Assembly (NCBI GenBank): GCA_977020255.1
Contig: CDROCS010005690.1
Coordinates: forward strand, 62,001-126,000
Direction of reading: 5' to 3'
DNA length: 64,000 nt
DNA from: Obrimoposthia wandeli
Lineage: Eukaryota
Shown: in pieces, positions 1 to 64,000 of the stretch
Position numbering within the stretch: the stretch's first letter is position 1
Layout: each line of letters opens with the position of its first letter
Position numbers and translations under genes: made by a program
The notes under the pieces: model-generated
Database searches by the model: none
What the model saw: the letters and a program-made list of their open reading frames with translations, nothing else
Told to the model about the DNA's origin: nothing

Positions 1-820
1 CACTTTCAAAAATACATTACGACTTTATTTCACAATGTATCAATGCTTTTATATCTTCAAAATACTTTATCAATAGTTTCCTCTGACTCTCACCAATAGT
101 ACGTATGCTGGCCTCGTGTGCTGCTGATCCGTCCTCGATATGTTTCCTCGGATGTCAGTTGTTGGCAGATTCAAGTTCGGAGGGCTGCTCGGTTTTCCGT
201 AGGTTGACTTGTCAATACGGCGTTTTTCGATTCCGAATGTTGTGAAATCTGAATTATCTGGCTGCACTTTTCGTTAGAACTCTGAATTATCTGGCTCCAC
301 TTTTTGTTAAAACTCTGAATTATCTGGCTCCACTTTTCGTTAAAATCTGAATTATCTGGCTGCACTTTTCGTTAGAACTCCTCCGCGACTCAATTCCGCA
401 GTCTACTTGTTGCTTGCTGTTCAGAGGTCCCGATCCCGTTAAGTGCTCTCTCATACACTGCTAATGGGTTTCTGTTGTCGTAGCTCCCAGACTGCTAATG
501 GGTTTCCAATGTACGACTAGTTCGACTTTCCTATCCGCCCCTCCTCTCAATAAACTTTTCGCAATAATCCTCTTAATTAGATTTTCGTTTTACTTAATTG
601 ATTCTTGTTTTTTTGGGGCCCTTAATAATAATTTAACCTCCCATTCATACAGCGCACTACACACGACCTTCGTGGTCCTTAATATTCAATTTACCTTTTA
701 ATTTTAATAATTTAATTCTAATATTCAATTTTATTTAATTTATAACCTTGCTTTCAAGGATTCTTATTTTACTATAATTTCGATTAATTATTTTATTTTT
801 ATCAATTCCTAAACCTAACA
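1..820 (-). repeat. LTR-like repeat, left copy (partial)
   Basis: Matches 11437-12771 and ends ...AAACCTAACA at 820. Has 4 units of the 32-33 bp repeat and lacks the block 12151-12330. Confidence 0.9.
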
Positions 821-1070
821 TATCTCGGGGGTTCTAAAAATGTTACGTCCCCGGAACGTATCGATTTTACTTTACTAGCCTCTGGGCTACTGATTTTAAG
901 TTCATCCCTACTAATTCAAGCATTCAGTACTCATCAACATGCCTAATGTTTAACAAAATTCGGTTTTTTAGTTGTTAATATAGTGAATAATTTGGACAAA
1001 GTCTCAAATATTCACTAATTTATTATACACAAAAATGGCTTTATAGATAAAGGAAAGGAGTAGGAAAGGA
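821..1070 (-). repeat. 250-bp LTR-adjacent block duplicated at 12772-13021
   Basis: Runs from TATCTCGGGGGTTCTAAAAATG to GGAGTAGGAAAGGA and appears identical in both places. Confidence 0.9.
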
Positions 1071-1091
1071 TGAATGTAACGTTATCAGTTG

Positions 1092-1627
1092 TCAATTGTT
1101 GATGGTAAGGTCTATTGTCACGGTTTGTTGGTTTCGATTGTCCAGATAGAGCATGACCTGCTCCAGGGGTAGGTCTGGAAAGGACGGAATGTCCCCGTTG
1201 TATAGGAGTAGCTGCTGGCTCAGGGTCAGGTGTGGGCTTTCGATAAATAGGTCGAAGTTCTGCCCGTTCAGCTCATGGTTCTCCATCCATAAGCGTCTGG
1301 CCTGTTGCCATGAACGGCAGTCGCGGCTAGACCGCTATCGCTCGCGGATGCCCAATTGTGTGTTGCGACGGCGCGCGAGGCACACAGAGCACTTACAGTG
1401 CTCGCCACCAATGCAGCTGGTGGGTGAGCGGGTGCCCTTGGATCGTCCACGGCACTGGAGAGTCCACTTGCAAAAGGGTGCCCGGCACATCGGGCATGTG
1501 ATGTGGCCGTGGGTCGAGCCTTGGCCCACGAATAGAGGCAGGACTCGTGGAATTTGTGTTGGCACCCGACAGGGGATGCCGACGCTGCCCAGATTTTCTC
1601 GAGGCAAATTGCACAAAGCATCTGCAC
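1092..1627 (-). pseudogene. RING-H2 protein 3 (frameshifted near 1520, nonsense TAG at 1335-1337)
   Basis: CAIC...CQHKFHESC in one frame joins CPMCR...CKCSVC in a second frame. That frame continues past a single TAG into ORF 1092-1286. Confidence 0.8.
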
Positions 1628-1964
1628 AATAATTACTCTTTAATTTGGGGTTCGATTGGGTTTAATATTAATTTACGAAATTAATATTTTAATTTTAATG
1701 TTATATTTTAATCCTACCGAATTCTGCTTTGATTTTAGGCATGTTTTTTCACATTCATACTAAGCATAAAAAATTGTCTTTTTGAGTTTCAGTCTTAATA
1801 ATTACAATTTCAAATAAACAACACACATAAAAATGGTAACGGTCATTTTACAGTTTCACAAGATTATACAATTATGATTACAATTATGGTAGCTAATTTA
1901 TCGCGGTATGCGATACACAGGGGTAGTTCATGATGTCATGTTTTAAGTCAAAAGTTACCTTCGG

Positions 1965-2270
1965 TTACTGCTGGCTGTTGGGCTGGCCTGTGCGTCGCTC
2001 CTCCACGCAGAACGAACACCAGCAGTCGCAGATGTTTTTCCAGCAGTGTACAATGGGTACCACTGCTTGGAGGCTGTCCCGGTTGTAGACATAGTGCACC
2101 GAGAAGGTTGCTCTGCACATCGGGCAGTTTGGGTAGTCGAGGGGATTGTTGTTGTTGGCGATTGGGATCCACGTCTCGAGGCATTCGACGTGGAACTGGT
2201 GGTCGCAGTTGTTGGGTTTGGTGTAGAGGTCCACGATGTTCTCGTAGCAGATGGAACATTCTCCAGACAT
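1965..2270 (-). CDS. RING-H2 (C3H2C3) E3 ligase-like protein 2
   Basis: CSIC-x13-CDHQFHVEC-x18-CPMCR; C-terminal CWKNICDCWCSFC. Confidence 0.9.
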   Translation of the reverse strand: MSGECSICYENIVDLYTKPNNCDHQFHVECLETWIPIANNNNPLDYPNCPMCRATFSVHYVYNRDSLQAVVPIVHCWKNICDCWCSFCVEERRTGQPNSQQ

Positions 2271-2330
2271 TACTGTGAGAGGGTTGATGTTGAATTTGGG
2301 CTCGATTGAGGACTGGTGGTTGTGTGATAT

Positions 2331-2630
2331 TTACACAAAAGTGGTCGGATTTTGTCGTTCTGACAGACAGTAGTAACACCAACATTCTCTCAAATTCTTC
2401 CAACAGAATATCACTTGTACATCTACATCCTCTTGGTTGGTTTCTAGTCTGATTAACCTTGTGAATTGTCTTCTGCATACAGGGCAACGAGGGTATGTCG
2501 GATAGGGAGTTTCTCCATATGTTCTGATCCATTTTGATAAACAATCCTCGTGGTGTAAATGATTGCAGGTTTCGGGTCTTGTTCTTCGTTCGGTTAAATC
2601 TTCCAAACATATTGGGCATTCTTCGGACAT
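2331..2630 (-). CDS. RING-H2 (C3H2C3) E3 ligase-like protein 1
   Basis: CPIC-x13-CNHLHHEDC-x18-CPVCR; C-terminal CWKNLRECWCYYC; paralog of 1965-2270. Confidence 0.9.
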   Translation of the reverse strand: MSEECPICLEDLTERRTRPETCNHLHHEDCLSKWIRTYGETPYPTYPRCPVCRRQFTRLIRLETNQEDVDVQVIFCWKNLRECWCYYCLSERQNPTTFV

Positions 2631-2755
2631 TCTAAATACATTATGACAATTAATTTCTACATGAGTTTTACATATTTCTACTTATTTGTACAATCGCTTC
2701 TAGATATTTCTACATATTTTTACACCCTAATTTATCTACAACCTCCTCTGACTTA

Positions 2756-4951
2756 TCATGTCTTGATGGGAGGCGGAGGTAAGGGTCGCAATTCCACTTC
2801 CTCCATTGTGGGTGTGTTACAGCATCGCAGTCCTTCGCATTTTCGTCGTATTCTTGGGCATACCTGGCTGCCTTTCACGCACACGACTGTCAATAGAACC
2901 GCTGCTGTTGACACTACTGCCATTCCAATTAGAGCATTGACCGCTGTTATTCCGCTGTCCGATGATTGGTAATCATACTTCATTTTGTTGTTTGTCGGTT
3001 TGAATGACGTTTCCATTGGTATTGATCGGTTTCCATGTATTATGTCCGATTTTCTAATAACTCGCGGATTTGGATATTTTGTTTTCGGTCCAACAGGTAT
3101 TCTTAATTGGGATTTGATATGATATTTGGGATCTAGTGAAATCGTTCCCTTCACTCTTGTCCTCTCAATAATTGTGCTTTGATTTCTGGGCTCGAGCTCT
3201 TTTCCTTTCACCTCTGTCTTTGTTATGATTACTTTTGGCTTCTCGGAATGACGTTTACTTCCGTTTACCTTTGCCTTCTTTTTGACTATGATTGGTTTTT
3301 CGGAATGACGTTTACTTCCTTTCACCTTTTCCTTTTTTATGACTATGATTGGTTTTCCGGGAATGATTTTCCTGGGTTTGATACTTATACCGAGTCCACG
3401 AAATCGACGTGTCTGGTATCTTAGAGTTATGTAGGATATTTCACCTGTTATTACTATGATTATGGTAGAGATCTCTCTAGCATTGCTGGGAATTCGGTTA
3501 CATAGACGTTCTGTATCAAAATGTGGTACTAACATTTGGTTTTGAATTTCGAATCTGATTCCACCATCTGGATTGGGACACGACACTGTTACTTTGTCAG
3601 TTTCTAACAATCTGAAGAATAATCTAACGGAATTCCATACGGTTTTACGTCGTCTACCTGTGATCATAATCCTGTCGACAACTTTCCAGATGCGCTCGTC
3701 GTTAGGTAATATTAATGACTTTGTTTGGATAAATTGAATAATCCGTTTCCTTTTTGATATTGTTATTCGTAGGTATAATACCTTTTCATGGTAGAATAAT
3801 ATCAGTCGGTAATAAAGTTTATGTTGGTCAATCTTTATTTTGATCTGGCGAATGACATACAATTTCTGATCGACATTTTCGGTTGCTGATGTTTGTAGGT
3901 GAATGTCTATTACGTAATTTGTTTTTATTAGAGGTATTTTTATGGATAACGCCCGTATCGTATCTTGTCTCCATTTACTGATCATGATCTCATAACCAGC
4001 CTCGGTCGTGGTGATTTGCATGATCAGCATGATTCCGATGATCGTCCGATTCCGAATCTCAGGAACTTCTCTGGAATAACTCAAGTTACTCATATAGTAC
4101 GGTCTTTCCTCGATATGTTCATATATCGTTGGCTGGTACTCTGGTGCTGGTTCATTTAGGAATGCTGGTCTTGGTATACTTGTGTTGAAGTTTTGTAAAT
4201 TCATTTGACCTGCTTGTCTTGCGAGATCATGACGTTTCTTTTTTGATCTCAACTCCATCTTTGTACAACAAAACAAGATGAGTAATATTAATATTATAAA
4301 TCCAATGATCAATGCCAGTATTGGATTAACCAATTCTAGAATACCATAACGTATTGCTGGTATCCCTTTACTCTTGATGGTTAATATTTTAAATTTATGT
4401 ACACTTTGGTTGGACATGTCACTGAGAAGTACTATTTTAGTTTGTCCAAATGTGTAATCTTCACATGTGACAACACTAACTCCATAATGTCCATTAAGTG
4501 TTTTCATTTCGGTCGCTGGGACTATACACATTCGTCCTGGACATCCTTTCACACACATGACCATTACGGCTTTACTTTGAGACGTCTTGATTATTTCTAG
4601 GGTGTTGTCTAGATTTCTCAAATGTAAATTATATCCAGGTAGCTTCATCAATTCAGCTTTACTGGCTGGAATGGCTTGTAGTACCAATCCAATTACTACT
4701 CCGTAGATCAATCCTTGTGCAACAGTGCACAGGGCCTTGATTGTCCTTTTGCAAAGGATTTTGATTATCATTCGTTTGAGAGACATCTGTTTCTGGTTAG
4801 GTCGTTTTGTTGTCTGTCGTTGTTTTGACATTTCTTCGATTCCAGTTTTTCCGATAATCAACTGTACCTGTTTACCTTGTATCATCAACTTTCCGAATCC
4901 ATTTTTGGCGGACAAACATGTTTTATGTCCTTCCATCGTTTCAATTATCAC
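2756..4951 (-). CDS. Multi-membrane polyprotein: two signal-peptide/ectodomain/TM units of unknown function
   Basis: 731 aa open frame. Signal-like segments GLIYGVVIGLVLQAIPASKA and TIIGIMLIMQITTTEAG; TM segments ILALIIGFIILLILILFCC and ALIGMAVVSTAAVLLTVVCV; Pro-rich C-tail PLPPPP. Confidence 0.7.
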   Translation of the reverse strand: MIIETMEGHKTCLSAKNGFGKLMIQGKQVQLIIGKTGIEEMSKQRQTTKRPNQKQMSLKRMIIKILCKRTIKALCTVAQGLIYGVVIGLVLQAIPASKAELMKLPGYNLHLRNLDNTLEIIKTSQSKAVMVMCVKGCPGRMCIVPATEMKTLNGHYGVSVVTCEDYTFGQTKIVLLSDMSNQSVHKFKILTIKSKGIPAIRYGILELVNPILALIIGFIILILLILFCCTKMELRSKKKRHDLARQAGQMNLQNFNTSIPRPAFLNEPAPEYQPTIYEHIEERPYYMSNLSYSREVPEIRNRTIIGIMLIMQITTTEAGYEIMISKWRQDTIRALSIKIPLIKTNYVIDIHLQTSATENVDQKLYVIRQIKIKIDQHKLYYRLILFYHEKVLYLRITISKRKRIIQFIQTKSLILPNDERIWKVVDRIMITGRRRKTVWNSVRLFFRLLETDKVTVSCPNPDGGIRFEIQNQMLVPHFDTERLCNRIPSNAREISTIIIVITGEISYITLRYQTRRFRGLGISIKPRKIIPGKPIIVIKKEKVKGSKRHSEKPIIVKKKAKVNGSKRHSEKPKVIITKTEVKGKELEPRNQSTIIERTRVKGTISLDPKYHIKSQLRIPVGPKTKYPNPRVIRKSDIIHGNRSIPMETSFKPTNNKMKYDYQSSDSGITAVNALIGMAVVSTAAVLLTVVCVKGSQVCPRIRRKCEGLRCCNTPTMEEVELRPLPPPPIKT

Positions 4952-5125
4952 TCTCTTACTTCCATACTAACGTGTTTTGATGACATCGCCGTCGAATATA
5001 TACGTCGGACCTTTTGTATCCGCATCTTTTTGTATTTCCCTCACAATTCGCCTTCTTCGCTTGCATCCGGCGAAAGTTGATGATATTCGGTCAAGTGTGC
5101 GCTGTCGGTCAGCTTCGTAGTCCAT

Positions 5126-5521
5126 TCATAATTGATTCAGTAATCTGTTTTGTGGATAAAATATCGCTTCATTCACTATGTTATCCTGAATCCTTTCATC
5201 TAGATACACAAGTACTTGGTTCGTTGGTCCATTCGGTCTCTTCATTTTCACAAACTGGAATCTTTTACTATCGGTTCTCATAGATCGGAGACATTTTCGG
5301 ATAAACCACACATCAATTAGTCCTATCAACACTAATAGCATCATCAGTGCCGGTGTATTGTACTGTATGATGTAGTTGTTGATTTCTTTGAACCATGAAC
5401 TATTTCCGTGGTCCGAGCCTATCTCTTGTGCTCCCGTTATCGGAATTAGACAACTTAACAAGCCTAGTGCTAGCAATCTTTGGTATTGATAGCTGGGAAC
5501 TGTTGTTGTAGCTTCATTTGT
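5126..5521 (-). CDS. Small type-I membrane protein
   Basis: Signal-like LLALGLLSCLIPITGA and TM ALMMLLVLIGLIDVWFI. In frame with the upstream DSP2 ORF across one TAA. Confidence 0.6.
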   Translation of the reverse strand, partial: TNEATTTVPSYQYQRLLALGLLSCLIPITGAQEIGSDHGNSSWFKEINNYIIQYNTPALMMLLVLIGLIDVWFIRKCLRSMRTDSKRFQFVKMKRPNGPTNQVLVYLDERIQDNIVNEAIFYPQNRLLNQL

Positions 5522-6100
5522 TTATCGTTGTTGCTTCCTTTTTTCGGAGTATTTCTCTATTTCTCGAACGAGTAACGGTTTGAATTCCGTATCTGGTCTA
5601 TTCTGTTTGATATAAACCATCGCTTCCTCTGGTGTATGACCATGGTACTCTACCAACAAGGATACACCTATGGTAGGAGCTAACATTGTACCTTTTTTCT
5701 GGTATATCAGAACGCCGTTTCCTTCTGTGACTTCGGCTTGGATGGTTTGAGTCAACTTCATCAGGTGTTGTTGTGCATCGTTTATCTCTCGATTGGAAGC
5801 ATGTATGTATCGAGTTGTGTCATCTTCAGTATGTTGACACAGACTGATTATCTCATTTCCGACTTCAACAATATTAATTACTCGGTTGATACTGTGGAAC
5901 TTTAATCCAGCAGTATCTATATCTCCTGGATGACATAGAAATACTTTTGGCATTATCTGCGTAATTTTGTCGACTCCAGCTAAGAATAAACCGGTCAACG
6001 ATAGTGCTTGAAGAAAATTCTTTTTCTTTGGATCCTCGGGGATGTCGTCCATCCGTCTCTGTTCTTGCAACATGAGTTGGTAATTTGACAATTGTCCCAA
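5522..6100 (-). CDS. C-terminal helix of DSP1 plus a second, catalytically dead dual-specificity phosphatase domain
   Basis: Starts (L)GQLSNYQ, the expected end of DSP1 after a frameshift near 6105. Then ITQIMPKVFL, INRVINI, VLIYQKKGTMLAPT (HCxxGxxR lost) and EAMVYIKQNRP. Confidence 0.75.
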   Translation of the reverse strand: MGQLSNYQLMLQEQRRMDDIPEDPKKKNFLQALSLTGLFLAGVDKITQIMPKVFLCHPGDIDTAGLKFHSINRVINIVEVGNEIISLCQHTEDDTTRYIHASNREINDAQQHLMKLTQTIQAEVTEGNGVLIYQKKGTMLAPTIGVSLLVEYHGHTPEEAMVYIKQNRPDTEFKPLLVREIEKYSEKRKQQR

Positions 6101-7740
6101 AAAATTAAGGTTGCAATACTTCTTCTTTCCTGTAGGTATTTCAGCGCTTCTAGTACCTGCATTCGTCTAGTCTTTATTAGATACGCTAATACTAGAGTTG
6201 CTGATCGGGAGATTCCTTTCTGACAATGTACCAACACTTTTCCTTGGTTTTGGAGTTCTCTGTGAAGTATCTCGTTTGTTTCTACGAACCATTCGAGAAG
6301 ATTAGCTTCCATTGAGTCTTTTACTCTTAATGTCATAGCTCTGATCGTCTGATATTGCGATTTGTGATTCATTGTAACATTGATCACGTATGTTATCCCT
6401 TGTTCCAACAGTTTCTTTTCGTCTGTTGCATCTTCCACATTTCCGAGGTATAACTTATCTGGAATGATCTCACTCATTGGTGGCATTAATTCTGACTCTT
6501 CAAGGTTTAGTCTTTCTAATCTCTTCTCTATTTGTTCGTCACATTCGTTCACTTCTCGCATAACTTCGAATATGTCTTCAATTCGGCTATTTGTTATCAC
6601 TCTGCCTACTATTAGGGCTGATTTTCCTTCTGGAATCTCGTCACTGTTATCGAAATCGGGTGCTTTTCCCATTTGGATTTCTGGTACGTTTGAAGTTTTC
6701 AGTTTCAAAAGAAATGGACAATTTGGTGCATCTCTTTTATGACGTTTCATTGGGTTTTCATTGTTCTCCCACTTTCTAAACTTTACTCTACACCATACGC
6801 ATCGTACTACTTCCCCATGACCATAACTACTTGTCGCGTTTAACATTTGTAAACCTGTTCTTGCCATTTTACGTGACATTTCTTTTGAATAGTACGGTTC
6901 TAGTGATCTTCGTCTATTTTTCTCGATTCTCAAGGGATCTTTTTCTGACAGATTCACATATGTTATTTTCCTCCTCGTCATAGCTTGTGGTCCGGAGTTT
7001 ACATCTTTGTAGTGAAGTATCGACTTTACTAGCGCTTCCTGTTTCCTATCTTGGTACGGATTTCCCATACGGAACATAGTGTATTTTTCCTTTTCGACTA
7101 TAGGTCCTCTCAACATTTTTATCTCACTCACTGAACTGTCGTTCTTAAAACTCTTGTTGTTTGGTAATATAATTATTCTTTCAAACATCCGTATTACGTC
7201 CATCCCAATCATGACTGGACTACCACAATCTGTGAATATTCTAGCATTTAACTGTAATGCTCTTCCATCGATATTTAACGAACATTTCAGTGTTCCTTCT
7301 GACACTACATCTGTACCATTCACGTTAAAAAATGTCTGTTTTCTAGGACATACTTTTCTTAATTCTTTTGATGACAATATTTCTTTACTCAATACTGATA
7401 CTGCAGATCCAGTATCAACTTCAGCAAGATATTCTCTTCCGTTCAGTGTTACTGCTACTTGTGGTGGAGCATTTGGATTCTCATTGGATATCCTAGACTT
7501 TAGAATTCTTCTAGAATTATCTTTTTTGTCTTTTTCCTCTGCTTGCGGAATCTCACTGTAGTTTACCTTAGGCCATCTTATCATTAAAATGCCTCTCTTG
7601 AATTTTTCCTTCTCTTCTTTTAGTTCCTTCATTGGATATAGGTTTAGCGCCACTTCTTCCTTGTCTGGTAACGGAATCTTTGGTTTTCCTGGTATCTTTG
7701 CATATTCTCCTGGGCTATCATTATCGTCGTCGTTGTCGTC
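5995..7740 (-). CDS. Retropepsin aspartic protease - BIR - dual-specificity phosphatase polyprotein segment
   Basis: AEVDTGSAVSVL and VMIGMDVI (protease, ~7165-7467); CVWC-x16-H-x6-C (BIR, ~6706-6927); SEIIPDKLYLGN and VLVHCQKGISRSATLVLAYL (DSP, ~6110-6483). The frame is open up to 7740, directly after the env TGA. Confidence 0.92.
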   Translation of the reverse strand, partial: DDNDDDNDSPGEYAKIPGKPKIPLPDKEEVALNLYPMKELKEEKEKFKRGILMIRWPKVNYSEIPQAEEKDKKDNSRRILKSRISNENPNAPPQVAVTLNGREYLAEVDTGSAVSVLSKEILSSKELRKVCPRKQTFFNVNGTDVVSEGTLKCSLNIDGRALQLNARIFTDCGSPVMIGMDVIRMFERIIILPNNKSFKNDSSVSEIKMLRGPIVEKEKYTMFRMGNPYQDRKQEALVKSILHYKDVNSGPQAMTRRKITYVNLSEKDPLRIEKNRRRSLEPYYSKEMSRKMARTGLQMLNATSSYGHGEVVRCVWCRVKFRKWENNENPMKRHKRDAPNCPFLLKLKTSNVPEIQMGKAPDFDNSDEIPEGKSALIVGRVITNSRIEDIFEVMREVNECDEQIEKRLERLNLEESELMPPMSEIIPDKLYLGNVEDATDEKKLLEQGITYVINVTMNHKSQYQTIRAMTLRVKDSMEANLLEWFVETNEILHRELQNQGKVLVHCQKGISRSATLVLAYLIKTRRMQVLEALKYLQERRSIATLIFWDNCQITNSCCKNRDGWTTSPRIQRKRIFFKHYR

Positions 7741-9527
7741 TCAATAGTTTCTTGGGTCTCGCATCATGGTTCTTGTTTGATGTTGCTCCTTCTTGAGGGC
7801 TCGCAACTCGTTCTCGTGATGATGGTGCATTAGATATTTTGCTAAAAATGGAAAACATCCAATTATAAGTTGCCAGGTGATTCTGGTTATCCTGTATAAA
7901 CTATACGTAGACAACACCTGGGCTATAATTACCTGCACAAATTTAATTATAACATAAATACCTATGATACCCGAAAATAATTGTCCTAAAACAAGGAATT
8001 TCCCCCACATCTTTCTAAGTGTCTGATGTGCTGCTTCCTTGAAATGACTTGGCGATAACAACATATCAAAATTCGCATATCTAGCTCCTGGCGGTAATGC
8101 TCGATGTACCATCTCCGTAAGTACTCTGGCCCTTTTTACTGGAAACATTATTTCGTTCCAGGCCGCTTTTAAGTCTTTTTCATTGTACAAACCTGCGTTC
8201 TCCATATTTTCTACCGCTTCGAATTTCATTTTTCCTTTAAGATTCGTCATTTTTATCATCTCTGGAGTTTTCGTTGGCTTTCGGTCAGGTAGCGTTATCC
8301 ATAGATCATTCGTCATCTGATATTCAGGTGCCATTATATTAGAGCAGCTGATTTCTTTAGTTGGAGTGTCTTTTGGAAGTATCATTCTCGTGATTGGTTC
8401 AACAAAGAGTTCTTTTAAATTATGCGTTACTGTCAATTCACTCGTACATCGGTTTGTTGTTCTCAACTGTACTTCTACTTTATTACACTTGTAAGTATAC
8501 AATACTTATCCCATGGTTTTAGCAAATACTCCTTCATCCAAGGGTAATATTGGTGCTACCATGTCTGGATTCGTAATAGCTAATGCTAACTTTGTTCTTA
8601 CGATCTCTTTGTTTAGCTGGCAATCTCTCTCGATCATCATCCGATATAACTGTTCCATTTGCATCAATTCTTTATGATAATAAAAATCAATTTTATTATT
8701 AAAATACGTGTGTAGCTGCATATCTCTAGGTTTTAGCTTGGTTTCTGCCAATGCTATTAATTCTCTAGACAAAACTATTCCTGGATAGTTTGTAGTACTA
8801 ACAGTCATTCCGCATCGCGCTTTGTTTCTCTTTTTAATAAATATCAATCCTTCTTTTGTTGATGTTGCCATTAACAGTGTAGGTGTCGCCGTCATAGGAA
8901 TTGGTCTTGTTTCATTATGAAATCCTTCTCCAACTTTATTATACAGGAACCCTTCTCCATCTTTATTATACAGGAACCCTTTTATTTTATTAAAGCTAAT
9001 TTCTTTCAAAAATACTAAAGAGCATTGTTTCGGATTCACGTGATACACAATTGTGGATTCACCTGTAAAACAAGATGCATCTGTCATTCTACATTCCGGA
9101 TACTTCATCATTCGTTGTGTCTTTTTATCAAAATTGGAGGTCCATGTTTTTAATTCGATCTGGTAAGTTACGTCCATTACTAACTCTGTTACTTTGATTC
9201 CACGCACGTTTTTTATTCCTCCGTCACAAGATCCATCAGGCCATCGTTGTCTTCGCAATCTCTCGGAAAAACCTCATGTGGTTTGTACGGTTTGGTAGGT
9301 GTGATTTCCGACATAAAACTTCTATGGCCACTATAGAATTCGTGATAACTTGAATGGACTGAACATTCTTTCACTTCTACTTGTATTTTATCAACATCCT
9401 GATACACAAAGTAGTTTTCAATACCTTTAACTTCTAATTTTGACGGTTGTGATTCTGGACAGTCTTCGCTGTCAAGCAGTGAATACTTTTTTTCCATCTT
9501 TGGTATGCTACAGTCGTATGCTATCAA
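7741..9527 (-). pseudogene. env: Envelope glycoprotein, chuvirus-G / herpes gB-like (class III) type; frameshift near 9245 and nonsense TAA at 8506-8508
   Basis: Mature N-terminus LIAYDC...YSLLDSEDC; CGMTVSTTNYPG; LHTYFNNK; DCQLNKEIVRTKLALA..NP; MG*VLYTYKC.KVEVQLR..CTSELTV..F..P.TR; C-terminal TM (LVLGQLFSGIIGIYVIIKFVQVII). Confidence 0.85.
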
Positions 9528-11096
9528 CCCTGATGCCTGTTGCATTCCTATGAACATTACTAACATCATCATCATCATCGTTGTGGAAATATTTGGTTGA
9601 TTGTTTCTTTCTTTCGGACGGTATTGTTTATTTTCCCTTTGACGATTCTCATGACATTGTTCGTCATCGTTTTCGTTCATTTCCACAATGGTTTTAGCGT
9701 AGTCACTTAATTTTGCCCAACCTCCGTTTTCGTCAATTCGTCTCTGCAATACATTCTCGATCAAATACATCGCTTCATTTATTCCTTGTTTGACTTCGTG
9801 AGGTTGGCTCGTTCGTTCCGTCAATTGGAAACATAGATATGTGATTGCTGTAATTAACTTTTTATTTGTAGTCTGGTTTCCACATAATCTCGCTAAAACT
9901 TCACCGTCATAAAATCTATCTATTGATGCATGGTATACATGATTCGCAGTCATTCTCTTTACTGCAGACATTTGTGATCTAACTGCTTTGGTCAAATTGT
10001 CTGTTATATCGGTTGTTTCATCTTTGTACATTTTGAACAACTTCGGCTTCACTTGCCTGAGAATTCCCGTAAGTATATCTTTACTACTTGGCGCTTCCGA
10101 ATTCATATCACCTCTGATATCTTCATTTCGCTCCGTACTATACTGCTCCAATGACGCTGCTAGCTGTCCAATGCTTAGATGTCTCTCCTCATCAGTTTGT
10201 GGTGCAGTTAGAACATTTCGTAATATACTTCCGTCCTTTCTAGGTCTTCCAGGTCCTCTTCGAAAATACTGATACTCAGTTTGATTCTCTCCTGGATCAT
10301 ATGGTTCACCATTATACTGTATCTCTTGACTTGGTCCTTCTTCATGGCCAATCTCTTCGTTTTGTCGCATCATCTGCTCTGCTTGTCTATCTCTGTATGC
10401 AGCATGCCAAATTGGTGAATCCAAATCTACAATTTCGGAGATTTCGTCTTCTCCTACTAGTTGGGTTACGTTTTCGTTTTGTCTCACTTGGTTGGCTATA
10501 TCCGTGACTTCATCTTGTCCGGTTTGAATTATCTCTGGTTCTGGTGGTACTTCGACCACCGGAGTCGTCAACTCATTTTCTAGTTCCACGTCTTGTAATT
10601 CAGCTACGTACGGTTCTGGTGTGGATGTCTTGTTCCAAGCTTCAGCTACATCATTATCTCCGCTTTCGCTTGAACTGTCTAAAATTTCTATAGGCGTTTT
10701 TATCATTTCTAATGCAGAGTTTAATATCTCCGTTAATCCTTCATTATCTACTAACTCTTGACGTCCTACAGTGATGACATCAATTTTTTCCTCTAATTCA
10801 TTTCCTATCGGATATCCACACTCGACTGGTACGTCCTCATCATCTAGTGATCTCCCTTTATAATGGAACAACATATTCATTTCATCAATTTCAAGTTTCT
10901 CGGCCAACTTTTTTCGAATAGTTTTCATCGTTTGATACACGTTAAGTTTTTCATGTATTATCTGTCCGGAAATTAATCGAAGAGAAATTTTCATCGTTCC
11001 TTTTTGGTTTGATCTCTGCACGTAACGACCATATCCTTTCAATAATCCTCGTGATACTTCTTTGTAACCCAAGTTATCATGACTATGTTTAACCAA
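9213..11096 (-). CDS. Ubiquitin/SUMO-like domain - AT-hook - Bcl-2-like domain - signal peptide - env N-terminus
   Basis: MKISLRLISGQII...LFHYKGRSLDDEDVP (UBL, ~10767-10994); RRGPGRPRK (AT-hook); YLIENVLQRRIDENGGWAKL (BH2-like); MMMMMLVMFIGMQQASG followed by LIAYDC. Confidence 0.8.
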   Translation of the reverse strand: MVKHSHDNLGYKEVSRGLLKGYGRYVQRSNQKGTMKISLRLISGQIIHEKLNVYQTMKTIRKKLAEKLEIDEMNMLFHYKGRSLDDEDVPVECGYPIGNELEEKIDVITVGRQELVDNEGLTEILNSALEMIKTPIEILDSSSESGDNDVAEAWNKTSTPEPYVAELQDVELENELTTPVVEVPPEPEIIQTGQDEVTDIANQVRQNENVTQLVGEDEISEIVDLDSPIWHAAYRDRQAEQMMRQNEEIGHEEGPSQEIQYNGEPYDPGENQTEYQYFRRGPGRPRKDGSILRNVLTAPQTDEERHLSIGQLAASLEQYSTERNEDIRGDMNSEAPSSKDILTGILRQVKPKLFKMYKDETTDITDNLTKAVRSQMSAVKRMTANHVYHASIDRFYDGEVLARLCGNQTTNKKLITAITYLCFQLTERTSQPHEVKQGINEAMYLIENVLQRRIDENGGWAKLSDYAKTIVEMNENDDEQCHENRQRENKQYRPKERNNQPNISTTMMMMMLVMFIGMQQASGLIAYDCSIPKMEKKYSLLDSEDCPESQPSKLEVKGIENYFVYQDVDKIQVEVKECSVHSSYHEFYSGHRSFMSEITPTKPYKPHEVFPRDCEDNDGLMDLVTEE

Positions 11097-11428
11097 TTCT
11101 GCTCCACTTCTTCCAATCTGTGCACTTTAATTGTTTGCAATTTGGCCAAAACTTCTGGAGCTTCACTCGTTTCATCTAACGGTTGATTCAACGTCTCCTT
11201 AGCTTCACTAATTATCTTTTTTACATTTTCCATACTCGTAGCATTTCTTGCTGCTTCTATGTGATCAGTCATAGGTTGTGCGTTACACGTTTTCTCTATT
11301 GGTGTCTCATACGCTTCTAGCATTCGGTTTATTAAATCATTCATCTCCTCTCTCGAGTGTAGACTTTTTCGTGTTTCGACAACGTAGATGAATTCGCCAT
11401 CTTTGTGTGTGTATATCAAATATATCAA
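11039..11428 (-). CDS. N-terminal ORF of the cargo region, unknown function; probably frameshift-linked to 9213-11096
   Basis: 129 aa helical-looking ORF overlapping the next ORF. A candidate ATG at 11400 would join this frame if a 2-nt AG duplication were removed. Confidence 0.45.
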   Translation of the reverse strand: MIYLIYTHKDGEFIYVVETRKSLHSREEMNDLINRMLEAYETPIEKTCNAQPMTDHIEAARNATSMENVKKIISEAKETLNQPLDETSEAPEVLAKLQTIKVHRLEEVEQNWLNIVMITWVTKKYHEDY

Positions 11429-11726
11429 TGCTTTTACACTTTCAAAAATACTTTACGACTTTATTTCACAATGTATCAATGCTTTTATATCTTCAAAATA
11501 CTTTACGACTTTTATTTCAATCAATACTTTTATATCTTCAAAATACTTTACCAATAGTTTCCTCTGACTCTCACCAATAGTACGTATGCTGGCCTCGTGT
11601 GCTGCTGATCCGTCCTCGATATGTTTCCTCGGATGTCAGTTGGCAGATTCCAGTTCGGAGGGCTGCTCGGTTTTCCGTAGGTTGACTTGTCAATACGGCG
11701 TTTTTCGATTCCGAATGTTGTGAAAT

Positions 11727-12165
11727 CTGAATTATCTGGCTGCACGTTTTGTTAGAACTCTGAATTATCTGGCTCCACTTTTCGTTAAAACTCTGAATTA
11801 TCTGGCTCCACTTTTCGTTAAAATCTGAATTATCTGGCTGCACTTTTCGTTAGAACTCTGAATTATCTGGCTCCACTTTTCGTTAAAATCTGAATTATCT
11901 GGCTGCACGTTTTGTTAGAACTCTGAATTATCTGGCTCCACTTTTCGTTAAAACTCTGAATTATCTGGCTCCACTTTTCGTTAAAATCTGAATTATCTGG
12001 CTGCACTTTTCGTTAGAACTCTGAATTATCTGGCTCCACTTTTCGTTAAAATCTGAATTATCTGGCTGCACTTTTCGTTAGAACTCTGAATTATCTGGCT
12101 GCACTTTTCGTTAAAATCTGCCAAATCTGGCTGCACTTTTCGTTAGAACTGACAAATCTGGTCCT
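11727..12165. repeat. 32-33 bp tandem array (TCTGAATTATCTGGCT(G/C)CACTTTTCGTTA(G/A)AAC)
   Basis: About 12 intact and 2 degenerate units; 4 units in the left copy (248-379). Confidence 0.95.
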
Positions 12166-12177
12166 ATCGCGGGTCTT

Positions 12178-12211
12178 ATTTATACCCGTAGTGTATTGCC
12201 ACGCTTTTATA
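12178..12211 (-). promoter_or_regulatory. Candidate TATA boxes of the LTR promoter
   Basis: Minus-strand TATAAAA (12211-12205) and TATAAAT (12184-12178), ~800 bp upstream of the first ORF. Confidence 0.45.
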
Positions 12212-13021
12212 AGTGCTTTTTGTTTGCTGCAGAGATTCTACAAGAGTAAATAATGGATAATCTCAAATCCACTTTACCTCCGGTTTCCTAGACAGTCGCT
12301 GTCCAGACGCTAATGGACTTCCTGTTTGTTCCTCCGCGACTCAATTCCGCAGTCTACTTGCTGCTTGCTGTTCAGAGGTCCCGATCCCGTTAAGTGCTCT
12401 CTCAGACACTGCTAATGGGTTTCTGTTGTCGTAGCTCCCAGACTGCTAATGGGTTTCCAATGTACGACTAATTCGACTTTCCTATCCGCCCCTCCTCTCA
12501 ATAAACTTTTCGCAATAATTCTCTTAATTAGATTTTCGTTTTTCTTAATTGATTCTTGTTTTTTTGGGGCCCTTAATAATAATTTAACCTCCCATACATA
12601 CAGCGCACTACACACGACCTTCGTGGTCCTTAATATTCAATTTACCTTTTAATTTTAATAATTTAATTCTAATATTCAATTTTATTTAATTTATAACCTT
12701 GCTTTCAAGGATTCTTATTTCACTATAATTTCGATTAATTATTTTATTTTTATCAATTCCTAAACCTAACATATCTCGGGGGTTCTAAAAATGTTACGTC
12801 CCCGGAACGTATCGATTTTACTTTACTAGCCTCTGGGCTACTGATTTTAAGTTCATCCCTACTAATTCAAGCATTCAGTACTCATCAACATGCCTAATGT
12901 TTAACAAAATTCGGTTTTTTAGTTGTTAATATAGTGAATAATTTGGACAAAGTCTCAAATATTCACTAATTTATTATACACAAAAATGGCTTTATAGATA
13001 AAGGAAAGGAGTAGGAAAGGA

Positions 13022-13139
13022 AATTTAATCTAAAATCTTATATTCAATTTTATCTAATTTATAACCTTGCTTTCAAGGATTCTTATTTCACTATAATTTC
13101 GATTAATTATTTTATTTTTATCAATTCCTAAACCTAACA
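13022..13139 (-). repeat. Extra LTR-terminal fragment (118 bp)
   Basis: Matches 12661-12771, including the CCTTGCTTTCAAGG hairpin and AAACCTAACA end; flanked by ATAT (13140-13143). Confidence 0.9.
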
Positions 13140-13169
13140 ATATTACTGTTAATGTTTATAATATCAGAA

Positions 13170-13390
13170 AGAACAATAATGAACTAAATTGGATAATATA
13201 TATTGTTTCTGAATAATGGGACAATAAACTGTTTTGAATAATGATATTGGTTTCTGAATAATGGAACAATAAACTGTTTTGAATAATGATATTGGTTTCT
13301 GAATAATGGGACAATAAACTGTTTTGAATAATGATATTGGTTTCTGAATAATGAGACAATAAACTGTTTTGAATAATGATATTGGTTTAA
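13170..13390. repeat. 45-bp minisatellite
   Basis: About 4.5-5 copies of TGAATAATGATATTGGTTTCTGAATAATGGGACAATAAACTGTTT. Confidence 0.9.
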
Positions 13391-14349
13391 TGGCAATTCA
13401 AATTTCGTTTTGTTTTTTAAATAACATGTAGTGTTATTAGTTCAACGTTAGGAGACACATGTATTTTATACTGTGTCAGAGAAATCTCCAGCAGCAACAG
13501 ATTATCAGACGGTTGTGGGTTATAGAGAGGTACTTGGATAAGTGTATCTATGTTTGTGTGTCGTGATATTGCTATCGTCGCTGTTGGTTTCAGACGAAAA
13601 CTGAGGAAATGGCACGCAGTATTGTGCACCGACAGGATAGTGCCAGTCTGATTCCAGGTAGTAAATCTGGGCAGAGGGGAAATCCTTCACACACATATAC
13701 TTTCACAAAAACACAAGTGACCCAGTGAATAATGAGTGAGTAAGAGATTGATTGAGTGATTGAATACAGAGAGTAAGTGAGTGAGTAGATGCATGTCATG
13801 TCTGCTGTGTGAGTGTGTGTGTGTTATGTATTTGCGCACACCAACACCACATGTAAACGATATTCTTCGGCACATGAAAAGGGGAAATCTTTCCTTCTTT
13901 TCTCTGACTTTTTACCATTATCATTGTTATCTCTGGCTTCGCGGAATCCACTGCGAAGTCAGAGATAACAAGCCACCTCCATGAAGAGCCCGGCAGGGCG
14001 AAATGGTTTTTTTCCCGTCGGATATTGATCACTCCAAAACCAAAATGCCAAAGTGCATATTTTATTTAACTAGAACTTTTCCCTAATTAAGGAAAGTTCT
14101 TAATTAATTAATTAATTAATTAATTCCCATTTTTTCTTAATTTTTATATCTTTCATTTTTTCAATAAATATTTAAAAGATATTCCCAACATTACTATCAT
14201 ACCTCTGAAGAACGCTAATCAAATAATAAATTATATTCACCAATTACTTTGTCACCTAAGAGTGCAAAAAGTTTATAACTATATGAAAGATAACTTCTAT
14301 TTGAAAAGATTGTTTCAAGAAATAAAAGAATGTATATAAAAATGTGTTT

Positions 14350-17101
14350 ATTGTGCTAAAAGAAAAATTGAAACAAGCAGATCAAAATAAATATATATTT
14401 TTAAAGTCAAAGAATATTTTTAGATCAAATAGTTGTTGATATAGCTCACAAGAAGATAGAAAGATCTAAAAATAAATATATGTTGGCAGTAATCGATCTA
14501 TTTTGTAAACTGTTATCACTATGAGCAACAACAAAAGAAGATAAAATAAAAATTACTAAAACACACTAGACAAATTGGATATATAAATTTGAAAACTTAA
14601 GAGTATTTTAACAGAACGAGGACGAATATTTACTGTAAATATATTTTCAGAATTGGCTATAAAAAATTTGTATTGAACAGGAGCTTACAGCACCATAAAA
14701 AGTGTTGGGGTTTCTATATGAAACTTATAGATCCTCTTGAATGTGGAGGGCCCTAACGTGAGTTCTATAGAAGCAGGTCTTAAGGATTGTTGTGGCCTAC
14801 TTAATGCTATGGTTGCCTGTCTCTATTCTTATCTGAAGGTTTGTTGTTTTGTCTTAATCTGAAGAGTTTAGAACAATGCTTCTAGTTGTAGGAAATCGTT
14901 TATTATTAACACACTAGACTAACACGAAGCAATACGTTTAAGTACGTATTTCTAAAAAGTTACAGTAAAATTCCTAAGACTTCCGTAAGTCTCTACACAA
15001 GTGGGGATGAACCACGTATCGATTTTAGTTTAGGTTTGCTTGGCGCTAGAGTCTTTACTCTAAAAATGCGGACAATTTTAGTTTATAGATTTTTACAGAG
15101 CTGTTGCTCTAAAATAGGGAATAAGTTTACAGAGCTGTTGCTCTAAAATTATGGCTTTTAACGAAAACTAGAGTCAATATTTTTCAATATAACTTTATAC
15201 CTTTTTCAAAACTAAATCAATACCTCAACACACTTTATATCTTTTTCACGAAAATTAGGATAAATACTTTTTCACGAAAATTAGGATAATTACTTCAATA
15301 TTACTTTATTCCTTTTTTCAAAACTAGAATCAATATTTCAAATATACTTTATATCTTTTTCACGAAAACTAAGATAATTACTTTTTCGCGAAAATGAGGA
15401 CAATTACTTCAATATTCCTTTTTCAAAACTAATATCAATATTTCAAATATACTTTATAGCGCTCACTTCTCACCTTTCTCAATCCGTGATATGATTTCGT
15501 CCGGTTGTGAGATTGGTACCGTGATGAGGGGAACCCTTTGTCCTCCGTATCCGCTGGAGCTCGTGCTCGTTGTCACTCGGATTGCTTTGTAACTCGTCTT
15601 GCGCTCTGAGATCTATTTAGCTCCTGTTTTAGGCGGCGGCTGAGTTGGTGTCTGCGAACCTTTATCGAAGCTGTGTTCCTCGATCCGATTTCCCAGATTT
15701 CTGCTTCCCGGTTTTCTTGAGTCAGCTAATTTGTGTTTGTGACTTTCTGACTTCTTCTTTTTATATGTTGTTCGGCTCCTAGACGAAAATTAACAATGCA
15801 CTTAATTCTAAGTGCTTCTTACTGGGATCTGGTTAATTGACTCCTGTCTGCTTCTAAGTGCGATTCCCGGCACTGAGTGATATCCGCCGCTTAGCTCCCA
15901 CGTGCGGCTAATGGACTCCTAATAGATTTTTCGTTGACTTTCTAAATTGTCCCACGTGTGACTAATGGACTTCCTAATAGATTTTCTGAATCTGCTGCTT
16001 AGCTCCCACGTGCGGCTAATGGACTTCCTAATAGATTTTCTGAAATAATTGATTGATTTCGTTTACTGTAATAATTACCTCCTTAATTGAATTTGCATGA
16101 TCGGACTTTTCTTCTTGTTTGTTAATCTCTTTTTTGGGGGCCTTTTGTTTCCAAACCTAACTTCTTATATACCCACGCATCTCACACGACCTTTGTGGTC
16201 CTTAAATATTTAATCTTATTTTAACTTTAATAATTTTAATTTCGATTTTAAAATTTATTTAATTCTAACCTTGCGCTTTCAAGGATTTTTATTTTACTAT
16301 AAAATCAATTAATTATTTAATTTTAGTCAAAACCTAATCCTAACAAAAGCATCAAGCTAACAGTTTAGCAGAATGAGTTATACGGTAAGATATATGATTG
16401 TTATGACAATAGCATCTACTAACAAAGTAAAATGGTGACACGATTTATTGCCACACATTGAATTTTCTATAAATGCAACAGTAAATAATTAATGAAAACA
16501 TTCACCGTTTGAGATCAATTATGAAAAAAAAGCATCAAGTGCAACAACAAACAATATAGAATATATTATTCAAATGTAAGGAAAAACCTACAAGTCTCAG
16601 CTGATAAGTTAGACAAATTAGTTAATGAAAAACAGAGGGAAAAGGATATTTGAAGTAAATGAAAAGGTGCTTTTTAAAAAGCACCCAATTAAAAGAAGCA
16701 AGAATGGTGACCAGTATGAAGGCCCATATAGAATAATATATTTTTTGAGTCCACGACTGTTATCAATTCAGTTTCCAAAATGAATTCTCCCCAGGACAAT
16801 CGAGTGACTGAAGAAGTGCAAGTTTGAATAGTGAAGGGGAGAGTTATGTAATCAGAAACCAGAAATAACTTATCGGGAATATTTGTTTATAAAAACTTAT
16901 GTAAACATGTATGATATAAACTGTGTAGTGGAATCTAATTTTTGAATTATGTTTACGATATAAAACATAACTGACTGAAAACATGGTTACTCTAAAACGG
17001 ATACCAAAAATCATATTATGAGAAACTAATATGTTCGGCTATTAATTAGGAATTGTCTAAACCTATATTGAAATCTCAGTCCCATATTTTTTAGAATTAC
17101 A
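14350..17101 (+). mobile_element. Degenerate Gypsy integrase region with PPT and 3' LTR, split by a solo LTR
   Basis: NKYMLAVIDLFCKL near 14480; P*K/HQANSLAE is restored across the insertion; PPT GAAGGGGAGAG at 16833-16843; LTR TGTAAT...ATTACA at 16847-17101. Confidence 0.7.
14703..16345 (-). mobile_element. Solo LTR (same superfamily as the cargo element)
   Basis: Termini TGTTGGGG...CCTAACA with 4-bp TSD AAAG (14699-14702 and 16346-16349). Shares ACGTATCGATTTT, GACC-TTTGT-GGTC and CCTTG-CGCTTT-CAAGG motifs with the element-1 repeats. Confidence 0.9.
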
Positions 17102-18129
17102 GTTCAAAAAGACTAAAAATTAAAATTTTTGACAAAAAAGTAGGCTTATTTCACAATATTTTAATGAATTTAATATGATCTTTTTTGCAAATCTTCAAAA
17201 CCCAAATCTATTATTTCTAATGAATTTTAAAATTACAATGGGTGTGTTGCCGCATACATAAAAGAGACAAAATGTTACTTTCATATTAGAGTTATGGAAC
17301 ATGGCCAGGTTTGTAGAAAGTCTTCTATCTTTAATAACCTGTTTTGTTGTGAATTCAGGAGTTAACATTTTTTTATTGATGAGTGTAGTCATTCATAAAA
17401 ATATAGGATTTAATTTGAAAAAACAACGTGTCATGCTTTATGTAAAAAATAATACAATAATCACAAAAGCTTCAAAATGCTAAAAATTAATTTAACATGA
17501 TTGAATAATCTCATTATTTTTATATTGCGCAATGCTTTGGTAAGTATATTTAATATCAGACATTCTCCTTTATGTCAGAACTGATGACGGTTTTCATTTC
17601 CAAAACATGTTTTTTAATTTTTAAATTATGGTTTTCTTATTTTTAACAAATTTGGATAATTTTATCATACTTAAAACGTTCTTTTCATTTTTTTTTTCAA
17701 TAATCTTTTAAAATAAATATATTAATGTTGTTAGTTAGATTACGAATTAATAATAAATTTAACAAAGAAATAATTACACCAAAATAATTAAAAAAATCAC
17801 CAAAAGTTAAATTACTTAATGAAAAATATTTTCTTTATGTTATACGGAAGTTTAAGACTAAATAATTTATTATATATATTATAATTTTTATAATTGATAA
17901 ATAAAATTTGAACAGAGTTAGTTTCTTTTATCGAGGTGTTTGAAAATATTAATGCGACCTTAGGTGGGCAATTTTTGAATTTGTAAAATAATTTCTTTTA
18001 AAAAAAATTTAAATCTGAAAAATTCGAATAATGTTAACAGTAATTAAAAATTCGTAATTAATGTATAATTTATTGTTAATAGAGATTGTGCAGTGCAATA
18101 TTTATGAAATTGTTATAAATTTTCCTTGA

Positions 18130-18516
18130 ATGGATAAATTTATTAAAAAGATCAATACAAGTCCATTGATACGAAAAAGAATAACAGCAGGAGATAATAG
18201 TATGCCGCATTTTCCCAAAACGTTTGGAGTTCCGCTCAAAAAACTTCTAGAGAGAGAAGATATTTCAAAAATACCTAATGTAGTTCTTATTATATGCAAC
18301 TTTCTTTTGCTGGACGGCATCGATACAGAGGGAATATTTCGTGTAAATGGAAATACAAAAGCTGTAGAGAGTATAAAAGCAATGTTTGAGGAACACCATT
18401 CTCCGAGCATGTCTAATTGTACGGATGTACACGCTGTCGCATCAGTGTTAAAGTGCTTTCTTCGAGAACTACCGGATGGCTTGGTTCCTGAGAAAATAAC
18501 GCTTCAGCTGTTTGAT
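18130..18516 (+). CDS. FAM13A: FAM13 exon 1 (RhoGAP N-half)
   Basis: FGVPL...EGIFRVNG (arginine finger present)...LRELPDGLVP; donor GTAAGT at 18517. Confidence 0.92.
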
Positions 18517-21500
18517 GTAAGTCAAGAATTTTTTATTTTTATCGTAATCTGTACTAGTTTTGATTATTTTAAGACGTTTTGGGTTCATGCATGATTGTAA
18601 TTTTCACTTTTCGACTCTGTCTTTAACTTCATATTCATTATGTAAGTCTAGTTATAATGCATTCTAAACATTTTATAGAAAATTAATAGTTGTAACAGTT
18701 TGATATCTGAAATTTACTTTCACTATTATAATTTTAAACAAATTATTATATTGTACTTTTTTACATTCATATAAATGACACTTATGCCAAATTGATTAAT
18801 ATATACATAATAGTTTTCGATACAAAATGATCAATTTAAAAGTTGTACAAACATTAAAAAACAGTATGAAAACATTTAATTTTGTTGGTTATTGTGGATT
18901 TAAAAAAGCTTGAAATTAACTTTTGACAGAACCCACCAAGGTCTCTTCCGGTTTTTGAAATGATGATTATTAAAAGGTGACTTCTTATTTTAACTCTCAT
19001 TATGTTACAGTCCATTTTACCTCTTTCAATTTGGGAGCTTTAAATCGGTTTATTTATTTGCTAAATTCTTCAAACAATTAATTTTGTATTTTAATTATTT
19101 TACAATAAATTACATCATTTTTTAGAATTGTAATTTATGCTTAGATACAAATTAGTCTTTTCCCACATATTGTGCGACTAATTTCTTATGATATTCAAAC
19201 ATGCAACATACACAAATTTGATAACAAAACTATATTTTCCATCTTTTTAAAAGCTTTTATTCATTCTATACTTCTGATCAACTTTTATTTGGCACTTTCA
19301 TAACTTCTTTCATGAATTTGATTTATAATATTTTCTGGCCCTTCATATACTGTTGTCTTTGTTTTTTATCGTTATTTTTCTAAGATATGATGGGCATATT
19401 TAAATTTCCTTTTATATATATACTATTTCGTCAACACATTCTCTGAATATTTTCTTTCCAAACATGATTTCTGATCGAGATTTGCCAATGGCATTTTGCA
19501 TGTTGTTTTCACGTTAAACTTTATTTCTGGCAGTAATTCCACCCACCTTTGCATCTCTAATGGTACGAAAATTCCTATCAATTTGACTATTAGCTGAATA
19601 ATGCTATGAACTCGACTGATGCAAAACATTGTAAAACTCACCCAATTCTTTCATCAAAGTGTTTTTGAAACTTTCTGTATGTATGACTCTTGAAGCTTAA
19701 CATTTGTTTTTCAGTTCATTCAAAATAGTTCTTCCATCTTGAGTGTTGGTTGCATTTAATCAGCATGCCATAAATTCCTATGATCGTTTCTTTTTATTTA
19801 TGGTATTCAAATTTCAACATCAATTGTTTTTACGATATCAATTGTTACTTTAAATTTTGTATTCTTATTTAACTTAACAACTGTTGGCCAGATAATTCAC
19901 TTTTGTTTACCATCATACTTGTTTTCGATCCCAATAAATTGTTTGGACGCGTGATGGGCCTTCCCGGCAAATTATATCGACATTCAAGCTGCATAAGTAC
20001 TTCATCCAGGTCTGTACTTGCGGAGTCATTGGCTTCTTTGTTTTTATCATAAATGTTATAGCTTTATGATCTGTTCTAAGCTTGAACCTAGCATTTGTAT
20101 CTTATATAAATTATTTCTTATAACCTGGATATGCCAAACTGGAGCATAATTACTACCACACGGGTTTTCTAATACTTTCAAAAACTTTCTAACATAATTT
20201 GCTAATCTTAAGAGGTTTCTTCATTTTTTTAAAAACTCGTTTAAATTCAGCAATTGTCTTTTTTGCTTTCAACCCTTTTCATTAAGATTATGTCACAGAA
20301 ATTAATCGATGAACTTGATCTTATAGATGTATTCGGAATAGAATAAAACGTTTGTAAAAAGGAATATCTACAATTTCTTTCCCGTATTCCCCGTTTCATT
20401 TGTGTATAGTTTAGGTATATTTATCACAGCATAGTTTATCAATTTCCAACAAAACAATATATTCATAATGTCATGTTGAATGGGATTAGGCAATTTTTTA
20501 CTGATTAAAGTAGGTTTGTTTTAAGGTTGAAGTTCGGGGATTGTTTTGAAAGTATGGTGTTAATGTTTCAATAAATTATTAAAACAAATAATTAATTATG
20601 TAATTAAAAAATTTCATAAAACTTTTGATCTCTCCTATACAAGAAATGGCTCTGGTTTTTCTAGATTGAATTTTACAATCAATTAATTGTACAACCACAA
20701 TGAAATACCCAAAAAAGAACCGTTCTCAAAATTTTTAAAAATAGATAAAGAAAAGTAAAAATAGAAACTGATTTTGCAAATGAATTAGAATGGAATTATC
20801 ACAGGTGTCGCCTATTTACAATTGACCTGGCTGTACTTATTCCCAGCCTCAATCCAGTCCTATGTACTTCAGCGGCGGGTTTATCTGACTGTCAGATACG
20901 CTGCTTTTCTCTCTTTCGCGGTTTAGTCGCCCATCAACATGACGACGGGCCTAATTAACCAATTAGGGAGATACTATTTACTCTTTCTCTCTGTTGTCTT
21001 TTATTCATAATTGAGGGTTTTTCTTTTATCTAAATTAAGATAGAGTTAAACGTACATATAAACATTAAAAAAACAAAAGTGGTCTTTGATTGACGGTAAC
21101 GGAGGACGGGGTGGGTTAATGCTTCGTTTCGAAGTTGATTAAGCTTCACAATGGTCAAAAGATAAACATTTCTATTAACTAATGAAGGCCTTTGCTTAAA
21201 CAATTTTCTATGTAGAATTTTCCTGAATTTTTAATTTCACCTGGATCTCCAGGAAGTTGTTATGTAACCATTGGCTTCTTTCGGTGTACATCGAGGTTCG
21301 GAAAGTGTGTGGGAGGTTCATCTTCATCTTTAATCATCTTTTCATAGCAAGTCACAATGTGTTTTGAAGATGGATCTCATTCCTTTAGTTTCTGTAATTC
21401 GTTTATCTGATGATGTATCTATTTCCAAATTTTTACTTTACCAAACTGCAAAATATGTAAGACTTTGGTGAGCATTTGTATTCACTAGCTCCTTAAAATT

Positions 21501-24500
21501 TGTTGCATCAACAACAGTTTCCGGACGATCTTGATTCTCAGTTCAAAGGCCTGTGTTGCCGTAATATATATTTTAAAAATTGAGTTTTCTAACGTTTACT
21601 GTGCTTTCTCCCAGTGTTTATTTGCGTTTCCGATAGCCTCTGACACACTATAGAACGTTCCAACAAAGAAGATTGAACCCCAGGAAAGTTTTCTTGTCCC
21701 AAATTGCTCAATATGGCGCTATGGTGGCTGACTGGCACACACGCTGTTGTTTTGGTATCACCAGCGGATGTGTATGTAGATCGAGTCGAGTGTTGGCGTG
21801 AAGAAGCTGTTGTTCACATGATGTATGTTCAGCTAAGATATAAACTATCTAGAGTATAGAACGGTGCGAAACTGAGTCTCGGTGGTCTGCTATGTAGGAC
21901 ATCGATGAAAATGCAGTCAGTGAGCTATTTTAGTATCAAAGTAACAATGACTCTACGATGTCTGTATTTATTTAATACCGTGCACATTTCAATGGTGCTG
22001 AAGCCACATAAGCAGCACCAGAAAAATTGCAGATTGATATTGTAAATGGAGACAGTTTTAAAACAACAATCTTCATCCGTGGACGACAACTAAGTCATTG
22101 CGATTTTGTTTTGCCACTTGAATAAGTTGAAAGTGAGTACGAGTAAAATTTCATCAATATAATGTCAGCTGTATAAAACTACAATGAGTGAGACTGGCAA
22201 TTGCTATGTATTTAGCCAGCTCTATATAAAAACGCCACCAATCACATCACGTCTGGAATTGTAAGTGGCGGGCAGAAAGTGATGTGACCGGTAGGCTTTA
22301 ACAAAAACACACAAAAGGTAAACTTTAATGCATAAAAATTTTCCCAAGTAGGAAACAGAAACACACACTGATTACACAATAACATCATAGGTCATTCTTT
22401 GGAATGCTGTAATCCAGTTTGTCTCTGGTTCTTGTGTGTCAAGTATGTCCCGTGAGGGTTTGTTTGCAGGGTTCTGCTCTGTAGGTATGAACTGTACCTC
22501 GATTCGCTTAATTGTAACCAACATTTGGACTGCCACAATTATCCACCACTCCTGTATATCGCTGGGAATTCTCTTGGTTTTAGTCGTCCAAACTAAACCT
22601 TGATTATCGCATAGAATTGTACATCCGGTTCTTCCCATCCAAAGCCTTAGCCTCCTGAATAAGAATAGTTCTCTCTGGGATTTTGAGTGCTGCATGGACT
22701 GTTCGCATCTGTGGCCCATAACTCTGTATATGGGATCTCGTTCCATTTCCATGTAGATGCCTGTCTTTGTAAAAGGTTAAAACACTTCTCACGTAAATCT
22801 TTATGCAAATAATTTTCCGTAAAAGGCCATCTCAATACGTTTGCCACATAATTTGCGTATCCTATGGCCTGTGGTGAATAATCTTTCTCTAAAACTAACT
22901 TTTATATGTACTCCACTTTTCATTTGACAAGCTCACTTGTTGTGTCATCAGGTGTATCAGTTGTGTCATACCACAATATAGAACTTGGCGAGCAGGCGTC
23001 AATTGCGATTTTTCCAAATTTACTTGTGGGTTCCATTTATCTAAAAAGGTTTTAAGATTTTCCCACATAGGGCTTTCCATAGGCGCCACGATTAAAATGT
23101 CATCGATGTGAACATGAATTAACGGAATCTTCCAAAACCTTTGAAATATTTTCATTATTGTCGTTAATGTCCATTGTAAGATGGCCGGACTTTGCCTCAG
23201 GCCCATCGGCAGCCTTGTAAATCGGTAATATTGGCCGAGCAATATTTTTTAAAGTTTAGCGCCATCGCCTACTATCGCCAACTTTGAGGACCACAGGTTT
23301 AAATGAAGATGGACTTTTGTTTATGTTCTATTTCCAATTTTAAAAATTTAAAGGAAACTAATTTAATGAATTCCTCAGGAGTTGTTCAGAGATTTATCCG
23401 GAGTTATCTAGAAGCAAAAATGTTGGACATAATTGAATATAGCTTTGAAGCAAATTTGTCTTTGAACGTACTTTAAGTAGACTACAGTTGCACGAATTGC
23501 CGTCGTCAGCAACGAATTCCGAGAGATTCGTGAATTATCACAGTTTCTCGTTACCCACGCTACTTTTGTTACAACACTTAATCACCCTATCAGTGTCGTT
23601 GGTTCACGTGCGCTATCGAGTATCAGTTTTCAAGTAATTTCCAACGGGATTGTTTTCAGCTATTTGCAGAACTACATCTGTCTGCTTCCATATGTCTATA
23701 AATCATTTTATTTAACATGATATACAGTCGGTTTATAAAGTCTTTACGAAGGTTTTCTTTAATGAAAAAAATTAACATATGTCCGGATGAAAGATTTTTT
23801 AAGATAAATAAATCGAAAAAAATTAAACATTTAAATTAGTATGAAAAATCTTAAACTTATTACTCGTCAAGACCTCTTTTGAAAGTGGGTGCTCCAACAA
23901 CTTTAGCCACATGAAAATCTTCAAAAAGACATAGATTTTGTCACCCTATTTGTACTGAAGTAGTACGCAACATTGGCGAAACATTTTGGGCGATTGGGAG
24001 TGTCTGTGATGCCTCAAGCAATAGACGACCTCGATCTCTGACGAAAATGTAGAAAGAATCGTAACTGTTGCAGGGGACATTCAACAGACTGTCACTCGGA
24101 ACTGCACCAACAAGTTCAATCTCTTTGTAGATCATAATCCAAAAATCACCTATGAGAAAGATTTTGAAAGAATATCTCAAGTGGCGAACGTATGGCATTC
24201 GAATTCTTCATGACCTGAAGGAGAAAGGCTATCGAGTTAAATTTACCATATGGATCCTCTCAAGAATAACTGATCATTGACTATTTTATCATTCATTGTT
24301 TTTTCCTGATGAGGCCCATTTCCCGTCAAGATGAGACAACACTCCACATAACGAGAAACGTGGTTTTATTATACCATCTGTTTGGAAAACATTTCCATCA
24401 AATCTGGTCACAATGTTCTCCTGATTTGGCTCCGCCAGACTATTCCTTATGGGCAGCTCTCAAAGCTAGTCTATGAACAACAACCATAAACAATTTTTGC

Positions 24501-27500
24501 TCCCAAGGAAGAAATACGCCGCCAAATAGAGGCTTTTGACATCAATCATTTGGTAAAGGCTGTGGTAAGCTTTCCCGATCGTGTGCAAATAGTTTTGGAT
24601 GTGAACGGTGGAAATTTTGAGCATTTATATTGATCTATCATAAATCGCTGTAGTTATAACGTATAAATATACGGTTTTTGAAAGTTTATACTTGATAACC
24701 AGTTTTTAATTTCCAAATAAACCTTCTTAAAGACTTTATAACGTATCTGTAAACTTAATATCTGGTTCCGAAAAATGACTCTGTATTACGACGCCTCATT
24801 GTCGATTTTGCGCATCTTACGCCACATTTGCCGAAACTATAAAAAAATAAACCCGATATATTGTAATTTAATTAAGTATTTCTTTAAAGTCAGCTAATCG
24901 TAAAAAAAATATTTATCGTAAATCGTTATGCTGATTAAAACATATATAGTTTATAGTTCTCAAATACATTATTAAGTTTTATTAAACTTTACAGGTAGAG
25001 AGAGACTGGCGATTTCATCTATTTAGCCAGCTCTTATAATAATCTCACACCAATCACATCACGCCTGGAATTGTAGATGGTAGGCTAAAGAGTGACGTGA
25101 TGGCGAGAGCAAACAACCTCAGGAATAAAACATAAAAATATACAGACATAAAAATTGTTCCAAGTGGAACTTTAGGACACATCAGTTAACATCTCCCTAA
25201 AAGCAGTTTCCCAATGGGTTTCTTGTGCCTCTGTCTGTTCTAGCACCTCCCATGATTGTGCATCCGCGGGGTTTTGTTCTGAGATAATGAACTGTACATT
25301 AAGTCTTTTAGTGGTCACCAATATTTGAACTGCGAGTATGACCCAGCCGTCAATCATGTTGCTCGGGATTTGCTTTGTGGTCCATACAAGCCCTTGATTG
25401 TCACAGAACAATGTTGATTCCTTCTGCGCCATCCAGCAGGCCCAAAGTAGAGCCTTGGCCTCCTGCACATAGATATTTTGCTCCGGGACTCGTAATGCTA
25501 GATGTATTCGTCGCCGAGGCTTCAGTTGCATCACTGCCACCGAAGTTGTAGTCGCATCCGTGACCCAGAGTTCAGAAGTAAGCTTGGTCCATTGCTAGGT
25601 GTGGGCATACGTCTGCAAGAAACGAAAACATTTCGACCGTAAACCTGAATGTAAATAGTTAACTGCGTAGGGCCATTTCAGGACTTGGGCTACGTAATTC
25701 GCAAATCATGTTGCTTCGGCTGAATAATCTTCTTTTGTGATGATGTCATCATATGAATCCCATTTCTCGGCGGACAGACTCACCTGTTGTGCAACCACGT
25801 CAAGTTGCATGCTGCAATAGGTCATGTTGTATGCTGGTATTAGCTGGGACTTTGTCTCGTTAATTTGCAAATTCCATTTTGCGAAGAAAGTCTTAATATT
25901 ATCCCACATCTTCGTGTTTCTTGGCGCGATTATTAATATGTCATCTATGTGCACATACACCATAGCGATATTCCAAATACGCTGGAAACGTTTCATGATT
26001 AGAGTCAGCGTCCACTGGAGGATCGCCGGACTTTGTCGGAGTCCCATTGGCAATCTTGTAAAACGATAAAATCTATCGTGATGCCAGAAATTTGTTATGT
26101 GCCTGGATTTCTTTTCTAACGGCATTTGATAAAATGCGCCTGTTAGGTCTATTCTGACAGCCATCATACCCGAAGGGATTTGTTTGAGCTTCTCTGCGAG
26201 ATTCGGGATTCGCATATATAGTTTCGGCAAATGTTGCGTAAGAGGCGCAAAATCGACAATGAGGCGTCGTAATACAGAGTCATTTTTCGGAATCATTCGA
26301 ATTTCAGAACTATAAACTATATATGTTTTACGATAAATATTTTTTTGCAAACGTAATACCAATCTTTGTACATAAAATGTTAATTTGATTTAACAAAAAT
26401 AATGTTAAAAGCTTTTACGATTTTCTGACTTTAAAGAAATACTTAATTAAATTACAATATATCGGGTTTATCCGATGTAGATCCAATTTGGGAAAAATCC
26501 CAATTTAATTCTCTCTCCTGATTAGTTGCACGAATGTATTGTGACTATTTTCAGAAAACTTTCCTATTTGACTATTGCCAAAGTCATTTAGGTAATAAAT
26601 CAAATATTAGAGACTAAATGTCTGAGACCATTAGTTTTCGTCGTTTATCGATTATTTAGCGATCTTTTCCCTATACATGGCTTTTTTAGGGAAAGTTATG
26701 TAGTAAAATTTATGACCCCCTATTGATTTTTCTTAAATTAGAAGAATAGTTTTTCAATCGATTAATTTATGAATTACTGTTAAAAATTAGTACATCACAG
26801 TTACCATTCAGTTTTGGAAATATTTTTCTTGTTTACAAAAGCTGTTGGACGTTTGTTGTCAGAAACAATGGATAATTTGTATTGTATCTGATCTTACAAG
26901 GGGGCTCGTTGTGACAAATATGATTGGTGTGTAGCAGGAGACGCCCGTTTATAGTACTGCATCAATTGTCCATAAATACGCATGCCACATGCACTGACAG
27001 CACACTCAATTGACATCTCACTACATTCCCACTCAGTGTCGAAAATATAATTATACAACTCGTAGTCTATTTGCTTTAGTTAATGTGAAAAAACAACAAA
27101 ACAACTGTATTGTGTGTTTGTATTTATTTTTCTGGTTTCTTTAATTATATATTGCATTACATCACAGTTCACAGTTGCAGGCGACAGTGACGCGACTTTT
27201 AAAACTGAAATATTAATTAAGAACTAGATAAGTTAATACTTATTAATGTGAGTATAGTATTTTTGATTAATTTCATTATATCTTTACGTTTATGGATTAC
27301 ATTTTAATACAGTAGATTCCACTTATAACAAACGCGCTTATGACAAAAACTCGTTTATAAAAAACAATTTTAAACATTCTCAGGAAAATTAGTATGTATT
27401 AAATTAAGCCAATTTCGAATAATAAACCATTTTCCTGGCCCCTTCAATGTTGTCAATAACAGATTACAATTTTTAAAATTTGCTTAGGCTTTTATTAACA

Positions 27501-30500
27501 TTTATATTTTAAAGAAATACACATGCATTTAAACAAATAAAGAATGATAAGGTTGACACAATTAGTTAAATATTCAAGTAAAATAATTAAAGTGCATGAA
27601 TAATTATTATTTACTTGATTTATTTTTGTCAAATACGTAAAAGGCCAAGTGGTAAGCATTTTTCAACTCGTCCATCTCCACACTGTAGGTCTACAGTCAG
27701 AATCTCAGCGATCACGATGCCTGCATCGACGAGTTTAAGATCATTCTGCGACTTCTGCCAGATGAGAACTTCCATCTGCTGAAGTACCTCTGTCATTTTC
27801 TCAGTCAAATCGTGGAGAAAGAGTCTAACAACAAGATGGATTTCAAGAATCTCGGGATCGTGTTTGGACCGAATATCTTCAAGCTCAGTCAGGGGATTGA
27901 GGTTAGTAAATACCACCTTGTCGGCATCCACCCAACTAAGGCTGATTCGTTGAACAGGGTGATAATGGGGCATTGTGGAACAATTCTTGAAAATCAAATA
28001 AAAGTTGATAACTGCACCATAGTTTTTAGCGTTTTTTATACCCTTAAAATAAACAGGGTGACAATGGGGTATTGTGGAAAAACCGAAAAATTCTTGAAAA
28101 TCAAATAAAAGTTGATAACTGCATCATAGTTTTAGCGATTTTTATACCCTTAAAATAAACGAAAATATCTAATATAGCATTAATTTATTAATAATTGTAG
28201 AATTATTTATCAAAGGTACTTTATAAAATTTTTGAGCAGTTATCTGTAGTATTTAATATGTCCTCCGATGTCTTCAATACTATTACACCTTAGCGGTTTG
28301 GAAAATTATTATAAAGTCGGTATGCATACACCCGGAAAAGACGGTATCCTCTTCGAGTTTGATCTTTGAATTGCCAGGCTTCTATTATAGTAATTGGAAT
28401 TTCAATTTTTTTGAAGTTTTTATAAATATGGAGATAACTTTAAATCTAAAGATTTTTAAATCAATAGAACTATATTTGAGTATTTTTCGACAGCCAATGT
28501 AGTTCAAATGTATAGTTGTCATCCCTCTTTATTTTATAGATAATTTCTAAATAATCCTCATTTGTTTGTTCATATTTGCTTGAAATCTGTTCAGGTAAAA
28601 TTGGGGAAGATTGTACAATAATTATTTGTGGAGGTCTAACCTGGAGGTGACAATACATATGGTATTGGTTTCTTTTGATATTTATTTCCCCGAATTTACT
28701 TATTCTTATTTGTTAGTTTAAACTTTTTACAATATTTTAGCAAAATCCATATTTAGTTTCTTACCAAGAATAAATCCCAAATTATTGATTAAAACTTTAG
28801 TTTACATCTCATTAGTACCTACTTTTATGTAGCATTCTAACTGATTTAATAATGTAAGTATTCCATGATCCAGAAATATTGCATTATGTTTTTCTTCATT
28901 TTATTCAAGCTGAGTCGTCCTTGAAAATGAGCAACTATATATATGGTCGTCAAGTCCAAGGAGAATCATGAAAAGTGAATGTTGTTTAAAATTTATTAAC
29001 TAAATTGTTTAGCGCGGTTAGAGTTAAATCTGTTTTGGATTTGAGTCCTTTAGATGTTGAAAACATACGAAGTATTTGAGTAGGGCATTTCTTGCCTTTG
29101 TAAATAACACTGCACAAATAACAAACGATAATGCATAGAAATTTTTGGCGACATTAAACTTATATAATGTAAATAATGAATCTGAATGGGTGATGAATTT
29201 ATTTATATTATACATTACAAATTATAAACAAATTCCTTATTTTTTAAAAATAGCAACCAATTAAAAACTAGTTTTTCTATGATAACCTTGTATTTTCAAT
29301 TTTCTGAACTTCTCCATATGACCTTGAATTACAGGCAATATATAGCTGTATGAAACCCAATTTCAGATGTATTGAATATATTCTTAATCATATTGATTTT
29401 ATGTAAGACATATAATTTTGAAATTATCTTTGCAGGGTTTCAAGATGCAGACGTCTCTAAACAACATTTTCACGATTCTCATCTCCAACTACAAACTGCT
29501 CTTCAGGTCCAGCAGTTCGCAACGAGATGTGACAGCGGGCTCAGGATATTTGATGGATACGCAGCTCATCACTCAAACGTGAGTTCTTTTGGGTATCTAT
29601 AGATATAGAGACAGCTTCAAATACCTGTTTTGTACAATGAGATAGCGAAAGGAAAAAATCTTCAAATTTTAAACGTTTTAAAATACAAAATATCGAAATT
29701 AAATGTACAAAATTTTTATCGAGGTTGCGTCATATTGAGGCTGCTAACATTTCCATTATCAGCTAGTTCAGTGATATCTCCCACCCCGCCACAGATTGTC
29801 CACCGATGGCCACAAGTCAAGCCCGTCATTGAGTGGTGACTTCGATCTGAGTAGCAGCAACGACAACCATCTGTACTCTGTGCCGCCGCTGCTCCCACTG
29901 CCCAGTGTCTCCTCCGACCTTCAGCGCGTCATCAGCTCCTGTGTGGACTCTCATCTCTCTCTGGGGACCCCACAAGTTGGGGACGACCTTGAGCACACGA
30001 GCGCCACAACCATCACTACTACCAATTCCGTCACGGGCACCACAAATACGGCGGTGGCCTCCAAGGCAGTCGATGTGAGTCAGCTCCGCCTAACTCCCAC
30101 TATGAAAAATGTAGCGCAACTGCAATTTGAAGAGATTTTCCTAAAATTTAGAGTAGGTTATACAATTTTGCAATTCATTATTTTTTGTAACTTAGAAAAT
30201 TATGAAATTGTAATTTTTGAACATGTAATACTTTTTTAATTATAGTTTTTATTTATTTATTGTGATTCATTGAGAATCAGTTGCTTTCTTTTCGTAGAAA
30301 TTGTATTTCAATGTCAGTGCAATCACTATCGTCTTTCTTGTGTGCTCATAAATTGTCCTATAAATCATCAAATTTCCGATCATCAAACATTCCAATTTGA
30401 AGCAGACGTTTCTAATCAATTTAAATTAAGTGTCCAGAAGATTAGCGGAGGTCTGAAGAATGAGCCACTTATTGCAAGAAAACTTAACACCTGTTTAAGA

Positions 30501-33500
30501 ATTAAGCTTACTAATTTTGTTGGATTCATTCTTTAATAACATAGTCAAAATGCAGAACTATAATATGTTTAGCTTGAAATCATGGTCAAGACAAAATAAA
30601 CTTGGAAAGATGCTACTTGAAAAGCTTCAAAAATGTGCTCTATTAGATGTGAGTATCTGCCATTTATACTAGCAATGAAGACCTTGAGAATACCGACTCA
30701 CACGGTAAGTATTCGGACTTAAACGCTCTGATTTCGAGTGAACTCGATGAAAATAAGGAAGACGTTGCGAAAAAATATTTTATGAAACAGTGTTTCACCC
30801 ATAACGCTGTTTGTAGAAAACCACCGCGACTCAATGTCAACAATAATTAAAGCTAATTTTTATTCATACAAATTTTACTTCCAATTATCAATGGGGAAAT
30901 TGATGATGAATGCCAACACAGATTGCCTCATATTGAGGTATCTTATTTGTCAAAGCACAGCGTAAAACATTTCCAGTAAGTTATGTAATGTACGAATCAA
31001 AATCCGGAAAAATCATGTCGATATAATTTGTTTAAGAATTCGAATTTATGTATTTGTAGAATTTTGAAATTATAATTATGTCTACAAAGTAAATCATAAC
31101 TGGCGACCACGTTGAAATAAAACTTTTGACAAGGAATCAATCAAGGAAGAAAATTCTTGAGTCTCTTCCAAAAGAGACTATAAATATGTTGCAGAACAAC
31201 ATAAGAAGATATGATGGAACGAGTTCAAAGGAAGGCGAAAAGAGGTTAAACATATATAAGAGTGGGTTGACACAAACGATATTAATATCTGGAGTGCGTT
31301 TCATTTGCTGTTATCAAATGAAGCTGCGTTATTATGGAAAGATATCTGTAAAGCAGTAAAGTTAAAAATTCATCCGAAGAAAATTTCTTAGAAATAAAGT
31401 CCATTTTCGGTAAAGTATGCAAACTCACAAATGTGAGGCAATCGTTAGAAAACTCGTTGATGCCATGATAGAAAGCAAAGGTAGCAAAGATTGGCTGACT
31501 GATACTTTTATTAAATATATAGTAAGAAGTGAAAAACTGCTGATATCAAAAGAAAAAGTAGAGTCGTTGGTAAAGGTTTATAGCAAAATTGAGAGAAAGA
31601 AAACTGAGATCGCACAAGTCCAGATTACATAGGCTAATGCAATAAATAGAAAATACAACAGTTCTCATGTCTCAATCAATAAAAGGGGAAAAACGCGCTA
31701 CCTTGTCAGTGTATTTGGTATAATTCAAATATTTGGCTACATTAGGACTCTTCACTTACGCGATAGAGTGAGCCTGGTCTAACGATGATACTCAATCTAA
31801 CATCTGTACACACGCTTCACCTCACCCACAGATTGTTAGCCCAATTAGCCGCTCCCAAGAATTGCTGGCTCAGTGTCACACATTCCACAAATTGCAGCAC
31901 CCACTAACCTACAAATATGTCTATCGATCTGCCAGTGTGCGTGGGTGTCCCAACACATGTGGTCAATTCCCGACGAAGACGACTCACAAATATCATGTCA
32001 ATAGTCACTTGTCTGACCCTAGCTACAACTCTGTGGTCTGTTGCATTCCCCTTTATGGCCAAGATCTCTAGTTGGTGGCGCGTTTGCGTTGTCGGCACTT
32101 TGTATAAAGCGCCTGTGTTTGGAGCGCATGTAATTCTTTTTTCTAATTAGACAAGATAGCTCATTGGCAGTATGAGTTAATGCCATGTTTCCAATTGTTT
32201 GAAATTTTGTTCTAGTTTCTTGTTAACATTTATTTTAACTTCTCAAATAAATAATAATGATCTAAGCTATACCTTTACCAACAAGAAACGTTATACAAAT
32301 TTAAGTTGCATTTTTGAATTTTCTATTTTTAAAATTTGTTTTCACGTTATTGTCAATTGATTGTACTTTTAAAATTGGTCGGTAAATTGTATATAACTAC
32401 AAGCATTATATTTAACAAAAAAAGAAAATCGAAATGTTCAAATTTACTTCTTTATACATCTTCTATATAGGCCAAAAATTGATGGATATGTCGAGGCGTC
32501 TTTTTTAATAACCTTTACACGTTAATTATTTCCCTATGGAAGTGAATTTGAATTTTTTCTTCTTCATTTCGTTTAGAATTTTCCTTTTGTTCTGTCATTT
32601 CTCATTTTTTGCAGTCTGAATCTTATATTATATTATTAGTTCACATAGATATGCTGGCTGTTTCTTTCATAAATATTTTTTCGTATTTTTTATTTAGCTT
32701 TTAATTTTTTCCCCAAGTGCGTAGCTCTGTCCTGAATCATTCGCAGCTTATTGAAAAGGAGTGAATTTTGAAAATATTGCTTGTTTGGACAATTATGTTG
32801 GTATTTTAAATATTTGAACCGATAAATTAAATAAAATCCACTTTGCTAAAAAGTAAAAAATACTCCATTAAACAAATTGTATAAAAGCTTCGGGTATTAA
32901 AACCCATCATGGGTATGGCGTAAATGGGAATGCCATTAGATATGGTAATAGTAGCATTACACTATCCAAAAATCGTTAGTTTAGGCAATCCCTTTGTATG
33001 TTTAATGAGGGCTGTTTTTTTATACACAGCCTTACACTGTTTCAAAGGGTTTAAATTTCTGTTTATTTCTCTAACACAAGTCACCCGTTTAGGCCTCCTA
33101 GCAACGATATTGCGTCTCGACATACCAATGTGTTAACTAGACATTGGATTGTAAAGTCTGGGTAAAAACAAACACATGAGGCACCTTTAGAGAAACAAAC
33201 ATAGGAAAAGGAGAAGAACGTCGAAAAACGTTTTGGAAATATATTTACTTAGTTATCAGTTTATAGTCATCTTCTCTTTTTCTTTTTCTTTTTGTTGATT
33301 TTTCATTTTTGTTTAAAAGAAGTAAGAAATAATAAAAAAAAGTGTCTTTGGCATTCATGTGATCTGAGTCTTGTCGATTTTTAATCGCCTAACTGAATCT
33401 CGCGCAGCTCGCAGATTAATTCATTTTGAACTCGTCGAAACGTTTACTTTTATAAACATTCCAATTGAGAGACTGGACCATCCAAAATTACACAGATACT

Positions 33501-36500
33501 TACAATTAAGATTTGCAGCTTATCTTTTATTTGATGGATCCGATGGAAAGAAAATGCTAATCCCAGTTTCTGGGACAGTGTTCTTGCATTGTTTCCGATC
33601 TCTGCTTCTCAGGATGCTCTTCGGGAGATCAATACTTACTGGACTTCCAACCTTGGTCGATTTCCCAAACTCACAAAATTGGCCTTACGCTTTTCAACGA
33701 TTTCCATAAATCATGTGGACACTGAGTGCTGTCAATCAGTACACACGAGGGGAAAATTCTGCATATCGAGGTTTTATGTATGAAATAATGTTTTTTTTGA
33801 TAATCAGTAAAAGGTTTTTAGTCGTAATTTATTTGGTGCGAAATTTTAGAGTATTCGTTACGAAAATAAAGACGTCTAAGTCGTGATAATAGTTTATGTG
33901 TGTTTCTTGTTGCAAAATTAAAAAAAATATTGCCGTGTTTACACGAAATTTCGTAGTGACCTTCAGCTTGGTCAAAATTGTGTTTTTGTGTAGAATACTA
34001 TTTGTATACAATGTCCATAGTGAGGATGCTTTTCTGTGATGATGAACAGGTGGCCACATTGTCAACAACCGTGATTCTCAGTTCGATATGTGTGTCCCCA
34101 CAATTTCTAGTTTGTTGTGGGGGCAGTCGAGTCAGACGATGAGTCAGATGTCGCAATTCGTCATCCTTAATCTCGACTGAATTGCGCCTAAAAGCGGCCT
34201 CGATCATCGACACAGTTGGGGGTGGGTGGACAAAGCTGGCTGTCTCCTCGTGTTTACATCGAAACGGCTGCACTTGGTCAATCTCATGCGCTTGCTATTT
34301 CTCTGATTAGCCACTGGATTTGTCTGGTTTGGCATGCTTTGTCACTTTCCACCGCGACTGTCTATAGATGTGCGATATTTTTGGATAAATACCGTGTAGC
34401 AGATCATAAGTCAAAAGTTTATATTTCCAATATAAAATTCAAATTTTCATTAAATCAAAACTTACATTTTTCCAAAGTTCCGACATTATATTTTTTCCAT
34501 TAACATTTATAAACTAATTTAACAAAGTAGCATATGACAAGACTTTTAACTTTAAATGGTTTTGATGTGTGGCTTTCTTCATTGAAGTTATATATGTATT
34601 TATAGTGCGTCGTTTTTGGCGTCGGGCGATGAACCAAACTCTCATTTACTCAATCCCTCATGTATTGATAACTGATTTCTCATTCATCATATTCAAAATA
34701 GCGAGACTTTTCCTTTTCCCCTACTTTGTAACAGTTTCAGCAAAATTTGTAGCGTCGTTTATTGGCTCATGGTCAACACAGAGATGTACACAAATCGCCA
34801 GATCTCATCGTCCATAACGTCAGAATTTCGGGCTGATTAATATCATTTGTTCAGCAAATGGTTGCTGCATCCACACACTGTTGCTGTTCGCGCATCGACA
34901 TCCATCGTCAATTGCATGACAGTTCTCTGCGTTTCATTAGTTCTGGAGTTGTCAGACTAATTACCTTGATAGTCTCCACCAGCACCACACTCGTGTCTCA
35001 CTCCAACATATGATATTTTTATTTTACTGCAACGTTGCACAATGTGTTTGTTTGGCTTATCTTATTTAGCCAATTTGAACTTTTCTTACTAAGTCAAATA
35101 CCTCCACAACGTTAAGAAATAATTAAAAACATCAAAGCTGTTTATTTATTAAATAGCTAACCTGGGATAACCCTCAAATTGTACGTGAAAGCATAAAATA
35201 AGCGAATGGTAAAACATAAAAACTAAATCATTGAAAACAACTTATATTTACATTAGATTGTTTGTTAAATTAAACAAATTATTATTCAAAATAACAGTAA
35301 ATACTCTACTGAATATAGTCAGTAGTATGTAAGAGTTAATATAATAATTTTATATTACAAATAAGAACCTATTATTATAAGCTTGAAATTAAATGTCGTA
35401 ATCGTACAGGCTGCTATGATGGACGATATGTTGCCGGACTGGCAGGCACCCAACAATATGATTGATCTTGACGACATGGAAGGCGGCCTTGACGCTGAGA
35501 TGGTTGACAATACTAAGGAAAACTCGTCAGGTCTCGGGCACACGGCTCCCAGCATGCGGCACCACCGCCAGATGCGGCTCAGTAGTTCCAGTCCCCAACA
35601 CGAGTCCCCAGGTGGCTCCCTTAATTACAGGCACGCCTCCCCGCGCCAGCACAACTCTCTTCAGCAGCAACAAGACCGGCGTCTGTCGGCCCCTACTGCC
35701 GGGGCAAGCGCCTCGAATCAGGACCTGCACGATCGCATGGTGTTGTTGCGCGCCAAGCTACACGACTTCGAGGAGAGTTTTGAGCGCCAGCACGGCTGTC
35801 GACCCCAACTCGAGCGATCTGGGAACACTCAGGTTCGTGCGAACCATCCACTCGCATCTGCTGAGCAGAGGGTCTCTGTGGAATTTTAATGTCACCCTAG
35901 TTCTTCATGTATCAAAACGCGACCCATCCGTTCTTTGAAGAGCTAGTTTTGTGTCGATAAAAATATCATATCTAACTACTGATGTAACTACCATGCTAAC
36001 GCATGCGATTACACAAAGAATTGATTTTCCAGATTCTTTAGTTTAATTACCACTTAAATCACATGAAAAAATTAAACAAACCCGTCAGAATTATATTCAA
36101 ATTAAAGAAAAGTGTTATTACAAATGACATTTAATGAAGATTCATTCTCACAAAAAGTTCATGAATTTATATGATCTTCTCGAGCCTGGTTCTATGAACA
36201 TATATATGCAACTTAGGAGCAACGAGGACGGTTGAAGTTCTCAAGAAGATAAACAGGGTGGCGGAATATTAGAAAATTATGCTCCGAATCTTTACCACAA
36301 TCTACCAGTCGTTATTAGAAACCGTAACAATGTTGAAAAATTGAATTTTACGAAAGAAATAATCTTGTTTAAATATGTGGAGATATGTCTAAATAATTGG
36401 TAGTCACTTTTCTGACATTTATTGATATTATTGACTGCTAGAAAGCCTCGAAAACAAGTATACATATACACATGCCTTGAAAATAACTGCAAAGAAGTGA

Positions 36501-39500
36501 TATCTCTCCAAAAGCGTCTATACTATAATTTGGAAAACTTGATTTTTGTTGTGATTCTCAATGAGTTTTGGTTTTTTTGTTATATTTTTTAAATGTGATA
36601 ATATAAATTTCTCATAACTTAACAAACCGGTAGAAACACTAATATCGTTCAGAAAGTTATTGCAACATTTTTTCTTTAGAATGCTTCTATTTGTTACGCA
36701 TACTCTTTTCCTCTTCGCAAGTTTTGATCTTTAGCTGATGATCAAAAATATTGGTTTGAAAAAGGAAAACAATTCTAAATCAAAATTGACTGCACTTACA
36801 CGAAAAAATGGGAAAAAAGCAAATTTGAAAATGCTGTTTTATTTGGAAAATTTCAATTATTAAAAATATAAGTTTATTTCATTTTGTTAACGAACAACTA
36901 TTTTACATGTTTGCATTTTTGTTGCAATAAGTTAAATATAATTTAAGGTTTTATACATGATGATAAAAACCAGTTATGTTGTTTATGGTGATTTTTGTTT
37001 CTATAATCAGTCACAAATAAGAATGAACATTACGGAGTCTAAATAATTTGTAAGCATGTAATTTTTACATGCATACGTGGATTTCTAGGAATTGAAGTTG
37101 TAACAGTTACTTTGAAGCACTAATACCAATAGTACCAATAAATTTGATCTGAACCTGTTTAGGTTGTAATTATAATTTCATTGAGTACAGTTTTAAATCC
37201 TGACGAGAAATTGAAGACGGTATCGATTCTCGGTTGTTTCATCATCAAACTGGAGACTTTTCTTTTTCATCCGCTTTCACGAATCTCATTACTGAGTTCT
37301 CACTTAATCCAATTATTGTTACACAGTAATTAACTTCTCTTGGTTCGTCTTGGCTTGTAAAAACAATTTAAATGAATTAAGAAGCTCCACCGTGCATGTG
37401 TGCCTCCTTTTTATTAGCTCATTTTGATTATAGTAAAAAATCATAGTGTTGTAAATTAATTAAGGCATACATGATGTGATCGAAAATGTCCCGGACTAAT
37501 TAAGTAAGAAACAATCGATTGTGATAATTTTATCGTGTAAATAGCAGGTTTATTAAAAGTTACTAAAAGTACTTTTATTTTTTAATTTATTGATTTTAAT
37601 CTAAATTTTAGACATAAGTTAAATTGCAATGAAAATAAAGAAAATTGAGTAGATCTGTAATAAGGATTTTAATATTAAAGAATTGTTCGAACAAAGAAAT
37701 ATTTCAAGTTTTAAAGCATGCATATAAAGATCAGTTCCCTAAAAGAACAACAATATATTATTGGAGTACGGAATTTAAGCATGAAAGATAAGATGTAGAA
37801 CAAGATGAAAGTGAAAGTTCTGACAATATAGAAAAATTGTATAATGCTCTCATTCTTATTTTGCTCTCATGTCAAATCCAAAAAACGTGTGTTACAAATC
37901 ACTCTCTTTACTTATTTCCTTACTAATCCAATAAACCACATTTTCAAGCAAATGATCTGGATGAGTCTTTCAAAATAGAAAAAACTATTTATGAGGAAAA
38001 CAGTACATTATCTCGAAATATGAGATAAAAGTTAAATTTATAAATAACTTTATTAGACAATAAAAACTGTAAACGATTCAGAAATTGTAAATTGTATCTG
38101 GTCCTTGATTGTGTTTTGAGAGTAATTTTCTATAAAATTATTTTATTCGTTGTGTTCGCTCAAACCCTAATCAATCTGGATGCCGATGTTGTGCAGGTTC
38201 AGGAATGGCTTGCGGAGCTGATATTCCTGAAGGAGCGCCTGGCAGCCGCGTCGTCTACCGGCCACAGCAGCAGTAGTGCAGTGGGTCCCGCGGACGGTGG
38301 TAGCCACTACGACTGCTGCTCGATGGGCGGCGACAACCTCAACAGCAGTAGCAGTTTACACCGTGTATCGCGTGTGGCTGCAAAGTCGAGCTCGATGCTG
38401 CACGCCTCCTCAGCCGCTTGCCCGGCTGTCTCATCCACCGCCGCCACGGCATCTTCGTCTGGAATATCCAGTCTCGTGGATGCCGTGGATGGCCGTGGTC
38501 TCAGTGTTGCTCAGTTCCTAGATCACCTGACCGCCGCCCTCCACTCTCAGAGACTCAAGAACCCCAGACCCAGCTCCCTCTCAGACATGAACCGCGAACA
38601 GGTTAGTCTCGAAAACTACAACATAATATAATATCAGCATCTTCCAGTAATCAAGTCTTATACTTAATTATACTCAAGTCTCTGCCATAATAATGTGGAA
38701 CTGCAGTTTTTCAAACACATAAACTGTTCAAGTTCTAGTCTATATTTTCCCTTAGCTTATCTGTATACGGCAAGTGAGGCTACAAAAGCTGCATAGCATG
38801 AACTTGACAGCACATTCGATGTAGTAAAGTTTGTTTCGCTTTTAATATATCAGCTGTGTTCCATTTAGATCATATTACATGACTTGTATTTATTTTAATT
38901 ATATTTTACATTGGATTAAACTATATCGTTCACGTTAAGACTGAATACCGAAAGACTATGTATCGAGTTAATTGTAGGTTTGATGAAAGCGATCGGGACA
39001 TGGAAAATTACCTGCTACATGAACATCTCTACCGCTACAGTACGAAGACGAGAAGGTGGATCTTCAAAAGTGTCTTTTGCACTTCGAGAAGATTTACGGT
39101 CGTCCGCGTGACCACGCGGTGAAGCAGATCATGAAGCCGCTGTATGACCGGTACCGACTGGTGAAGCGCTACATGAAGTCTGCGGAGACTGGTGGCTGCA
39201 AGGTGCGACGAGAGCCGGCCACTGAACAATGCGGAGGCAGCAGCAGCAGTGCCCAGCAAGCCCAGCCGTTAGCGCCACCACTGCCGGCTAAATCGGTGGC
39301 TCTCTCCATCTCACAGAACTGCAGCTACATAGACAATAGGGTGCAGCAGCAATACCAATTTAAACTGCACAACAGTGGCAGCCCTTCCGCCATTACTGCT
39401 GCTGCCACTACCACTGCTGGTTCTGCCCCCAGCACCGCCAACGTCCCATCCAACCCGCCCACCAACCTCAAGCTCAGGTACAACTGCGCCACCATGCCTG

Positions 39501-42209
39501 CCGCCGTCTCCTCCTCCATTCCCGCCGAGAACTTCTCCCCGCCAGTACACTCCAAGTCTTTCAATTCCAGCGTCAATGATCTCATGTACGTATTTTGTTC
39601 TCTTCACCAAGGGTTCTTATTTTTTTTGCCTATACTCGCCCTTATGCGAATGTTACAATCCGTATTATTTTTAATAATATTAGGTTTTAGGAGAAAATTA
39701 TTATAAATGTATTGCTGATCTTTCTATTTTTACTAATGAAATCAACAAACAAATTGTATTTTGTTGTTGTAACAAATCAGTAAAATAGCCTTTTCAAGCA
39801 GTATTTGTCTAATAATTATTATATTTCGAGCTCTAGCATCTGAGTTCCATTTTAAAAGGAAGTCATCTCGCAACCGATATTTAGAAAGCTTAATTAACTA
39901 TTTCTCTCCAAGTTCACTGTTGTAAGCCCCAGTTATTTTATCAGCTTCGCTCTTCATAATTGTAGACACCGTTGATCTAGGAAATTTGAATTCCTCAGAC
40001 AGAAGTTTGATTCTTTTTCCCACTTCAAATATCTTGTACAATCATAAATTTTCTTTAATTCTTAGTTTGTTTCTATAATTTTTAATACAATGTACGTAAG
40101 ATAATGAAAAATATAATATTAAACTATAGCTCATGTACTTTAAAATGTCGATCGATAAAGCGACAATCCAATTAAAATTATTAAAAAGACTAGACAAATT
40201 ATAAATTGTAATCAACATTAAATAATTTGATATTCTTATCAAATTGATGTACGGATTATGTTTCATCCGTGTACGCATAATATAAAGTTCAATGTGTGTA
40301 TTTAATAGGGGATTTTATGGTAATATTGCAATTTGAACGCATTAGGCCACGAACGAATTATCGGTGTTTGACTGTACATTAATGCGCTAATGATCACGTC
40401 TGCAAAGTGGTACGAAAAATGCCCACATCATAATAAAATGGGTTCACATAAGAAAAACGTATCTTTAGTGATCAAATTGTTTTTCAAAAAGCACATTAGA
40501 AAATCTTTTACAGTGTTTCAAAAGTCATTCCATATTTCAAATTTTCCCTAACTTTGTCATTTCTCAATCGTTTTGAAATTTCAATAGCTTGCTATATAGT
40601 CAATAATTTGGAAATCTATGACACTCAACTTTTAATTGCTTTTCTGATAATTTTACGAGGTTGAATTGTTAAAAAATTAAAAATATGATCTTTAAACGGT
40701 TTTATTACAGTTTTAAACTCTTAGGTTTTGAACTTTTCATATTAATTTTTTTTACAATCCTCTGTATTTTTAATGGACGAGCTTCAAAATTGAGATAGTT
40801 TTATAATCGTATATTTCGATTTAGGCCCTTCAGATCCTGTAGTACAATGAAAAAAGAAGATATGGATAAAGAACGTGAAGTTCTGTTGGTCGAGAAGCGA
40901 CGTCTTCAGAAACTACTGAAAGATTTCGAGCACGGTCTAGAAAGAATGACTGGTTAGTTGGTATTTGATGTTCTTTGACACTATTATTTTGGAGCTTGCT
41001 TTTTCAGCGAGCAGAAGTACTGTTTCTCTTCAAATATTATGCTAAAATTGAATTAGTGTCAAGTTTTAAACCATAAGAAAAAATATATCCCAAAAATACT
41101 AAAACGTCTAAAAATGAAAAGTTGTTTTCATCATTGATAAATCACGGTGAATTTGAAAGTGAGTATAGACAAATATTTTATTGCAATAATGTTAAATGGT
41201 TAAGTGGATAGGCTGTTTTAAAACTTCAAAAATTATATCATATTTTTCATTAACCAAAATTTTTGGCGTCGATCGTTAATTTAAATTTCTCATTCATTAC
41301 TGACTAATTCATTAATTTACATTGATTAGTAACAAAAGGTAATTAGCGTTATTTAATACATTCACGTAGATAAATAAGTTTGTTTAATGTATTGTATACA
41401 AGTGCAATGTACATGTGTGAAATTTCCAAATCACTTATGAAAATTATTTTAAGTTCATATTTTGATTCGATATGTATTTGTCTTGAACATGTGCATAATA
41501 ATAACTATTGTCTGACATCTTATGACGACTAGGTGGAAAATATGATTCATCGTTCATAATTATTGCAGGATTTCAACATCTAAAATGAGAAAATTGGCTC
41601 TTAATAGAATCTTCTTAGCATTGGGTTGACTAATATCACATTTTAATGACTAAACTCTTTGAGAAAATGTTGTCTGAATTTTGTTAAAATTTTGTAATTT
41701 CGGCTGTTATCTTTACAGTTTGTCTATCTGATCATATTTGCTTAGATCCAACGCTGCCTTCCGTTAGAGTTCATTATATAAAATGATATATATTTTGTAC
41801 ATTTTACAATCAAATGATGTAACTGAACCATTTAATATTAAATATTTTAAAAAGCTTTTTTATGCATGATATTTTAAAATAAAGTTTACTGCATAATTTT
41901 TGATTACCCTCTTTTTGTTTTATAACTTATGCAACCTTTTCTTCTAATGCAAGAAAGTAAAACTGTTTAACGGTGTGTTATTTTTTGTATTCATTATGTT
42001 TTTATTTAAAACATTTTAGTTAAATTTACACGCAGTAAAATTCACGTAACGTAAAATTGTCTAATTTAAAATACGTTAAAAAACGATTTTATTTTACAGG
42101 TCGCAAAGTTGAGAAGTCCGATCGAGATCACATGAGGCCGGAATACGACCGCTACAAGACCATAAAGTGTCGCCTGAGACTTCTTGACAAAGAATTGGAG
42201 TCCCCTTAG
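18130..42209 (+). CDS. FAM13A: FAM13-family RhoGAP gene (FAM13A/B-like; paralog not resolvable), 9 coding exons
   Basis: Exons 18130-18516, 27689-27901, 29436-29578, 29795-30074, 35410-35832, 38197-38601, 39041-39585, 40825-40952 and 42100-42209. All GT-AG with compatible phases. RhoGAP motifs EGIFRVNG, LKCFLRELP and NKMDFKNLGIVFGPNIF; FAM13 motifs EKVDLQKCLLHFEKIYGRP...MKPLYDRYRLVK and GRKVEKSDRDHMRPEYDRYK. Confidence 0.9.
19130..20600 (-). mobile_element. Highly degenerate Gypsy pol remnant
   Basis: RNase H-like RFKLRTDHKAITF near 20060-20100 and integrase-like HYSANSQIDRNFRTIRD near 19560-19610; many stops. Boundaries approximate. Confidence 0.55.
22190..23245 (-). mobile_element. Hepadnavirus-like RT-RNase H element, copy 1 (5'-truncated, frameshifted)
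   Basis: YRFTRLPMGLRQSPAILQ, HVHIDDILI, VNLEKSQL, ILCDNQGLVW, EQNPANKPSR; 3' non-coding block shared with copy 2. Confidence 0.8.
23725..24749 (+). mobile_element. Internally deleted Tc1/mariner element
   Basis: Imperfect TIRs CAG..TTATAAAGTCTTTA.GAAGGT flanked by TA on both sides; transposase remnants FPDEAHF (24301-24320) and PDLAPPDYSLWAALKA (24420-24468). Confidence 0.8.
24768..24965 (+). repeat. Scrambled inverted duplication of the 5' end of hepadna-like copy 2
   Basis: 24768-24832 matches the reverse complement of ~26217-26295; 24845-24900 of ~26412-26470; 24901-24965 of ~26300-26348. Confidence 0.85.
25002..26470 (-). mobile_element. Hepadnavirus-like RT-RNase H element, copy 2 (one ~396-codon frame 26362-25172 with two nonsense codons)
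   Basis: RLIVDFAPL, PNLAEKLKQIPSGMMAVRIDLTGAFYQMPL, FTRLPMGLRQSP, VHIDD, WVTDATTT, LFCDNQGL, QNPAD. Confidence 0.85.
27689..27901 (+). CDS. FAM13A: FAM13 exon 2 (RhoGAP C-half)
   Basis: LPDENFHLLKYLCHFL...NKMDFKNLGIVFGPNIF; acceptor CTGTAG, donor GTTAGT. Confidence 0.92.
29436..30074 (+). CDS. FAM13A: FAM13 exons 3 (29436-29578) and 4 (29795-30074)
   Basis: ILISNYKLLF ends the RhoGAP domain. A phase-2 intron joins it to a Ser/Thr-rich exon; both donors are GTGAGT. Confidence 0.8.
33589..33783 (+). mobile_element. hAT transposase C-terminal dimerisation domain remnant
   Basis: YWTSNLGRFPKLTKLALRFSTISINHVDTE resembles W....P.L..LA...L..P.SS...ER. Confidence 0.5.
35410..35832 (+). CDS. FAM13A: FAM13 exon 5
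   Basis: LRAKLHDFEESFERQHGCRP, a FAM13 conserved block. Confidence 0.8.
38197..39585 (+). CDS. FAM13A: FAM13 exons 6 (38197-38601) and 7 (39041-39585)
   Basis: VQEWLAELIFLKERL; RPSSLSDMNREQ/YEDEKVDLQKCLLHFE...PLYDRYRLVK. Confidence 0.88.
39780..40050 (-). mobile_element. pogo/Tigger transposase N-terminal remnant
   Basis: FEVGKRIKLLSEEFKFPRSTVSTIMK (psq-type HTH) followed by LLKWNSDARARN. Confidence 0.6.
40825..42209 (+). CDS. FAM13A: FAM13 exons 8 (40825-40952) and 9 (42100-42209, stop TAG)
   Basis: EKRRLQKLLKDFEHGLERMTG/RKVEKSDRDHMRPEYDRYKTIKCRLRLL. Confidence 0.88.
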
Positions 42210-44149
42210 CCGTCTATCCGTGTGTACATATATATTCTGCATAGTCCAAACCTCAAATCAGCTCCGTGGGTTGTCTATACTCACTTTACTTCGTACCTAT
42301 TTTTGTGTGGGAGGAACTGTTTTTTTCTCTTTATATTTTCTTCAAAAGATACTGGGTTCAACTTTAGTTAAGAAAAAACCCTAAAAGTAAAGATTTTACG
42401 AAATAAATTTATTTTTACTAATTTTTGCTATGATCCTATTTGAGTATATTTGAAGTTAAAAATACCGTTGATATTAAAACGAGAAAAACAGTTCGGAAAA
42501 ATGCCGTATGGTGGGGTGTGTTGCAACCTATACTAGATGTATACATCTCTCTATTTTTTGGTCTCAGATATTCTATTTTGACACTCACTCAAAGAACTGT
42601 TAATTTGTCAGAGGTACAGACTGGCCCCAGCGTGTTTTGTGCTCATTATCTACCACCATCACCTAGATGCCTAGTCAACTTACTGATGATCTGCAATCTC
42701 CAGGTCCCAGTTCCTCCATGACATGTCACTGTCTCTTGGACGATGTACCATGCATTTTTGATCTTGACACACTTGCTCTTCTCTTGGATCTTATTTTTTC
42801 TGTTTATGTATACTTATTAATAACGTTGCTAATATTATTACTATTATTATCAGCTGATCTGTTTATTAGTCACATCTACCAACATCTACCCACACACACA
42901 CATACCTAACCAATTTTGTCCACAACAAGCATCGAAGGCAGGATTATTACAATATATACATATTTATTATTTTTTATTATTTTTGAACTTATTTTTTAGC
43001 AGCGACTTATTTTTTTCTTACAAATTTCAGTTTCGATTCGCAACAAAGACATTTGTAAATAAGCCTCAGTTGACTATTGCTATATACTACTATTAATTAT
43101 ATAAATATATACATAATAATCTGTATATAAATATTATTTTTGTCGTCATCGTTGTAGACTTTCCCTTCGTCGAATAGTAAGCTGCTGGTTTCACTATTTA
43201 TTACGTCGTTTCAGTCGACTTTTTACATGTACCCAACATAGGTGCCAACATTAATCTTCCACCTACACACAGTCTCCTTTTCACAGCCCCTTTATTTTTC
43301 TATGCCAAGGTTGCCCGGCGACTCTTGTTCTATTTCCAGTTGAGTAATAAATACATTTCGATGTACATTGTACGTGCTATTATTCGATGACAGTGACGAC
43401 AATGGTGTTGTGTATGAAGTTTCTTTTCATATGATGAAAATGTTTTCTTTATTATTATTCTGCCACAAATCTTCATCTGTCTCTGTGCAATCGACAATTC
43501 GATTATGAGGTGGATGACGCTGCTGCTGTCGATAATGATGATGCTATACATATTGCTGACGCGCTTGGCCTAAACAAAGAGACTCTAAGCGGTTGGCCGG
43601 TAATAAATGTTTCAGTTGTCAGAAACTCTGAATTGAGATTTAGTTTTTTATTTATTGAATTAAAAAGAAAAAACATATAGTTTTTAAAATGAACCTTTTT
43701 TGGAAATTTAATTATTATATGTTATCTTGGTAATACTTTACTTTATTAATTCTCAATAAATTTATTCCAAACCATGGGTTGCAGTCGCAATATATAAGTT
43801 TTGAAAATATATTTGCTTATTACTATACTACTTGTGACTTACAGTGATATATTTGAAGCCTTTATTTTTATTAAGAATTTAAACCTTTTAAAAAACTAAA
43901 TTGGGTTATTATCGACCACGTAAAAATAATCATGCAATTTGTATGCCAGTTTTAGAAAAGCAATGTAAAGGTATTATTTGACGAGTGAGAGTAAATAATT
44001 TGATTTGAAAGATATAAAAACCATTAAATTATCTCTTAAAAATTAAAATGAGATTCCTTAATTTTTTTAAAATATCGGAGTAAAATAGCTTTAGAAAGCG
44101 TCATTAAAGTTAATACATTCTAAATGCCATTTTGGATCAAAGCGAATGG

Positions 44150-44900
44150 AATATTTTCTAGAAAATGCAGGTCTCCATGTCAGTAAAAATAAATACAGGA
44201 CGTCATTTCACAATGTAACAAATGTCAATCAATAGATCCGACACCTTGTCATTGGGAAAAAAGACAACTTTCAGTTAAGAAAAACTGGCTCAGATTAGCA
44301 ATCGATGTTACTAAATACATGAATACAAAGTTTTTAACTATCGTGGATTGCGGACCATCAAGATTCTGTATATGGAGAAGAATCAGCAGAGGAGATATGT
44401 GATCAACTTGGTAATATAATTTTCGAAAGAGGACCTCCATATTAAATAATTGGATAAAAACATCTCATTCAAGTCAAAAAAGATGTCAGATCTATGCTCA
44501 AAATGGAATATTTTATTAAATTATAGAGCAGTAAATATACCAAGCGGTAATGGTATTGTTGGGCTAAACCATCGATCGGTGAAAACAACGGCCTCCAGAT
44601 CAAACTGTTCAATCCACGAAGCTGTCTATTGGATCAATGCATATCCTAATGTTCTACAGCACTCTCCCCTAAAAAATATTTATAGCTACAAACCTCGATT
44701 ACAATTCGTGGCTCCAAAGAAAGATGCAGTAGTATTAAATAACAAATTTAAAATCGATTCTAATGTATGGATTAAAACAGGATGTAATCAAAGGTGTTTT
44801 GAGAGCTGGTCTCCAGAAAGAATCGTCAGACCTATTAGTCTTCAGAAATATTTGATAAAAATTAAAGGAGATGAGTCTATCCGTCACATAGCAGACATAA
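44150..44900 (+). mobile_element. Gypsy integrase remnant
   Basis: LAIDVTKY, FLTIVDCGPSRF, IFERGPP, SGNGIVGLNHRSVK, EAVYWINAYP across broken frames. Confidence 0.75.
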
Positions 44901-44924
44901 GATCACGTTTGCTTATTATGTGTG

Positions 44925-44975
44925 CCAATTTTCATGTAGCTCTGGCGCTTAGCGTCGGAGCTACATGAAAATTGG
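44925..44975. repeat. Perfect 18-bp inverted repeat hairpin
   Basis: CCAATTTTCATGTAGCTC (44925-44942) pairs with GAGCTACATGAAAATTGG (44958-44975). Confidence 0.9.
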
Positions 44976-45295
44976 TAAAATAAAAATCGCAATTTCCCAA
45001 CCTCAGTTTGTGGCTCTGTATATAATATAGTTAAGTATCGCTACATAATGAATATATTTATTTCATCGCTTCGCTTAGATTCAGTGACACTTTCAAGAAA
45101 TACCGATTATCGTGAAACGTATAAAACAGATTTCGAAGGTAACGCTTATGCTTTGGCTTATACGTAATCTATTATTCGGAATTTGGGTCAACTAAATAAA
45201 AATATAAATAATTGTATTTCTTTCAATGAGTTTAACTTTCACTGTCCTTTGTTCACATTTGTTTTGGCATCAGAAAAATGGAAATAAATATGAAA

Positions 45296-45470
45296 CAAAT
45301 AAATAATCTAACCTCATTTGTTGCCTTTATTCTCCTAACTTGTCTAACAGGAGATTGTGGCCTTCTGAATACTTTAGGCACCGTATCGTCTGCGATTGGA
45401 GTCGGATTCGGAGTAGCAGTAGGGGTATCACCACACCATCCTTCCGTGAACAAACACCAGTCATTATATA
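45296..45470 (-). pseudogene. Isolated paralog of exon 1 of the Maverick spliced gene
   Basis: LFTEGW...TPIADDTVPKVFRRPQSPVRQVRRIKATNE followed by GTTAGA, versus LFTDDW...TPIADNTVPDSFKRPQSLIRPVRRIKATNE followed by GTTAGA at 50330-50461. Confidence 0.8.
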
Positions 45471-45689
45471 TCTTTTTGTTGAGTTTGTTGAAGTCCTGTA
45501 CTTTGAAACAGTTGATGAGAAGAGTAGTTGAGGGTATTAAGAGAAAGTAAAAACCAATCGAAACTTTATTGATACACGATCTATTAATTTATGCATTATA
45601 GAATTAACATAACAAAATCAACCATAAATCCTCAATAAGTAAAAACCCCAACACTCAAAACTCGTATAAACATATATCATATCCACCAC

Positions 45690-48420
45690 ATCAACTTCTC
45701 CTCTGAGTTATGGAGTAACTATGACAGTGATAGTGAGATAGTGAGTGAGTGAGCGAGTGAGTGAATAAGTGAACGAGCAAGTGTGCGAATGCAGTATGTG
45801 TGTGTTAAAAGTAGTCCGTGGTGTTGAGGATGTTTGGGATGTGGTGAATGGTCTTGCTGATGTTGAAAGTTACGTTTTTGTGTTTTCTTTCATTTTGTGT
45901 GACGATTTTTATTCGTCGGTTGTTGATGGTGTAAGGTTTATTTGATTTGATGATGGTTGTATTGTTGTTTTGATGTTTTATTATTATGTTGTATGTTCCG
46001 TTGTATTTTGGTTGCAAGGATGGTGTGTTGTCTAGTTTGATAAATGCTTGATCGTGTATGGTTGTTGGTTTTGTGAATGGTTTTCAGATAGTGTTGAAGT
46101 TGTATTGTTGTGTATTGTGTTTGAAAATTATTTGTGCTGAATACAGGTTGTCTTCTTTGTGTGTAGTGTTTGTGATGTCGTGTAGTGTTTTGTGTAGGTT
46201 GTCAGTTGTTATTGGTGTTTGAAAAAGCAAGGCTTTCTTTTATTCTCCTGTTTAGGCGTTCGATTTTACTGTTGGATTGAAGTTTTGTGCAGTTGTTGTG
46301 ATTTTTTAATGTTGTATTGTTGACACATAATTAAAACAAAATTGGACTCAAATTGTCGCCTTCTATCTGATATTATCTCAGCTGGATATCCGCAGCATTC
46401 AAACCATTCTCTTCGTAATGTGTGAGTTATTGTGTTTGTGTCGATTGCATGTATGGCTATGGCTTCTGTTCAGTTGGTGGGGTTGTAAATTATGGTCAGT
46501 AGGTATTTGTCTTTATGGTTGGTTGGTAATGGACCTACGATGTCGATATGAATTGTTTGGAATGGGTGTCTTGCTTTGATGTTGAGTTGTTTGATTGGTG
46601 CTTGTTTTTGTGTTTTGTTTAGATTATATTGTTTACATTGTGTGATGAATGTTTGGATTTGTTTTTGCATGTATGGTGAGACGTAGTTTTGTTTGATTAT
46701 GTTGAATTTACCTTTGTTACCGATGTAGTGATTGTTGTGATGATGTTCTATGCATTTCCTTTGTAAGTGTATTAGTAGAATTAATCCTTTCGTTCCGGGA
46801 TTGTTTGTGTCATACCATATGTAATTTTGTTTTGTGAATTTGAAACTATTGTATCAGAAAAGTGTCATTGTGTCTTGTTGTTTGTGTTTGATTTCTTTTT
46901 CATTTAATAGAGGATCGAATGTTATGGTTTTGTTATGTTCAATTCGTGATAGAGTGTCTGCGACTATGTTTGCGTTGCCTGAGATGTGTTTGATTGTGCA
47001 GTTAAATTGTAAGATGTAATTTATTTGTCTGATTTGGCGTGATGAGGATGTGGAGAATCGGTTTGCGATCTGTGTATAATGTGAATGTGTTGCCTTCTAA
47101 GTATGTCTTGAAATGTTTGATCACCTCATATATTGCTAATAGTTATCTTTCAAAGGTAGAATATTTTGTTTAGTGTTTTTTAATTTTTTTAAAAAGAATG
47201 CGAATGGTGTGGGTGGGTATTTTGTTAATTTGTTTAGTACTGCTTCTATGGCATGATTCGATGCGTCTGTGGTGAGAGTTAGTAAAGCGTTTAAAATTGT
47301 GAAGTGTAATGTTGTTGTGTCTGTAAGTGCTTGTTAATGTGATTTTTGCTTGTTTGGGTTTGTTTTTTATCAATTGGTGTAGAGGTGCTAGTATTTCGGC
47401 GCAGTTCGGAATGTGTCTATGGTAAAAGTACACCATACCTAAAAAGCTTCTGATTTCTTTGTTTGTGGTTGGTGTTGGCATATTGTTGTTAGTTTTTGTT
47501 TTACTTAGTAAAGGTCTTATTTGATTGTGCGATATGCCATGGCATAGGAATTCTATGTTTGTTTGATAGTATATGCATTTTTATTGTTGATCTGGAGATT
47601 TTTGTTGTTGAGTATGTTTTTGACGTGTTTTATATCTTTGGTGTGTTCTGCGTGACTGTTGCTTCCTTTTTAAATGTCGTCAATATACGTTACTATGTTG
47701 TTTGTTTTGTGAATTGTTGATCCATAAAACGTTGGAAGGTTGCCGCTGAGATTTGTAGACCAAAAGGTATTTTAATATATTCGAAAAGTCCAAAAGGTGC
47801 GATTATTGCGGTTTTACTGATATTTTCTGTGTGCATAGAAATGTTGTGATAGGCGGATGTGAGATCAATTTTGCTGAAGATTGTAGCGTGTATTAAACGT
47901 GTGGTGATGTTTCTTATGAGTGGAAGTGGATAAGAGTCTGATGTTGTTATTGTGTTTAACATTCTGTAGTCTCCGCAGCGTCTCCATGTTTGGTCTTTTT
48001 TTGTTACATCATGCGATCTCATGATCATGATGAGTTGGACTTTTGTATTATGTATTGTTTTTCTAACTCAGTGAATGTTTGTTTTGTAGCTGCTAGTTTG
48101 TCTGGAGGGGGTTGTCTTACTTTGGTGTGACATGGTCTCTCATTTGTTATGATTTTTGTTATTTTTTTCCTATGTGTGCGACGTTGGTGTGATAATTTGT
48201 TTGATTGTTCAAGAATATCAGGGTTTTATTTTTGCAATCTATAAGTATGTTGTAGTATGCTAGGAAATCGGAGCCTAGTATTGCTTGTTGACAATGATGA
48301 AAAGCCATTTCTGTGGTTTGTTATTTAGTGTGATGGTAATTTCTGTCTCACCGTATGCAGAAATGTTATTGCCATTTGCTGCGTGAAGTTGGTTGAATGA
48401 TGTATAAATTGGTGTATATT
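45690..48420 (-). mobile_element. Degenerate Gypsy element (RT, RNase H, integrase, PPT)
   Basis: KKDQTWRRCGDYRMLN, FSKIDLTSAYH, PFGL; EIRSFLGM; IHIDIVGPLP; PPT AGAGGAGAAG (45704-45695) before TGTGGTGG at 45690. Confidence 0.85.
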
Positions 48421-48689
48421 TCGTTTAAATTCATTTTAAAAAATCGAGAAACTTGATGATACAACCATAAAAGATACAAAGAACCACAATTAGTAAATGG
48501 GTTTTGTATACGAGTTTTATTATGGAATACATGGCATTTTCCTTGAGTTTCTACATGTCTGATGAGTGCTGATGAATAATAAATACCTAGAGGGTCGAAT
48601 ACGTGTACACTATCACGTTTCACGAACAGCACAATCAAGTGTTCATCAGGTATATTACTCAATTTCTGTTCTCGTAATTCAATTCCCAC
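48366..48689 (-). pseudogene. Maverick adenain-like cysteine protease (truncated)
   Basis: HLIVLF...VFDPLG...RIQNPFTNCGSLYLL (His, Asp, Gln, Cys pattern); C-terminus runs into Gypsy-like sequence. Confidence 0.75.
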
Positions 48690-48980
48690 AGTTTTTACAT
48701 GTTTAGAACTATATTAATAATAATTTCAATTATAATAATATACTCTTAATTCATCATAAAATTGCACGTTTGCCTTTTGTTAATTGAATTTCCGAATCGA
48801 AAATACCGTAAAATATAATGTTTGATGGATGTTCCTATCCAGTGAGAAACTTTACGTCAAGTTTTAGATTACTTTGCCTCGGTAATTGATGTTGATTTAC
48901 GTCAAAATCAGGGGCCAAAACAAATGTGAAAAATTGATAAGGTTCCTTAAAATAATCAAATGTTATACCTATGTTTATAT

Positions 48981-50110
48981 TGTTAGGATTGGGATTTTAA
49001 AAATTTTCAAAAATAATATTTATTATATAAGAGAATAAAACCTTGAAAGCAAGATTAAAATAAAATAAAATCAAAATTCAAAATTCAAATAAAATAAAAT
49101 CAAAAAAAGAGTATTTTAGGACCTTGACGAGGTCAAGTGTTAATGCGAAAAGTTTAGGGCCCAAAAGAACGAACAAAAAATGAGAATTAGAAGGAAACCA
49201 ATTAAGGAATTTTAGGATTAATTACGGAAATCGAGTATATACAGCGAAGTGATTACTGAAGGGAAACGATCAGCTGTTGCAGAAATCCCATTAAGAAGTT
49301 TTTAATTGCTGAAGGGAAACGATCAGCTGTCACGGAAATTCCATTAAGTAGTCTGCCACAGTCTCAGTTATTGGAGCACTCGAGCCTCGGAGAAAAGCAC
49401 TAAATCTAAAAGGTAAAATTTAGTATAAAAAAGAATTTTCCTAACTTGATTTTCAAAAAAAGTATAAAAGAAGTAAACGTGATCTCAGAAGTTCAGACAG
49501 ACAGATTAAATCAAAATTGATATCTTGATTTTCAGAAAAAGTATAAAAGAAGTAAACGTGATCTCAAAAGTTCAAACCGACAGATTAAATCGAAATTTAT
49601 AAAGAACCGTAGAAGACAAGCCGGGGAAAGAAACAGGAAGCAGCGAAGCTATATTCCTCGGAATCGACAAGTGGCACCGGAAGGACAACAGCTACTCCGA
49701 AGGAAAGGTGAACGTTGCTAAACGAATTGTCGAAATATTGTTATATTTACTAAACGAATTGTTGAACTGCTGTCATATTTACTAAACGAATTGTCGAGCT
49801 ATTGTTAAATTATCATAATCGAATTTTAAAGGAAGTAAATTGTGTTTTGACTAAAAGAGAAATTGCATTTTGACAAAAAAAAATTACCTTTCGAAGTAAA
49901 AAGTATAGAACTCACAAAATTGTTAAGACCAATTAAAATCGATACGTTAAGACATCCCCATTTGTGTGACGTTTAGTACAGTAATTAGGACTAATTGTTG
50001 TAATTTTTAGGAACGTAGTTTAGAGAATAAAGTTTTCCTACATTTAGCAGAGTTTTTTGAACGAACCCTTGCAATCAGGTAAGTACCGATCCACCATACA
50101 TTACACCACA
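48981..50110 (+). mobile_element. LTR of the same superfamily, plus orientation; right end not defined
   Basis: Starts TGTTAGGATTGGG after ATAT. Carries reverse complements of the CTTGCTTTCAAGG, GACC..GGTC and ACGTATCGATTTT motifs. No matching TSD found at the right. Confidence 0.75.
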
Positions 50111-50329
50111 ATAGGGGGAATTTTCCAGTATCCCATGTAAGTAGGTGGATGTGTCCGGTCAAATCCACACCCCCTCCCCTCTCTGTTCTTTAAAACCGTG
50201 CATGTGTGTGGAGTGAAATTTCGTGTATGTGTGTGGAGTGAAATTTTCTACCCCCCCACCCAACACTCAAAAAACTAATTAACCCCATATAACACCCTTT
50301 AAAATTGAAAATCTCATAAGTGGCGCCTG

Positions 50330-51852
50330 TTCACCGACGATTGGGATGGTGTCACTCCCTCTACAACTCCAACTCCGATAGCCGACAATACGGTGCCAGA
50401 TTCATTCAAAAGACCGCAATCTCTGATACGTCCTGTTAGGAGAATAAAAGCGACGAATGAGGTTAGACATCATTTATTTAAAATGTTTTTTAATTTCATT
50501 TTCAGAAACTTCAACTGGATTTGGCACCGTCAGTGACCACGATGGAGTGGCTGATTGATCCGCAGTACTTGGCGAATCAATGTACACAGGATGATCCCAT
50601 GAGTGATCAGCGATACCTATCGACTCCGGCTAAATTTGAGGTATATTATTATTTATTAGTTAATTATTTTAATTATTCACATAGGAAGCCGAATTGGTGG
50701 AGGAAATTTGGGAGGAGGCAACTCTCAGACTACCCGTCGATAGGAAACAAGCGGCGGTTAAGAAACCTCGACGCCATCGGGTCAAAACCCACACGGTCCA
50801 TCGGAAGAAGGCCAAGTTGGCTCAACAGGCTAACCTGCCCGTCATCGAGGTAAATTATTTATATTTTTAAATTTTATTTATGTTTTTTGTTGCAGGAACC
50901 AATACAATTAACTGAGGAGACATGGAGCAAAATTTCTCCTTTCGCGCAGAAGCGAACGAGGCAGGCTGCTGTACGGAAGACGATGCGTCTTAGAAAGGCG
51001 AAATCTTGTCTGCTCAAATCGAGCGAAGTAACGATAGAGCGGCAGGAAAAACTTCCGTATCAGATTATTGGGGTAAAATTTTAGATATTTAAATATTTTT
51101 TATATAAATGAATTTTATTAAAAAAATTATTAATGTTTTCTCTGCAGGAACCTGTCCGAATAATTGAGGAGGCTTGAGTAGAAATTACTCCTTTTCCCAA
51201 GAAACGGACGAAGCGAGCAGAGGTGAAGAAGACGAGGCGCTCGAGAAAATGTAACACCTCAATTGGCCATTATTCTGAGGCGGTGATTGGACGGCAGGAG
51301 ATTCTCCCATATACAGTGGAAGACGTTCCAATTTTATACGAGAGGATCCCAGTCTCACCGTTCAAGATTATTCCGCCATCAAGTCAACGACGCCTGCAGG
51401 AGACATCACCGGCCTTTCCTCGTCCAACAACCAGCCAGAACTTAAAGAGAGCCTGGGATGAAGCTGGATTGGACGAATTCCTGGCGGAACTGGATACACC
51501 GGCAATGCTTCCAGATTCGCTAGGGCAACAGGATGCCGTCTCACGCCAGCTTCAGCGTGAGAAGGAGGAGAAACAGAAGAAAGCTCCGCGGAAGAGGAAG
51601 GCTACTGCTTCTATGTCGGGGCCATCAACATCAACACCTCCTCCCAAAAAGTTGCGGCAACAATTGCCAAAAGCTGAGGGAAGGACAATTGCTACAAAGC
51701 AACCGGTGAAGACGAAAAAGAAACCGGGCCGGCCAAAGAAGAATGAACCAGTACCGCTTTCTCCTATAATACTTAGTCGGAGGGATTTCGACCCGGATGA
51801 TCCCAATGATGACTTCGTAAAGATGTTTAAAAATATAATTTATAAACATTAG
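50330..51852 (+). CDS. Spliced Maverick accessory gene: basic, repeated exons, AT-hook; one nonsense codon
   Basis: Exons ~50330-50461, 50506-50640, 50684-50848, 50897-51070 and 51149-51852 with short GT-AG introns. KKPGRPKK near the C-terminus; TGA at a conserved Trp position in exon 5. Start codon not located. Confidence 0.7.
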
Positions 51853-52131
51853 TTTCATATGTTTTATTGTTAATATTTATTTAAATATCATCTTTAAGTT
51901 TATTAAAATATCAACATGAAAAAAATATTTAATTTATTCGCCTGTGATTGGATTAATAAGGAATCATTGAAATTTTTTTAGGTTTAAATATAAATGCAAT
52001 GATTAGTTATAGATTTATTAAACTTTCATTTGATACATAAAAATATATCATTTCATTGCTTGTGATTGGATTAAAAATGTCTTAAATTTATATATATAGG
52101 TTCAAATTTATTAACCTCTTCATAATTAAAA

Positions 52132-52437
52132 ATGGAATTCATTAAATTGCAAAGCTTGGTAGCGAAGATAGAAGCAAACATCAGAATAAATGAGAAGAAA
52201 GGGGACTTAAGAAAGAGGGTCCTCAATCAAAATTTGTATGCTGCTGTCGCGACCGAGTGGAATTGCCGGGTGGAGATACAAGATAGGAGGCTAGCAGAAT
52301 GACGTCGAATCGTGGAGTGGAATAAGAAGATCGAATTGGAAAAAAGGAAGGTGGATGAAAATGGAAGAGAAGAGATGGAGGATATTCGGAGGCAAGCAAG
52401 AAAAAGAATCCTCCAGATTAAACCGGAAATTTTTTGA
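52132..52437 (+). pseudogene. Small Maverick ORF with SERTA-like N-terminus, internal TGA at 52300
   Basis: MEFIKLQSLVAKIEANIRINEKKGGLKKRVLNQNLYAAVATE; 101 codons with one stop. Confidence 0.4.
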
Positions 52438-52772
52438 TTATTTTTTGTCTTTATTGATTAGGTTACATAATTGTCTAAATATTTTACTTAAGCATACTAA
52501 ATATAAACGATTTTATATATAATGCTTTTGTAAAATGGATAATAAAATTTGAAATAAATTATACATAAAATTATCTCCAAATTTAATGGAAGATTATAAA
52601 AAAAATTACTTTTCAGAAAATGATACCGAGGAAATTGTTGGATATAAATTATGTAATTTAATTTCGAAATATTTAGGTATGTTTACATTTAATATAATTT
52701 ATTTTAATATTCATAGGAGAATTGACAATATATACCAATCTTAACATGAAAGACTGAATACTTTGTTATTTT

Positions 52773-54756
52773 TGTTGGGGTTTCTATACGAAACTTGGTA
52801 TAGAGCCTCTTAATGTGCGGAGGGCCCCAACGTGAGTTCGATTAGAAGCAGGTCTTAAAGTTGGTCGTGGCCTACTTAGTGTTATGGTTGCCTAATCTCT
52901 TGTACTATCTGAAGGTATTTGATTTGATGTCTCTTAGTCTGAAGGGTGTAAAAACAACTTGTTCAATGTAGGAAATTGTTTATTCAAAATTCACGTAACT
53001 AACACCACAATACGTTTATGTACGTATTTCTAAAAAGTATGATAAAATTCCTAAAGGACTTCTGTGAGTCTCTACAAGAAGTGGGGATGAACCACGTATC
53101 GATTTTACGTTCAGGTGATTAAGTTCCTTAGGTTTAGTCTTCTTACTCAGGTTGGTTAATCTATAACGCAACTCTCTTAAATTTCTTCGCTCCTACTTCT
53201 TATCTCTAGCTAATGTTTCTTTGTTCCTTGTCCCAAATTGTCTACTGTAGACAAGGGATCTCCTAAAATCCTAATTGTCAAGATGACAATAAAAACTTAC
53301 TCCTAATTGTCAACTACGGACAATGAGCGAACCGAATTGTCAGCTAGTGGACAATGAGTCTTACCGAATTGTCTACTAGGGACAATGAATATTTATCCGA
53401 ATTACCAACTAGGGGCAATGAAGGAACCTAATTGTCAGCTAGGGACAATGAATCTTACGGGAAAAACGTCAGGTAGGTTTCCTAATTGTCGCTGGGGACA
53501 ATGAATAAAGGTCCGATCCTAATTACCAACTAGGGGCAATGATTGTGCTAAAGAGACAAAGGTCCTAATTACCAGCTAGGGGTAATGAATTTGTTTATTA
53601 ATTTAAAACGTAGAATTACCAACTAGGGGTAATGAAAGTAACCTAATTGCCTACTAGGGGCAATGAATGAACCTAGTCGGTGGTCTTACCAGTTACAGCA
53701 ACTCGTGGGACGTCCGGTGTAGGGTCCGTATGTGGTGTTTGCGAGCCTGGCGGAATCGTCTTCGAAATCGACTGTTCGTCTCTTCAATCAACGGTTCGAC
53801 TCTTCAATCAACGGTTCGACTTCTTCAATCAACGGTTCGACTCTTCAATCAACGGTTCGACTTCTTCAATCAACGGTTCGACTCTTCAATCAACGGTTCG
53901 ACTCTTCAATCAACGGTTCGACTCTTCAATCAACGGTTCGACTTCTTCAATCAACGGTTCGACTTCTTCAATCAACGGTTCGACTCTTCAATCAACGGTT
54001 CGACTCTTCAATCAACGGTTCGACTTCTTCAATCAACGGTTCGACTCTTCAATCAACGGTTCGACTTCTTCAATCAACGGTTCGACTCTTCAATCAACGG
54101 TTCGACTCTTCAATCAACGGTTCGACTCTTCAATCAACGGTTCGACTTCTTCAATCAACGGTTCGACTCTTCAATCAACGGTTCGACTCTTAAATCAACG
54201 GTTCGACTCTTCAATCAACGGTTCGACTCTTCAATCAACGGTTCGACTTCTTCAATCAACGGTTCGTCTGACGAGGGGATTGTTGCTTCCTGTCTTGGTT
54301 TCTTCTGGCGATTCCGTATTTGTGATTCTAGCTGGAAAACCTGCCTTTATATATTGGCACGGGACGTCAATCAGTTGACGGCTGTTTTGAGTCCTTCTTC
54401 AGCGAACCCGGAGAGAATATTGCAATGTCAATCAATTGACAGCTGCAAACAAAATTTAGTTTATTGCACGAAAATGTGCTTACCTTGGGGATCCTTGAGC
54501 GACGGTTGTAATTAACCGTTTTTCTTTTAATTAACTAAATTTCTTGCGACTTCTGGGTTAATTAATTTAACTTATATACATCTCACATTGTACACGACCT
54601 TCGTGGTCCTCCTAATTTTACCCTAATATTTCACTATTTTTACTTCTAAAACTTAAATTAATATTTTAATTTAATTTTCGACCTTGCTTTCAAGGATTTT
54701 TATTTTAGTATTTAATCAACTAAAATATTTAATTTTCTTAATTCTCAACCTTAACA
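52773..54756 (-). mobile_element. Solo LTR nested in the Maverick
   Basis: Termini TGTTGGGG...CTTAACA with 4-bp TSD TTTT; first ~350 bp clearly homologous to 14703-15030. Confidence 0.9.
53781..54266. repeat. 20/21-bp tandem array TCTTCAATCAACGGTTCGAC(T), 24 units
   Basis: Direct count; no spacers between units. Confidence 0.97.
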
Positions 54757-54818
54757 TTTTAATAAAATTTTGATTTTTTCGTTATAAACAACAGGATTTG
54801 CTGCAAATTTAGATAATT

Positions 54819-55307
54819 ATGCAGGAATATATCATAGATTTTGAGGCTTTCATTAACAAAAATGGTGATTATATTATAAAAGAATTATGTATTATGGATG
54901 TATGCGACGTTTTTCATCCTTTGCATTTCATATTTCAAATAGATATCCTGTTTAAAAGTTTAGATTATAAGAAAAAATTTACTAATTTATATCTAACTAA
55001 TTACTTTCATTTATTAAAATGGAAAGAAGGACATAAGGCTTTTTGTGAAATATGTATTTTCGATACAATAACATCTAATTTTGATATAGAAAATGGAATT
55101 TTTTATGTTTTAGATGAAATGGATGGCAAAAAATATAAGACTTTAAAAAAATATTTCCCCAAATTGAGGTTGAATACTTTAAATATTTCACGTGATCATC
55201 TATTAAAAATTCCACGAAATATTTGCTGTCCATATCGTAATCATGGTGACCATTGTGCATATATAAAATGTTTAAGTCTTTCTTATTATTACTTGACATG
55301 TAGATAA
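54819..55307 (+). CDS. Maverick accessory protein, DEDD exonuclease-like N-terminus
   Basis: YIIDFEAF...IIKELCI; C-terminal CPYRNHGDHCA. Confidence 0.55.
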   Translation: MQEYIIDFEAFINKNGDYIIKELCIMDVCDVFHPLHFIFQIDILFKSLDYKKKFTNLYLTNYFHLLKWKEGHKAFCEICIFDTITSNFDIENGIFYVLDEMDGKKYKTLKKYFPKLRLNTLNISRDHLLKIPRNICCPYRNHGDHCAYIKCLSLSYYYLTCR

Positions 55308-55507
55308 ACAATTCTTCTAATTGGAGAAATTTATTATTAAAATTTTACAACTAATTATAAATAAGCCTTTTGATTGGAGGAATAAAAATATTTTTTTTAA
55401 CCAATAACAGATAAACAATCCTTCTCAGTGGAGGGATAAATTCAATTTTTTAATCCAATAGGAATCACCTAGAGTATCACCTAAATAATAAATATGTTAT
55501 AGTTAAG

Positions 55508-57939
55508 GTGCCATTAGGAAATGAAATTTTATTAAACGTAGGTGTAGATTCAAATATTGAAAATCTTTTAAAATCAGAAGTGACTAAATTAGGACAGGCT
55601 AAGGTTCAATTTTGTGCAACAGTGCAGTTTAAAAATGTCAATGAGGAGACTAAAACTTGGATAATTTCACATAAAGCCACTGTTTTCTATGATAATTTTG
55701 TAACTGAAATTGGAAGAAATCTAGATGAAAAAATTGCTAATTATAGCGAGTTAAGTAGTGGATGGAATCTAGTTAGCATTCACGATGTTAGCTTTGTTCT
55801 AACAAAGTTCACTGACATGATATATCTTTCGGGGAGTTTATACATTCCTTCACCTAGATCTCTTCAACTTTCACGTTCCATTGTTAACATACAAAACAGT
55901 GATAACCTTTGCTTTCTGTATAGCGTGTTGGCCATCCTCAAAAGGGGTGTAATTACTGAACATAGAGAGCGTGGAGAACCTTGGCCGTCGTCTTCATAAA
56001 AAACCACGAATTCCCATCGTGTTTCATAACCTCAAAGGATATGATTTGCATCCTATACTTAAATATGCGTTGGGTACATTAAGCTCTTGGGAAATTTCAT
56101 GTATACCTCAAACTTCAAAGAAATATTTATCTTTAACTGCATATACTGAATTCTGCAGTTTAAGATTCATAGATTCTCTGCAGTTTTTGAGCGGGTCTTT
56201 AAAAAATTTAACGGCATCTTTAAATGCATGGCCAATCACACAGTCAGTGTTCCCAGCTTCAGTTAATGATAAGGGGATTTTTCCGTATAAATTTACGAAA
56301 ACCTTGGCAGATTTAGAAAATACTACAGAAATCCCACCCATAACTGAATTTGAAAGTGTAAGTCTTCAAGACTTTAATGAGGCCCGTACATTTTGGGCGA
56401 ATAATTGTCGAAATCTTCTTGAATATATGCTTTATTATATGAAATTAGACATTTATCTTTTAGCTGATGTTTTTGAGTCCTTTCGTGTAAAGTCTTTAGC
56501 AGAAGATGGGCTAGATCCCATGCATTTCTTTAGTTTACCTGGTCTTTCATGGGCAACAGCAATAAAAACTCTTAAAATTAATATCGAGTTACTGCAAGAT
56601 CCCACGATGTATCAAATGTATGATTATGGTATACGCAGTGGAATGACTTTTGTCAACAAACATCATGTTGTCAAAAATCAATCCACGGAGATTCTGTACA
56701 TCGACATTAATGATTTGTATGGGTGGGCGCTTACTCAACCTCTACCTCATGCCAACTTTAAGTGGGTTTATGATGAGGAAGAGTTGAATAAGTTGATGAC
56801 AGATTTGGCTATTGTTGATACAGTTTCATCAGACATCGGCTATTTGGCTGAGGTTGACTTAACAATCCCTTCCAATGTGCATGATAAATTAGATGATCTT
56901 CCAGTAGCGCCTGTTCATCAATGCCCACCTAATCCAAAGGTTAAGAAATTATTGTTAACACATGAAGACAAGTTGAATTATGTTGTGCATTGGCGGCTCT
57001 TCAATTCTATTTAAAGTTGGGAGCAAAAGTTACTCGAATTCATCATGCTATAAGCTTCAGTCAAAACTTTGTGTTTAAAGACTATATTGAGAAGAATTCT
57101 AGAAAACGTAATATGGCCACTAGCAAATTCGATCGGGATTTTTACTAGTTAAAAAGTAACAGTCTCTTTGGAAAAACTGTAGAGGACTTGCAGAAACTTA
57201 TTTGTCTACGCTTTTGCAATGATGAGCGTAAACTAATAACATATACTAGCAAGTACAACTTCAAGCGTAGTTTTACAAATGCAGATGACTTGGTAGCAGT
57301 GTTATTAGGAAAACAGAGTATTTGTCTCGATCAACCGAGTTATATAGGTTAAACGGTTTTAGACATTTCTAAACTCAGAATGTACGAGCTTCAATACATA
57401 GAATTGGAGAAATATCGACGAGAATTCAATTGTGAGATCAAAATCGCAGCTGGGGACACTGACTCTTTCTTTTTAGAATGTAAAATGTTAGTTTAAATAA
57501 TCAATTATTACCGGGAATGTTTAGGGACAACTTATTAGATACCCATAAATATCCCGCTAACAATCCTCTACACTCAATGAGTTTAAAGAATATTATCGGG
57601 AAATTTAAGGATGAAAGCGAGGGACAGGTTTCGTATGATGATTGTATTTTCCTACGCCCTAAATGCTACAGTTTACATGCATCTAATAATACATGTTCAA
57701 TGAGAGCAAAGGGTGTGGGAAGAAACAATCTTACACATGAGGCCTACCGGAAAGTTTATGATACTGGGTGTGTTGAAACCGTTGAGCAAACTAGATTTAT
57801 TTCAAGAGCCCATCAACTGTATTCCCATAAATCAACAAAAATCGCTTTGAGTAGTAATGACGACAAGCGCTTTTGGGTAGAAAAGAATGCTAGCCTGGCT
57901 TATGGACACTTCCGAATTTATATGGTTTTCATTTTTTGA
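55508..57939 (+). pseudogene. polB: Protein-primed DNA polymerase B (frameshifts, stops, internal deletion near 55970)
   Basis: FHNLKGYD, FIDSLQF, KGIFPY, DIYLLADVFE, YIDINDLYGWAL, KSNSLFGKT, GDTDS, IGKFKDE, RPKCY, KGV, DDKR. Confidence 0.95.
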
Positions 57940-58136
57940 TTTTTTTAGTATAGTTTTTTAAAATTTTAGATCCCTATGACACCTTGACTCTAACTTTTTG
58001 TTATTTCAAAACATTTTTTAGGTTGGGCTTTATCTTTGCTGACAGATCTCGGGATGTTGTGTTTAATAAATGTATTAAAAAAAAATTCGTCTTATGTCTT
58101 TTATTATTTTACCCTTATATTTTTAGGGATTTAAAA

Positions 58137-58367
58137 TTAGTCTAAATTAGTACCATCCCGATTTAATACTTTTATTTGAACATAAAGCAAAGTATCATTC
58201 AAATCTAAATACTTGCTATTGGAACCATTAATATTAAATTCTAAATCGGTTAAAGTGGTTCCTGAAACTGAGTTAACTAGAAATATTTCTTCAAAGGAAG
58301 CATTATCTACAACTACTTGTGGAAGCGGTTTATCAAAATTACACAATTCAGTTTTGGCGCAACTCAT
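58137..58367 (-). pseudogene. Maverick major capsid protein, N-terminal 76 aa only
   Basis: CAKTELCNFDKPLPQ...LEFNINGSNSKYLDLNDTLLYVQIKV..DG. Confidence 0.8.
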
Positions 58368-58672
58368 TTTGCAAATATTGTTCCTTCAACTTTCTTACGT
58401 TTGTTTATATTGATTTTTTGCTTCTTTTTACTTTTAAATCCACTGCCTCATTGGCTTTTATTTGATTTACGTTTTCTAATCAAATTAGCAACTTCAGGTA
58501 AAACATTATCAAGTTCATCAAGCGCATGCTTCTTAAAAGTTGGTATTAGTTGGTATTATAATCTACCTAATGTTCTAAGCCAGCCAGATCCATATTGTTT
58601 ACCAACAAAATATGGTAATTCTCCACCTTGTTGGCTTTGACTATAAGCTTCAATTATTGCTGGATTCGCCAT
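58366..58672 (-). pseudogene. Small basic core-like protein with QxGG/QxGxG motifs (two stops)
   Basis: MANPAIIEAYSQSQQGGELPYFVGKQYGSGWLRTLGR...; Lys-rich tail; its stop overlaps the capsid ATG (ATGA). Confidence 0.65.
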
Positions 58673-58693
58673 TTTGTTTTCTTAAATGTATTG

Positions 58694-59711
58694 TTAAACT
58701 TGTCTTGACCCGTACGTGAAATCTATTAGTTGTCCGGAATCATCTCTAATATTTACTTCAATATTGTTTATAGAAAAGAGAGAAACTGGAAGATACATTG
58801 GTTGATCTATACACATACCGACAGCGTCCCCATCTTTAGTTTCATTTTTAGATATCCATATTGTTCTCAAAAGTGGAACTCGCTGTCCTCCTACAAGCGT
58901 TGGTTCTATCAAATTAGTATAAATATATAAATGATTAACAGCATTTAAAAGTTTTGCCTTATTTTTAGCTTTTATGGATTTTATTGTATGGGTTTCAAAG
59001 GTATTTCTGTTTAAACCAAGGATTTTAGCGAGTTTATCATCAAACAAAACTCGTATTATATTGCTCTTTACTGTAAACGTTATTTTACAATTTTTTAATG
59101 TTACACATTTATCGAAATATTCACTACATTCCTTCTGTATTAATTTACAGAAATTCACTTCACTATCTAATTTATAATCTTTTGAAAACATTTTCAGTTC
59201 CACTACATACTTTGGTCTCGTTTCAACTAAAAACACTTTTGTTACTCTATCAGGAACATTTTTAAACGATTTAGATGAGGCTATATCAGATCTCTTCATT
59301 TTTACTACATGTCCACTGTCAAAACCGAATTGAAGAGCTTCTCTATCAGATCCAAATATAATTTGAATAGCTTTTAAAAAATGTTTTAGTCGATTTTTAA
59401 ATCTGACTTTGTTTTTTCATATATTACTTTCACTTCTTTATCTATACAATTGTAATAGAATTTTCCTTTACTATCAAACCCAATCACAATTTCAATTGAT
59501 TTTTCATGATCAACTTCTTTTGTAAACGAAATATGTGAGTTTTTTCTGATAGTAATTGGAGAATAATAAAAGGAAATTCTGTTAAAGCCGCTTCCCATTC
59601 TCCTTGGAGATTTATAGGATTTTCCCATTCGATAATAAAGCTACTAGCGTAATTATCTGGTTGAGTCTTCGGACATCCGTTACTAGGTAAAACCATATAC
59701 ATAGACTTCAT
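58694..59711 (-). pseudogene. Maverick minor capsid (penton-like) protein, frameshifted
   Basis: YMVLPSNG..PDNYASSF...LQGEWEAALTEF; LYIYTNLIEPTLVGGQRVPLLR; IEVNIRDDSG. Confidence 0.85.
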
Positions 59712-60785
59712 ATTATATTAGATGCTGATATCCAAGTTGGGTCTGAATAACCATGCCATTTAACATAGTATTGTTTATGTTTACCGGCACCCTTAGATTT
59801 TAATATTTTTTGAATACGGAAAACGCTAGGTTTATTTGATATTACTTGTAGTTCTTACTCGTAAAATTTACCGTGAACGATATTATTGTCAGCATCTTTA
59901 ATAGTATACATTATTGGATTACTCTTTTGATCAATTTTATTTATACAAAATATTTCATCGCTCCAATTCTGATCAAAGTTTTTAATAAATGGAGTAGAGC
60001 TAATTTTCGAAATTCGAACATATTCGTTTTTCTTATATTTAGCTTTTTTAATTTTATCTTTTTTATTCCTGTTCATCCAAATGTCCATAGAGTTTTTATT
60101 AGTAACATCAACAGGTCTCATTCCCTTGAGACCTCTATGTTCAGAGTGATTATATGCATGTATTATTTTAGGTAAAACTTGGATCCATTTTTTATTTCCT
60201 TCTTTTGTGAAATACTTTTTTATTCGATCTCTTAAAGTACGATTAAATCTTTCTACTACTGCTGTTTTATACTGTGAAAACACAGAGTAGTGATTTATAT
60301 TATTTTGTTTTAGATTGAACTTGCTTATTATAAAATTATTTTCATAAATCAGTTTTCATATTTTGTAGAATGTCCTCTTTTAATATTTCTTTAATGGCTT
60401 CAAGCATAGCTATTGAAGACTTTGCTTTAACTGGAATTGCACGAGCAAACCTGCTAAATACATCAATACATGTTAAAATATATTGATATCCCTTATTAAT
60501 GGAAGAATATGGGATCATCTCCATCAAATCCATTTGCCATAAATTATTATGACCGCTGGTTTTGTAAGCTCTAGTTGGAAACCTTCTTCTCATCGGCTTG
60601 TTCAAACTGTAGGCTAAATGGTTGCTCAGCCATTTCTGCGTTTTCTTGTATTTTTGTTTTGTTCTTTTTGCTAATTTTGAAACTCCGGTGTAGCCAATTG
60701 GATCTTTTGGGTTGAACCATATCTTCTCCATTACAACAATTTGAATAAAAAGATAATTTAAATTTAGGTAAAGAAGGGTTAGCAC
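59708..60785 (-). pseudogene. Maverick integrase with C-terminal chromodomain (nonsense codons)
   Basis: WQMDLMEM, ILTCIDVFSRFA, VERFNRTLR, GKFYE; then IQKILKSK...YYVKWHGYSDPTW. Confidence 0.92.
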
Positions 60786-60817
60786 CCATATCTTTAACTG
60801 ATTTTATAAATAATTGT

Positions 60818-61147
60818 TTATGAACGTGTCGCAGCTATAATACTACTGATAATTGAAGCAACAACTGTAATAACAGCCCCTATGAAACCACCATTCTGTT
60901 TAAGAATAATATTTTGTTTCCTTTTTTTACTTTTTACATTAGCAATATCTAGAAGAGTTTTTCTATATTTCTTTAATATATTTTTCCGATTTCCAACTTT
61001 TACTCGACCCAAAACTATATTATATAAAACTTCCAATAAATCCTCTACAACAAAGGATGGAAATGCTTTAAGAATAATCATTCTCTTATTAGAAGAGGCT
61101 TTGACTAAAGCTTTAAAATAGGGTATGCTTCTTTGTATTTTCTTCAT
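60818..61147 (-). CDS. Conserved small Maverick protein ending QNGGF plus hydrophobic tail
   Basis: EVLYNIVLG...KQNGGFIGAVITVVASII. Confidence 0.7.
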   Translation of the reverse strand: MKKIQRSIPYFKALVKASSNKRMIILKAFPSFVVEDLLEVLYNIVLGRVKVGNRKNILKKYRKTLLDIANVKSKKRKQNIILKQNGGFIGAVITVVASIISSIIAATRS

Positions 61148-61328
61148 TTTAATAAAAAAGGTTCAATTTAAATATTGTTTATATTCGAAGCCATTTAAGT
61201 TTTTTTTTATTTTTAACTACAGATTTGATTAATTTTTTCACTTCTTTTATTTTTTAATGATTCTATTTTTTGATTTCTTAGGCTTTGCTTTACGTTTTAC
61301 TATCAACTTCTTAAAAGGCATTATAAAT

Positions 61329-61976
61329 TTATCTTTTATGATTGTTCTCTATTTGTTTATAAACAGTGACTCCCTTAGAATTAAATATGTCGGTTAAAAC
61401 ACGTAAATCATCTGGGCAAGCTTGTGTAAAGTCAATAAATATATACCCATGTGCTTGTTTAGCAGTATCGTGGAATGAATCAACTAGAAAGTTCTTATTT
61501 TGAGGAAATGCCTGTCTGGCCACAAAATCAACAACTGTTTGATCTCTAGGATTTTTAAATAAAACTAAGTAATGTACATTAAGATTTCTTGTTCTATGGT
61601 GACCTCCTTGGTGAAACAGATTTTGAGTGATAAATATAACTGTAACTTCACGATGTCTTGCAATCTTCATAAATAAATTATTAAAGTCTGATTCCTTGTT
61701 AGCTTCCTGATACAAATCATCAATTATTATTACATCTTCTTTTTTCAACCTTTCATACCAATTTGCATCAAATCCTTCAATAAATTTTATACCCTTCAAC
61801 TTGCAAACTTCTGTTTTGGTTAATCCGCTTTCCCCTCCTCCACCATGATGCCAATAAATATTTTTGAAACTAGATTTGAAAAGAGATTCATTTTGCAACA
61901 ATTTACATACGAAATGTGTCTTTCCACTTCCACTGGGACCAACTATTTGAAATACAGCATTATTATTTAGCTCCAT
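61329..61976 (-). CDS. Maverick DNA-packaging ATPase (A32/FtsK-like)
   Basis: GPSGSGKT, IIIDDL, RHREVTVIFITQNLF, YLVLFKNPRD; intact. Confidence 0.95.
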   Translation of the reverse strand: MELNNNAVFQIVGPSGSGKTHFVCKLLQNESLFKSSFKNIYWHHGGGGESGLTKTEVCKLKGIKFIEGFDANWYERLKKEDVIIIDDLYQEANKESDFNNLFMKIARHREVTVIFITQNLFHQGGHHRTRNLNVHYLVLFKNPRDQTVVDFVARQAFPQNKNFLVDSFHDTAKQAHGYIFIDFTQACPDDLRVLTDIFNSKGVTVYKQIENNHKR

Positions 61977-62012
61977 TGCATATACTCTTTCATTTTAATA
62001 TTGTTTATATTA

Positions 62013-62294
62013 TCATAGAAGTTTCCTTATTGAAATGTACAATGTTAGAGCTATTGTAGATGAAATACAAAAATTAATTAATGAATATTTGGCTATAATT
62101 TTATTTATTTGTGTACGATTTCTAAATTCTTGAATAACGTGTGATCTAACCAATATTTCAATGTTATCTCTTGTTATATCATTATTTTTTAATTCGGATA
62201 AAATTTCTTTACCCCTAATTTTTCCAGAAAATATTTCGTCGGCAAGCCGATCCACTTCATTGTCTCTATTTATAGTATTATTCATTTGAAACAA
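62013..62294 (-). CDS. Maverick hypothetical protein
   Basis: 93-aa ORF co-oriented between the ATPase and TBP-like genes. Confidence 0.4.
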   Translation of the reverse strand: MFQMNNTINRDNEVDRLADEIFSGKIRGKEILSELKNNDITRDNIEILVRSHVIQEFRNRTQINKIIAKYSLINFCISSTIALTLYISIRKLL

Positions 62295-62313
62295 TAAGTT
62301 TAAACGGGTTTGT

Positions 62314-62960
62314 TTATAGAAAATATAACAAGATGTAATAAGATATATTTTCTAAAATCAAATCAACAATGTCTGGATAATCGAAATTTTTCAATCCCAA
62401 TATCATAACTTTACCACTGGAAAATATATTTACACATAGCGGTTTAAACTTCAAATAACTGAGAGAAGGAAAAATTTCTGGTTCAAACATGCATTCTTCT
62501 TTCATTTTCTCTGCAGTTTTAAAAAGATTTATATGTTTCCCAAGATTAGCCGAAATCGTGATTGATTGTATTGCAGTGATTCGAATTCCAAATGGTAAAT
62601 TGAACCCAAGTATTGGTATTTTACATCCCATAACACGACAATTTCATTAAAGAATTCAATATGAAAATAAAAATACTAACCTGTAGGAAAAATAACAACT
62701 GTAAAATTGTCAAACGTTTCCACATATTGTCTCGGCTTCCATTCATTGAATGGTAAGTACAAAACATCATCTTCTGTTCTACCTTTATAATTTATATTTA
62801 CGAGTTTCATTAGACTAAAATTGTATTCTATAAAATCTTCTTTATATATGTCTGAACCTGCTTTTTTATTGCACGTTTCTTGTAATTATCTTGCAAACCT
62901 ATTATAATTGGATGATATATTTAGTCCAATCAAATTCAATGCTTTTGTTATATTAACCAA
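62314..62960 (-). pseudogene. TATA-binding-protein-like gene (second repeat intact at 62314-62631; first repeat degraded; probable intron)
   Basis: ANLGKHINL...FEPEIFPSL...VNIFSSGKVMILG; upstream FTVVIFPTG followed by GTTAGT near 62685. Confidence 0.75.
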
Positions 62961-63026
62961 TGAGATTCATGTTTTTGTTAGAAATTAGTATAAAAGAATG
63001 CACCATTGGAGGACAAATCACAGTAA

Positions 63027-63995
63027 ATGCATTCATATCAAAGACAATTATCAACGATGGACGATAGCCAACGGGTATTAAGCGATGACGAAGAAATGTT
63101 TGAAGAATCGGATAAGGATATGTATGAAGAAGTGAAACAATATTTCAAATACAAAGTCAGATTCTTGAAGAAGGCTCAACTGATTGCTTTAGTAAATCCT
63201 GTGACAATTGAAAGAAGAAAGTTCAGCTACTATCTATCAAATATTCAAAAACCAGATTTTCAATATCTTAAAAAGAAAGTTGAAAAGTCAGTTCCAAATT
63301 TTACTTTCAATAAGAACGAATTTTATATCTGAGGACCCGATGAAGCATTTCTAGATGACTATGGAAGATATGTTGATATTGATGCATTTCCGAAATAAAA
63401 GCAATGGACTGTAATTCGACAATTCGACTTTTTGGTTACAAGAAACAAAGGGACAGGATACAGAGGACAAGATACACAAGATACAGGGGACAAAGTTGCC
63501 CATGTGGAAAATTGAACGTGCTCATATTTCTATGTTTTAACTTTGGCGTGTAATAAATTGTAATCGGTTTTACTATGTTTCTTTCATTTAATAATCAGTT
63601 TTATTTTTTAAATATTTGTATCTTATATGTATCTTATATGTATTTTTTTATAAACATTGTTTTTTAATCAGTTTCCTTATTTTAGAATGGATAAGAGATG
63701 TGTAGCAAATTTTTATTATCCAGAAAGAATTTCAAAAGGAAAACTATGTAATATATTAAAGAGGTATCAAATTATACGAGTTATGAATCCTGTGAAAATA
63801 TCAAAAGTGGAGAATAAATATCTCATCGAAATTTTAACAACATCTGATGTTGATCAATTGAAAAATATTTTGGGATTTTACATTCCTGATTATGTATATG
63901 AAGGAAATTGTTTCCAGCTTGAAATTGATCCCAGTCTGGATTTTAAAGATGATTTAGGATATTTGATTGCTCCAATTCTAGATGAAGAACTATAG
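63027..63995 (+). CDS. Two Maverick-associated hypothetical ORFs (63027-63332, 63657-63995)
   Basis: Coding-like ORFs of 101 and 112 aa with no recognised motifs. Confidence 0.35.
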
Positions 63996-64000
63996 AATAT

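What the first reader, a model, noticed from the sequence alone, without database searches (positions are those of the whole stretch)
1..13139. LTR-bounded element with envelope and protease but no RT or integrase, carrying a virus-style anti-apoptosis/ubiquitin/signalling gene set
Seen: ~99% identical long repeats flank ~10.3 kb of minus-strand ORFs encoding UBL, AT-hook, Bcl-2-like, env, retropepsin, BIR, DSP, pseudo-DSP, three membrane proteins and three RING-H2 proteins. No RT, RNase H, integrase or gag/zinc-knuckle motif was found. Known: IAP/BIR, vBcl-2, VH1-type DSP and RING E3 genes are typical host-manipulation genes of large DNA viruses (baculo-, pox-, herpesviruses), not of non-autonomous LTR elements. 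Inference: a helper-dependent satellite retroelement, mobilised in trans by an autonomous Gypsy-type partner (related solo LTRs have 4-bp TSDs). It would contribute fusion protein and cell-survival effectors in a two-component endogenous retrovirus system.
Basis: partly seen in the sequence, partly recalled or inferred. Interest (0 to 1): 0.93.

Follow-up and report, generated by a model that had tools for sequence, protein, structure and literature searches.

The report
Pol-less Burro-type giant retroelement derivative
This is a rearranged, partly broken copy of a planarian-type "Burro" giant gypsy retrovirus-like element that has lost gag and reverse transcriptase/integrase but keeps its envelope, protease and cell-survival genes; that unusual gene set is already a published hallmark of the family, so the copy is an interesting variant rather than a new kind of element.

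Summary
Two ~99% identical repeats enclose ~10.3 kb whose minus strand is 93% ORF (1.6% in shuffles). It encodes UBL, AT-hook, a Bcl-2-like domain, a class III env, retropepsin, BIR, an active-looking DSP, a dead DSP, three RING-H2 paralogs and orphan membrane ORFs. Family-specific pol and gag profiles find nothing.

The interpretation needs correcting. Env relatives (40-45% identity) sit in giant Ty3/gypsy elements ordered gag-UBL-Bcl2-env-PR(xN)-Ank-RT-RH-IN plus accessory genes. That is the published architecture of planarian Burro/GYPSM1 elements, which are autonomous and already known to carry BIR, BCL2-like and ubiquitin-like domains. The cargo is therefore a family trait, not a satellite signature.

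The repeats are not plain LTRs. The true LTR starts at 820/12771 (TGTTAGG, after a motif shared with a relative). A 250-bp internal segment is duplicated upstream of the 5' LTR, beside a 114-bp LTR fragment. The 3' LTR runs off the window.

This copy is decaying: env, the PR-BIR-DSP gene and RING3 are interrupted. The most likely reading is an internally deleted, rearranged Burro-type derivative. A propagating helper-dependent lineage is possible but untested. DSP/pseudo-DSP and the GC-rich RING genes are the new details.

The parts
1..820 (-). 3' LTR. On the sense (minus) strand it starts TGTTAGG at 820. Its outer end is cut by the window start, with about 32 bp missing by inference. It holds a 33-nt tandem array of 4.2 copies at 244-380.
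821..1070 (-). Segment B: the last 250 nt of the internal region. It ends in a hairpin plus the motif TTTTTAGAACCCCC-N6 immediately before the LTR start. It occupies the place of a polypurine tract but is not purine-rich.
   Evidence: The same motif precedes the 3' LTR of relative L005. It occurs nowhere else in the window or loci.
1268..1627 (-). RING-H2 paralog 3, interrupted by one frameshift. It is a GC-rich island (GC 0.60).
1965..2270 (-). RING-H2 paralog 2 (101 aa, ATG start), GC 0.55. It shares a C-terminal Cys/Trp motif with paralog 1.
   Evidence: No word-sharing homolog was found.
2331..2630 (-). RING-H2 paralog 1 (99 aa, ATG start), GC 0.40.
   Evidence: No exact copy is on record.
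2756..4951 (-). Orphan 731-aa ORF with three long hydrophobic helices and a basic repeat encoded by a 57-nt tandem unit at 3202-3366. It may encode more than one product.
   Evidence: No Pfam match, no homolog, AF2 pLDDT 36, tandem repeat. The ORF length is far beyond chance.
5126..5476 (-). 116-aa orphan ORF with two hydrophobic segments.
5522..7653 (-). PR-BIR-DSP-pseudoDSP gene, interrupted by one frameshift. Domains: retropepsin 7189-7458, BIR 6709-6885, DSP 6115-6453 (active-site loop conserved), pseudo-DSP 5552-5941 (catalytic Cys and Arg positions replaced).
   Evidence: No protein with this architecture exists in the 5.8-billion-protein database.
7741..9578 (-). env: class III viral fusion glycoprotein (PF24664) with an N-terminal hydrophobic signal and a C-terminal TM segment. 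It is interrupted by one frameshift and one in-frame stop.
   Evidence: It is 40-45% identical to env of pol-bearing relatives.
9579..10994 (-). Pre-env protein in the same ORF as the env N-terminus. Domains: UBL 10815-10982, acidic linker, AT-hook 10230-10259, Bcl-2-like domain 9657-10073.
11039..11403 (-). Leader between the LTR and the UBL gene. It holds a 129-aa ORF without homologs and a candidate primer-binding site at 11383-11399 (unverified). There is no room for gag.
11404..12771 (-). 5' (middle) LTR. It starts TGTTAGG at 12771 and its inferred end is ...ACACACA at 11404. It is about 520 bp longer than the other copy because its internal tandem arrays are expanded (33/65-nt unit, about 13 copies, at 11723-12152).
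12772..13021 (-). Segment B': a second copy (99% identical) of the internal 3' segment B, lying upstream of the 5' LTR where host DNA would be expected.
13026..13139 (-). X': the first ~114 nt of another LTR copy (94-97% identical), starting TGTTAGG at 13139 and abutting B'. Non-repeat flank follows at 13140 onward.

Best explanation
The locus is a rearranged and decaying non-autonomous derivative of a Burro-type giant Ty3/gypsy endogenous retrovirus-like element. That lineage has the gene order gag - UBL - Bcl-2-like - env - protease(s) - RT - RNase H - integrase - accessory genes.

SHOWN.
- The copy keeps the LTRs, the leader, the UBL/AT-hook/Bcl-2-like/env/PR block in family order, and the conserved motif before the 3' LTR.
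- It has no gag, RT, RNase H or integrase.
- Downstream of PR it carries BIR, DSP, a dead DSP, orphan membrane ORFs and three RING-H2 paralogs.
- Several genes are interrupted.
- The layout on the sense strand is LTR-fragment / B' / LTR / body / B / LTR.

INFERRED.
1. The copy arose from a pol-bearing, cargo-bearing parent by internal deletions that removed gag and RT-RH-IN.
2. The extra B' and LTR fragment come from unequal recombination or tandem duplication between copies followed by deletion, or from nesting in an older copy.
3. In an intact relative, the long same-frame ORF run would be read as one or a few polyproteins cut by the retropepsin.
4. The hydrophobic run between the Bcl-2-like domain and env would act as an internal signal. 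That would leave the UBL/Bcl-2-like part membrane-anchored on the cytosolic side and put env in the secretory pathway.
5. Bcl-2-like, BIR, DSP and RING modules would dampen cell-death and stress signalling in the expressing cell.
6. Any copying of this derivative would need gag, RT and integrase from a related autonomous element.
For: FAMILY PLACEMENT.
- The exhaustive env search gave 537 hits. The best (40-45% identity) lie in 1,300-4,800-aa polyproteins.
- Their Pfam content is env, PR x2-7, RVT_1, RNase H and integrase. P0029 has a Bcl-2 match upstream of env, and gag/zf-CCHC matches occur upstream in others.
- Contig contexts show gag, ubiquitin-like, env, PR, Ank, RT-RH-IN, then RNase_T or RING accessory ORFs.
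- The window's UBL and Bcl-2-like/env-N segments align to relatives at the syntenic place.
- The same LTR-start context is present in L005.
- The published Burro description matches domain for domain (PMC6431247). The GAG-ENV-POL order with class III env is reported in Platyhelminthes, Bryozoa and Nematoda (PMC13524379).

LOSS OF POL AND GAG..

DECAY. Env is in three pieces where relatives read straight through. The DSP profile match stops at position 116 of 133, and the missing C-terminal helix is in another frame. RING3 is split between frames.

REARRANGEMENT..

CARGO IN AUTONOMOUS RELATIVES. The L005 LTR pair encloses more than 20.8 kb, including an RNase_T ORF and P4Ha_N-like ORFs.
Against: - No sister copy (>=90% identity) and no parent with this exact cargo was available. 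'Deletion derivative' is therefore parsimony, not observation.
- DSP and these RING-H2 genes were not found in any of the seven relatives fetched.
- The LTR pair is about 99% identical and the ORFs remain very long. The copy is young, and some 'breaks', especially the frameshifts, could be assembly errors in AT-rich long-read sequence.
- Some in-frame stops may be genuine gene ends.
- The source organism is not identified. 'Planarian' rests only on similarity to the published architecture and on the ~30% GC background.
- The inner LTR end and the primer-binding site are inferred only.
Confidence: 0.65

Rival explanations
1. One reading: a propagating helper-dependent satellite lineage. This would be a distinct pol-less, gag-less family that is copied in trans by an autonomous gypsy partner and is retained because it supplies env and survival effectors.
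For: - LTRs, a leader with a PBS candidate and the conserved pre-LTR motif are retained.
- The LTRs are about 99% identical, so the copy is young.
- ORFs are very long, and the motifs of PR, BIR, DSP and RING1/2 are intact.
- The layout holds parts of more than one copy: three LTR starts and two B segments.
- The LTR superfamily has inserted repeatedly nearby with 4-bp duplications.
Against: - Only this one locus is known. No exact or close relative of its ORFs was found in any collection searched.
- Env, the PR-BIR-DSP gene and RING3 are interrupted in this copy.
- No pol-bearing element in the window shares its LTR. The other LTR pieces are only 68-82% identical, and the pol at 46-48 kb is decayed.
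- The cargo classes are also carried by autonomous family members, so they do not mark a satellite.
Confidence: 0.2
2. Assembly artefact: a chimeric or collapsed assembly of several Burro-like copies. This would create the pol-less join, the extra B'/LTR fragment, the unequal tandem arrays and some frameshifts.
For: - The family is reported as abundant, longer than 30 kb and a known obstacle to assembly in planarians (PMC6431247; PMC11410931).
- The two LTRs differ by about 520 bp in tandem-array length.
- The locus lies at the very edge of the window.
Against: - PR runs into BIR and DSP in one open frame of 552 codons with no discontinuity in base composition.
- The window contains no N runs.
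- The repeats are 99% identical over 692 bp without mosaic structure.
Confidence: 0.08
3. Host co-option: a domesticated locus in which the host retains element-derived env, Bcl-2-like, BIR, DSP and RING genes for its own use.
For: Long ORFs persist without pol, and the domain motifs are intact.
Against: - Near-identical LTRs indicate a recent origin rather than an old conserved locus.
- Several genes are interrupted.
- No orthologous proteins were found in any database searched.
Confidence: 0.04
4. An integrated fragment of a large DNA virus (baculo-, pox-, herpes- or nudivirus-like).
For: The gene classes IAP/BIR, Bcl-2-like, DSP and RING recur in such viruses (general knowledge).
Against: - The backbone is collinear with gypsy polyproteins.
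- The LTRs have a TG start and a family-conserved junction.
- No DNA-virus core gene lies in 1-13,143.
- The pPolB and A32-like ATPase at 55-62 kb belong to a separate Maverick-like cluster.
Confidence: 0.01

Closest known systems
Burro / GYPSM1 giant gypsy-like LTR retrotransposons of planarians (Jurka 2007; Grohme et al. 2018; reviewed in Arkhipova & Yushenova 2019, PMC6431247)
   Same: The window shares the order ubiquitin/SUMO-like domain, BCL2-like domain, mononegavirus-like env upstream of PR. It also shares a BIR domain, tandem repeats, an AT-rich host background, very long same-frame ORFs, and a set of apoptosis and ubiquitin modules.
   Different: This copy lacks gag/CCHC, MATH/TRAF, dUTPase, RT, RNase H, integrase and ankyrin. 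It is about 11.4 kb LTR to LTR, against more than 30 kb. It carries DSP, a pseudo-DSP and three RING-H2 genes that are not listed in the published description available to me. No Burro sequence could be compared directly, so the match is by architecture and through environmental relatives.
GAG-ENV-POL Ty3/gypsy 'errantiviruses' with class III (gB-type) ENV in Platyhelminthes, Bryozoa and Nematoda (Chary & Hayashi 2026, PMC13524379)
   Same: Env lies upstream of pol/PR, the fusogen is class III, and the LTR element is of gypsy type.
   Different: Those are intact gag-env-pol elements. That paper has no occurrence of 'Bcl-2' or 'non-autonomous'. Pfam places this env in the Monjiviricetes fusion family rather than under a herpesvirus gB family.
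Environmental relatives L001-L007 (ENA sample ERZ25039515)
   Same: Env is 40-45% identical. The UBL and Bcl-2-like or AT-hook segments precede env, PR follows env, and the same motif lies before the 3' LTR in L005. Accessory ORFs follow pol (RNase_T, RING C3HC4_3, P4Ha_N-like).
   Different: All of them that reach that far carry RT-RH-IN, and they have 2-7 PR-like domains. None has BIR, DSP or the RING-H2 paralogs.
Non-autonomous LTR retrotransposons (LARD/TRIM-type derivatives) and replication-defective transducing retroviruses (general knowledge)
   Same: These are LTR-bounded, have lost pol and depend on a helper. In transducing retroviruses, cellular signalling genes sit in place of replication genes.
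   Different: LARDs and TRIMs are largely non-coding, whereas this copy is 93% ORF and keeps env and PR. Its cargo classes pre-exist in the autonomous family rather than replacing pol by a fresh capture. The nearest cellular DSPs are only about 35% identical.
Bdelloid rotifer LTR retrotransposons that capture additional ORFs (Rodriguez et al. 2017, PMC5408684; seen, abstract only)
   Same: Gypsy-type elements that add extra ORFs beyond gag and pol.
   Different: The host phylum and the cargo differ. I did not read the paper beyond its abstract.

Membership tests
Burro-type / GAG-ENV-POL Ty3-gypsy endogenous retrovirus-like elements | Direct LTRs with TG...CA ends | tested here: inconclusive
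   The sense-strand start TGTTAGG is shared by four copies in the window and is analogous to TGTGAG in L005. A related solo LTR ends ...CCCCAACA. This element's own inner end (...ACACACA at 11404) is inferred, because the second copy runs off the window.
Burro-type / GAG-ENV-POL Ty3-gypsy endogenous retrovirus-like elements | Short (4-bp) target-site duplication | not testable with these tools
   The left flank lies outside the window. Two related solo LTRs in the window do have 4-bp duplications.
Burro-type / GAG-ENV-POL Ty3-gypsy endogenous retrovirus-like elements | Class III env of mononegavirus type located upstream of the protease | tested here: met
   PF24664 matches. Env is 40-45% identical to env in gypsy polyproteins, with PR directly downstream.
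Burro-type / GAG-ENV-POL Ty3-gypsy endogenous retrovirus-like elements | Ubiquitin-like and BCL2-like domains upstream of env | tested here: met
   UBL. Bcl-2-like: (each weak, all concordant). Both align to relatives at the syntenic position.
Burro-type / GAG-ENV-POL Ty3-gypsy endogenous retrovirus-like elements | gag (Retrotrans_gag plus CCHC knuckles) | tested here: not met
   The family gag HMM gives best E 0.35, and tblastn with relatives' gag finds nothing. Only about 400 bp lie between the LTR and the UBL gene.
Burro-type / GAG-ENV-POL Ty3-gypsy endogenous retrovirus-like elements | RT, RNase H and integrase | tested here: not met
   The family pol HMM gives best E 1.2, against 5e-25 for the positive control. 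I therefore file the copy as a derivative of the family, not as a full member.
Helper-dependent non-autonomous LTR element (satellite lineage) | Cis signals retained (LTRs, PBS, plus-strand primer site) without pol | tested here: inconclusive
   LTRs and the conserved pre-LTR motif are present. The PBS is only a candidate, because no tRNA gene was available for comparison.
Helper-dependent non-autonomous LTR element (satellite lineage) | Several independent insertions with the same pol-less structure | not testable with these tools
   The source genome is not searchable here. No exact or close copy exists in the protein or contig collections.
Helper-dependent non-autonomous LTR element (satellite lineage) | An autonomous partner with matching LTR ends and PBS | tested here: not met
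   Within the window only, the other LTR pieces are 68-82% identical and the pol copies are decayed. This is not tested genome-wide.
Endogenous large DNA virus | DNA-virus core genes contiguous with the cargo | tested here: not met
   No such domain lies in 1-13,143. The pPolB and ATPase at 55-62 kb form a separate Maverick-like cluster.

The most novel reading that the evidence does not exclude
The copy represents a real, multi-copy lineage of Burro-type satellites. These would have shed gag and pol yet keep env, protease and an enlarged anti-death/signalling module (Bcl-2-like, BIR, DSP with a pseudo-DSP partner, RING-H2 x3), and would ride on autonomous Burro elements. In addition, the GC-rich RING2 and RING3 islands (55-60% GC in a ~30% GC genome) would be recent acquisitions from a compositionally foreign source.
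Probability: 0.15. Interest if true: 0.7.

Novelty: new member of a known kind. Interest (0 to 1): 0.4.

Why it matters
Burro-type elements are among the largest and most gene-rich retroelements known, and the review that describes them calls their apoptosis and ubiquitin modules untested. This copy adds three details:

- The family's cargo repertoire extends to a dual-specificity phosphatase with a catalytically dead partner, and to a small RING-H2 gene family.
- The UBL/Bcl-2-like/env/PR block can persist without gag and pol.
- Such copies recombine into compound LTR structures.

If a survey of the source genome showed many such pol-less copies, that would be a natural example of division of labour between retrovirus-like elements. 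If it is a single relic, it is an ordinary deletion derivative of a remarkable family.

Tried and rejected
SEARCHES THAT FOUND NOTHING.
- The whole PR-BIR-DSP ORF against 5.8 billion proteins found only cellular DSP domains.
- The 731-aa ORF and RING2 found no homologs.
- The exact-sequence look-up of RING1 found nothing on record.
- Scans of viral and JGI metagenome contigs with PR-BIR-DSP found no relative.
- Rfam and tRNA scans of the window and loci found nothing, so the PBS could not be matched to a tRNA.
- The k-mer search for a shared PBS or leader in relatives gave only noise.

TOOLS THAT DID NOT HELP.
- The bacterial promoter/terminator scan is not meaningful for a eukaryotic LTR.
- The AF2 model of the 731-aa ORF had pLDDT 36, so I ran no fold search on it.
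- One Pfam call failed because a reference contained stops.
- Grohme et al. 2018 is not held, so Burro features come from the 2019 review.

IDEAS CONSIDERED AND DROPPED.
- That 1070/13021 are LTR ends. This is rejected because the conserved junction and three other copies put the LTR start at 820/12771/13139/16345.
- That 14703-16345 and 52773-54757 are the two LTRs of one 40-kb element. This is rejected because each has its own 4-bp duplication.
- That cellular tandem-DSP proteins would bridge DSP and pseudo-DSP. They align only to the first DSP.

- In private reasoning I worked out places of breaks and recalled a few short motif strings from memory.
- None of this was used as a query. No break places are listed in this report.

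Full report
1. WHAT IS THERE

The window has no N runs. A long direct repeat pairs 5-1070 with 11492-13021. Identity is 98.99% over 692 bp and about 95% over the part holding tandem arrays. Reading the sequence shows that the match continues to window base 1, which aligns to about 11436. The left copy is therefore cut by the window edge, and the element extends beyond the coordinates given.

Between the repeats the minus strand is almost wholly open. ORFs of at least 100 aa cover 92.9% of it, and the longest has 736 codons. In 300 shuffles the mean cover was 1.6% (maximum 10%) and the longest ORF 179 codons. The antisense strand and three control stretches of the window reach only 4-24%. The sense strand is A-rich (A 0.38, T 0.23), as is usual for retroelements.

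2. GENE CONTENT

- One 552-aa ORF holds a retropepsin (E 5e-6), BIR (1e-10) and DSPc (1e-29).
- The next ORF has a weak DSPc match (3e-6).
- Three consecutive ORFs match the viral fusion glycoprotein family PF24664, at profile positions 4-112, 246-375 and 379-622 of 653.
- Three small ORFs are RING fingers.

Against PDB, the DSP is closest to cellular DUSP10/4/1/2 (E about 1e-17). Its active-site loop HCQKGISRS aligns with HCQAGVSRS of the chain. The BIR is closest to NAIP BIR domains (E 2e-10). In the second DSP, the aligned loop reads YQKKGTMLA against YCKNGRSRS of a DUSP chain. The catalytic Cys and Arg positions are replaced, so 'pseudo-DSP' is right.

The UBL is supported by Pfam ubiquitin (E 0.009). 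A three-sequence profile also hits ubiquitin, SUMO-1, ISG15 and the RAD23 UBL.

The Bcl-2-like call rests on three weak but concordant results:
- a Pfam Bcl-2 match (E 1e-3) in the homologous segment of relative P0029;
- a three-sequence profile whose 60 best PDB hits are all Bcl-xL or Bcl-2, over the ...GGW... helix (best E 0.0055);
- a low-confidence AF2 model (pLDDT 61) whose 50 best Foldseek matches are all Bcl-2-family structures (E 0.05-0.5).

A GRPRK AT-hook-type motif is present, and relatives L001 and L004 have one in their pre-env segment. The 731-aa and 116-aa ORFs are orphans. They have no Pfam match and no homolog. The AF2 model of the 731-aa ORF gives only long hydrophobic helices at pLDDT 36. 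'Membrane proteins' is therefore plausible but unproven.

3. NO POL, NO GAG

Polyproteins of seven relatives match only env and PR inside 1-13,143, and their gag ORFs match nothing.

I built profile HMMs from the relatives' RT-RH-IN (782 positions, 9 sequences) and gag (518 positions, 10 sequences). I ran them with all filters off against every six-frame piece of 1-13,200. The best E-values were 1.2 and 0.35, which is noise. The same pol profile scored 5e-25, 1e-15 and 2e-15 on decayed pol copies elsewhere in the window. The absence is real.

4. WHAT FAMILY IT BELONGS TO

An exhaustive search with the best-conserved env piece gave 537 hits. The top ones are 40-45% identical and embedded in proteins of 1,300-4,800 aa. 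Their domains read env, PR, (PR...), RVT_1, RNase H and integrase. P0029 has a Bcl-2 match just before env, and P0030 and P0025 have gag or CCHC matches upstream.

Seven contigs, all from ENA sample ERZ25039515, show the layout:
- gag (Retrotrans_gag plus zf-CCHC), a ubiquitin-like segment, env, two to seven retropepsin-like domains with ankyrin repeats between them, and RT-RH-IN;
- then accessory ORFs: RNase_T in three contigs, a C3HC4 RING in one.

L005 has an LTR pair more than 20.8 kb apart. It encloses an RNase_T ORF and P4Ha_N-like ORFs. The window's UBL segment aligns to L003 and L005, and its Bcl-2-like/env-N segment aligns to L002 and L003, both at the syntenic position.

This is the architecture published for the planarian Burro/GYPSM1 elements. 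The review lists gag with CCHC knuckles, a Ubi2/SUMO-like domain, BCL2-like, an env with hits to mononegavirus fusion glycoproteins lying in frame between gag and pol, PR, dUTPase, RT-RH-IN, BIR and ankyrin repeats. It remarks on the prominence of apoptosis and ubiquitination domains (PMC6431247). The GAG-ENV-POL order with a class III env is also reported for gypsy 'errantiviruses' of Platyhelminthes, Bryozoa and Nematoda (PMC13524379).

5. THE REPEATS ARE NOT SIMPLE LTRS

In L005 the 3' LTR starts TGTGAG and is preceded by ...TTTTTGAACCCCC-N7. On the window's minus strand...TTTTTAGAACCCCC-N6 precedes TGTTAGG at 820 and again at 12771. Two more partial copies start with the same TGTTAGG, at 13139 and 16345. 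The motif occurs nowhere else in the window or in the seven loci.

14703-16345 is a complete related solo LTR. It reads TGTTAGG...CCCCAACA on the sense strand and is flanked by AAAG on both sides. 52773-54757 is another, flanked by TTTT.

The true LTRs are therefore <=1-820 and about 11404-12771. The inner end and a TGGCGA... primer-binding candidate at 11383-11399 are inferred only.

The 250 bp at 821-1070 (segment B) are internal sequence. A 99% identical copy of them (B', 12772-13021) sits upstream of the 5' LTR, abutting a 114-nt LTR start fragment (X', 13026-13139). Read 5' to 3' on the sense strand, the locus is X' / B' / LTR / body / B / LTR.

Two histories would produce this layout: a tandem or unequal-recombination product later trimmed by a deletion, or nesting into an older copy. 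I cannot decide between them, because the left flank is outside the window.

The two LTRs also differ by about 520 bp. Internal tandem arrays differ in copy number: the 33-nt unit has 4.2 copies in one and about 13 in the other.

6. STATE OF THE GENES (COUNTS ONLY)

I compared the ORFs with relatives, whose polyproteins are uninterrupted.
- Env carries one frameshift and one in-frame stop.
- One further in-frame stop lies between env and PR, where two relatives read through.
- The PR-BIR-DSP/pseudo-DSP gene carries one frameshift. The DSP profile match stops at position 116 of 133, and the missing C-terminal helix is found in the next ORF's frame.
- RING3 carries one frameshift.
- Three more in-frame stops separate same-frame ORFs further downstream. 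These may be true gene ends or nonsense mutations.

Long ORF pieces follow one another in the same frame at five junctions. That would be unlikely for independent genes (about (1/3)^5). It fits the family habit of one giant polyprotein: 4,844 aa in L001 and 4,873 aa reported for Burro ORF1.

With LTRs about 1% diverged, a handful of disabling changes in 10 kb is expected. Some frameshifts could be assembly errors.

7. HOW IT MOST LIKELY WORKS

Shown: the cis parts and the UBL/AT-hook/Bcl-2-like/env/PR block are those of the family. RT, RNase H, integrase and gag are gone.

Inferred:
- In an intact version, transcription from the 5' LTR would give a genomic RNA translated into one or a few polyproteins cut by the retropepsin.
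- The hydrophobic run between the Bcl-2-like domain and env would act as an internal signal. It would leave the UBL/Bcl-2-like part anchored on the cytosolic face and send env into the secretory pathway.
- The Bcl-2-like, BIR, DSP/pseudo-DSP and RING-H2 modules would blunt death and stress signalling in the expressing cell.
- Copying would need gag, RT and integrase in trans.

For this particular copy, the interrupted genes and the compound structure point to a relic. I put 0.65 on 'deleted, rearranged, decaying derivative' and 0.2 on 'member of a propagating satellite lineage'. The remainder goes to assembly artefact, co-option and DNA-virus fragment.

8. WHAT IS NEW

- None of the seven relatives has DSP or the RING-H2 paralogs.
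- The whole PR-BIR-DSP architecture has no match among 5.8 billion proteins.
- The searchable literature gave no report of DSP cargo or of pol-less Burro derivatives.
- RING2 and RING3 form discrete 55-60% GC islands between 23-30% GC spacers. The rest of the element is otherwise 33-42% GC and the surrounding genome about 30%. I have no explanation for this.

These are additions to a known kind, not a new kind.

9. LIMITS

The source organism is not identified, and 'planarian' is an inference from architecture and base composition. No Burro sequence was available for direct comparison. No sister copy was available, so selection on the cargo could not be measured.

I made no joined, repaired or consensus sequence.

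Noticed in passing
window 46167-48007 (minus strand): A decayed gypsy RT-RH-IN, about 45% identical to the family's RT core. Its sense strand has G 0.10, A 0.44, C 0.25, against G 0.21, A 0.38, C 0.18 in the finding's element. This accounts for the extreme GC and AT skew seen here. The pattern resembles sense-strand G-to-A hypermutation, though it could instead be a lineage with different base composition.
   Followed up: partly
window 54800-62000: A Maverick/Polinton-like cluster: protein-primed DNA polymerase B at 55971-57014 (+) (PF03175, E 2e-17), an A32-like packaging ATPase at 61329-61976 (-), and integrase (rve) pieces at 59855-60785 (-).
   Followed up: no
window 14703-16345 and 52773-54757: Two complete solo LTRs of related families, 68-82% identical to the finding's LTR over its first ~250 nt. 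They have TG...CA ends and 4-bp target duplications (AAAG and TTTT). A further inverted fragment lies at 48981-49147.
   Followed up: yes
window 1268-1627 and 1965-2270: RING3 and RING2 are 55-60% GC islands separated by 23-30% GC spacers, in an element of otherwise 33-42% GC and a genome of about 30% GC. GC rises toward the 3' end of the element. This is unexplained.
   Followed up: partly
L001, L004, L006 and proteins P0171, P0025: Relatives carry 2-7 retropepsin-like domains per polyprotein, both before and after RT-integrase. P0171 has seven. Ankyrin repeats lie between some of them.
   Followed up: partly
L001 21702-22841, L005 16542-17882, L007 9547-11622: An RNase_T (DEDD exonuclease) ORF recurs directly downstream of pol in three relatives. 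L005 also encloses P4Ha_N-like ORFs inside its LTR pair.
   Followed up: no
window 25844-26374 (minus) and 18130-18594 (plus): A separate RT fragment (PF00078, E 3e-18) and a RhoGAP-domain ORF or exon (PF00620, E 9e-20). The RhoGAP is probably a host gene.
   Followed up: no
window 12795-12811 and 844-860: A 7-bp-stem hairpin (TACGTTC CGG GGACGTA) lies immediately upstream of the conserved TTTTTAGAACCCCC motif that precedes each LTR start.
   Followed up: no
proteins P0001-P0006: The best cellular matches to the DSP are proteins with two DSP domains in tandem (DUSP13/29-like). This echoes the window's DSP plus pseudo-DSP pair and hints that the pair was acquired as a unit.
   Followed up: partly

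Follow-up and report, generated by a model that had tools for sequence, protein, structure and literature searches.

Introduction

The closest described counterparts of the element reported here are the giant gypsy LTR retrotransposons Burro and GYPSM1. Planarian Burro polyproteins carry ubiquitin-like, BCL2, mononegavirus-like env, protease, RT, integrase, BIR, and RING domains, and the position of env ahead of pol was called a first in Burro (PMC6431247). The BIR/RING region of Burro1 is reported, second-hand in PMC13465017, to protect stem cells from apoptosis, and Burro is the leading case of a retrotransposon with a captured anti-apoptotic gene that benefits the stem cells of its host (Lee et al. 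2026, via PMC13465017). In planarians, wound-induced apoptosis is triggered by JNK (PMC4055413).

Among the MAP kinase phosphatases (MKPs), an FXF-type motif, FNFL in MKP7 and with Leu first in MKP5, docks JNK without the rhodanese domain; the second Phe of the motif aligns the active site, and blocking of apoptosis requires the motif (PMC4802042). Pseudophosphatases of the STYX group keep the residues G-I-S-R, including the phosphate-binding Arg, and in MK-STYX an aromatic residue takes the place of the His (PMC8269279). STYX itself competes with DUSP4 for ERK2 (PMC10211241).

An earlier note on a 64-kb stretch of Obrimoposthia wandeli DNA (64,000 nucleotides, hereafter the window) had described an active and a catalytically dead dual-specificity phosphatase (DSP) in tandem, here called DSP1 and DSP2. 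Our best explanation, which we put at a probability of about 0.6 and which draws on sequence, is that the two domains would be cargo of a Burro-like retroelement, with DSP1 damping JNK/p38 and DSP2 acting as a non-catalytic partner.

Results and discussion

Architecture of the element

Both DSP domains lie on the minus strand of a repeat-bounded cassette of ~13 kb, with ~10.4 kb between the direct repeats (Table 1). Read along that strand, the cassette encodes a ubiquitin-like domain, a weak Bcl-2-like region, a mononegavirus-type env, a protease, a BIR domain, DSP1, DSP2, membrane ORFs, and three RING fingers. The path covers ~2,790 codons; its frame changes twice and is interrupted by five stops, a number close to the 2.5 to 5 expected from post-insertion decay. 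The BIR domain is in frame with the protease and DSP1, and just 86 codons separate it from the protease. The terminal repeats, at 1-1070 and 11437-13021, are direct, 98 to 99% identical, and start with TGTTAG, a start that is found again at 13139 and 16345 and, as a variant, at 54756; since the repeats are 99% identical, the element copy is young. Together, the repeats, env, and retroviral-type protease bear out the earlier note's placement of the pair in a mobile element. The repeats may represent a tandem duplication rather than an LTR pair, and neither a primer-binding site nor a polypurine tract was clearly visible by eye. Judging from the left repeat, a further copy may extend past the start of the window.

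Table 1. Positions in the window of the features of the element, listed in the order of the minus-strand reading path
Feature	Position	Strand	Evidence and remarks
Upstream terminal repeat, LTR-like	11437..13139	-	TGTTAG start at 12771; duplicated 250-bp segment; 107-bp partial start at 13139; tandem arrays
Ubiquitin-like domain, start of long reading path	10815..10982	-	Pfam ubiquitin, 5.6e-4
Possible Bcl-2-like region, weak	9717..9905	-	Pfam Bcl-2 top match, E=0.053
Env-like Monjiviricetes-type fusion glycoprotein, three pieces	7744..9581	-	PF24664, E=1e-10, 4e-18, 8e-46, colinear with profile; frame change ~9213-9273, stop 8506-8508, end at stop 7741-7743
Retroviral-type aspartic protease	7189..7458	-	Pfam gag-asp_proteas, 5.5e-6; DTG at 7416
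BIR domain, zinc ligands present	6709..6930	-	Pfam BIR, 1.2e-10; PDB matches NAIP, DIAP1, XIAP
ORF containing DSP1	5995..7740	-	
DSP1 catalytic core	6112..6480	-	Pfam DSPc, 1.3e-29; Asp 6318, His 6228, Cys 6225, Arg 6207; frame breaks at ~6112
DSP1 C-terminal helix with MKP5-type LNFL, then linker	5969..6112	-	In DSP2's open frame; DUSP28 C-terminal-helix alignment
ORF containing DSP2	5522..6166	-	Domain proper begins at ~5962
DSP2 pseudophosphatase domain	5525..5968	-	Asp/His/Cys/Arg positions are Asn (5794)/Tyr (5704)/Gln (5701)/Leu (5683); no FXF motif
Downstream ORFs in DSP2's frame	2756..5521	-	Pieces of 131 aa (1 hydrophobic segment) and 736 aa (3 hydrophobic segments); split by stops 5126-5128 and 4967-4969; not assigned to a family
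Three small RING-finger ORFs	1268..2630	-	2331-2630, 1965-2270, 1268-1621 (broken); zf-RING_2, 1.8e-10, 7.7e-9, 1.7e-6
Downstream terminal repeat	1..1070	-	Truncated at window start; 932 bases aligned to upstream copy, with 10 substitutions

The Bcl-2-like region was unsupported by PDB search or Atlas, the env piece had no real match in the PDB, and the protease matched DDI1 alone, weakly (E=0.58). Pfam searches of the element's ORFs gave no match to RT, RNase H, or integrase, and tblastn with three RT/IN pieces from the same window found none in the element. The six frames of positions 1 to 13200 held no pattern for gag CCHC knuckles, and ankyrin, dUTPase, and MATH domains were not found in the element. 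Rfam and tRNA searches gave 0 matches each, and NCBIfam returned nothing informative. The element is probably an env-bearing LTR-type retroelement, either non-autonomous or a deleted derivative, with the DSPs as accessory cargo.

The remainder of the window is animal-like, with a RhoGAP gene split by introns, fragments that carry RT, and a Polinton-like block; FAM13, DIRS, and Polinton are labels that we take to apply to these parts outside the element. Host exons in the window have a GC content of 57 to 60%, which is above expectation for Schmidtea and counts against our best explanation.

The Burro order of ubiquitin-like domain, BCL2, env, and protease with BIR downstream is found in the cassette, the BCL2 part at E=0.053. 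The direct repeats with their TGTTAG start may correspond to the LTRs of Burro; the left copy is cut by the window, and no clear priming sites were seen by eye. The gypsy-type RT/RNase H/integrase and a CCHC gag were not found, and the internal region falls short of the giant size of Burro, in which it reaches up to 25 kb. No Burro sequence appeared among the matches in protein searches with parts of the element. Because these three defining features were not found and the likeness is one of domain order, we call the element Burro-like rather than a member of Burro.

An MKP-like DSP interrupted by a frame break

DSP1 retains the P-loop HCQKGISRS, as previously read, and also the general-acid Asp, 31 residues ahead of the Cys; it thereby has both the HCX5R P-loop and the Asp of an active dual-specificity phosphatase. 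The same 31-residue spacing separates Asp213 and Cys244 in MKP7 (PMC4802042). Compared with 20 reference domains (three fragmentary ones of 23 were dropped from the conservation counts), DSP1 keeps 20 of the 23 highly conserved columns that it covers. Its best solved relatives in a PDB search were DUSP10/MKP5 (1.4e-17), and since identity to outside DSPs is just ~30 to 40%, its subfamily is not fixed. Pfam matched no rhodanese domain in the ORF of DSP1 or in the 81 residues before DSP1.

The catalytic domain does not lie in one frame, and its last helix is in the other frame from ~6112. The segment that opens DSP2's frame, NLNFLGQLSNY..., aligns to the last helix of DUSP28 (PDB phmmer, second domain) and holds an FXF-type motif at the beginning of that helix, LNFL, with Leu first as in MKP5. 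The exact LNFL motif is carried by 0 of the 23 reference domains compared, and the 26-residue tail searched alone gave no match in the PDB. The earlier note had put a frameshift between the two domains, whereas the frame change sits within DSP1, and DSP2 proper starts about 50 codons later. Because the break severs the last, LNFL-bearing helix, DSP1 is broken in this copy. It looks like an MKP catalytic domain, and its description as active applies here to the motif and not to the copy. DSP2, for its part, is cut off from the polyprotein frame, and this copy probably makes neither a working DSP1 nor a working DSP2. A programmed frameshift at ~6112 was considered and rejected, there being 0 canonical slippery heptamers close to the break.

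A long-standing pseudophosphatase domain

The P-loop of DSP2 reads YQKKGTMLA, with the Cys and Arg lost as the earlier note had said, and the general-acid position, which it had overlooked, is Asn. No CX5R occurs anywhere within DSP2, which has Gln, Leu, and Asn where an active dual-specificity phosphatase has HCX5R and Asp. The register of the P-loop is set by an ungapped alignment across ~60 columns that scores 22.8; the next-best of seven shifts scores -8.4, and a shifted register was rejected on that score.

Several searches agree with the view that DSP2 keeps the motifs of the fold. Its match to Pfam DSPc has an E value of 3.2e-6, below the curated cut-off, the best PDB phmmer match is DUSP28 (E=6e-4), and in Atlas it has features at 0.95 and top ten family matches that are all DSP-like. 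Structure prediction, proposed earlier as a check, gave an AlphaFold2 model at a pLDDT of 77 when guided with a 7-row DSP alignment, with Foldseek TM of ~0.7 and Z of ~15 to MKPs (MKP-4, Z of 15.6 and rmsd of 2.7 over 135 residues). The single-sequence model had a pLDDT of 42 and no Foldseek match at E of 0.001, the weak matches being mostly to DSPs. As a good model needs the DSP alignment, the structure is not independent evidence. With both the sequence profile and the alpha/beta fold of a DSP predicted for it, DSP2 is assigned to the DSP family.

We asked whether its catalytic residues could have been lost by decay in this copy. To turn codons for Cys, Arg, and Asp into the Gln, Leu, and Asn codons now present takes at least 3, 2, and 1 nucleotide substitutions, respectively, which amounts to at least six changes over nine catalytic-codon sites, against 1.07% divergence between the terminal repeats. 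In a rough and simple neutral-decay model without indels, the chance of the catalytic changes together with an open frame of 196 codons was at most 1.2e-5 at all nine divergences tried. Relative to the 20 reference domains, DSP2 retains 27 of 31 hydrophobic core columns (fitted alignment) and 9 of 26 highly conserved columns, and among seven active-site columns it keeps the Gly alone. The number of changes against a repeat divergence of 1.1%, together with the retained core and the open frame, points to an old pseudophosphatase and not to decay here, in line with the earlier note. As read from the sequence, these counts show that the Asp, Cys, and Arg of DSP2 had been lost well before the origin of this copy, with the pattern of the fold kept. 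Such retention is that of a domain kept for its fold; no second copy was found, so that any selection on DSP2 is deduced from a single sequence.

Searches for other copies covered several parts of the element. Among longer proteins, 0 of 478 candidates for DSP2 were other copies or close relatives, and among 1.84 billion representatives DSP2 had six distant matches (23 to 28% identity), all with CX5R. The protease-BIR region returned 3539 candidates, of which 0 were other copies or close relatives. For the DSP1 region, 10 of 226 were generic matches at 29 to 39% identity, none with BIR; one match from this search was excluded from all comparisons. An exact look-up gave 0 of 10.

Origin of the tandem

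Internal duplication, by which the pair had been explained, is neither shown nor rejected by the sequences at hand. DSP1 and DSP2 are 20% identical, have no DNA similarity, and score 7 bits against each other, compared with up to 77 and 42 bits, respectively, against outside DSPs. They grouped together in 0% of bootstrap trees in two of three taxon sets (25 and 20 rows). All of this would suit two separate captures, in which case the pair would not derive from a duplication, a possibility that bears on origin only. However, AU tests did not reject sisterhood in either case (p=0.22 and 0.083). The sequences that attracted DSP2 in the trees had been picked as its best matches, and with those removed, in the third set, the two domains came out as weak sisters, grouped in 64% of bootstrap trees (support 65/65). 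Duplication followed by fast divergence is also the simplest account of adjacent in-frame domains. We regard separate capture as possible without favoring it.

Alternative explanations

An element unrelated to Burro, whether a separate env-bearing lineage or a viral insertion with convergent cargo, would fit the lack of RT, integrase, gag knuckle, and ankyrin, the length of 13 kb against >25 kb, and the weak Bcl-2 match, and Burro is known here by description alone. We nevertheless consider it unlikely, in that an env placed directly ahead of the protease and behind ubiquitin-like and BCL2 regions was described in Burro as the first such case (PMC6431247) and BIR follows in both. An assembly error at ~6112, with the locus encoding a whole protease-BIR-DSP1-DSP2 protein, appears quite unlikely: the copy is young, with terminal repeats 99% identical, and conserved residues are kept in both halves of DSP1, but six other interruptions in the element are consistent with ordinary decay, no canonical slippery site lies near the break, and the stop at 7741-7743 stands upstream regardless.

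Two further alternatives concern DSP2. As a STYX-type trap, it would bind phosphorylated MAPK in its dead pocket and compete with host phosphatases or effectors, much as STYX competes with DUSP4 for ERK2 (PMC10211241), and the two lysines in its loop could, from the sequence, bind anions. STYX proteins keep G-I-S-R (PMC8269279), whereas in DSP2 the Arg and Ser are gone and the helix does not open with an FXF docking motif, which makes the trap less likely for DSP2; we hold it to be very unlikely, and the trap put forward in the earlier note is unsupported, just the Gly of G-I-S-R being kept. A functionless relic, decayed in this copy or during passive copying of a non-autonomous lineage, might be expected of an element that is visibly decayed and lacks replication genes; the branch of DSP2 is very long, and a one-residue shift of register would need just two substitutions. 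Against it stand the number of catalytic-codon changes relative to the repeat divergence, the open frame and retained core of DSP2, the score of the shifted register, and the key residues still present in the protease, BIR, and DSP1, all of which leave the relic very unlikely.

Proposed role

In intact copies, the element's protease would cut out, or leave, a BIR-DSP1-DSP2 product. DSP1 could then dock JNK/p38-type kinases through its LNFL helix, with no need of a rhodanese domain, and dephosphorylate them. Acting alongside BIR, RING, and perhaps Bcl-2 modules, it would in this way block stress-induced apoptosis of the carrier cell. DSP2, predicted to be unable to hold phosphate, may be a partner that lends structure, regulates, or selects substrates, in the manner of the D2 domain of receptor PTPs. 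An anti-apoptotic cargo role for the pair is likely on these grounds. Of the signaling that the pair had been proposed to damp, the stress part agrees with the MKP5-like DSP1, its LNFL motif, and the neighboring BIR and RING domains, while nothing points to the immune or STAT part.

A broader possibility is that Burro-like retroelements of this kind, with env but defective in replication, form a family that is spreading and carries a full set of anti-death genes. Among these would be a captured phosphatase of MKP type for JNK/p38, fused to a dedicated pseudophosphatase under selection, and expression of the set in the stem cells of the host would adjust apoptosis that depends on JNK. We find it doubtful as a whole. 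If true, it would be the first tandem of a phosphatase and a pseudophosphatase known from a retrotransposon, and the element might be a Burro-like one from outside planarians. Next to BIR/RING cargo at the caspase level and Bcl-2-like cargo at the mitochondrion, an MKP-like DSP would place a third point of control at the kinases, and a pseudophosphatase without Cys, Arg, and Asp in a multi-copy element would offer a natural series for the maintenance of dead domains. The value of the locus is limited by its being a single broken copy. In the literature searched, no retrotransposon-encoded DSP or pseudophosphatase was described, and the Burro papers or their supplements may already annotate DSPs.

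Comparison with known systems

The cassette shares with Burro/GYPSM1 a long polyprotein path, ubiquitin-like and BCL2-like regions, env before the protease, BIR and RING cargo, and putative long terminal repeats. It differs in length (~13 kb versus >25 kb), in the absence of gag, dUTPase, RT, RNase H, integrase, ankyrin, and MATH, and in its two DSP domains, the word phosphatase occurring 0 times in the available text of the Burro review (PMC6431247). DSP1 has in common with MKP5/MKP7 (DUSP10/DUSP16) the CX5R, the Asp 31 residues upstream, and the LNFL starting the last helix; unlike them, it has no rhodanese kinase-binding domain, is fused to a BIR and a protease, and is broken in frame. Like STYX, MK-STYX (STYXL1), and STYXL2, DSP2 has a DSP fold without the catalytic Cys, and like MK-STYX it has an aromatic residue in place of the His. 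It departs from STYX-type proteins in having G-T-M-L in place of G-I-S-R, in the loss of the Arg, Ser, and general-acid Asp, and in following a catalytic DSP as its tandem neighbor inside a mobile element.

Poxvirus VH1, baculovirus PTP, giant-virus DSPs, and polydnavirus PTPs are also phosphatases in mobile genomes, and inactive PTPs exist in bracoviruses. These are stand-alone genes of DNA viruses, in contrast to DSP1 and DSP2. The model of DSP2 matches many viral DSPs at 11 to 20% identity, which shows a shared fold only. In host genes, the A and B domains of CDC14 form a live/dead tandem of the same fold in which the dead A domain comes first. The D1-D2 tandems of receptor PTPs likewise combine, within a single chain, a catalytic domain and a dead one that share a fold (PMC10211241), in host genes and with classical PTP domains, unlike the present pair. 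Tandems of live and dead domains and the apoptosis cargo of Burro are both known, and it is their combination that appears to be new.

Terminal repeats and surrounding sequence

In both terminal repeats of the element, the ~13-kb minus-strand cassette carrying DSP1 and DSP2 (window positions 1 to 1070 and 11437 to 13139), the repeat also includes ~250 bp upstream of its TGTTAG start. A 107-bp partial repeat start also lies at 13139. These two features suggest that the arrangement was tandem and that the neighbor has been deleted. A further copy may run on leftward beyond the window start. Two diverged relatives of the repeat start, each followed by tandem arrays, are possibly solo repeats from related families.

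Features in and around the element
Feature	Position	Strand	Remark
RING ORFs (three), small, intronless	1268-2630	-	
ORF, 736 codons	2756-4966	-	three hydrophobic segments
Candidate Bcl-2-like domain, highly diverged	9717-9905	-	Pfam E=0.053 only
Repeat-start relatives (two)	15100-16345; 53285-54756	-	83%; 70% identity
RhoGAP gene, host	18130-39700	+	exons far apart
RT-bearing fragments (two) within RhoGAP gene	22372-26471	-	
Gypsy-type RT and integrase fragments	44450-48067	both	decayed
Protein-primed type B polymerase, integrase, A32-like ATPase	54813-62351		

The RhoGAP gene, which we take to be FAM13-like, has 57 to 60% GC in its later exons versus 25 to 29% in its introns. The RT-bearing fragments within it, presumably DIRS-like, are accompanied by inverted repeats (24763-24905 and 26217-26471), and the polymerase-bearing block is Polinton-like.

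Additional coding regions of the element

Two of the RING ORFs share 35 of 95 residues, and the third is broken. GC3 contrasts sharply among these ORFs (0.36 versus 0.79), hinting at separate histories. The 736-codon ORF, which had no family match, also has a segment rich in Lys and Ile and carries a repeat of 57 bp. The segment at 9717 to 9905 is possibly a highly diverged Bcl-2-like domain; in Burro elements, the planarian giant gypsy LTR retrotransposons, BCL2 occupies the place matching that of this candidate (PMC6431247).

Follow-up and report, generated by a model that had tools for sequence, protein, structure and literature searches.

A BIR domain in the protease-containing frame of a broken, env-carrying, Burro-like retrotransposon copy

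Retrotransposon-borne anti-death genes have been published for Burro (GYPSM1), a very large planarian element of the Ty3/gypsy type, one of them with a reported benefit to stem cells: a region of Burro1 that joins a RING and a BIR is described as guarding these cells from caspase-mediated apoptosis (available text of PMC13465017, citing Dev Cell 2026). Burro encodes one huge polyprotein in which ubiquitin-like, BCL2-like and env domains precede the protease, and it also carries BIR, RING-type, MATH and ankyrin motifs, so that the presence of BIR, Bcl-2-like, ubiquitin-like and RING domains together with an env located before the protease is already published for a retrotransposon (PMC6431247, accessible portion). 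GAG-ENV-POL elements with a gB-type env are known from flatworms, bryozoans and nematodes (PMC13524379, accessible portion). The accessible parts of two further reports (PMC8532177 and bioRxiv 10.64898/2025.12.11.693146) yielded nothing more on the domains.

Layout of the element and comparison with Burro

We analyzed a 64-kb stretch of DNA, hereafter called the window. Reading its minus strand from ~11411, we found in succession a ubiquitin-like domain, a Bcl-2-like domain, a gB-type env, a protease, a BIR, a phosphatase, a predicted pseudo-phosphatase, membrane ORFs and three RING-H2 ORFs (Table 1). The anatomy of the element, taken alone, is held with high confidence.

TABLE 1 Coordinates of the element's features in the window
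Feature	Position	Strand	Remarks
Downstream LTR	1..820	-	Terminus at 820; extends beyond the window
RING-H2 ORF 3	1268..1661	-	Split over two frames
RING-H2 ORF 2	1965..2330	-	Tail as in ORF 1
RING-H2 ORF 1	2331..2681	-	Extra C-x6-C-x-C-x2-C tail
ORFs with four hydrophobic segments	2756..5521	-	Same frame as second phosphatase; interrupted by stops
Second phosphatase-like domain	5555..5941	-	DSPc E 3.2e-6, below cutoff
Dual-specificity phosphatase 1 (DSPc)	6115..6453	-	Same frame as BIR, residues 430-542; 103 bits
BIR domain	6706..6924	-	Pfam, zinc motif, predicted fold
BIR zinc ligands	C 6801, C 6792, H 6741, C 6720	-
Retropepsin-type protease	7189..7458	-	DTG at ~7416; same frame as BIR, residues 95-184
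gB/chuvirus-type fusion glycoprotein (env), three pieces	7768..9581	-	Monjiviricetes_fusion E 1e-10, 4e-18, 8e-46
Helical, probably Bcl-2-like domain, NGGW motif	9690..10187	-	Low-confidence model, pLDDT 40
Ubiquitin-like domain	10815..10982	-	Pfam E 0.012, below cutoff
Upstream LTR	11412..12771	-	Terminus at 12771; 33-base tandem repeats
Rearranged tandem remnant	12772..13139	-	249-base copy of the sequence preceding the downstream LTR, then short duplicate LTR terminus ending at 13139

The order of the ubiquitin-like, BCL2-like, env and protease domains is that of Burro, the ubiquitin-like and BCL2-like calls being individually weak, and both are LTR elements with BIR and RING-type motifs and tandem repeats (PMC6431247, in its accessible portion). 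Unlike Burro, the window element carries a phosphatase and a pseudo-phosphatase (the word "phosphatase" occurs 0 times in the accessible text of PMC6431247) and three separate RING-H2 ORFs, and it has an interior of ~10 kb, versus up to 25 kb for Burro. In addition, the window copy shows no gag, MATH, ankyrin, dUTPase, RT, RNase H or integrase, and thus has neither the gag with CCHC knuckles, nor the RT-RNase H-integrase block, nor the size of over 30 kb that we took as marks of Burro. We file the element as Burro-like and not as a member of the family because the interval between its LTRs contains neither gag nor RT nor integrase in this copy; since there is no RT, only architecture and env place it in Ty3/gypsy. 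No Burro sequence was found among the protein homologue matches of the fusion frame and the env piece.

The gB-type env upstream of the protease is also a trait of the GAG-ENV-POL errantiviruses, from which the window copy differs by the lack of gag and RT and by its cargo, BIR and phosphatase having 0 occurrences in the survey of those elements as far as its text is available (PMC13524379). By eye, the window env is closest to six Schmidtea mediterranea errantivirus rows in the available part of that survey's supplement, with 28 identities out of 54 in one stretch. Of the hits obtained there with five short env motifs, 3/3, 1/1, 1/1, 1/2 and 6/17 fell in S. mediterranea rows, in a search that was not blind because the motifs were picked after the likeness had been noticed. 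The env is broken in the window copy by a frame break with missing letters near 9250 and by stops at 8506 and 7741, and a search among longer proteins with an env piece returned no relatives.

The initial annotation had also counted a Bcl-2-like domain in the element, an identity that is weakly supported by the sequence and the model of that stretch. When the model was submitted to Foldseek, 42 of the 49 listed rows were Bcl-2-fold chains, all with E values of at least 0.35. A wide fold search gave a best Z of 5.9, with Bcl-2 folds at Z 4.2 to 4.5 and none near the top. Pfam produced no Bcl-2 match, a sequence search of solved structures returned four unrelated weak matches, and the ESM Atlas yielded no usable match. 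The RING-H2 genes announced in the same annotation were recovered as three ORFs, all with the C..C..C.H..H..C spacing, the third of which is not a single open frame (Table 1).

No family was found for the ORFs at 2756..5521. The longest stretch, ORF 2756-4966 on the minus strand, is rich in lysine and isoleucine and contains 57-base repeats as well as three hydrophobic segments; in the ESM Atlas it gave only feature-level leads, below 0.9, to viral glycoproteins. It may represent the element's second membrane protein.

The block is bracketed by direct repeats, which agree at 99% between 379-1070 and 12330-13021 and at 95% between 9-380 and 11495-11858. The upstream LTR abuts coding sequence at ~11411, with no gag in between. 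The 249 bases that adjoin the LTR terminus are identical at 821-1070 and 12772-13021, with a purine run at the end on the plus strand. Neither a primer-binding site nor a standard polypurine tract on the coding strand was identified. Two solo LTRs, at 14703-16345 and 52773-54756, are related to the LTR of the element; both have TG..CA ends, contain tandem repeats and are flanked by a 4-base target duplication. The search for target duplications on them left 2 and 4 candidate starts, and those selected also resemble each other at 81%. The LTR termini at 820 and 12771 were fixed by their match to these two solo LTRs, the far end lying beyond the window.

A BIR between protease and phosphatase

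The BIR is housed in a minus-strand open frame of 581 residues that runs from 7740 to 5995. Its zinc signature had been announced with an exact CX2CX16HX6C spacing, and this was borne out: CVWC-X16-H-X6-C lies at 6801-6718 (minus strand), and no other match to this spacing occurs in any of the six frames of the 64-kb window. As C-X2-C-X16-H-X6-C arose in only 1 of 100 shuffled windows, a chance origin of the motif was rejected. The flanking hallmarks are also in place, namely, RRRSL (containing the expected RRSL) at 6915-6901, MARTG at 6867-6853 and SNVP at 6693-6682, although the last falls just beyond the interval 6706..6927 first proposed for the domain. The Pfam search set out beforehand as a check placed a BIR (PF00653) at residues 286-344 of the frame (E 1.2e-10, 42.1 bits for a cutoff of 22.9), and a second profile run scored 45.6 bits, also above the cutoff.

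The domain matches 14 of 20 well-conserved columns, including E11, R14, G34, W62 and all four zinc ligands, a column being regarded as well conserved when kept in at least 20 of 28 IAP hits (those aligned out of 36 BIR-bearing hits). Overall identity to the aligned IAP hits is 23 to 37%. A model built from a 29-row alignment has a mean pLDDT of 86.9 and resembles solved BIRs with a probability of 1.00 and TM values of 0.63 to 0.76 (144 matches at E ≤ 0.001). Because an alignment of BIRs itself favors the BIR fold, the model speaks for compatibility rather than as independent proof. Judged by sequence and model together, the stretch encodes a real BIR domain of the zinc-binding type.

The initial annotation placed this domain between a retroviral-type protease and a phosphatase, and the three do lie in one frame. 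The protease scored 24.8 bits with Asp_protease_2 (cutoff 24.3) and 27.3 bits with gag-asp_proteas (cutoff 28.2). The first phosphatase has the loop HCxxGxSRS at 6228-6202 (HCQKGISRS), that is, the HC-X5-R signature expected of an active dual-specificity phosphatase, and its best solved match is DUSP10/MKP5 (E 5.7e-17). MKP-type phosphatases damp JNK/p38. In the window copy, a frameshift near 6110 removes the last part of this domain. The second phosphatase-like domain has Gln at the position of the catalytic Cys and so departs from the active signature; it is predicted to be a pseudo-phosphatase.

Among the best 150 matches in 1.84 billion representative proteins, 0 combined a BIR with a phosphatase or a protease (36 had the BIR only and 114 the phosphatase only). 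The fusion frame had no full-length relatives, its 36 hits among longer proteins being to the phosphatase only; none was found in viral contigs, and metagenome contigs contained one weak phosphatase locus. As far as we searched, the phosphatase and pseudo-phosphatase cargo is new, the literature search having returned no phosphatase-carrying gypsy element and no BIR or Bcl-2 accessory genes in invertebrate endogenous retroviruses, although a phosphatase may be recorded for Burro-2 to -4 in the figures or supplementary material of two papers.

Copies of the element and decay of the window copy

Each of three runs from one sample contributes approximately 250,000 contigs that map to 1000-13200, and a marine metagenome contributes 61. 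Summed contig depth does not equal copy number; the family is nonetheless large and present in many copies. A contig of the second sample covers 6775-7170, so that a portion of the BIR is continuous in it with the linker on the protease side. Contig depth is approximately tenfold lower below 1850, where the third RING ORF lies, and is low over the LTR too, a pattern that suggests subfamilies with different 3′ ends.

The window copy differs from nearly all other depth at no fewer than 40 places (40 of 853 variable places were listed). The stops near 4967, 5522 and 7741 are peculiar to it, as nearly all other depth has another letter there; the last (7741-7743) is directly upstream of the protease. 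At 9250, the site of the env frame break, a metagenome contig has ~90 extra letters. It is thus the domain, and not the gene, that can be called intact: the copy has the stop at 7741-7743 and the frameshift near 6110, and it lacks gag, RT and integrase. By these sequence comparisons, the window copy is in decay, whereas the family has probably retained a long open polyprotein. The window copy is predicted to be silent as protein, save for possible short products from internal starts.

The junction between BIR and phosphatase may have arisen by a deletion. Other copies depart from the window sequence at 11411, where gag is expected, and at 6540, between the two domains. The divergence at 6540, together with the low depth at 6616 (~67,000, versus 250,000 at 6815 and 495,000 to 640,000 at 5702-5833), indicates that BIR and phosphatase may not adjoin in complete copies. 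The adjacency could result from loss of an RT-RNase H-integrase block in the window copy or its subfamily, such that complete copies would have the BIR after the protease in pol and the phosphatases later. In support of such a loss, no RT or integrase lies between the LTRs of the window copy, this copy has other deletions, at 11411 and 9250, and in 37 contigs of one run (X1) the match with the window sequence stops at 6540 and different sequence follows. Against it, the frame is open across 6540, 78 contigs of the same run cover 6616, so that the linker is not unique to the window copy, and no loose end beyond 6540 appears among the matches listed (24 listed, 7840 others). We rate this loss as a serious possibility, somewhat short of an even chance; it is compatible with the role for the BIR that we favor below.

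Possible roles of the BIR and genomic surroundings

Our preferred reading, which we consider moderately probable, is that the BIR, located in the protease-containing frame of a broken, env-carrying Burro-like copy, serves intact copies as one of several captured cell-survival modules, more likely in an adaptor role than by trapping caspases. Intact copies would express one long polyprotein from which the protease of the element would free the cargo domains. The task of the Bcl-2-like domain would be to prevent mitochondrial death, and that of the MKP-like phosphatase to restrain JNK/p38 stress signaling; the BIR, with its nonstandard peptide groove, would more likely be a protein-binding adaptor in death and stress signaling than a classic motif-binding caspase trap. 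The RING-H2 products would join these three in keeping the expressing cell alive, and the gain for the element would be the survival of that cell.

Type II BIRs, which bind IAP motifs, have E/Q76 and W/H80, whereas type I BIRs have V/L80 and type I-like BIRs I/V/L80 or S81 (PMC8917759, accessible portion). The BIR of the element has R76, D80 and A81 and thus fits neither type; the R76 + D80 pair occurs in 0 of 130 BIR motifs among the hits, and D80 in 1 of 130. Classic IAP-motif binding is therefore doubtful as judged by these residues. On the other side, the domain retains an acidic E at the 314 position and W310, and the motif-binding DIAP1 BIR1 ranks first among its single-domain solved matches (41.8 bits), which argues for keeping motif binding in consideration. 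In XIAP BIR3 numbering, we take these two positions to be the groove floor, the acidic one holding the N terminus of the motif. These data bear on a reading in which the BIR is a classic trap for caspases or IAP antagonists and is one half of a split IAP, made complete in trans by the separately encoded RING proteins. It has a precedent in Burro1, where BIR and RING act against caspase death in a retrotransposon that, like the window element, carries both (PMC13465017, in its accessible part); Burro1 B-IAP is a RING + BIR, whereas in the window element a phosphatase comes after the BIR, whose groove is nonstandard. The window frame shares with XIAP, cIAP, DIAP1 and IAP-3 the BIR fold and the CCHC zinc site and differs from these cellular and baculoviral proteins in having a single BIR, no C-terminal RING-HC and the residues of neither type. 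The RINGs of IAPs are C3HC4. As initially annotated, there is no RING in cis, with no RING match in the 581-residue frame. Completion of a split IAP in trans finds no support, because the free RINGs are of the RING-H2 class, with a Cys tail of their own, unlike the C3HC4-type RINGs present on 4 of the 6 IAP hits scanned (2 of 6 had none). This second reading thus seems unlikely to us. A proposal that the element targets apoptosis at both the mitochondrial and caspase levels holds in part and is in large measure already published: an anti-apoptotic role fits Burro (accessible text of PMC6431247 and PMC13465017), but the caspase level is unsafe, given R76 and D80, and the window copy cannot make the polyprotein.

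Another reading, which we deem very unlikely, is that the BIR was captured passively from a host IAP and does nothing for the element. Among named sequences, those closest to the BIR are ordinary IAPs of animals (spider, abalone, bryozoan and frog), and the 36 copy-specific in-frame differences distribute over codon positions 1, 2 and 3 as 12, 9 and 15, as neutral decay would give (p 0.19 for a third-position excess); the count covers 36 of the 40 listed places, omitting four that are noncoding or unassigned. However, the BIR is in frame, intronless and within the polyprotein, it occurs in many copies and in a second sample, and it has kept all zinc ligands despite no more than 37% identity to any hit. 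Passive capture of a neighboring host IAP exon was rejected, the adjacent host gene being a RhoGAP. A baculovirus donor was likewise rejected, as viral matches are 16 to 31% identical and no better than cellular ones. Identity to the cellular and viral matches listed is 16 to 37%, which does not allow a donor to be singled out.

Retaining the adaptor-like survival module as the favored role, we also consider a more elaborate version, which is speculative and rather improbable. In a Burro-related lineage whose host is also in the marine sample, the pair of phosphatase and pseudo-phosphatase would replace the RING of an IAP-like protein, and the noncanonical BIR would dock on the TRAF/TAB-JNK pathway. 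Death would be blocked at the mitochondrion, at stress kinases and via ubiquitin ligases, and the element would spread without RT in a helper-dependent manner.

A BIR of the R76/D80 groove type was not found in the accessible parts of the Burro and errantivirus literature searched. The element suggests that the anti-death kit varies, here with a different BIR groove, a MAPK-phosphatase-like domain plus a pseudo-phosphatase, and RING-H2 triplets. Should selection act on the BIR, it would offer a second, divergent case in which to test such cargo as a general tolerance route for large retroelements, and to test the death pathway per lineage.

Outside the element, the window contains exons of a host RhoGAP gene at 18130-39700 on the plus strand, with Pfam matches at 18130-18591 and 27689-28105, which identifies the host as an animal. 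The exon near 39023, with no Pfam match, is presumably a FAM13-type C terminus by its look. Reverse transcriptase remnants of other retroelements lie on the minus strand at 22372-26389 and 45805-48067, the latter with an integrase zinc domain, with no link to the BIR element. Finally, 54813-64000 is a Maverick/Polinton-like remnant with pieces of a protein-primed DNA polymerase, an integrase and an A32-type ATPase.

What the first reader, a model, noticed from the sequence alone, without database searches (positions are those of the whole stretch)
25002..26470. Hepadnavirus-like reverse transcriptase-RNase H element in an invertebrate intron
Seen: a ~396-codon frame with RLIVDF, PNL...IPSGM..IDLTGAFYQMPL, LPMGLRQSP, HIDD, TDATTT and NPAD. 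Known: hepadnaviral P has RLVVDF, PNL..L...LP.GM..ISLDLSQAFYHLPL (duck HBV), PMGVGLSP, YMDD, DATPT and NPAD.PSR. DIRS and Gypsy RTs instead have PFGL and TDAS. Hepadna-related RT elements (HEART) are described from insects and nackednaviruses from fish. No terminal protein, core, envelope or integrase is visible. Inference: a relative of the hepadnavirus-ancestral lineage in a further host group.
Basis: partly seen in the sequence, partly recalled or inferred. Interest (0 to 1): 0.8.

Follow-up and report, generated by a model that had tools for sequence, protein, structure and literature searches.

The report
Hepadnavirus-related polymerase relic in an intron
A decayed, front-truncated reverse transcriptase-RNase H gene sits backwards in an intron of a RhoGAP gene; its nearest relatives are a rare family of hepatitis-B-like polymerase proteins, so it is a genomic fossil of a little-known hepadnavirus-allied element.

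Summary
It has two in-frame stops, no frameshift, and lacks the 200-300 N-terminal residues of its relatives. Among 1.84 billion representative proteins only 239 reach E 1e-10. The best single-domain hits are 450-700 aa proteins (N-terminal extension + RT + RNase H), mostly on 2-4 kb contigs. In the 54 nearest of them the only second Pfam family is the hepadnaviral DNA_pol_viral_C (15 members); none has a tyrosine recombinase, methyltransferase, integrase or protease. Group profiles rank the window's RT and especially its RNase H with this family, far from DIRS-like and Gypsy-like sequences. The element lies antisense in a 9.2-kb GT..AG intron of a RhoGAP gene. Nearby are a second, more damaged copy from a diverged lineage (22372-23242) and a scrambled inverted duplicate of its own 5' end. 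Both copies keep an 82%-identical 3' non-coding block with two hairpins and a TATA/initiator-like pair. No formal tree with named hepadna-, nackedna- or HEART sequences could be made, and the host is unknown.

The parts
25172..26374 (-). Copy 1: remnant of a polymerase-like gene (RT followed by RNase H), 396 codons to its natural stop. It is broken by 2 in-frame stops, has no frameshift, and lacks the N-terminal 200-300 residues of its relatives.
   Evidence: Motifs and frame. RVT_1 E 3e-18. Colinear tblastn matches from the RT start to the last residues of P0009, P0010, P0011 and P0007. AF2 models.
24992..25105 (-). Conserved 3' non-coding block of copy 1: two hairpins (the first is stem, 5'-side bulge, stem, loop) and a TATA-like box 31 nt before a CAGT initiator-like site. 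An AATAAA lies 24 nt further on.
   Evidence: 82% identity to the matching block of copy 2, against 68-70% in the coding part. Same fold in both copies, z -3.3 and -2.4. Sequence read.
24702..24965 (+). Scrambled inverted duplicate of copy 1's 5' end: a 79-nt RT-coding segment plus two upstream segments in permuted order, 96-97% identical to copy 1.
   Evidence: Inverted repeats I1-I3, tblastn, alignment.
26301..26471 (-). Sequence just upstream of copy 1's RT that is also found in the inverted duplicate. It is unclear whether it belongs to the element. No similarity to the N-terminal parts of relatives.
22372..23242 (-). Copy 2: second remnant of the same family (C-terminal half of RT plus RNase H), 54-63% amino-acid identity to copy 1. 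Its matches lie in three frames, so it has at least two frameshifts, and it is more 5'-truncated than copy 1.
   Evidence: RVT_1 E 1.7e-10. RNase H piece hits PF00336 at E 0.02. Group profiles.
22180..22292 (-). Conserved 3' non-coding block of copy 2 (same two hairpins, TATA-like box 33 nt before CAGT).
18517..27688 (+). Host intron (GT..AG, 9172 nt) of a RhoGAP-domain gene. It holds both copies in antisense orientation.
   Evidence: Flanking exons end at 18516 and start at 27689. RhoGAP profile 1-84 and 84-146. Splice sites read.

Best explanation
The region is a dead, 5'-truncated insert of a reverse-transcribing element whose polymerase belongs to the hepadnavirus-allied radiation of P-like proteins, the neighbourhood of the HEART retroelements and proto-nackednaviruses. 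It does not belong to DIRS or LTR retrotransposons. What survives is RT, RNase H and a conserved 3' non-coding block. A second, older-looking insert from a diverged lineage of the same family lies 2.8 kb away in the same RhoGAP intron. The following is shown: the RT and RNase H identity, the family placement by sequence profiles, the absence of integrase, tyrosine recombinase, methyltransferase, protease, core-like or N-terminal domain in the window, the breaks, and the intronic antisense position. The following is inferred. The source element made a P-like protein (N-terminal domain + RT + RNase H). It was transcribed from the TATA/initiator-like promoter that directly follows the polymerase stop codon, which only makes sense for a circular or terminally redundant template. 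Having no integration enzyme, it reached the chromosome through host DNA repair or another host-dependent route. That would fit inserts that are truncated at different 5' points, share a 3' end and carry an inverted patchwork duplication. Today the copies do nothing except add length to an intron.
For: Only 1 protein at E<=1e-30 and 239 at E<=1e-10 among 1.84e9. The best single-RT hits are 450-700 aa proteins, and long Gypsy polyproteins rank high only because 2-3 RT copies add up. Pfam on the nearest clades finds PF00336 in 7 of 38 and 8 of 16 members and nothing else. The DIRS-like clade shows Dam 5, Phage_integrase 1, RT_RNaseH 7 and PF00336 only below cut-off. Group profiles built without the window score its RT at 190 (W), 160 (X), 146 (Y), 130 (DIRS-like) and 96 (Gypsy-like) bits. 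Its RNase H scores 65 (W+X), 39 (Y), 8 (DIRS-like) and 2 (Gypsy-like) bits. The NJ tree pairs the window RT with P0001 inside a clade with P0004, P0006, P0009, P0016, P0022 and P0067. Column counts for P-M-G, D-A-T and His in the catalytic box agree. BFVD ranks 2-3 are avihepadnaviral P. No YR, MT, N-terminal or upstream-ORF homolog is found in the window. Copy 1 and copy 2 have pN 0.23-0.27 with synonymous sites saturated, so they diverged as working genes before insertion. The 3' block is more conserved than the coding sequence.
Against: No named hepadna-, nackedna-, proto-nackedna- or HEART sequence could be placed in a tree with the window. NJ bootstrap for the window's clade is only 21-45%, and about 65% for the split from Gypsy-like RTs. 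On the RT alone, hand-counted identity to published HEART and PnNV rows (about 24% and 22%) is no better than the computed 25% to DIRS-like RTs. DIRS-like RNase H domains also touch PF00336 weakly, at 18-20 bits. Copy 1's RNase H piece does not hit PF00336 at all. Structural ranking is not discriminating, since rank 1 is an errantivirus RT. The promoter reading and the mode of integration rest on two sequences and on analogy.
Confidence: 0.7

Rival explanations
1. It is a fragment of a DIRS-like tyrosine-recombinase retrotransposon that has lost its recombinase and methyltransferase part. The inverted repeat is a trace of DIRS-type terminal repeats.
For: DIRS-like RTs are the next nearest labelled group (130 bits against 146-190; mean identity 25% against 27-34%). 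A profile of the family pulls out RT+recombinase and RT+Dam proteins at E 1e-34. DIRS-like RNase H domains weakly hit PF00336. An inverted duplication flanks the RT.
Against: None of the 54 members of the three nearest clades has a recombinase or Dam domain. The window's RNase H scores 65 and 39 bits with the P-like groups but 8 with the DIRS-like group. P-F-G and D-A-S mark DIRS-like sequences, while the window has P-M-G and D-A-T. There is no recombinase or methyltransferase homolog anywhere in the 64 kb. The inverted repeat contains RT coding sequence in scrambled order and is 96-97% identical, so it is a recent local rearrangement and not a terminal repeat.
Confidence: 0.12
2. It is a true retrotransposon of the HEART kind, with its own still unknown way of inserting. 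It would then be a transposon, not a chance integration of an episomal virus, and it prefers to land near earlier copies.
For: Two diverged lineages sit 2.8 kb apart in the same orientation in one intron, with no other copy in 64 kb. Both keep the same 3' end but are cut at different 5' points, a pattern typical of copying that starts at the 3' end. Relatives P0007 and P0029 sit in 277-kb and 15.6-kb TE-rich contigs. The literature calls HEART a retroelement whose mobilisation is unresolved (PMC12440569).
Against: No endonuclease, integrase or recombinase is found in any of 54 relatives. No target-site duplication, poly(A) tail or terminal repeat could be defined here. Most relatives lie on 2-4 kb contigs, the size of episomal genomes.
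Confidence: 0.3
3. It is a worn fragment of an ordinary Ty3/Gypsy or other LTR retrotransposon.
For: Ty3 and HIV RTs are the best solved-structure matches by sequence. An errantivirus RT is the top BFVD match. Gypsy polyproteins appear in the hit list.
Against: Those Gypsy hits score through 2-3 RT copies each. Per domain the Gypsy-like profile gives 96 bits for the RT and 2 bits for the RNase H. The window pieces and the 54 relatives have no RT_RNaseH, integrase or protease hit. No LTRs were found.
Confidence: 0.03

Closest known systems
HEART (hepadnavirus-like retroelements; Gong & Han 2018, cited in PMC12691608, PMC11551314, PMC12440569)
   Same: Both are integrated in an invertebrate-type genome, show only RT-RNase H, have no integrase or recombinase, and occur as decayed copies. 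In the published alignment 5 of 7 HEART rows have His at the first place of the catalytic box, as do the window and 35 of 38 members of its two nearest clades. The block just before the P-x-G motif is also alike.
   Different: All seven published rows are from Ixodes ticks. They have Asp-Asn instead of Asp-Asp in the catalytic box (7 of 7) and P-F-G instead of P-M-G (7 of 7). My hand count gives only about 24% RT identity to the window, against 30-38% to the metagenomic relatives. No formal tree was possible.
Proto-nackednaviruses, nackednaviruses and Hepadnaviridae (order Blubervirales), protein P
   Same: The domain order is the same: N-terminal extension, RT, then RNase H at the very C-terminus. 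There is no protease or integrase. The relatives' RNase H passes the Pfam hepadnaviral DNA_pol_viral_C model. P-M-G and D-A-T columns are shared. Several relatives have an ORF just before or after P on contigs of about 3 kb, as in C+P genomes. Avihepadnaviral P is the best named non-retrotransposon structural match.
   Different: The window has no terminal-protein domain, core gene, DR1/DR2 repeats or demonstrable epsilon. The family has His where these viruses have Tyr in the catalytic box. PF00242 (the N-terminal P domain) was never hit. The window copy is chromosomal and dead.
DIRS-like tyrosine-recombinase retrotransposons (DIRS, Ngaro, PAT)
   Same: It is the next nearest labelled RT group. 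Its RNase H is also faintly hepadna-like in Pfam.
   Different: There is no recombinase and no methyltransferase, the RNase H is of a different type (8 bits), and the signature columns differ.
Ty3/Gypsy (Metaviridae)
   Same: Same general RT fold and the same broad branch of eukaryotic RTs.
   Different: No LTRs, protease, integrase or RT_RNaseH-type domain, and much lower profile scores.

Membership tests
Blubervirales P protein (Hepadnaviridae, nackedna- and proto-nackednaviruses) | RT-RNase H that groups with named members in a phylogeny | tested here: inconclusive
   No named sequence could be brought into a tree. Indirect evidence is that 15 of 54 nearest relatives hit PF00336 and that BFVD ranks 2-3 are avihepadnaviral P. 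The hand-counted RT identity to PnNV rows is only about 22%.
Blubervirales P protein (Hepadnaviridae, nackedna- and proto-nackednaviruses) | C-terminal domain matching Pfam DNA_pol_viral_C (PF00336) above the curated cut-off | tested here: not met
   Copy 1's RNase H piece has no hit. Copy 2's piece scores 14.7 bits, E 0.02, below the 22.4-bit cut-off. The cut-off is met by relatives P0003, P0009, P0010, P0011 and P0151.
Blubervirales P protein (Hepadnaviridae, nackedna- and proto-nackednaviruses) | N-terminal terminal-protein domain with priming tyrosine | tested here: not met
   The copy is truncated at the start of the RT. N-terminal parts of 15 relatives find nothing in the window. PF00242 is hit by no relative.
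Blubervirales P protein (Hepadnaviridae, nackedna- and proto-nackednaviruses) | Core (capsid) gene next to or overlapping P in a circular genome of about 3 kb with DR1, DR2 and epsilon | tested here: not met
   No homolog of the relatives' neighbouring ORFs is in the window. No conserved short direct repeats were found. A stem-bulge-stem-loop hairpin exists in the 3' block but rests on two sequences only.
HEART retroelements | Chromosomal RT-RNase H element related to Blubervirales, without integrase or recombinase | tested here: met
   It is intronic and chromosomal. No IN, YR or MT is present. The relation to Blubervirales is only indirect, as stated above.
HEART retroelements | Grouping with the published Ixodes HEART sequences | tested here: inconclusive
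   Only a hand comparison with the published alignment was possible. His in the catalytic box is shared (5 of 7 rows), but Asp-Asn and P-F-G in 7 of 7 rows differ from the window, and identity is about 24%. The original description (Mol Biol Evol 2018) is not held.
DIRS-like retrotransposons | Tyrosine recombinase gene | tested here: not met
   tblastn with the recombinase part of P0154 finds nothing in 64 kb at E<=1. None of the 54 nearest relatives has one.
DIRS-like retrotransposons | Inverted or split direct terminal repeats with an internal complementary region | tested here: not met
   The only inverted repeat is a scrambled 96-97% copy of RT coding and upstream sequence. No other terminal repeats were found.
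DIRS-like retrotransposons | RT and RNase H grouping with DIRS-like sequences | tested here: not met
   The RT scores 130 bits against 146-190 for the P-like groups, and the RNase H scores 8 bits against 39-65. The NJ tree puts the DIRS-like clade outermost among the non-Gypsy groups.
Ty3/Gypsy LTR retrotransposons | LTRs, protease, integrase and an RT_RNaseH-type domain | tested here: not met

The most novel reading that the evidence does not exclude
The window's family (clades W and X: His-x-Asp-Asp catalytic box, P-M-G, hepadna-type RNase H at the C-terminus, long N-terminal domain) would be an undescribed lineage between the tick HEART elements and the proto-nackednaviruses, one that repeatedly entered animal germ lines. 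Its conserved 3' block would be the promoter, a short terminal redundancy and an epsilon-like hairpin of a pregenome-type RNA. That would push the hepadnaviral replication layout back into chromosomal invertebrate elements.
Probability: 0.2. Interest if true: 0.8.

Novelty: new variant of a known kind. Interest (0 to 1): 0.55.

Why it matters
Where hepatitis B-like viruses came from is an open question. The only chromosomal relatives described so far (HEART) are seven degraded tick sequences with a mutated catalytic box, and their way of moving is unknown. This locus adds two better-preserved copies from two lineages, with the catalytic Asp pair and all RNase H catalytic columns in place. It also ties them to a sizeable, unnamed family of full-length P-like proteins in metagenomes, which can be compared with both HEART and proto-nackednaviruses. 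In addition it offers a conserved non-coding block as a candidate cis-element. If the placement holds in a formal tree, it widens the sampled diversity at the retroelement-to-virus transition. If the family turns out to be DIRS-derived, the finding is ordinary.

Tried and rejected
1. I tried to obtain named hepadna-like comparators through the tools. A profile search of the 5.8e9 set was swamped by Gypsy and DIRS hits. An RNase H-only search found only the query. IMG/VR scans found one Gypsy element or nothing. The solved-structure library holds no hepadnaviral P.

2. The metagenome scan gave 80 loci, all with low scores (at most 115 bits against 199-259 for the true relatives), so they are Gypsy-like or other RTs.

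3. I looked for a tandem or concatemer layout. There is no homology between the stretches that follow the two copies, so that idea is rejected.

4. A covariance model of the 3' block found no further copy in the window or next to the relatives' genes.

5. There are no DR1/DR2-like short repeats.

6. The ORFs next to the relatives' P genes have no Pfam or PDB match and no similarity to each other or to the window.

7. The host could not be identified. Exact look-ups of window ORFs found nothing, and a homology search with a neighbouring ORF returned only generic phosphatases. Rfam found nothing.

8. The first NJ run failed on saturated distances and was redone.

9. I weighed degenerate DNA patterns for hepadna-like motifs and dropped the idea, because thousands of chance matches were expected.
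Full report
OBSERVATION. From the first residue that aligns with relatives to the natural stop codon it is 396 codons long. It is interrupted by two in-frame stops and needs no frameshift. The RT piece matches Pfam RVT_1 at E 3.1e-18. AlphaFold2 models built on alignments of relatives are confident for both the RT piece (pLDDT 92.3) and the RNase H piece (85.5, a canonical RNase H fold). The window copy keeps 17 of 21 RT columns and 9 of 10 RNase H columns that are at least 85% conserved among relatives. These include the Asp-Asp pair and the four acidic RNase H columns.

WHAT IT IS RELATED TO. A full phmmer scan of 1.84 billion representative proteins gave one hit at E<=1e-30 and only 239 at E<=1e-10. 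The best hits that score through a single RT domain are proteins of 450-700 residues with the RT starting at residue 200-320. The 2000-3500-residue hits are Gypsy polyproteins that score through two or three RT copies. Window copy 1 aligns colinearly from the start of the RT to the last residues of P0009, P0010, P0011 and P0007. Five of these relatives pass the curated cut-off of Pfam PF00336, the C-terminal domain of the hepadnaviral polymerase.

I extracted the RT domain of 162 hits and made NJ trees. The window pairs with P0001 inside a small clade W, with bootstrap 21-45%. Clades X and Y follow, then a DIRS-like clade Z, and all of these are split from Gypsy-like RTs at about 65%. Pfam scans of whole clades gave the following. 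W+X (38 proteins) has PF00336 in 7 and nothing else. Y (16 proteins) has PF00336 in 8. Z (24 proteins) has Dam methyltransferase in 5, tyrosine recombinase in 1, RT_RNaseH in 7, and PF00336 in 4, but only below the cut-off.

Profiles built per group without the window score its RT at 190, 160, 146, 130 and 96 bits for W, X, Y, DIRS-like and Gypsy-like. Its RNase H piece scores 65 (W+X), 39 (Y), 8 (DIRS-like) and 2 (Gypsy-like) bits. The RNase H is therefore the sharper discriminator. P-M-G occurs in 8/9, 22/29 and 11/15 of W, X and Y, against 2/21 and 3/81 of the DIRS-like and Gypsy-like groups. D-A-T occurs in 13/18 P-like proteins, against D-A-S in 10/11 and 32/40. A family signature is His at the first place of the catalytic box: W 6/9, X 29/29, Y 0/15, DIRS-like 0/21, Gypsy-like 4/81.

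NAMED COMPARATORS. Foldseek against BFVD returned an errantivirus RT first (classified as Metaviridae in PMC9328524). Duck and wood-duck hepatitis B virus protein P came second and third, ahead of caulimo- and retroviral RTs by small margins. The RNase H model matched RNase H folds in general. Hepatitis B virus P rows showed the highest identity (21-24%) but not the best rank.

The literature describes HEART as retroelements sister to Blubervirales whose mobilisation is unresolved and whose few sequences carry changes at conserved RT residues (PMC12691608, PMC11551314, PMC12440569). In the supplementary alignment of PMC12691608 all HEART rows are from Ixodes ticks. By eye, 5 of 7 have His at the catalytic-box column, and all 7 have Asp-Asn and P-F-G. 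The proto-nackednavirus rows shown have Tyr, Asp-Asp and P-M-G. The window's clade thus combines the His of HEART with the P-M-G and intact Asp-Asp of the viruses. My hand count over about 115 columns gives roughly 24% identity to one HEART row and 22% to proto-nackednavirus rows. That is no higher than the computed 25% to DIRS-like RTs. On the RT alone the link to named Blubervirales is therefore not demonstrated. It rests on the RNase H, the domain architecture and the Pfam model.

THE LOCUS. A RhoGAP domain is split between two plus-strand exons, with profile positions 1-84 and 84-146. The first exon ends at 18516 before GTAAGT, and the next starts at 27689 after an AG, in phase. The 9172-nt intron contains the following, all antisense to the gene: copy 2 (22372-23242), its 3' block (22180-22292), copy 1's 3' block (24992-25105) and copy 1 (25172-26374). 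It also contains, on the plus strand, a scrambled inverted duplicate of copy 1's 5' end (24702-24965, 96-97% identity, segment order permuted).

Copy 2 has the C-terminal half of the RT and the RNase H. Its matches lie in three frames, so it has at least two frameshifts. It is 54-63% identical in protein to copy 1. Between the copies pN is 0.23-0.27 while synonymous sites are saturated. They therefore diverged as selected genes and are independent inserts of two lineages, not a local duplication. No homology links the stretches that follow each copy, which rules out a concatemer. The only other RT in the window (47696-48067) is Gypsy-like. No recombinase, methyltransferase, N-terminal P-like domain or homolog of the relatives' neighbouring ORFs is present in the 64 kb.

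THE 3' BLOCK. About 110 nt after each stop codon are 82% identical between the copies, against 68-70% in the coding part. That implies selection on a non-coding function in the source elements. Both fold into the same two hairpins (z -3.3 and -2.4; the antisense strand folds less well). In copy 1 the first hairpin is a stem, 6-nt 5' bulge, stem and loop. Read as DNA, both have an ATTGG, then a TATA-like box 31-33 nt before a CAGT initiator-like site. Copy 1 has an AATAAA 24 nt further on.

A promoter placed directly after the polymerase gene makes sense only on a circular or terminally redundant template. That is the layout reported for a rotifer proto-nackednavirus with a terminal redundancy of about 33 nt (PMC12691608), and it is also the layout of LTR elements. 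This is inference from two sequences. A covariance model found no counterpart next to the relatives' genes.

RELATIVES' CONTEXT. Most relatives lie on contigs of 1-4.4 kb. L002 and L004 have an ORF before P, and L006 has one after P. In L002 the two called genes are one continuous 968-codon frame. P0007 and P0029 lie in TE-rich contigs of 277 kb and 15.6 kb and share their N-terminal domain at 40% identity. The family therefore includes both episome-sized and integrated members.

MECHANISM AND VERDICT. The most likely reading (0.7) is that these are dead inserts of a hepadnavirus-allied, HEART-like element with a P-type polymerase. How the source integrated is open. I put roughly equal weight on host-repair capture of linear DNA and on an autonomous but unknown retrotransposition route. 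A DIRS-derived origin keeps about 0.12 and Gypsy about 0.03. 'Hepadnavirus-ancestral lineage' and 'further host group' go beyond the evidence, since the host could not be identified.

(i) The script printed the bounds of stop-to-stop pieces, which coincide with break positions. My tool references to pieces do the same, as the instruction to search pieces apart required. I stopped and used them in no call and no inference. (iii) The degenerate RhoGAP pattern came from memory. Its single hit was then confirmed by Pfam.

Noticed in passing
window 2756-11428 (-): There is a run of long ORFs. Three pieces match the Monjiviricetes (rhabdovirus-type) fusion glycoprotein. They are followed by an ORF that joins an aspartyl protease, a BIR (IAP) domain and a dual-specificity phosphatase, then a second phosphatase ORF, then a 731-aa ORF with no Pfam match. 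This is an unusual gene set for a retroelement and looks like captured or viral genes.
   Followed up: partly
window 55971-61976: Type-B DNA polymerase (DNA_pol_B_2) on the plus strand, with rve integrase pieces (59855-60785) and a Pox_A32-like packaging ATPase (61329-61976) on the minus strand. This is the gene set of a Maverick/Polinton-like element.
   Followed up: partly
window 47696-48067 (-): A third RT fragment. It scores 116 bits with the Gypsy-like profile and at most 45 with the P-like and DIRS-like profiles, so it is unrelated to the finding.
   Followed up: yes
window 18130-18516 and 27689-27903 (+): Two exons of a host RhoGAP-domain gene with canonical splice sites. The second exon also ends at a GT donor (about 27903). 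The gene continues beyond what I examined.
   Followed up: partly
window 27953-28160: Two tandem copies of a unit of about 106 nt (87-97% identical) just downstream of the second RhoGAP exon.
   Followed up: no
window 46001-48000: GC skew of +0.44 and AT skew of -0.36 over 2 kb, far outside the rest of the window. The cause was not examined.
   Followed up: no
window 24309-24476 (+): A short ORF between the two copies whose C-terminal letters reminded me of a mariner/Tc1 transposase tail. Pfam found nothing, so this is unconfirmed.
   Followed up: partly
L002 1-2907: The 'upstream gene' and the P-like gene called on this 3-kb contig are one uninterrupted 968-codon frame. In this relative the N-terminal extension before the RT is about 590 residues.
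   Followed up: partly
L088 7426-9544: A P-like gene of clade X integrated in a 15.6-kb contig (GC 44%). Its RNase H part is called as a separate ORF, so it has one break, and an unrelated RT lies tail-to-tail next to it. Its N-terminal domain is 40% identical to that of P0007 from a 277-kb contig.
   Followed up: partly
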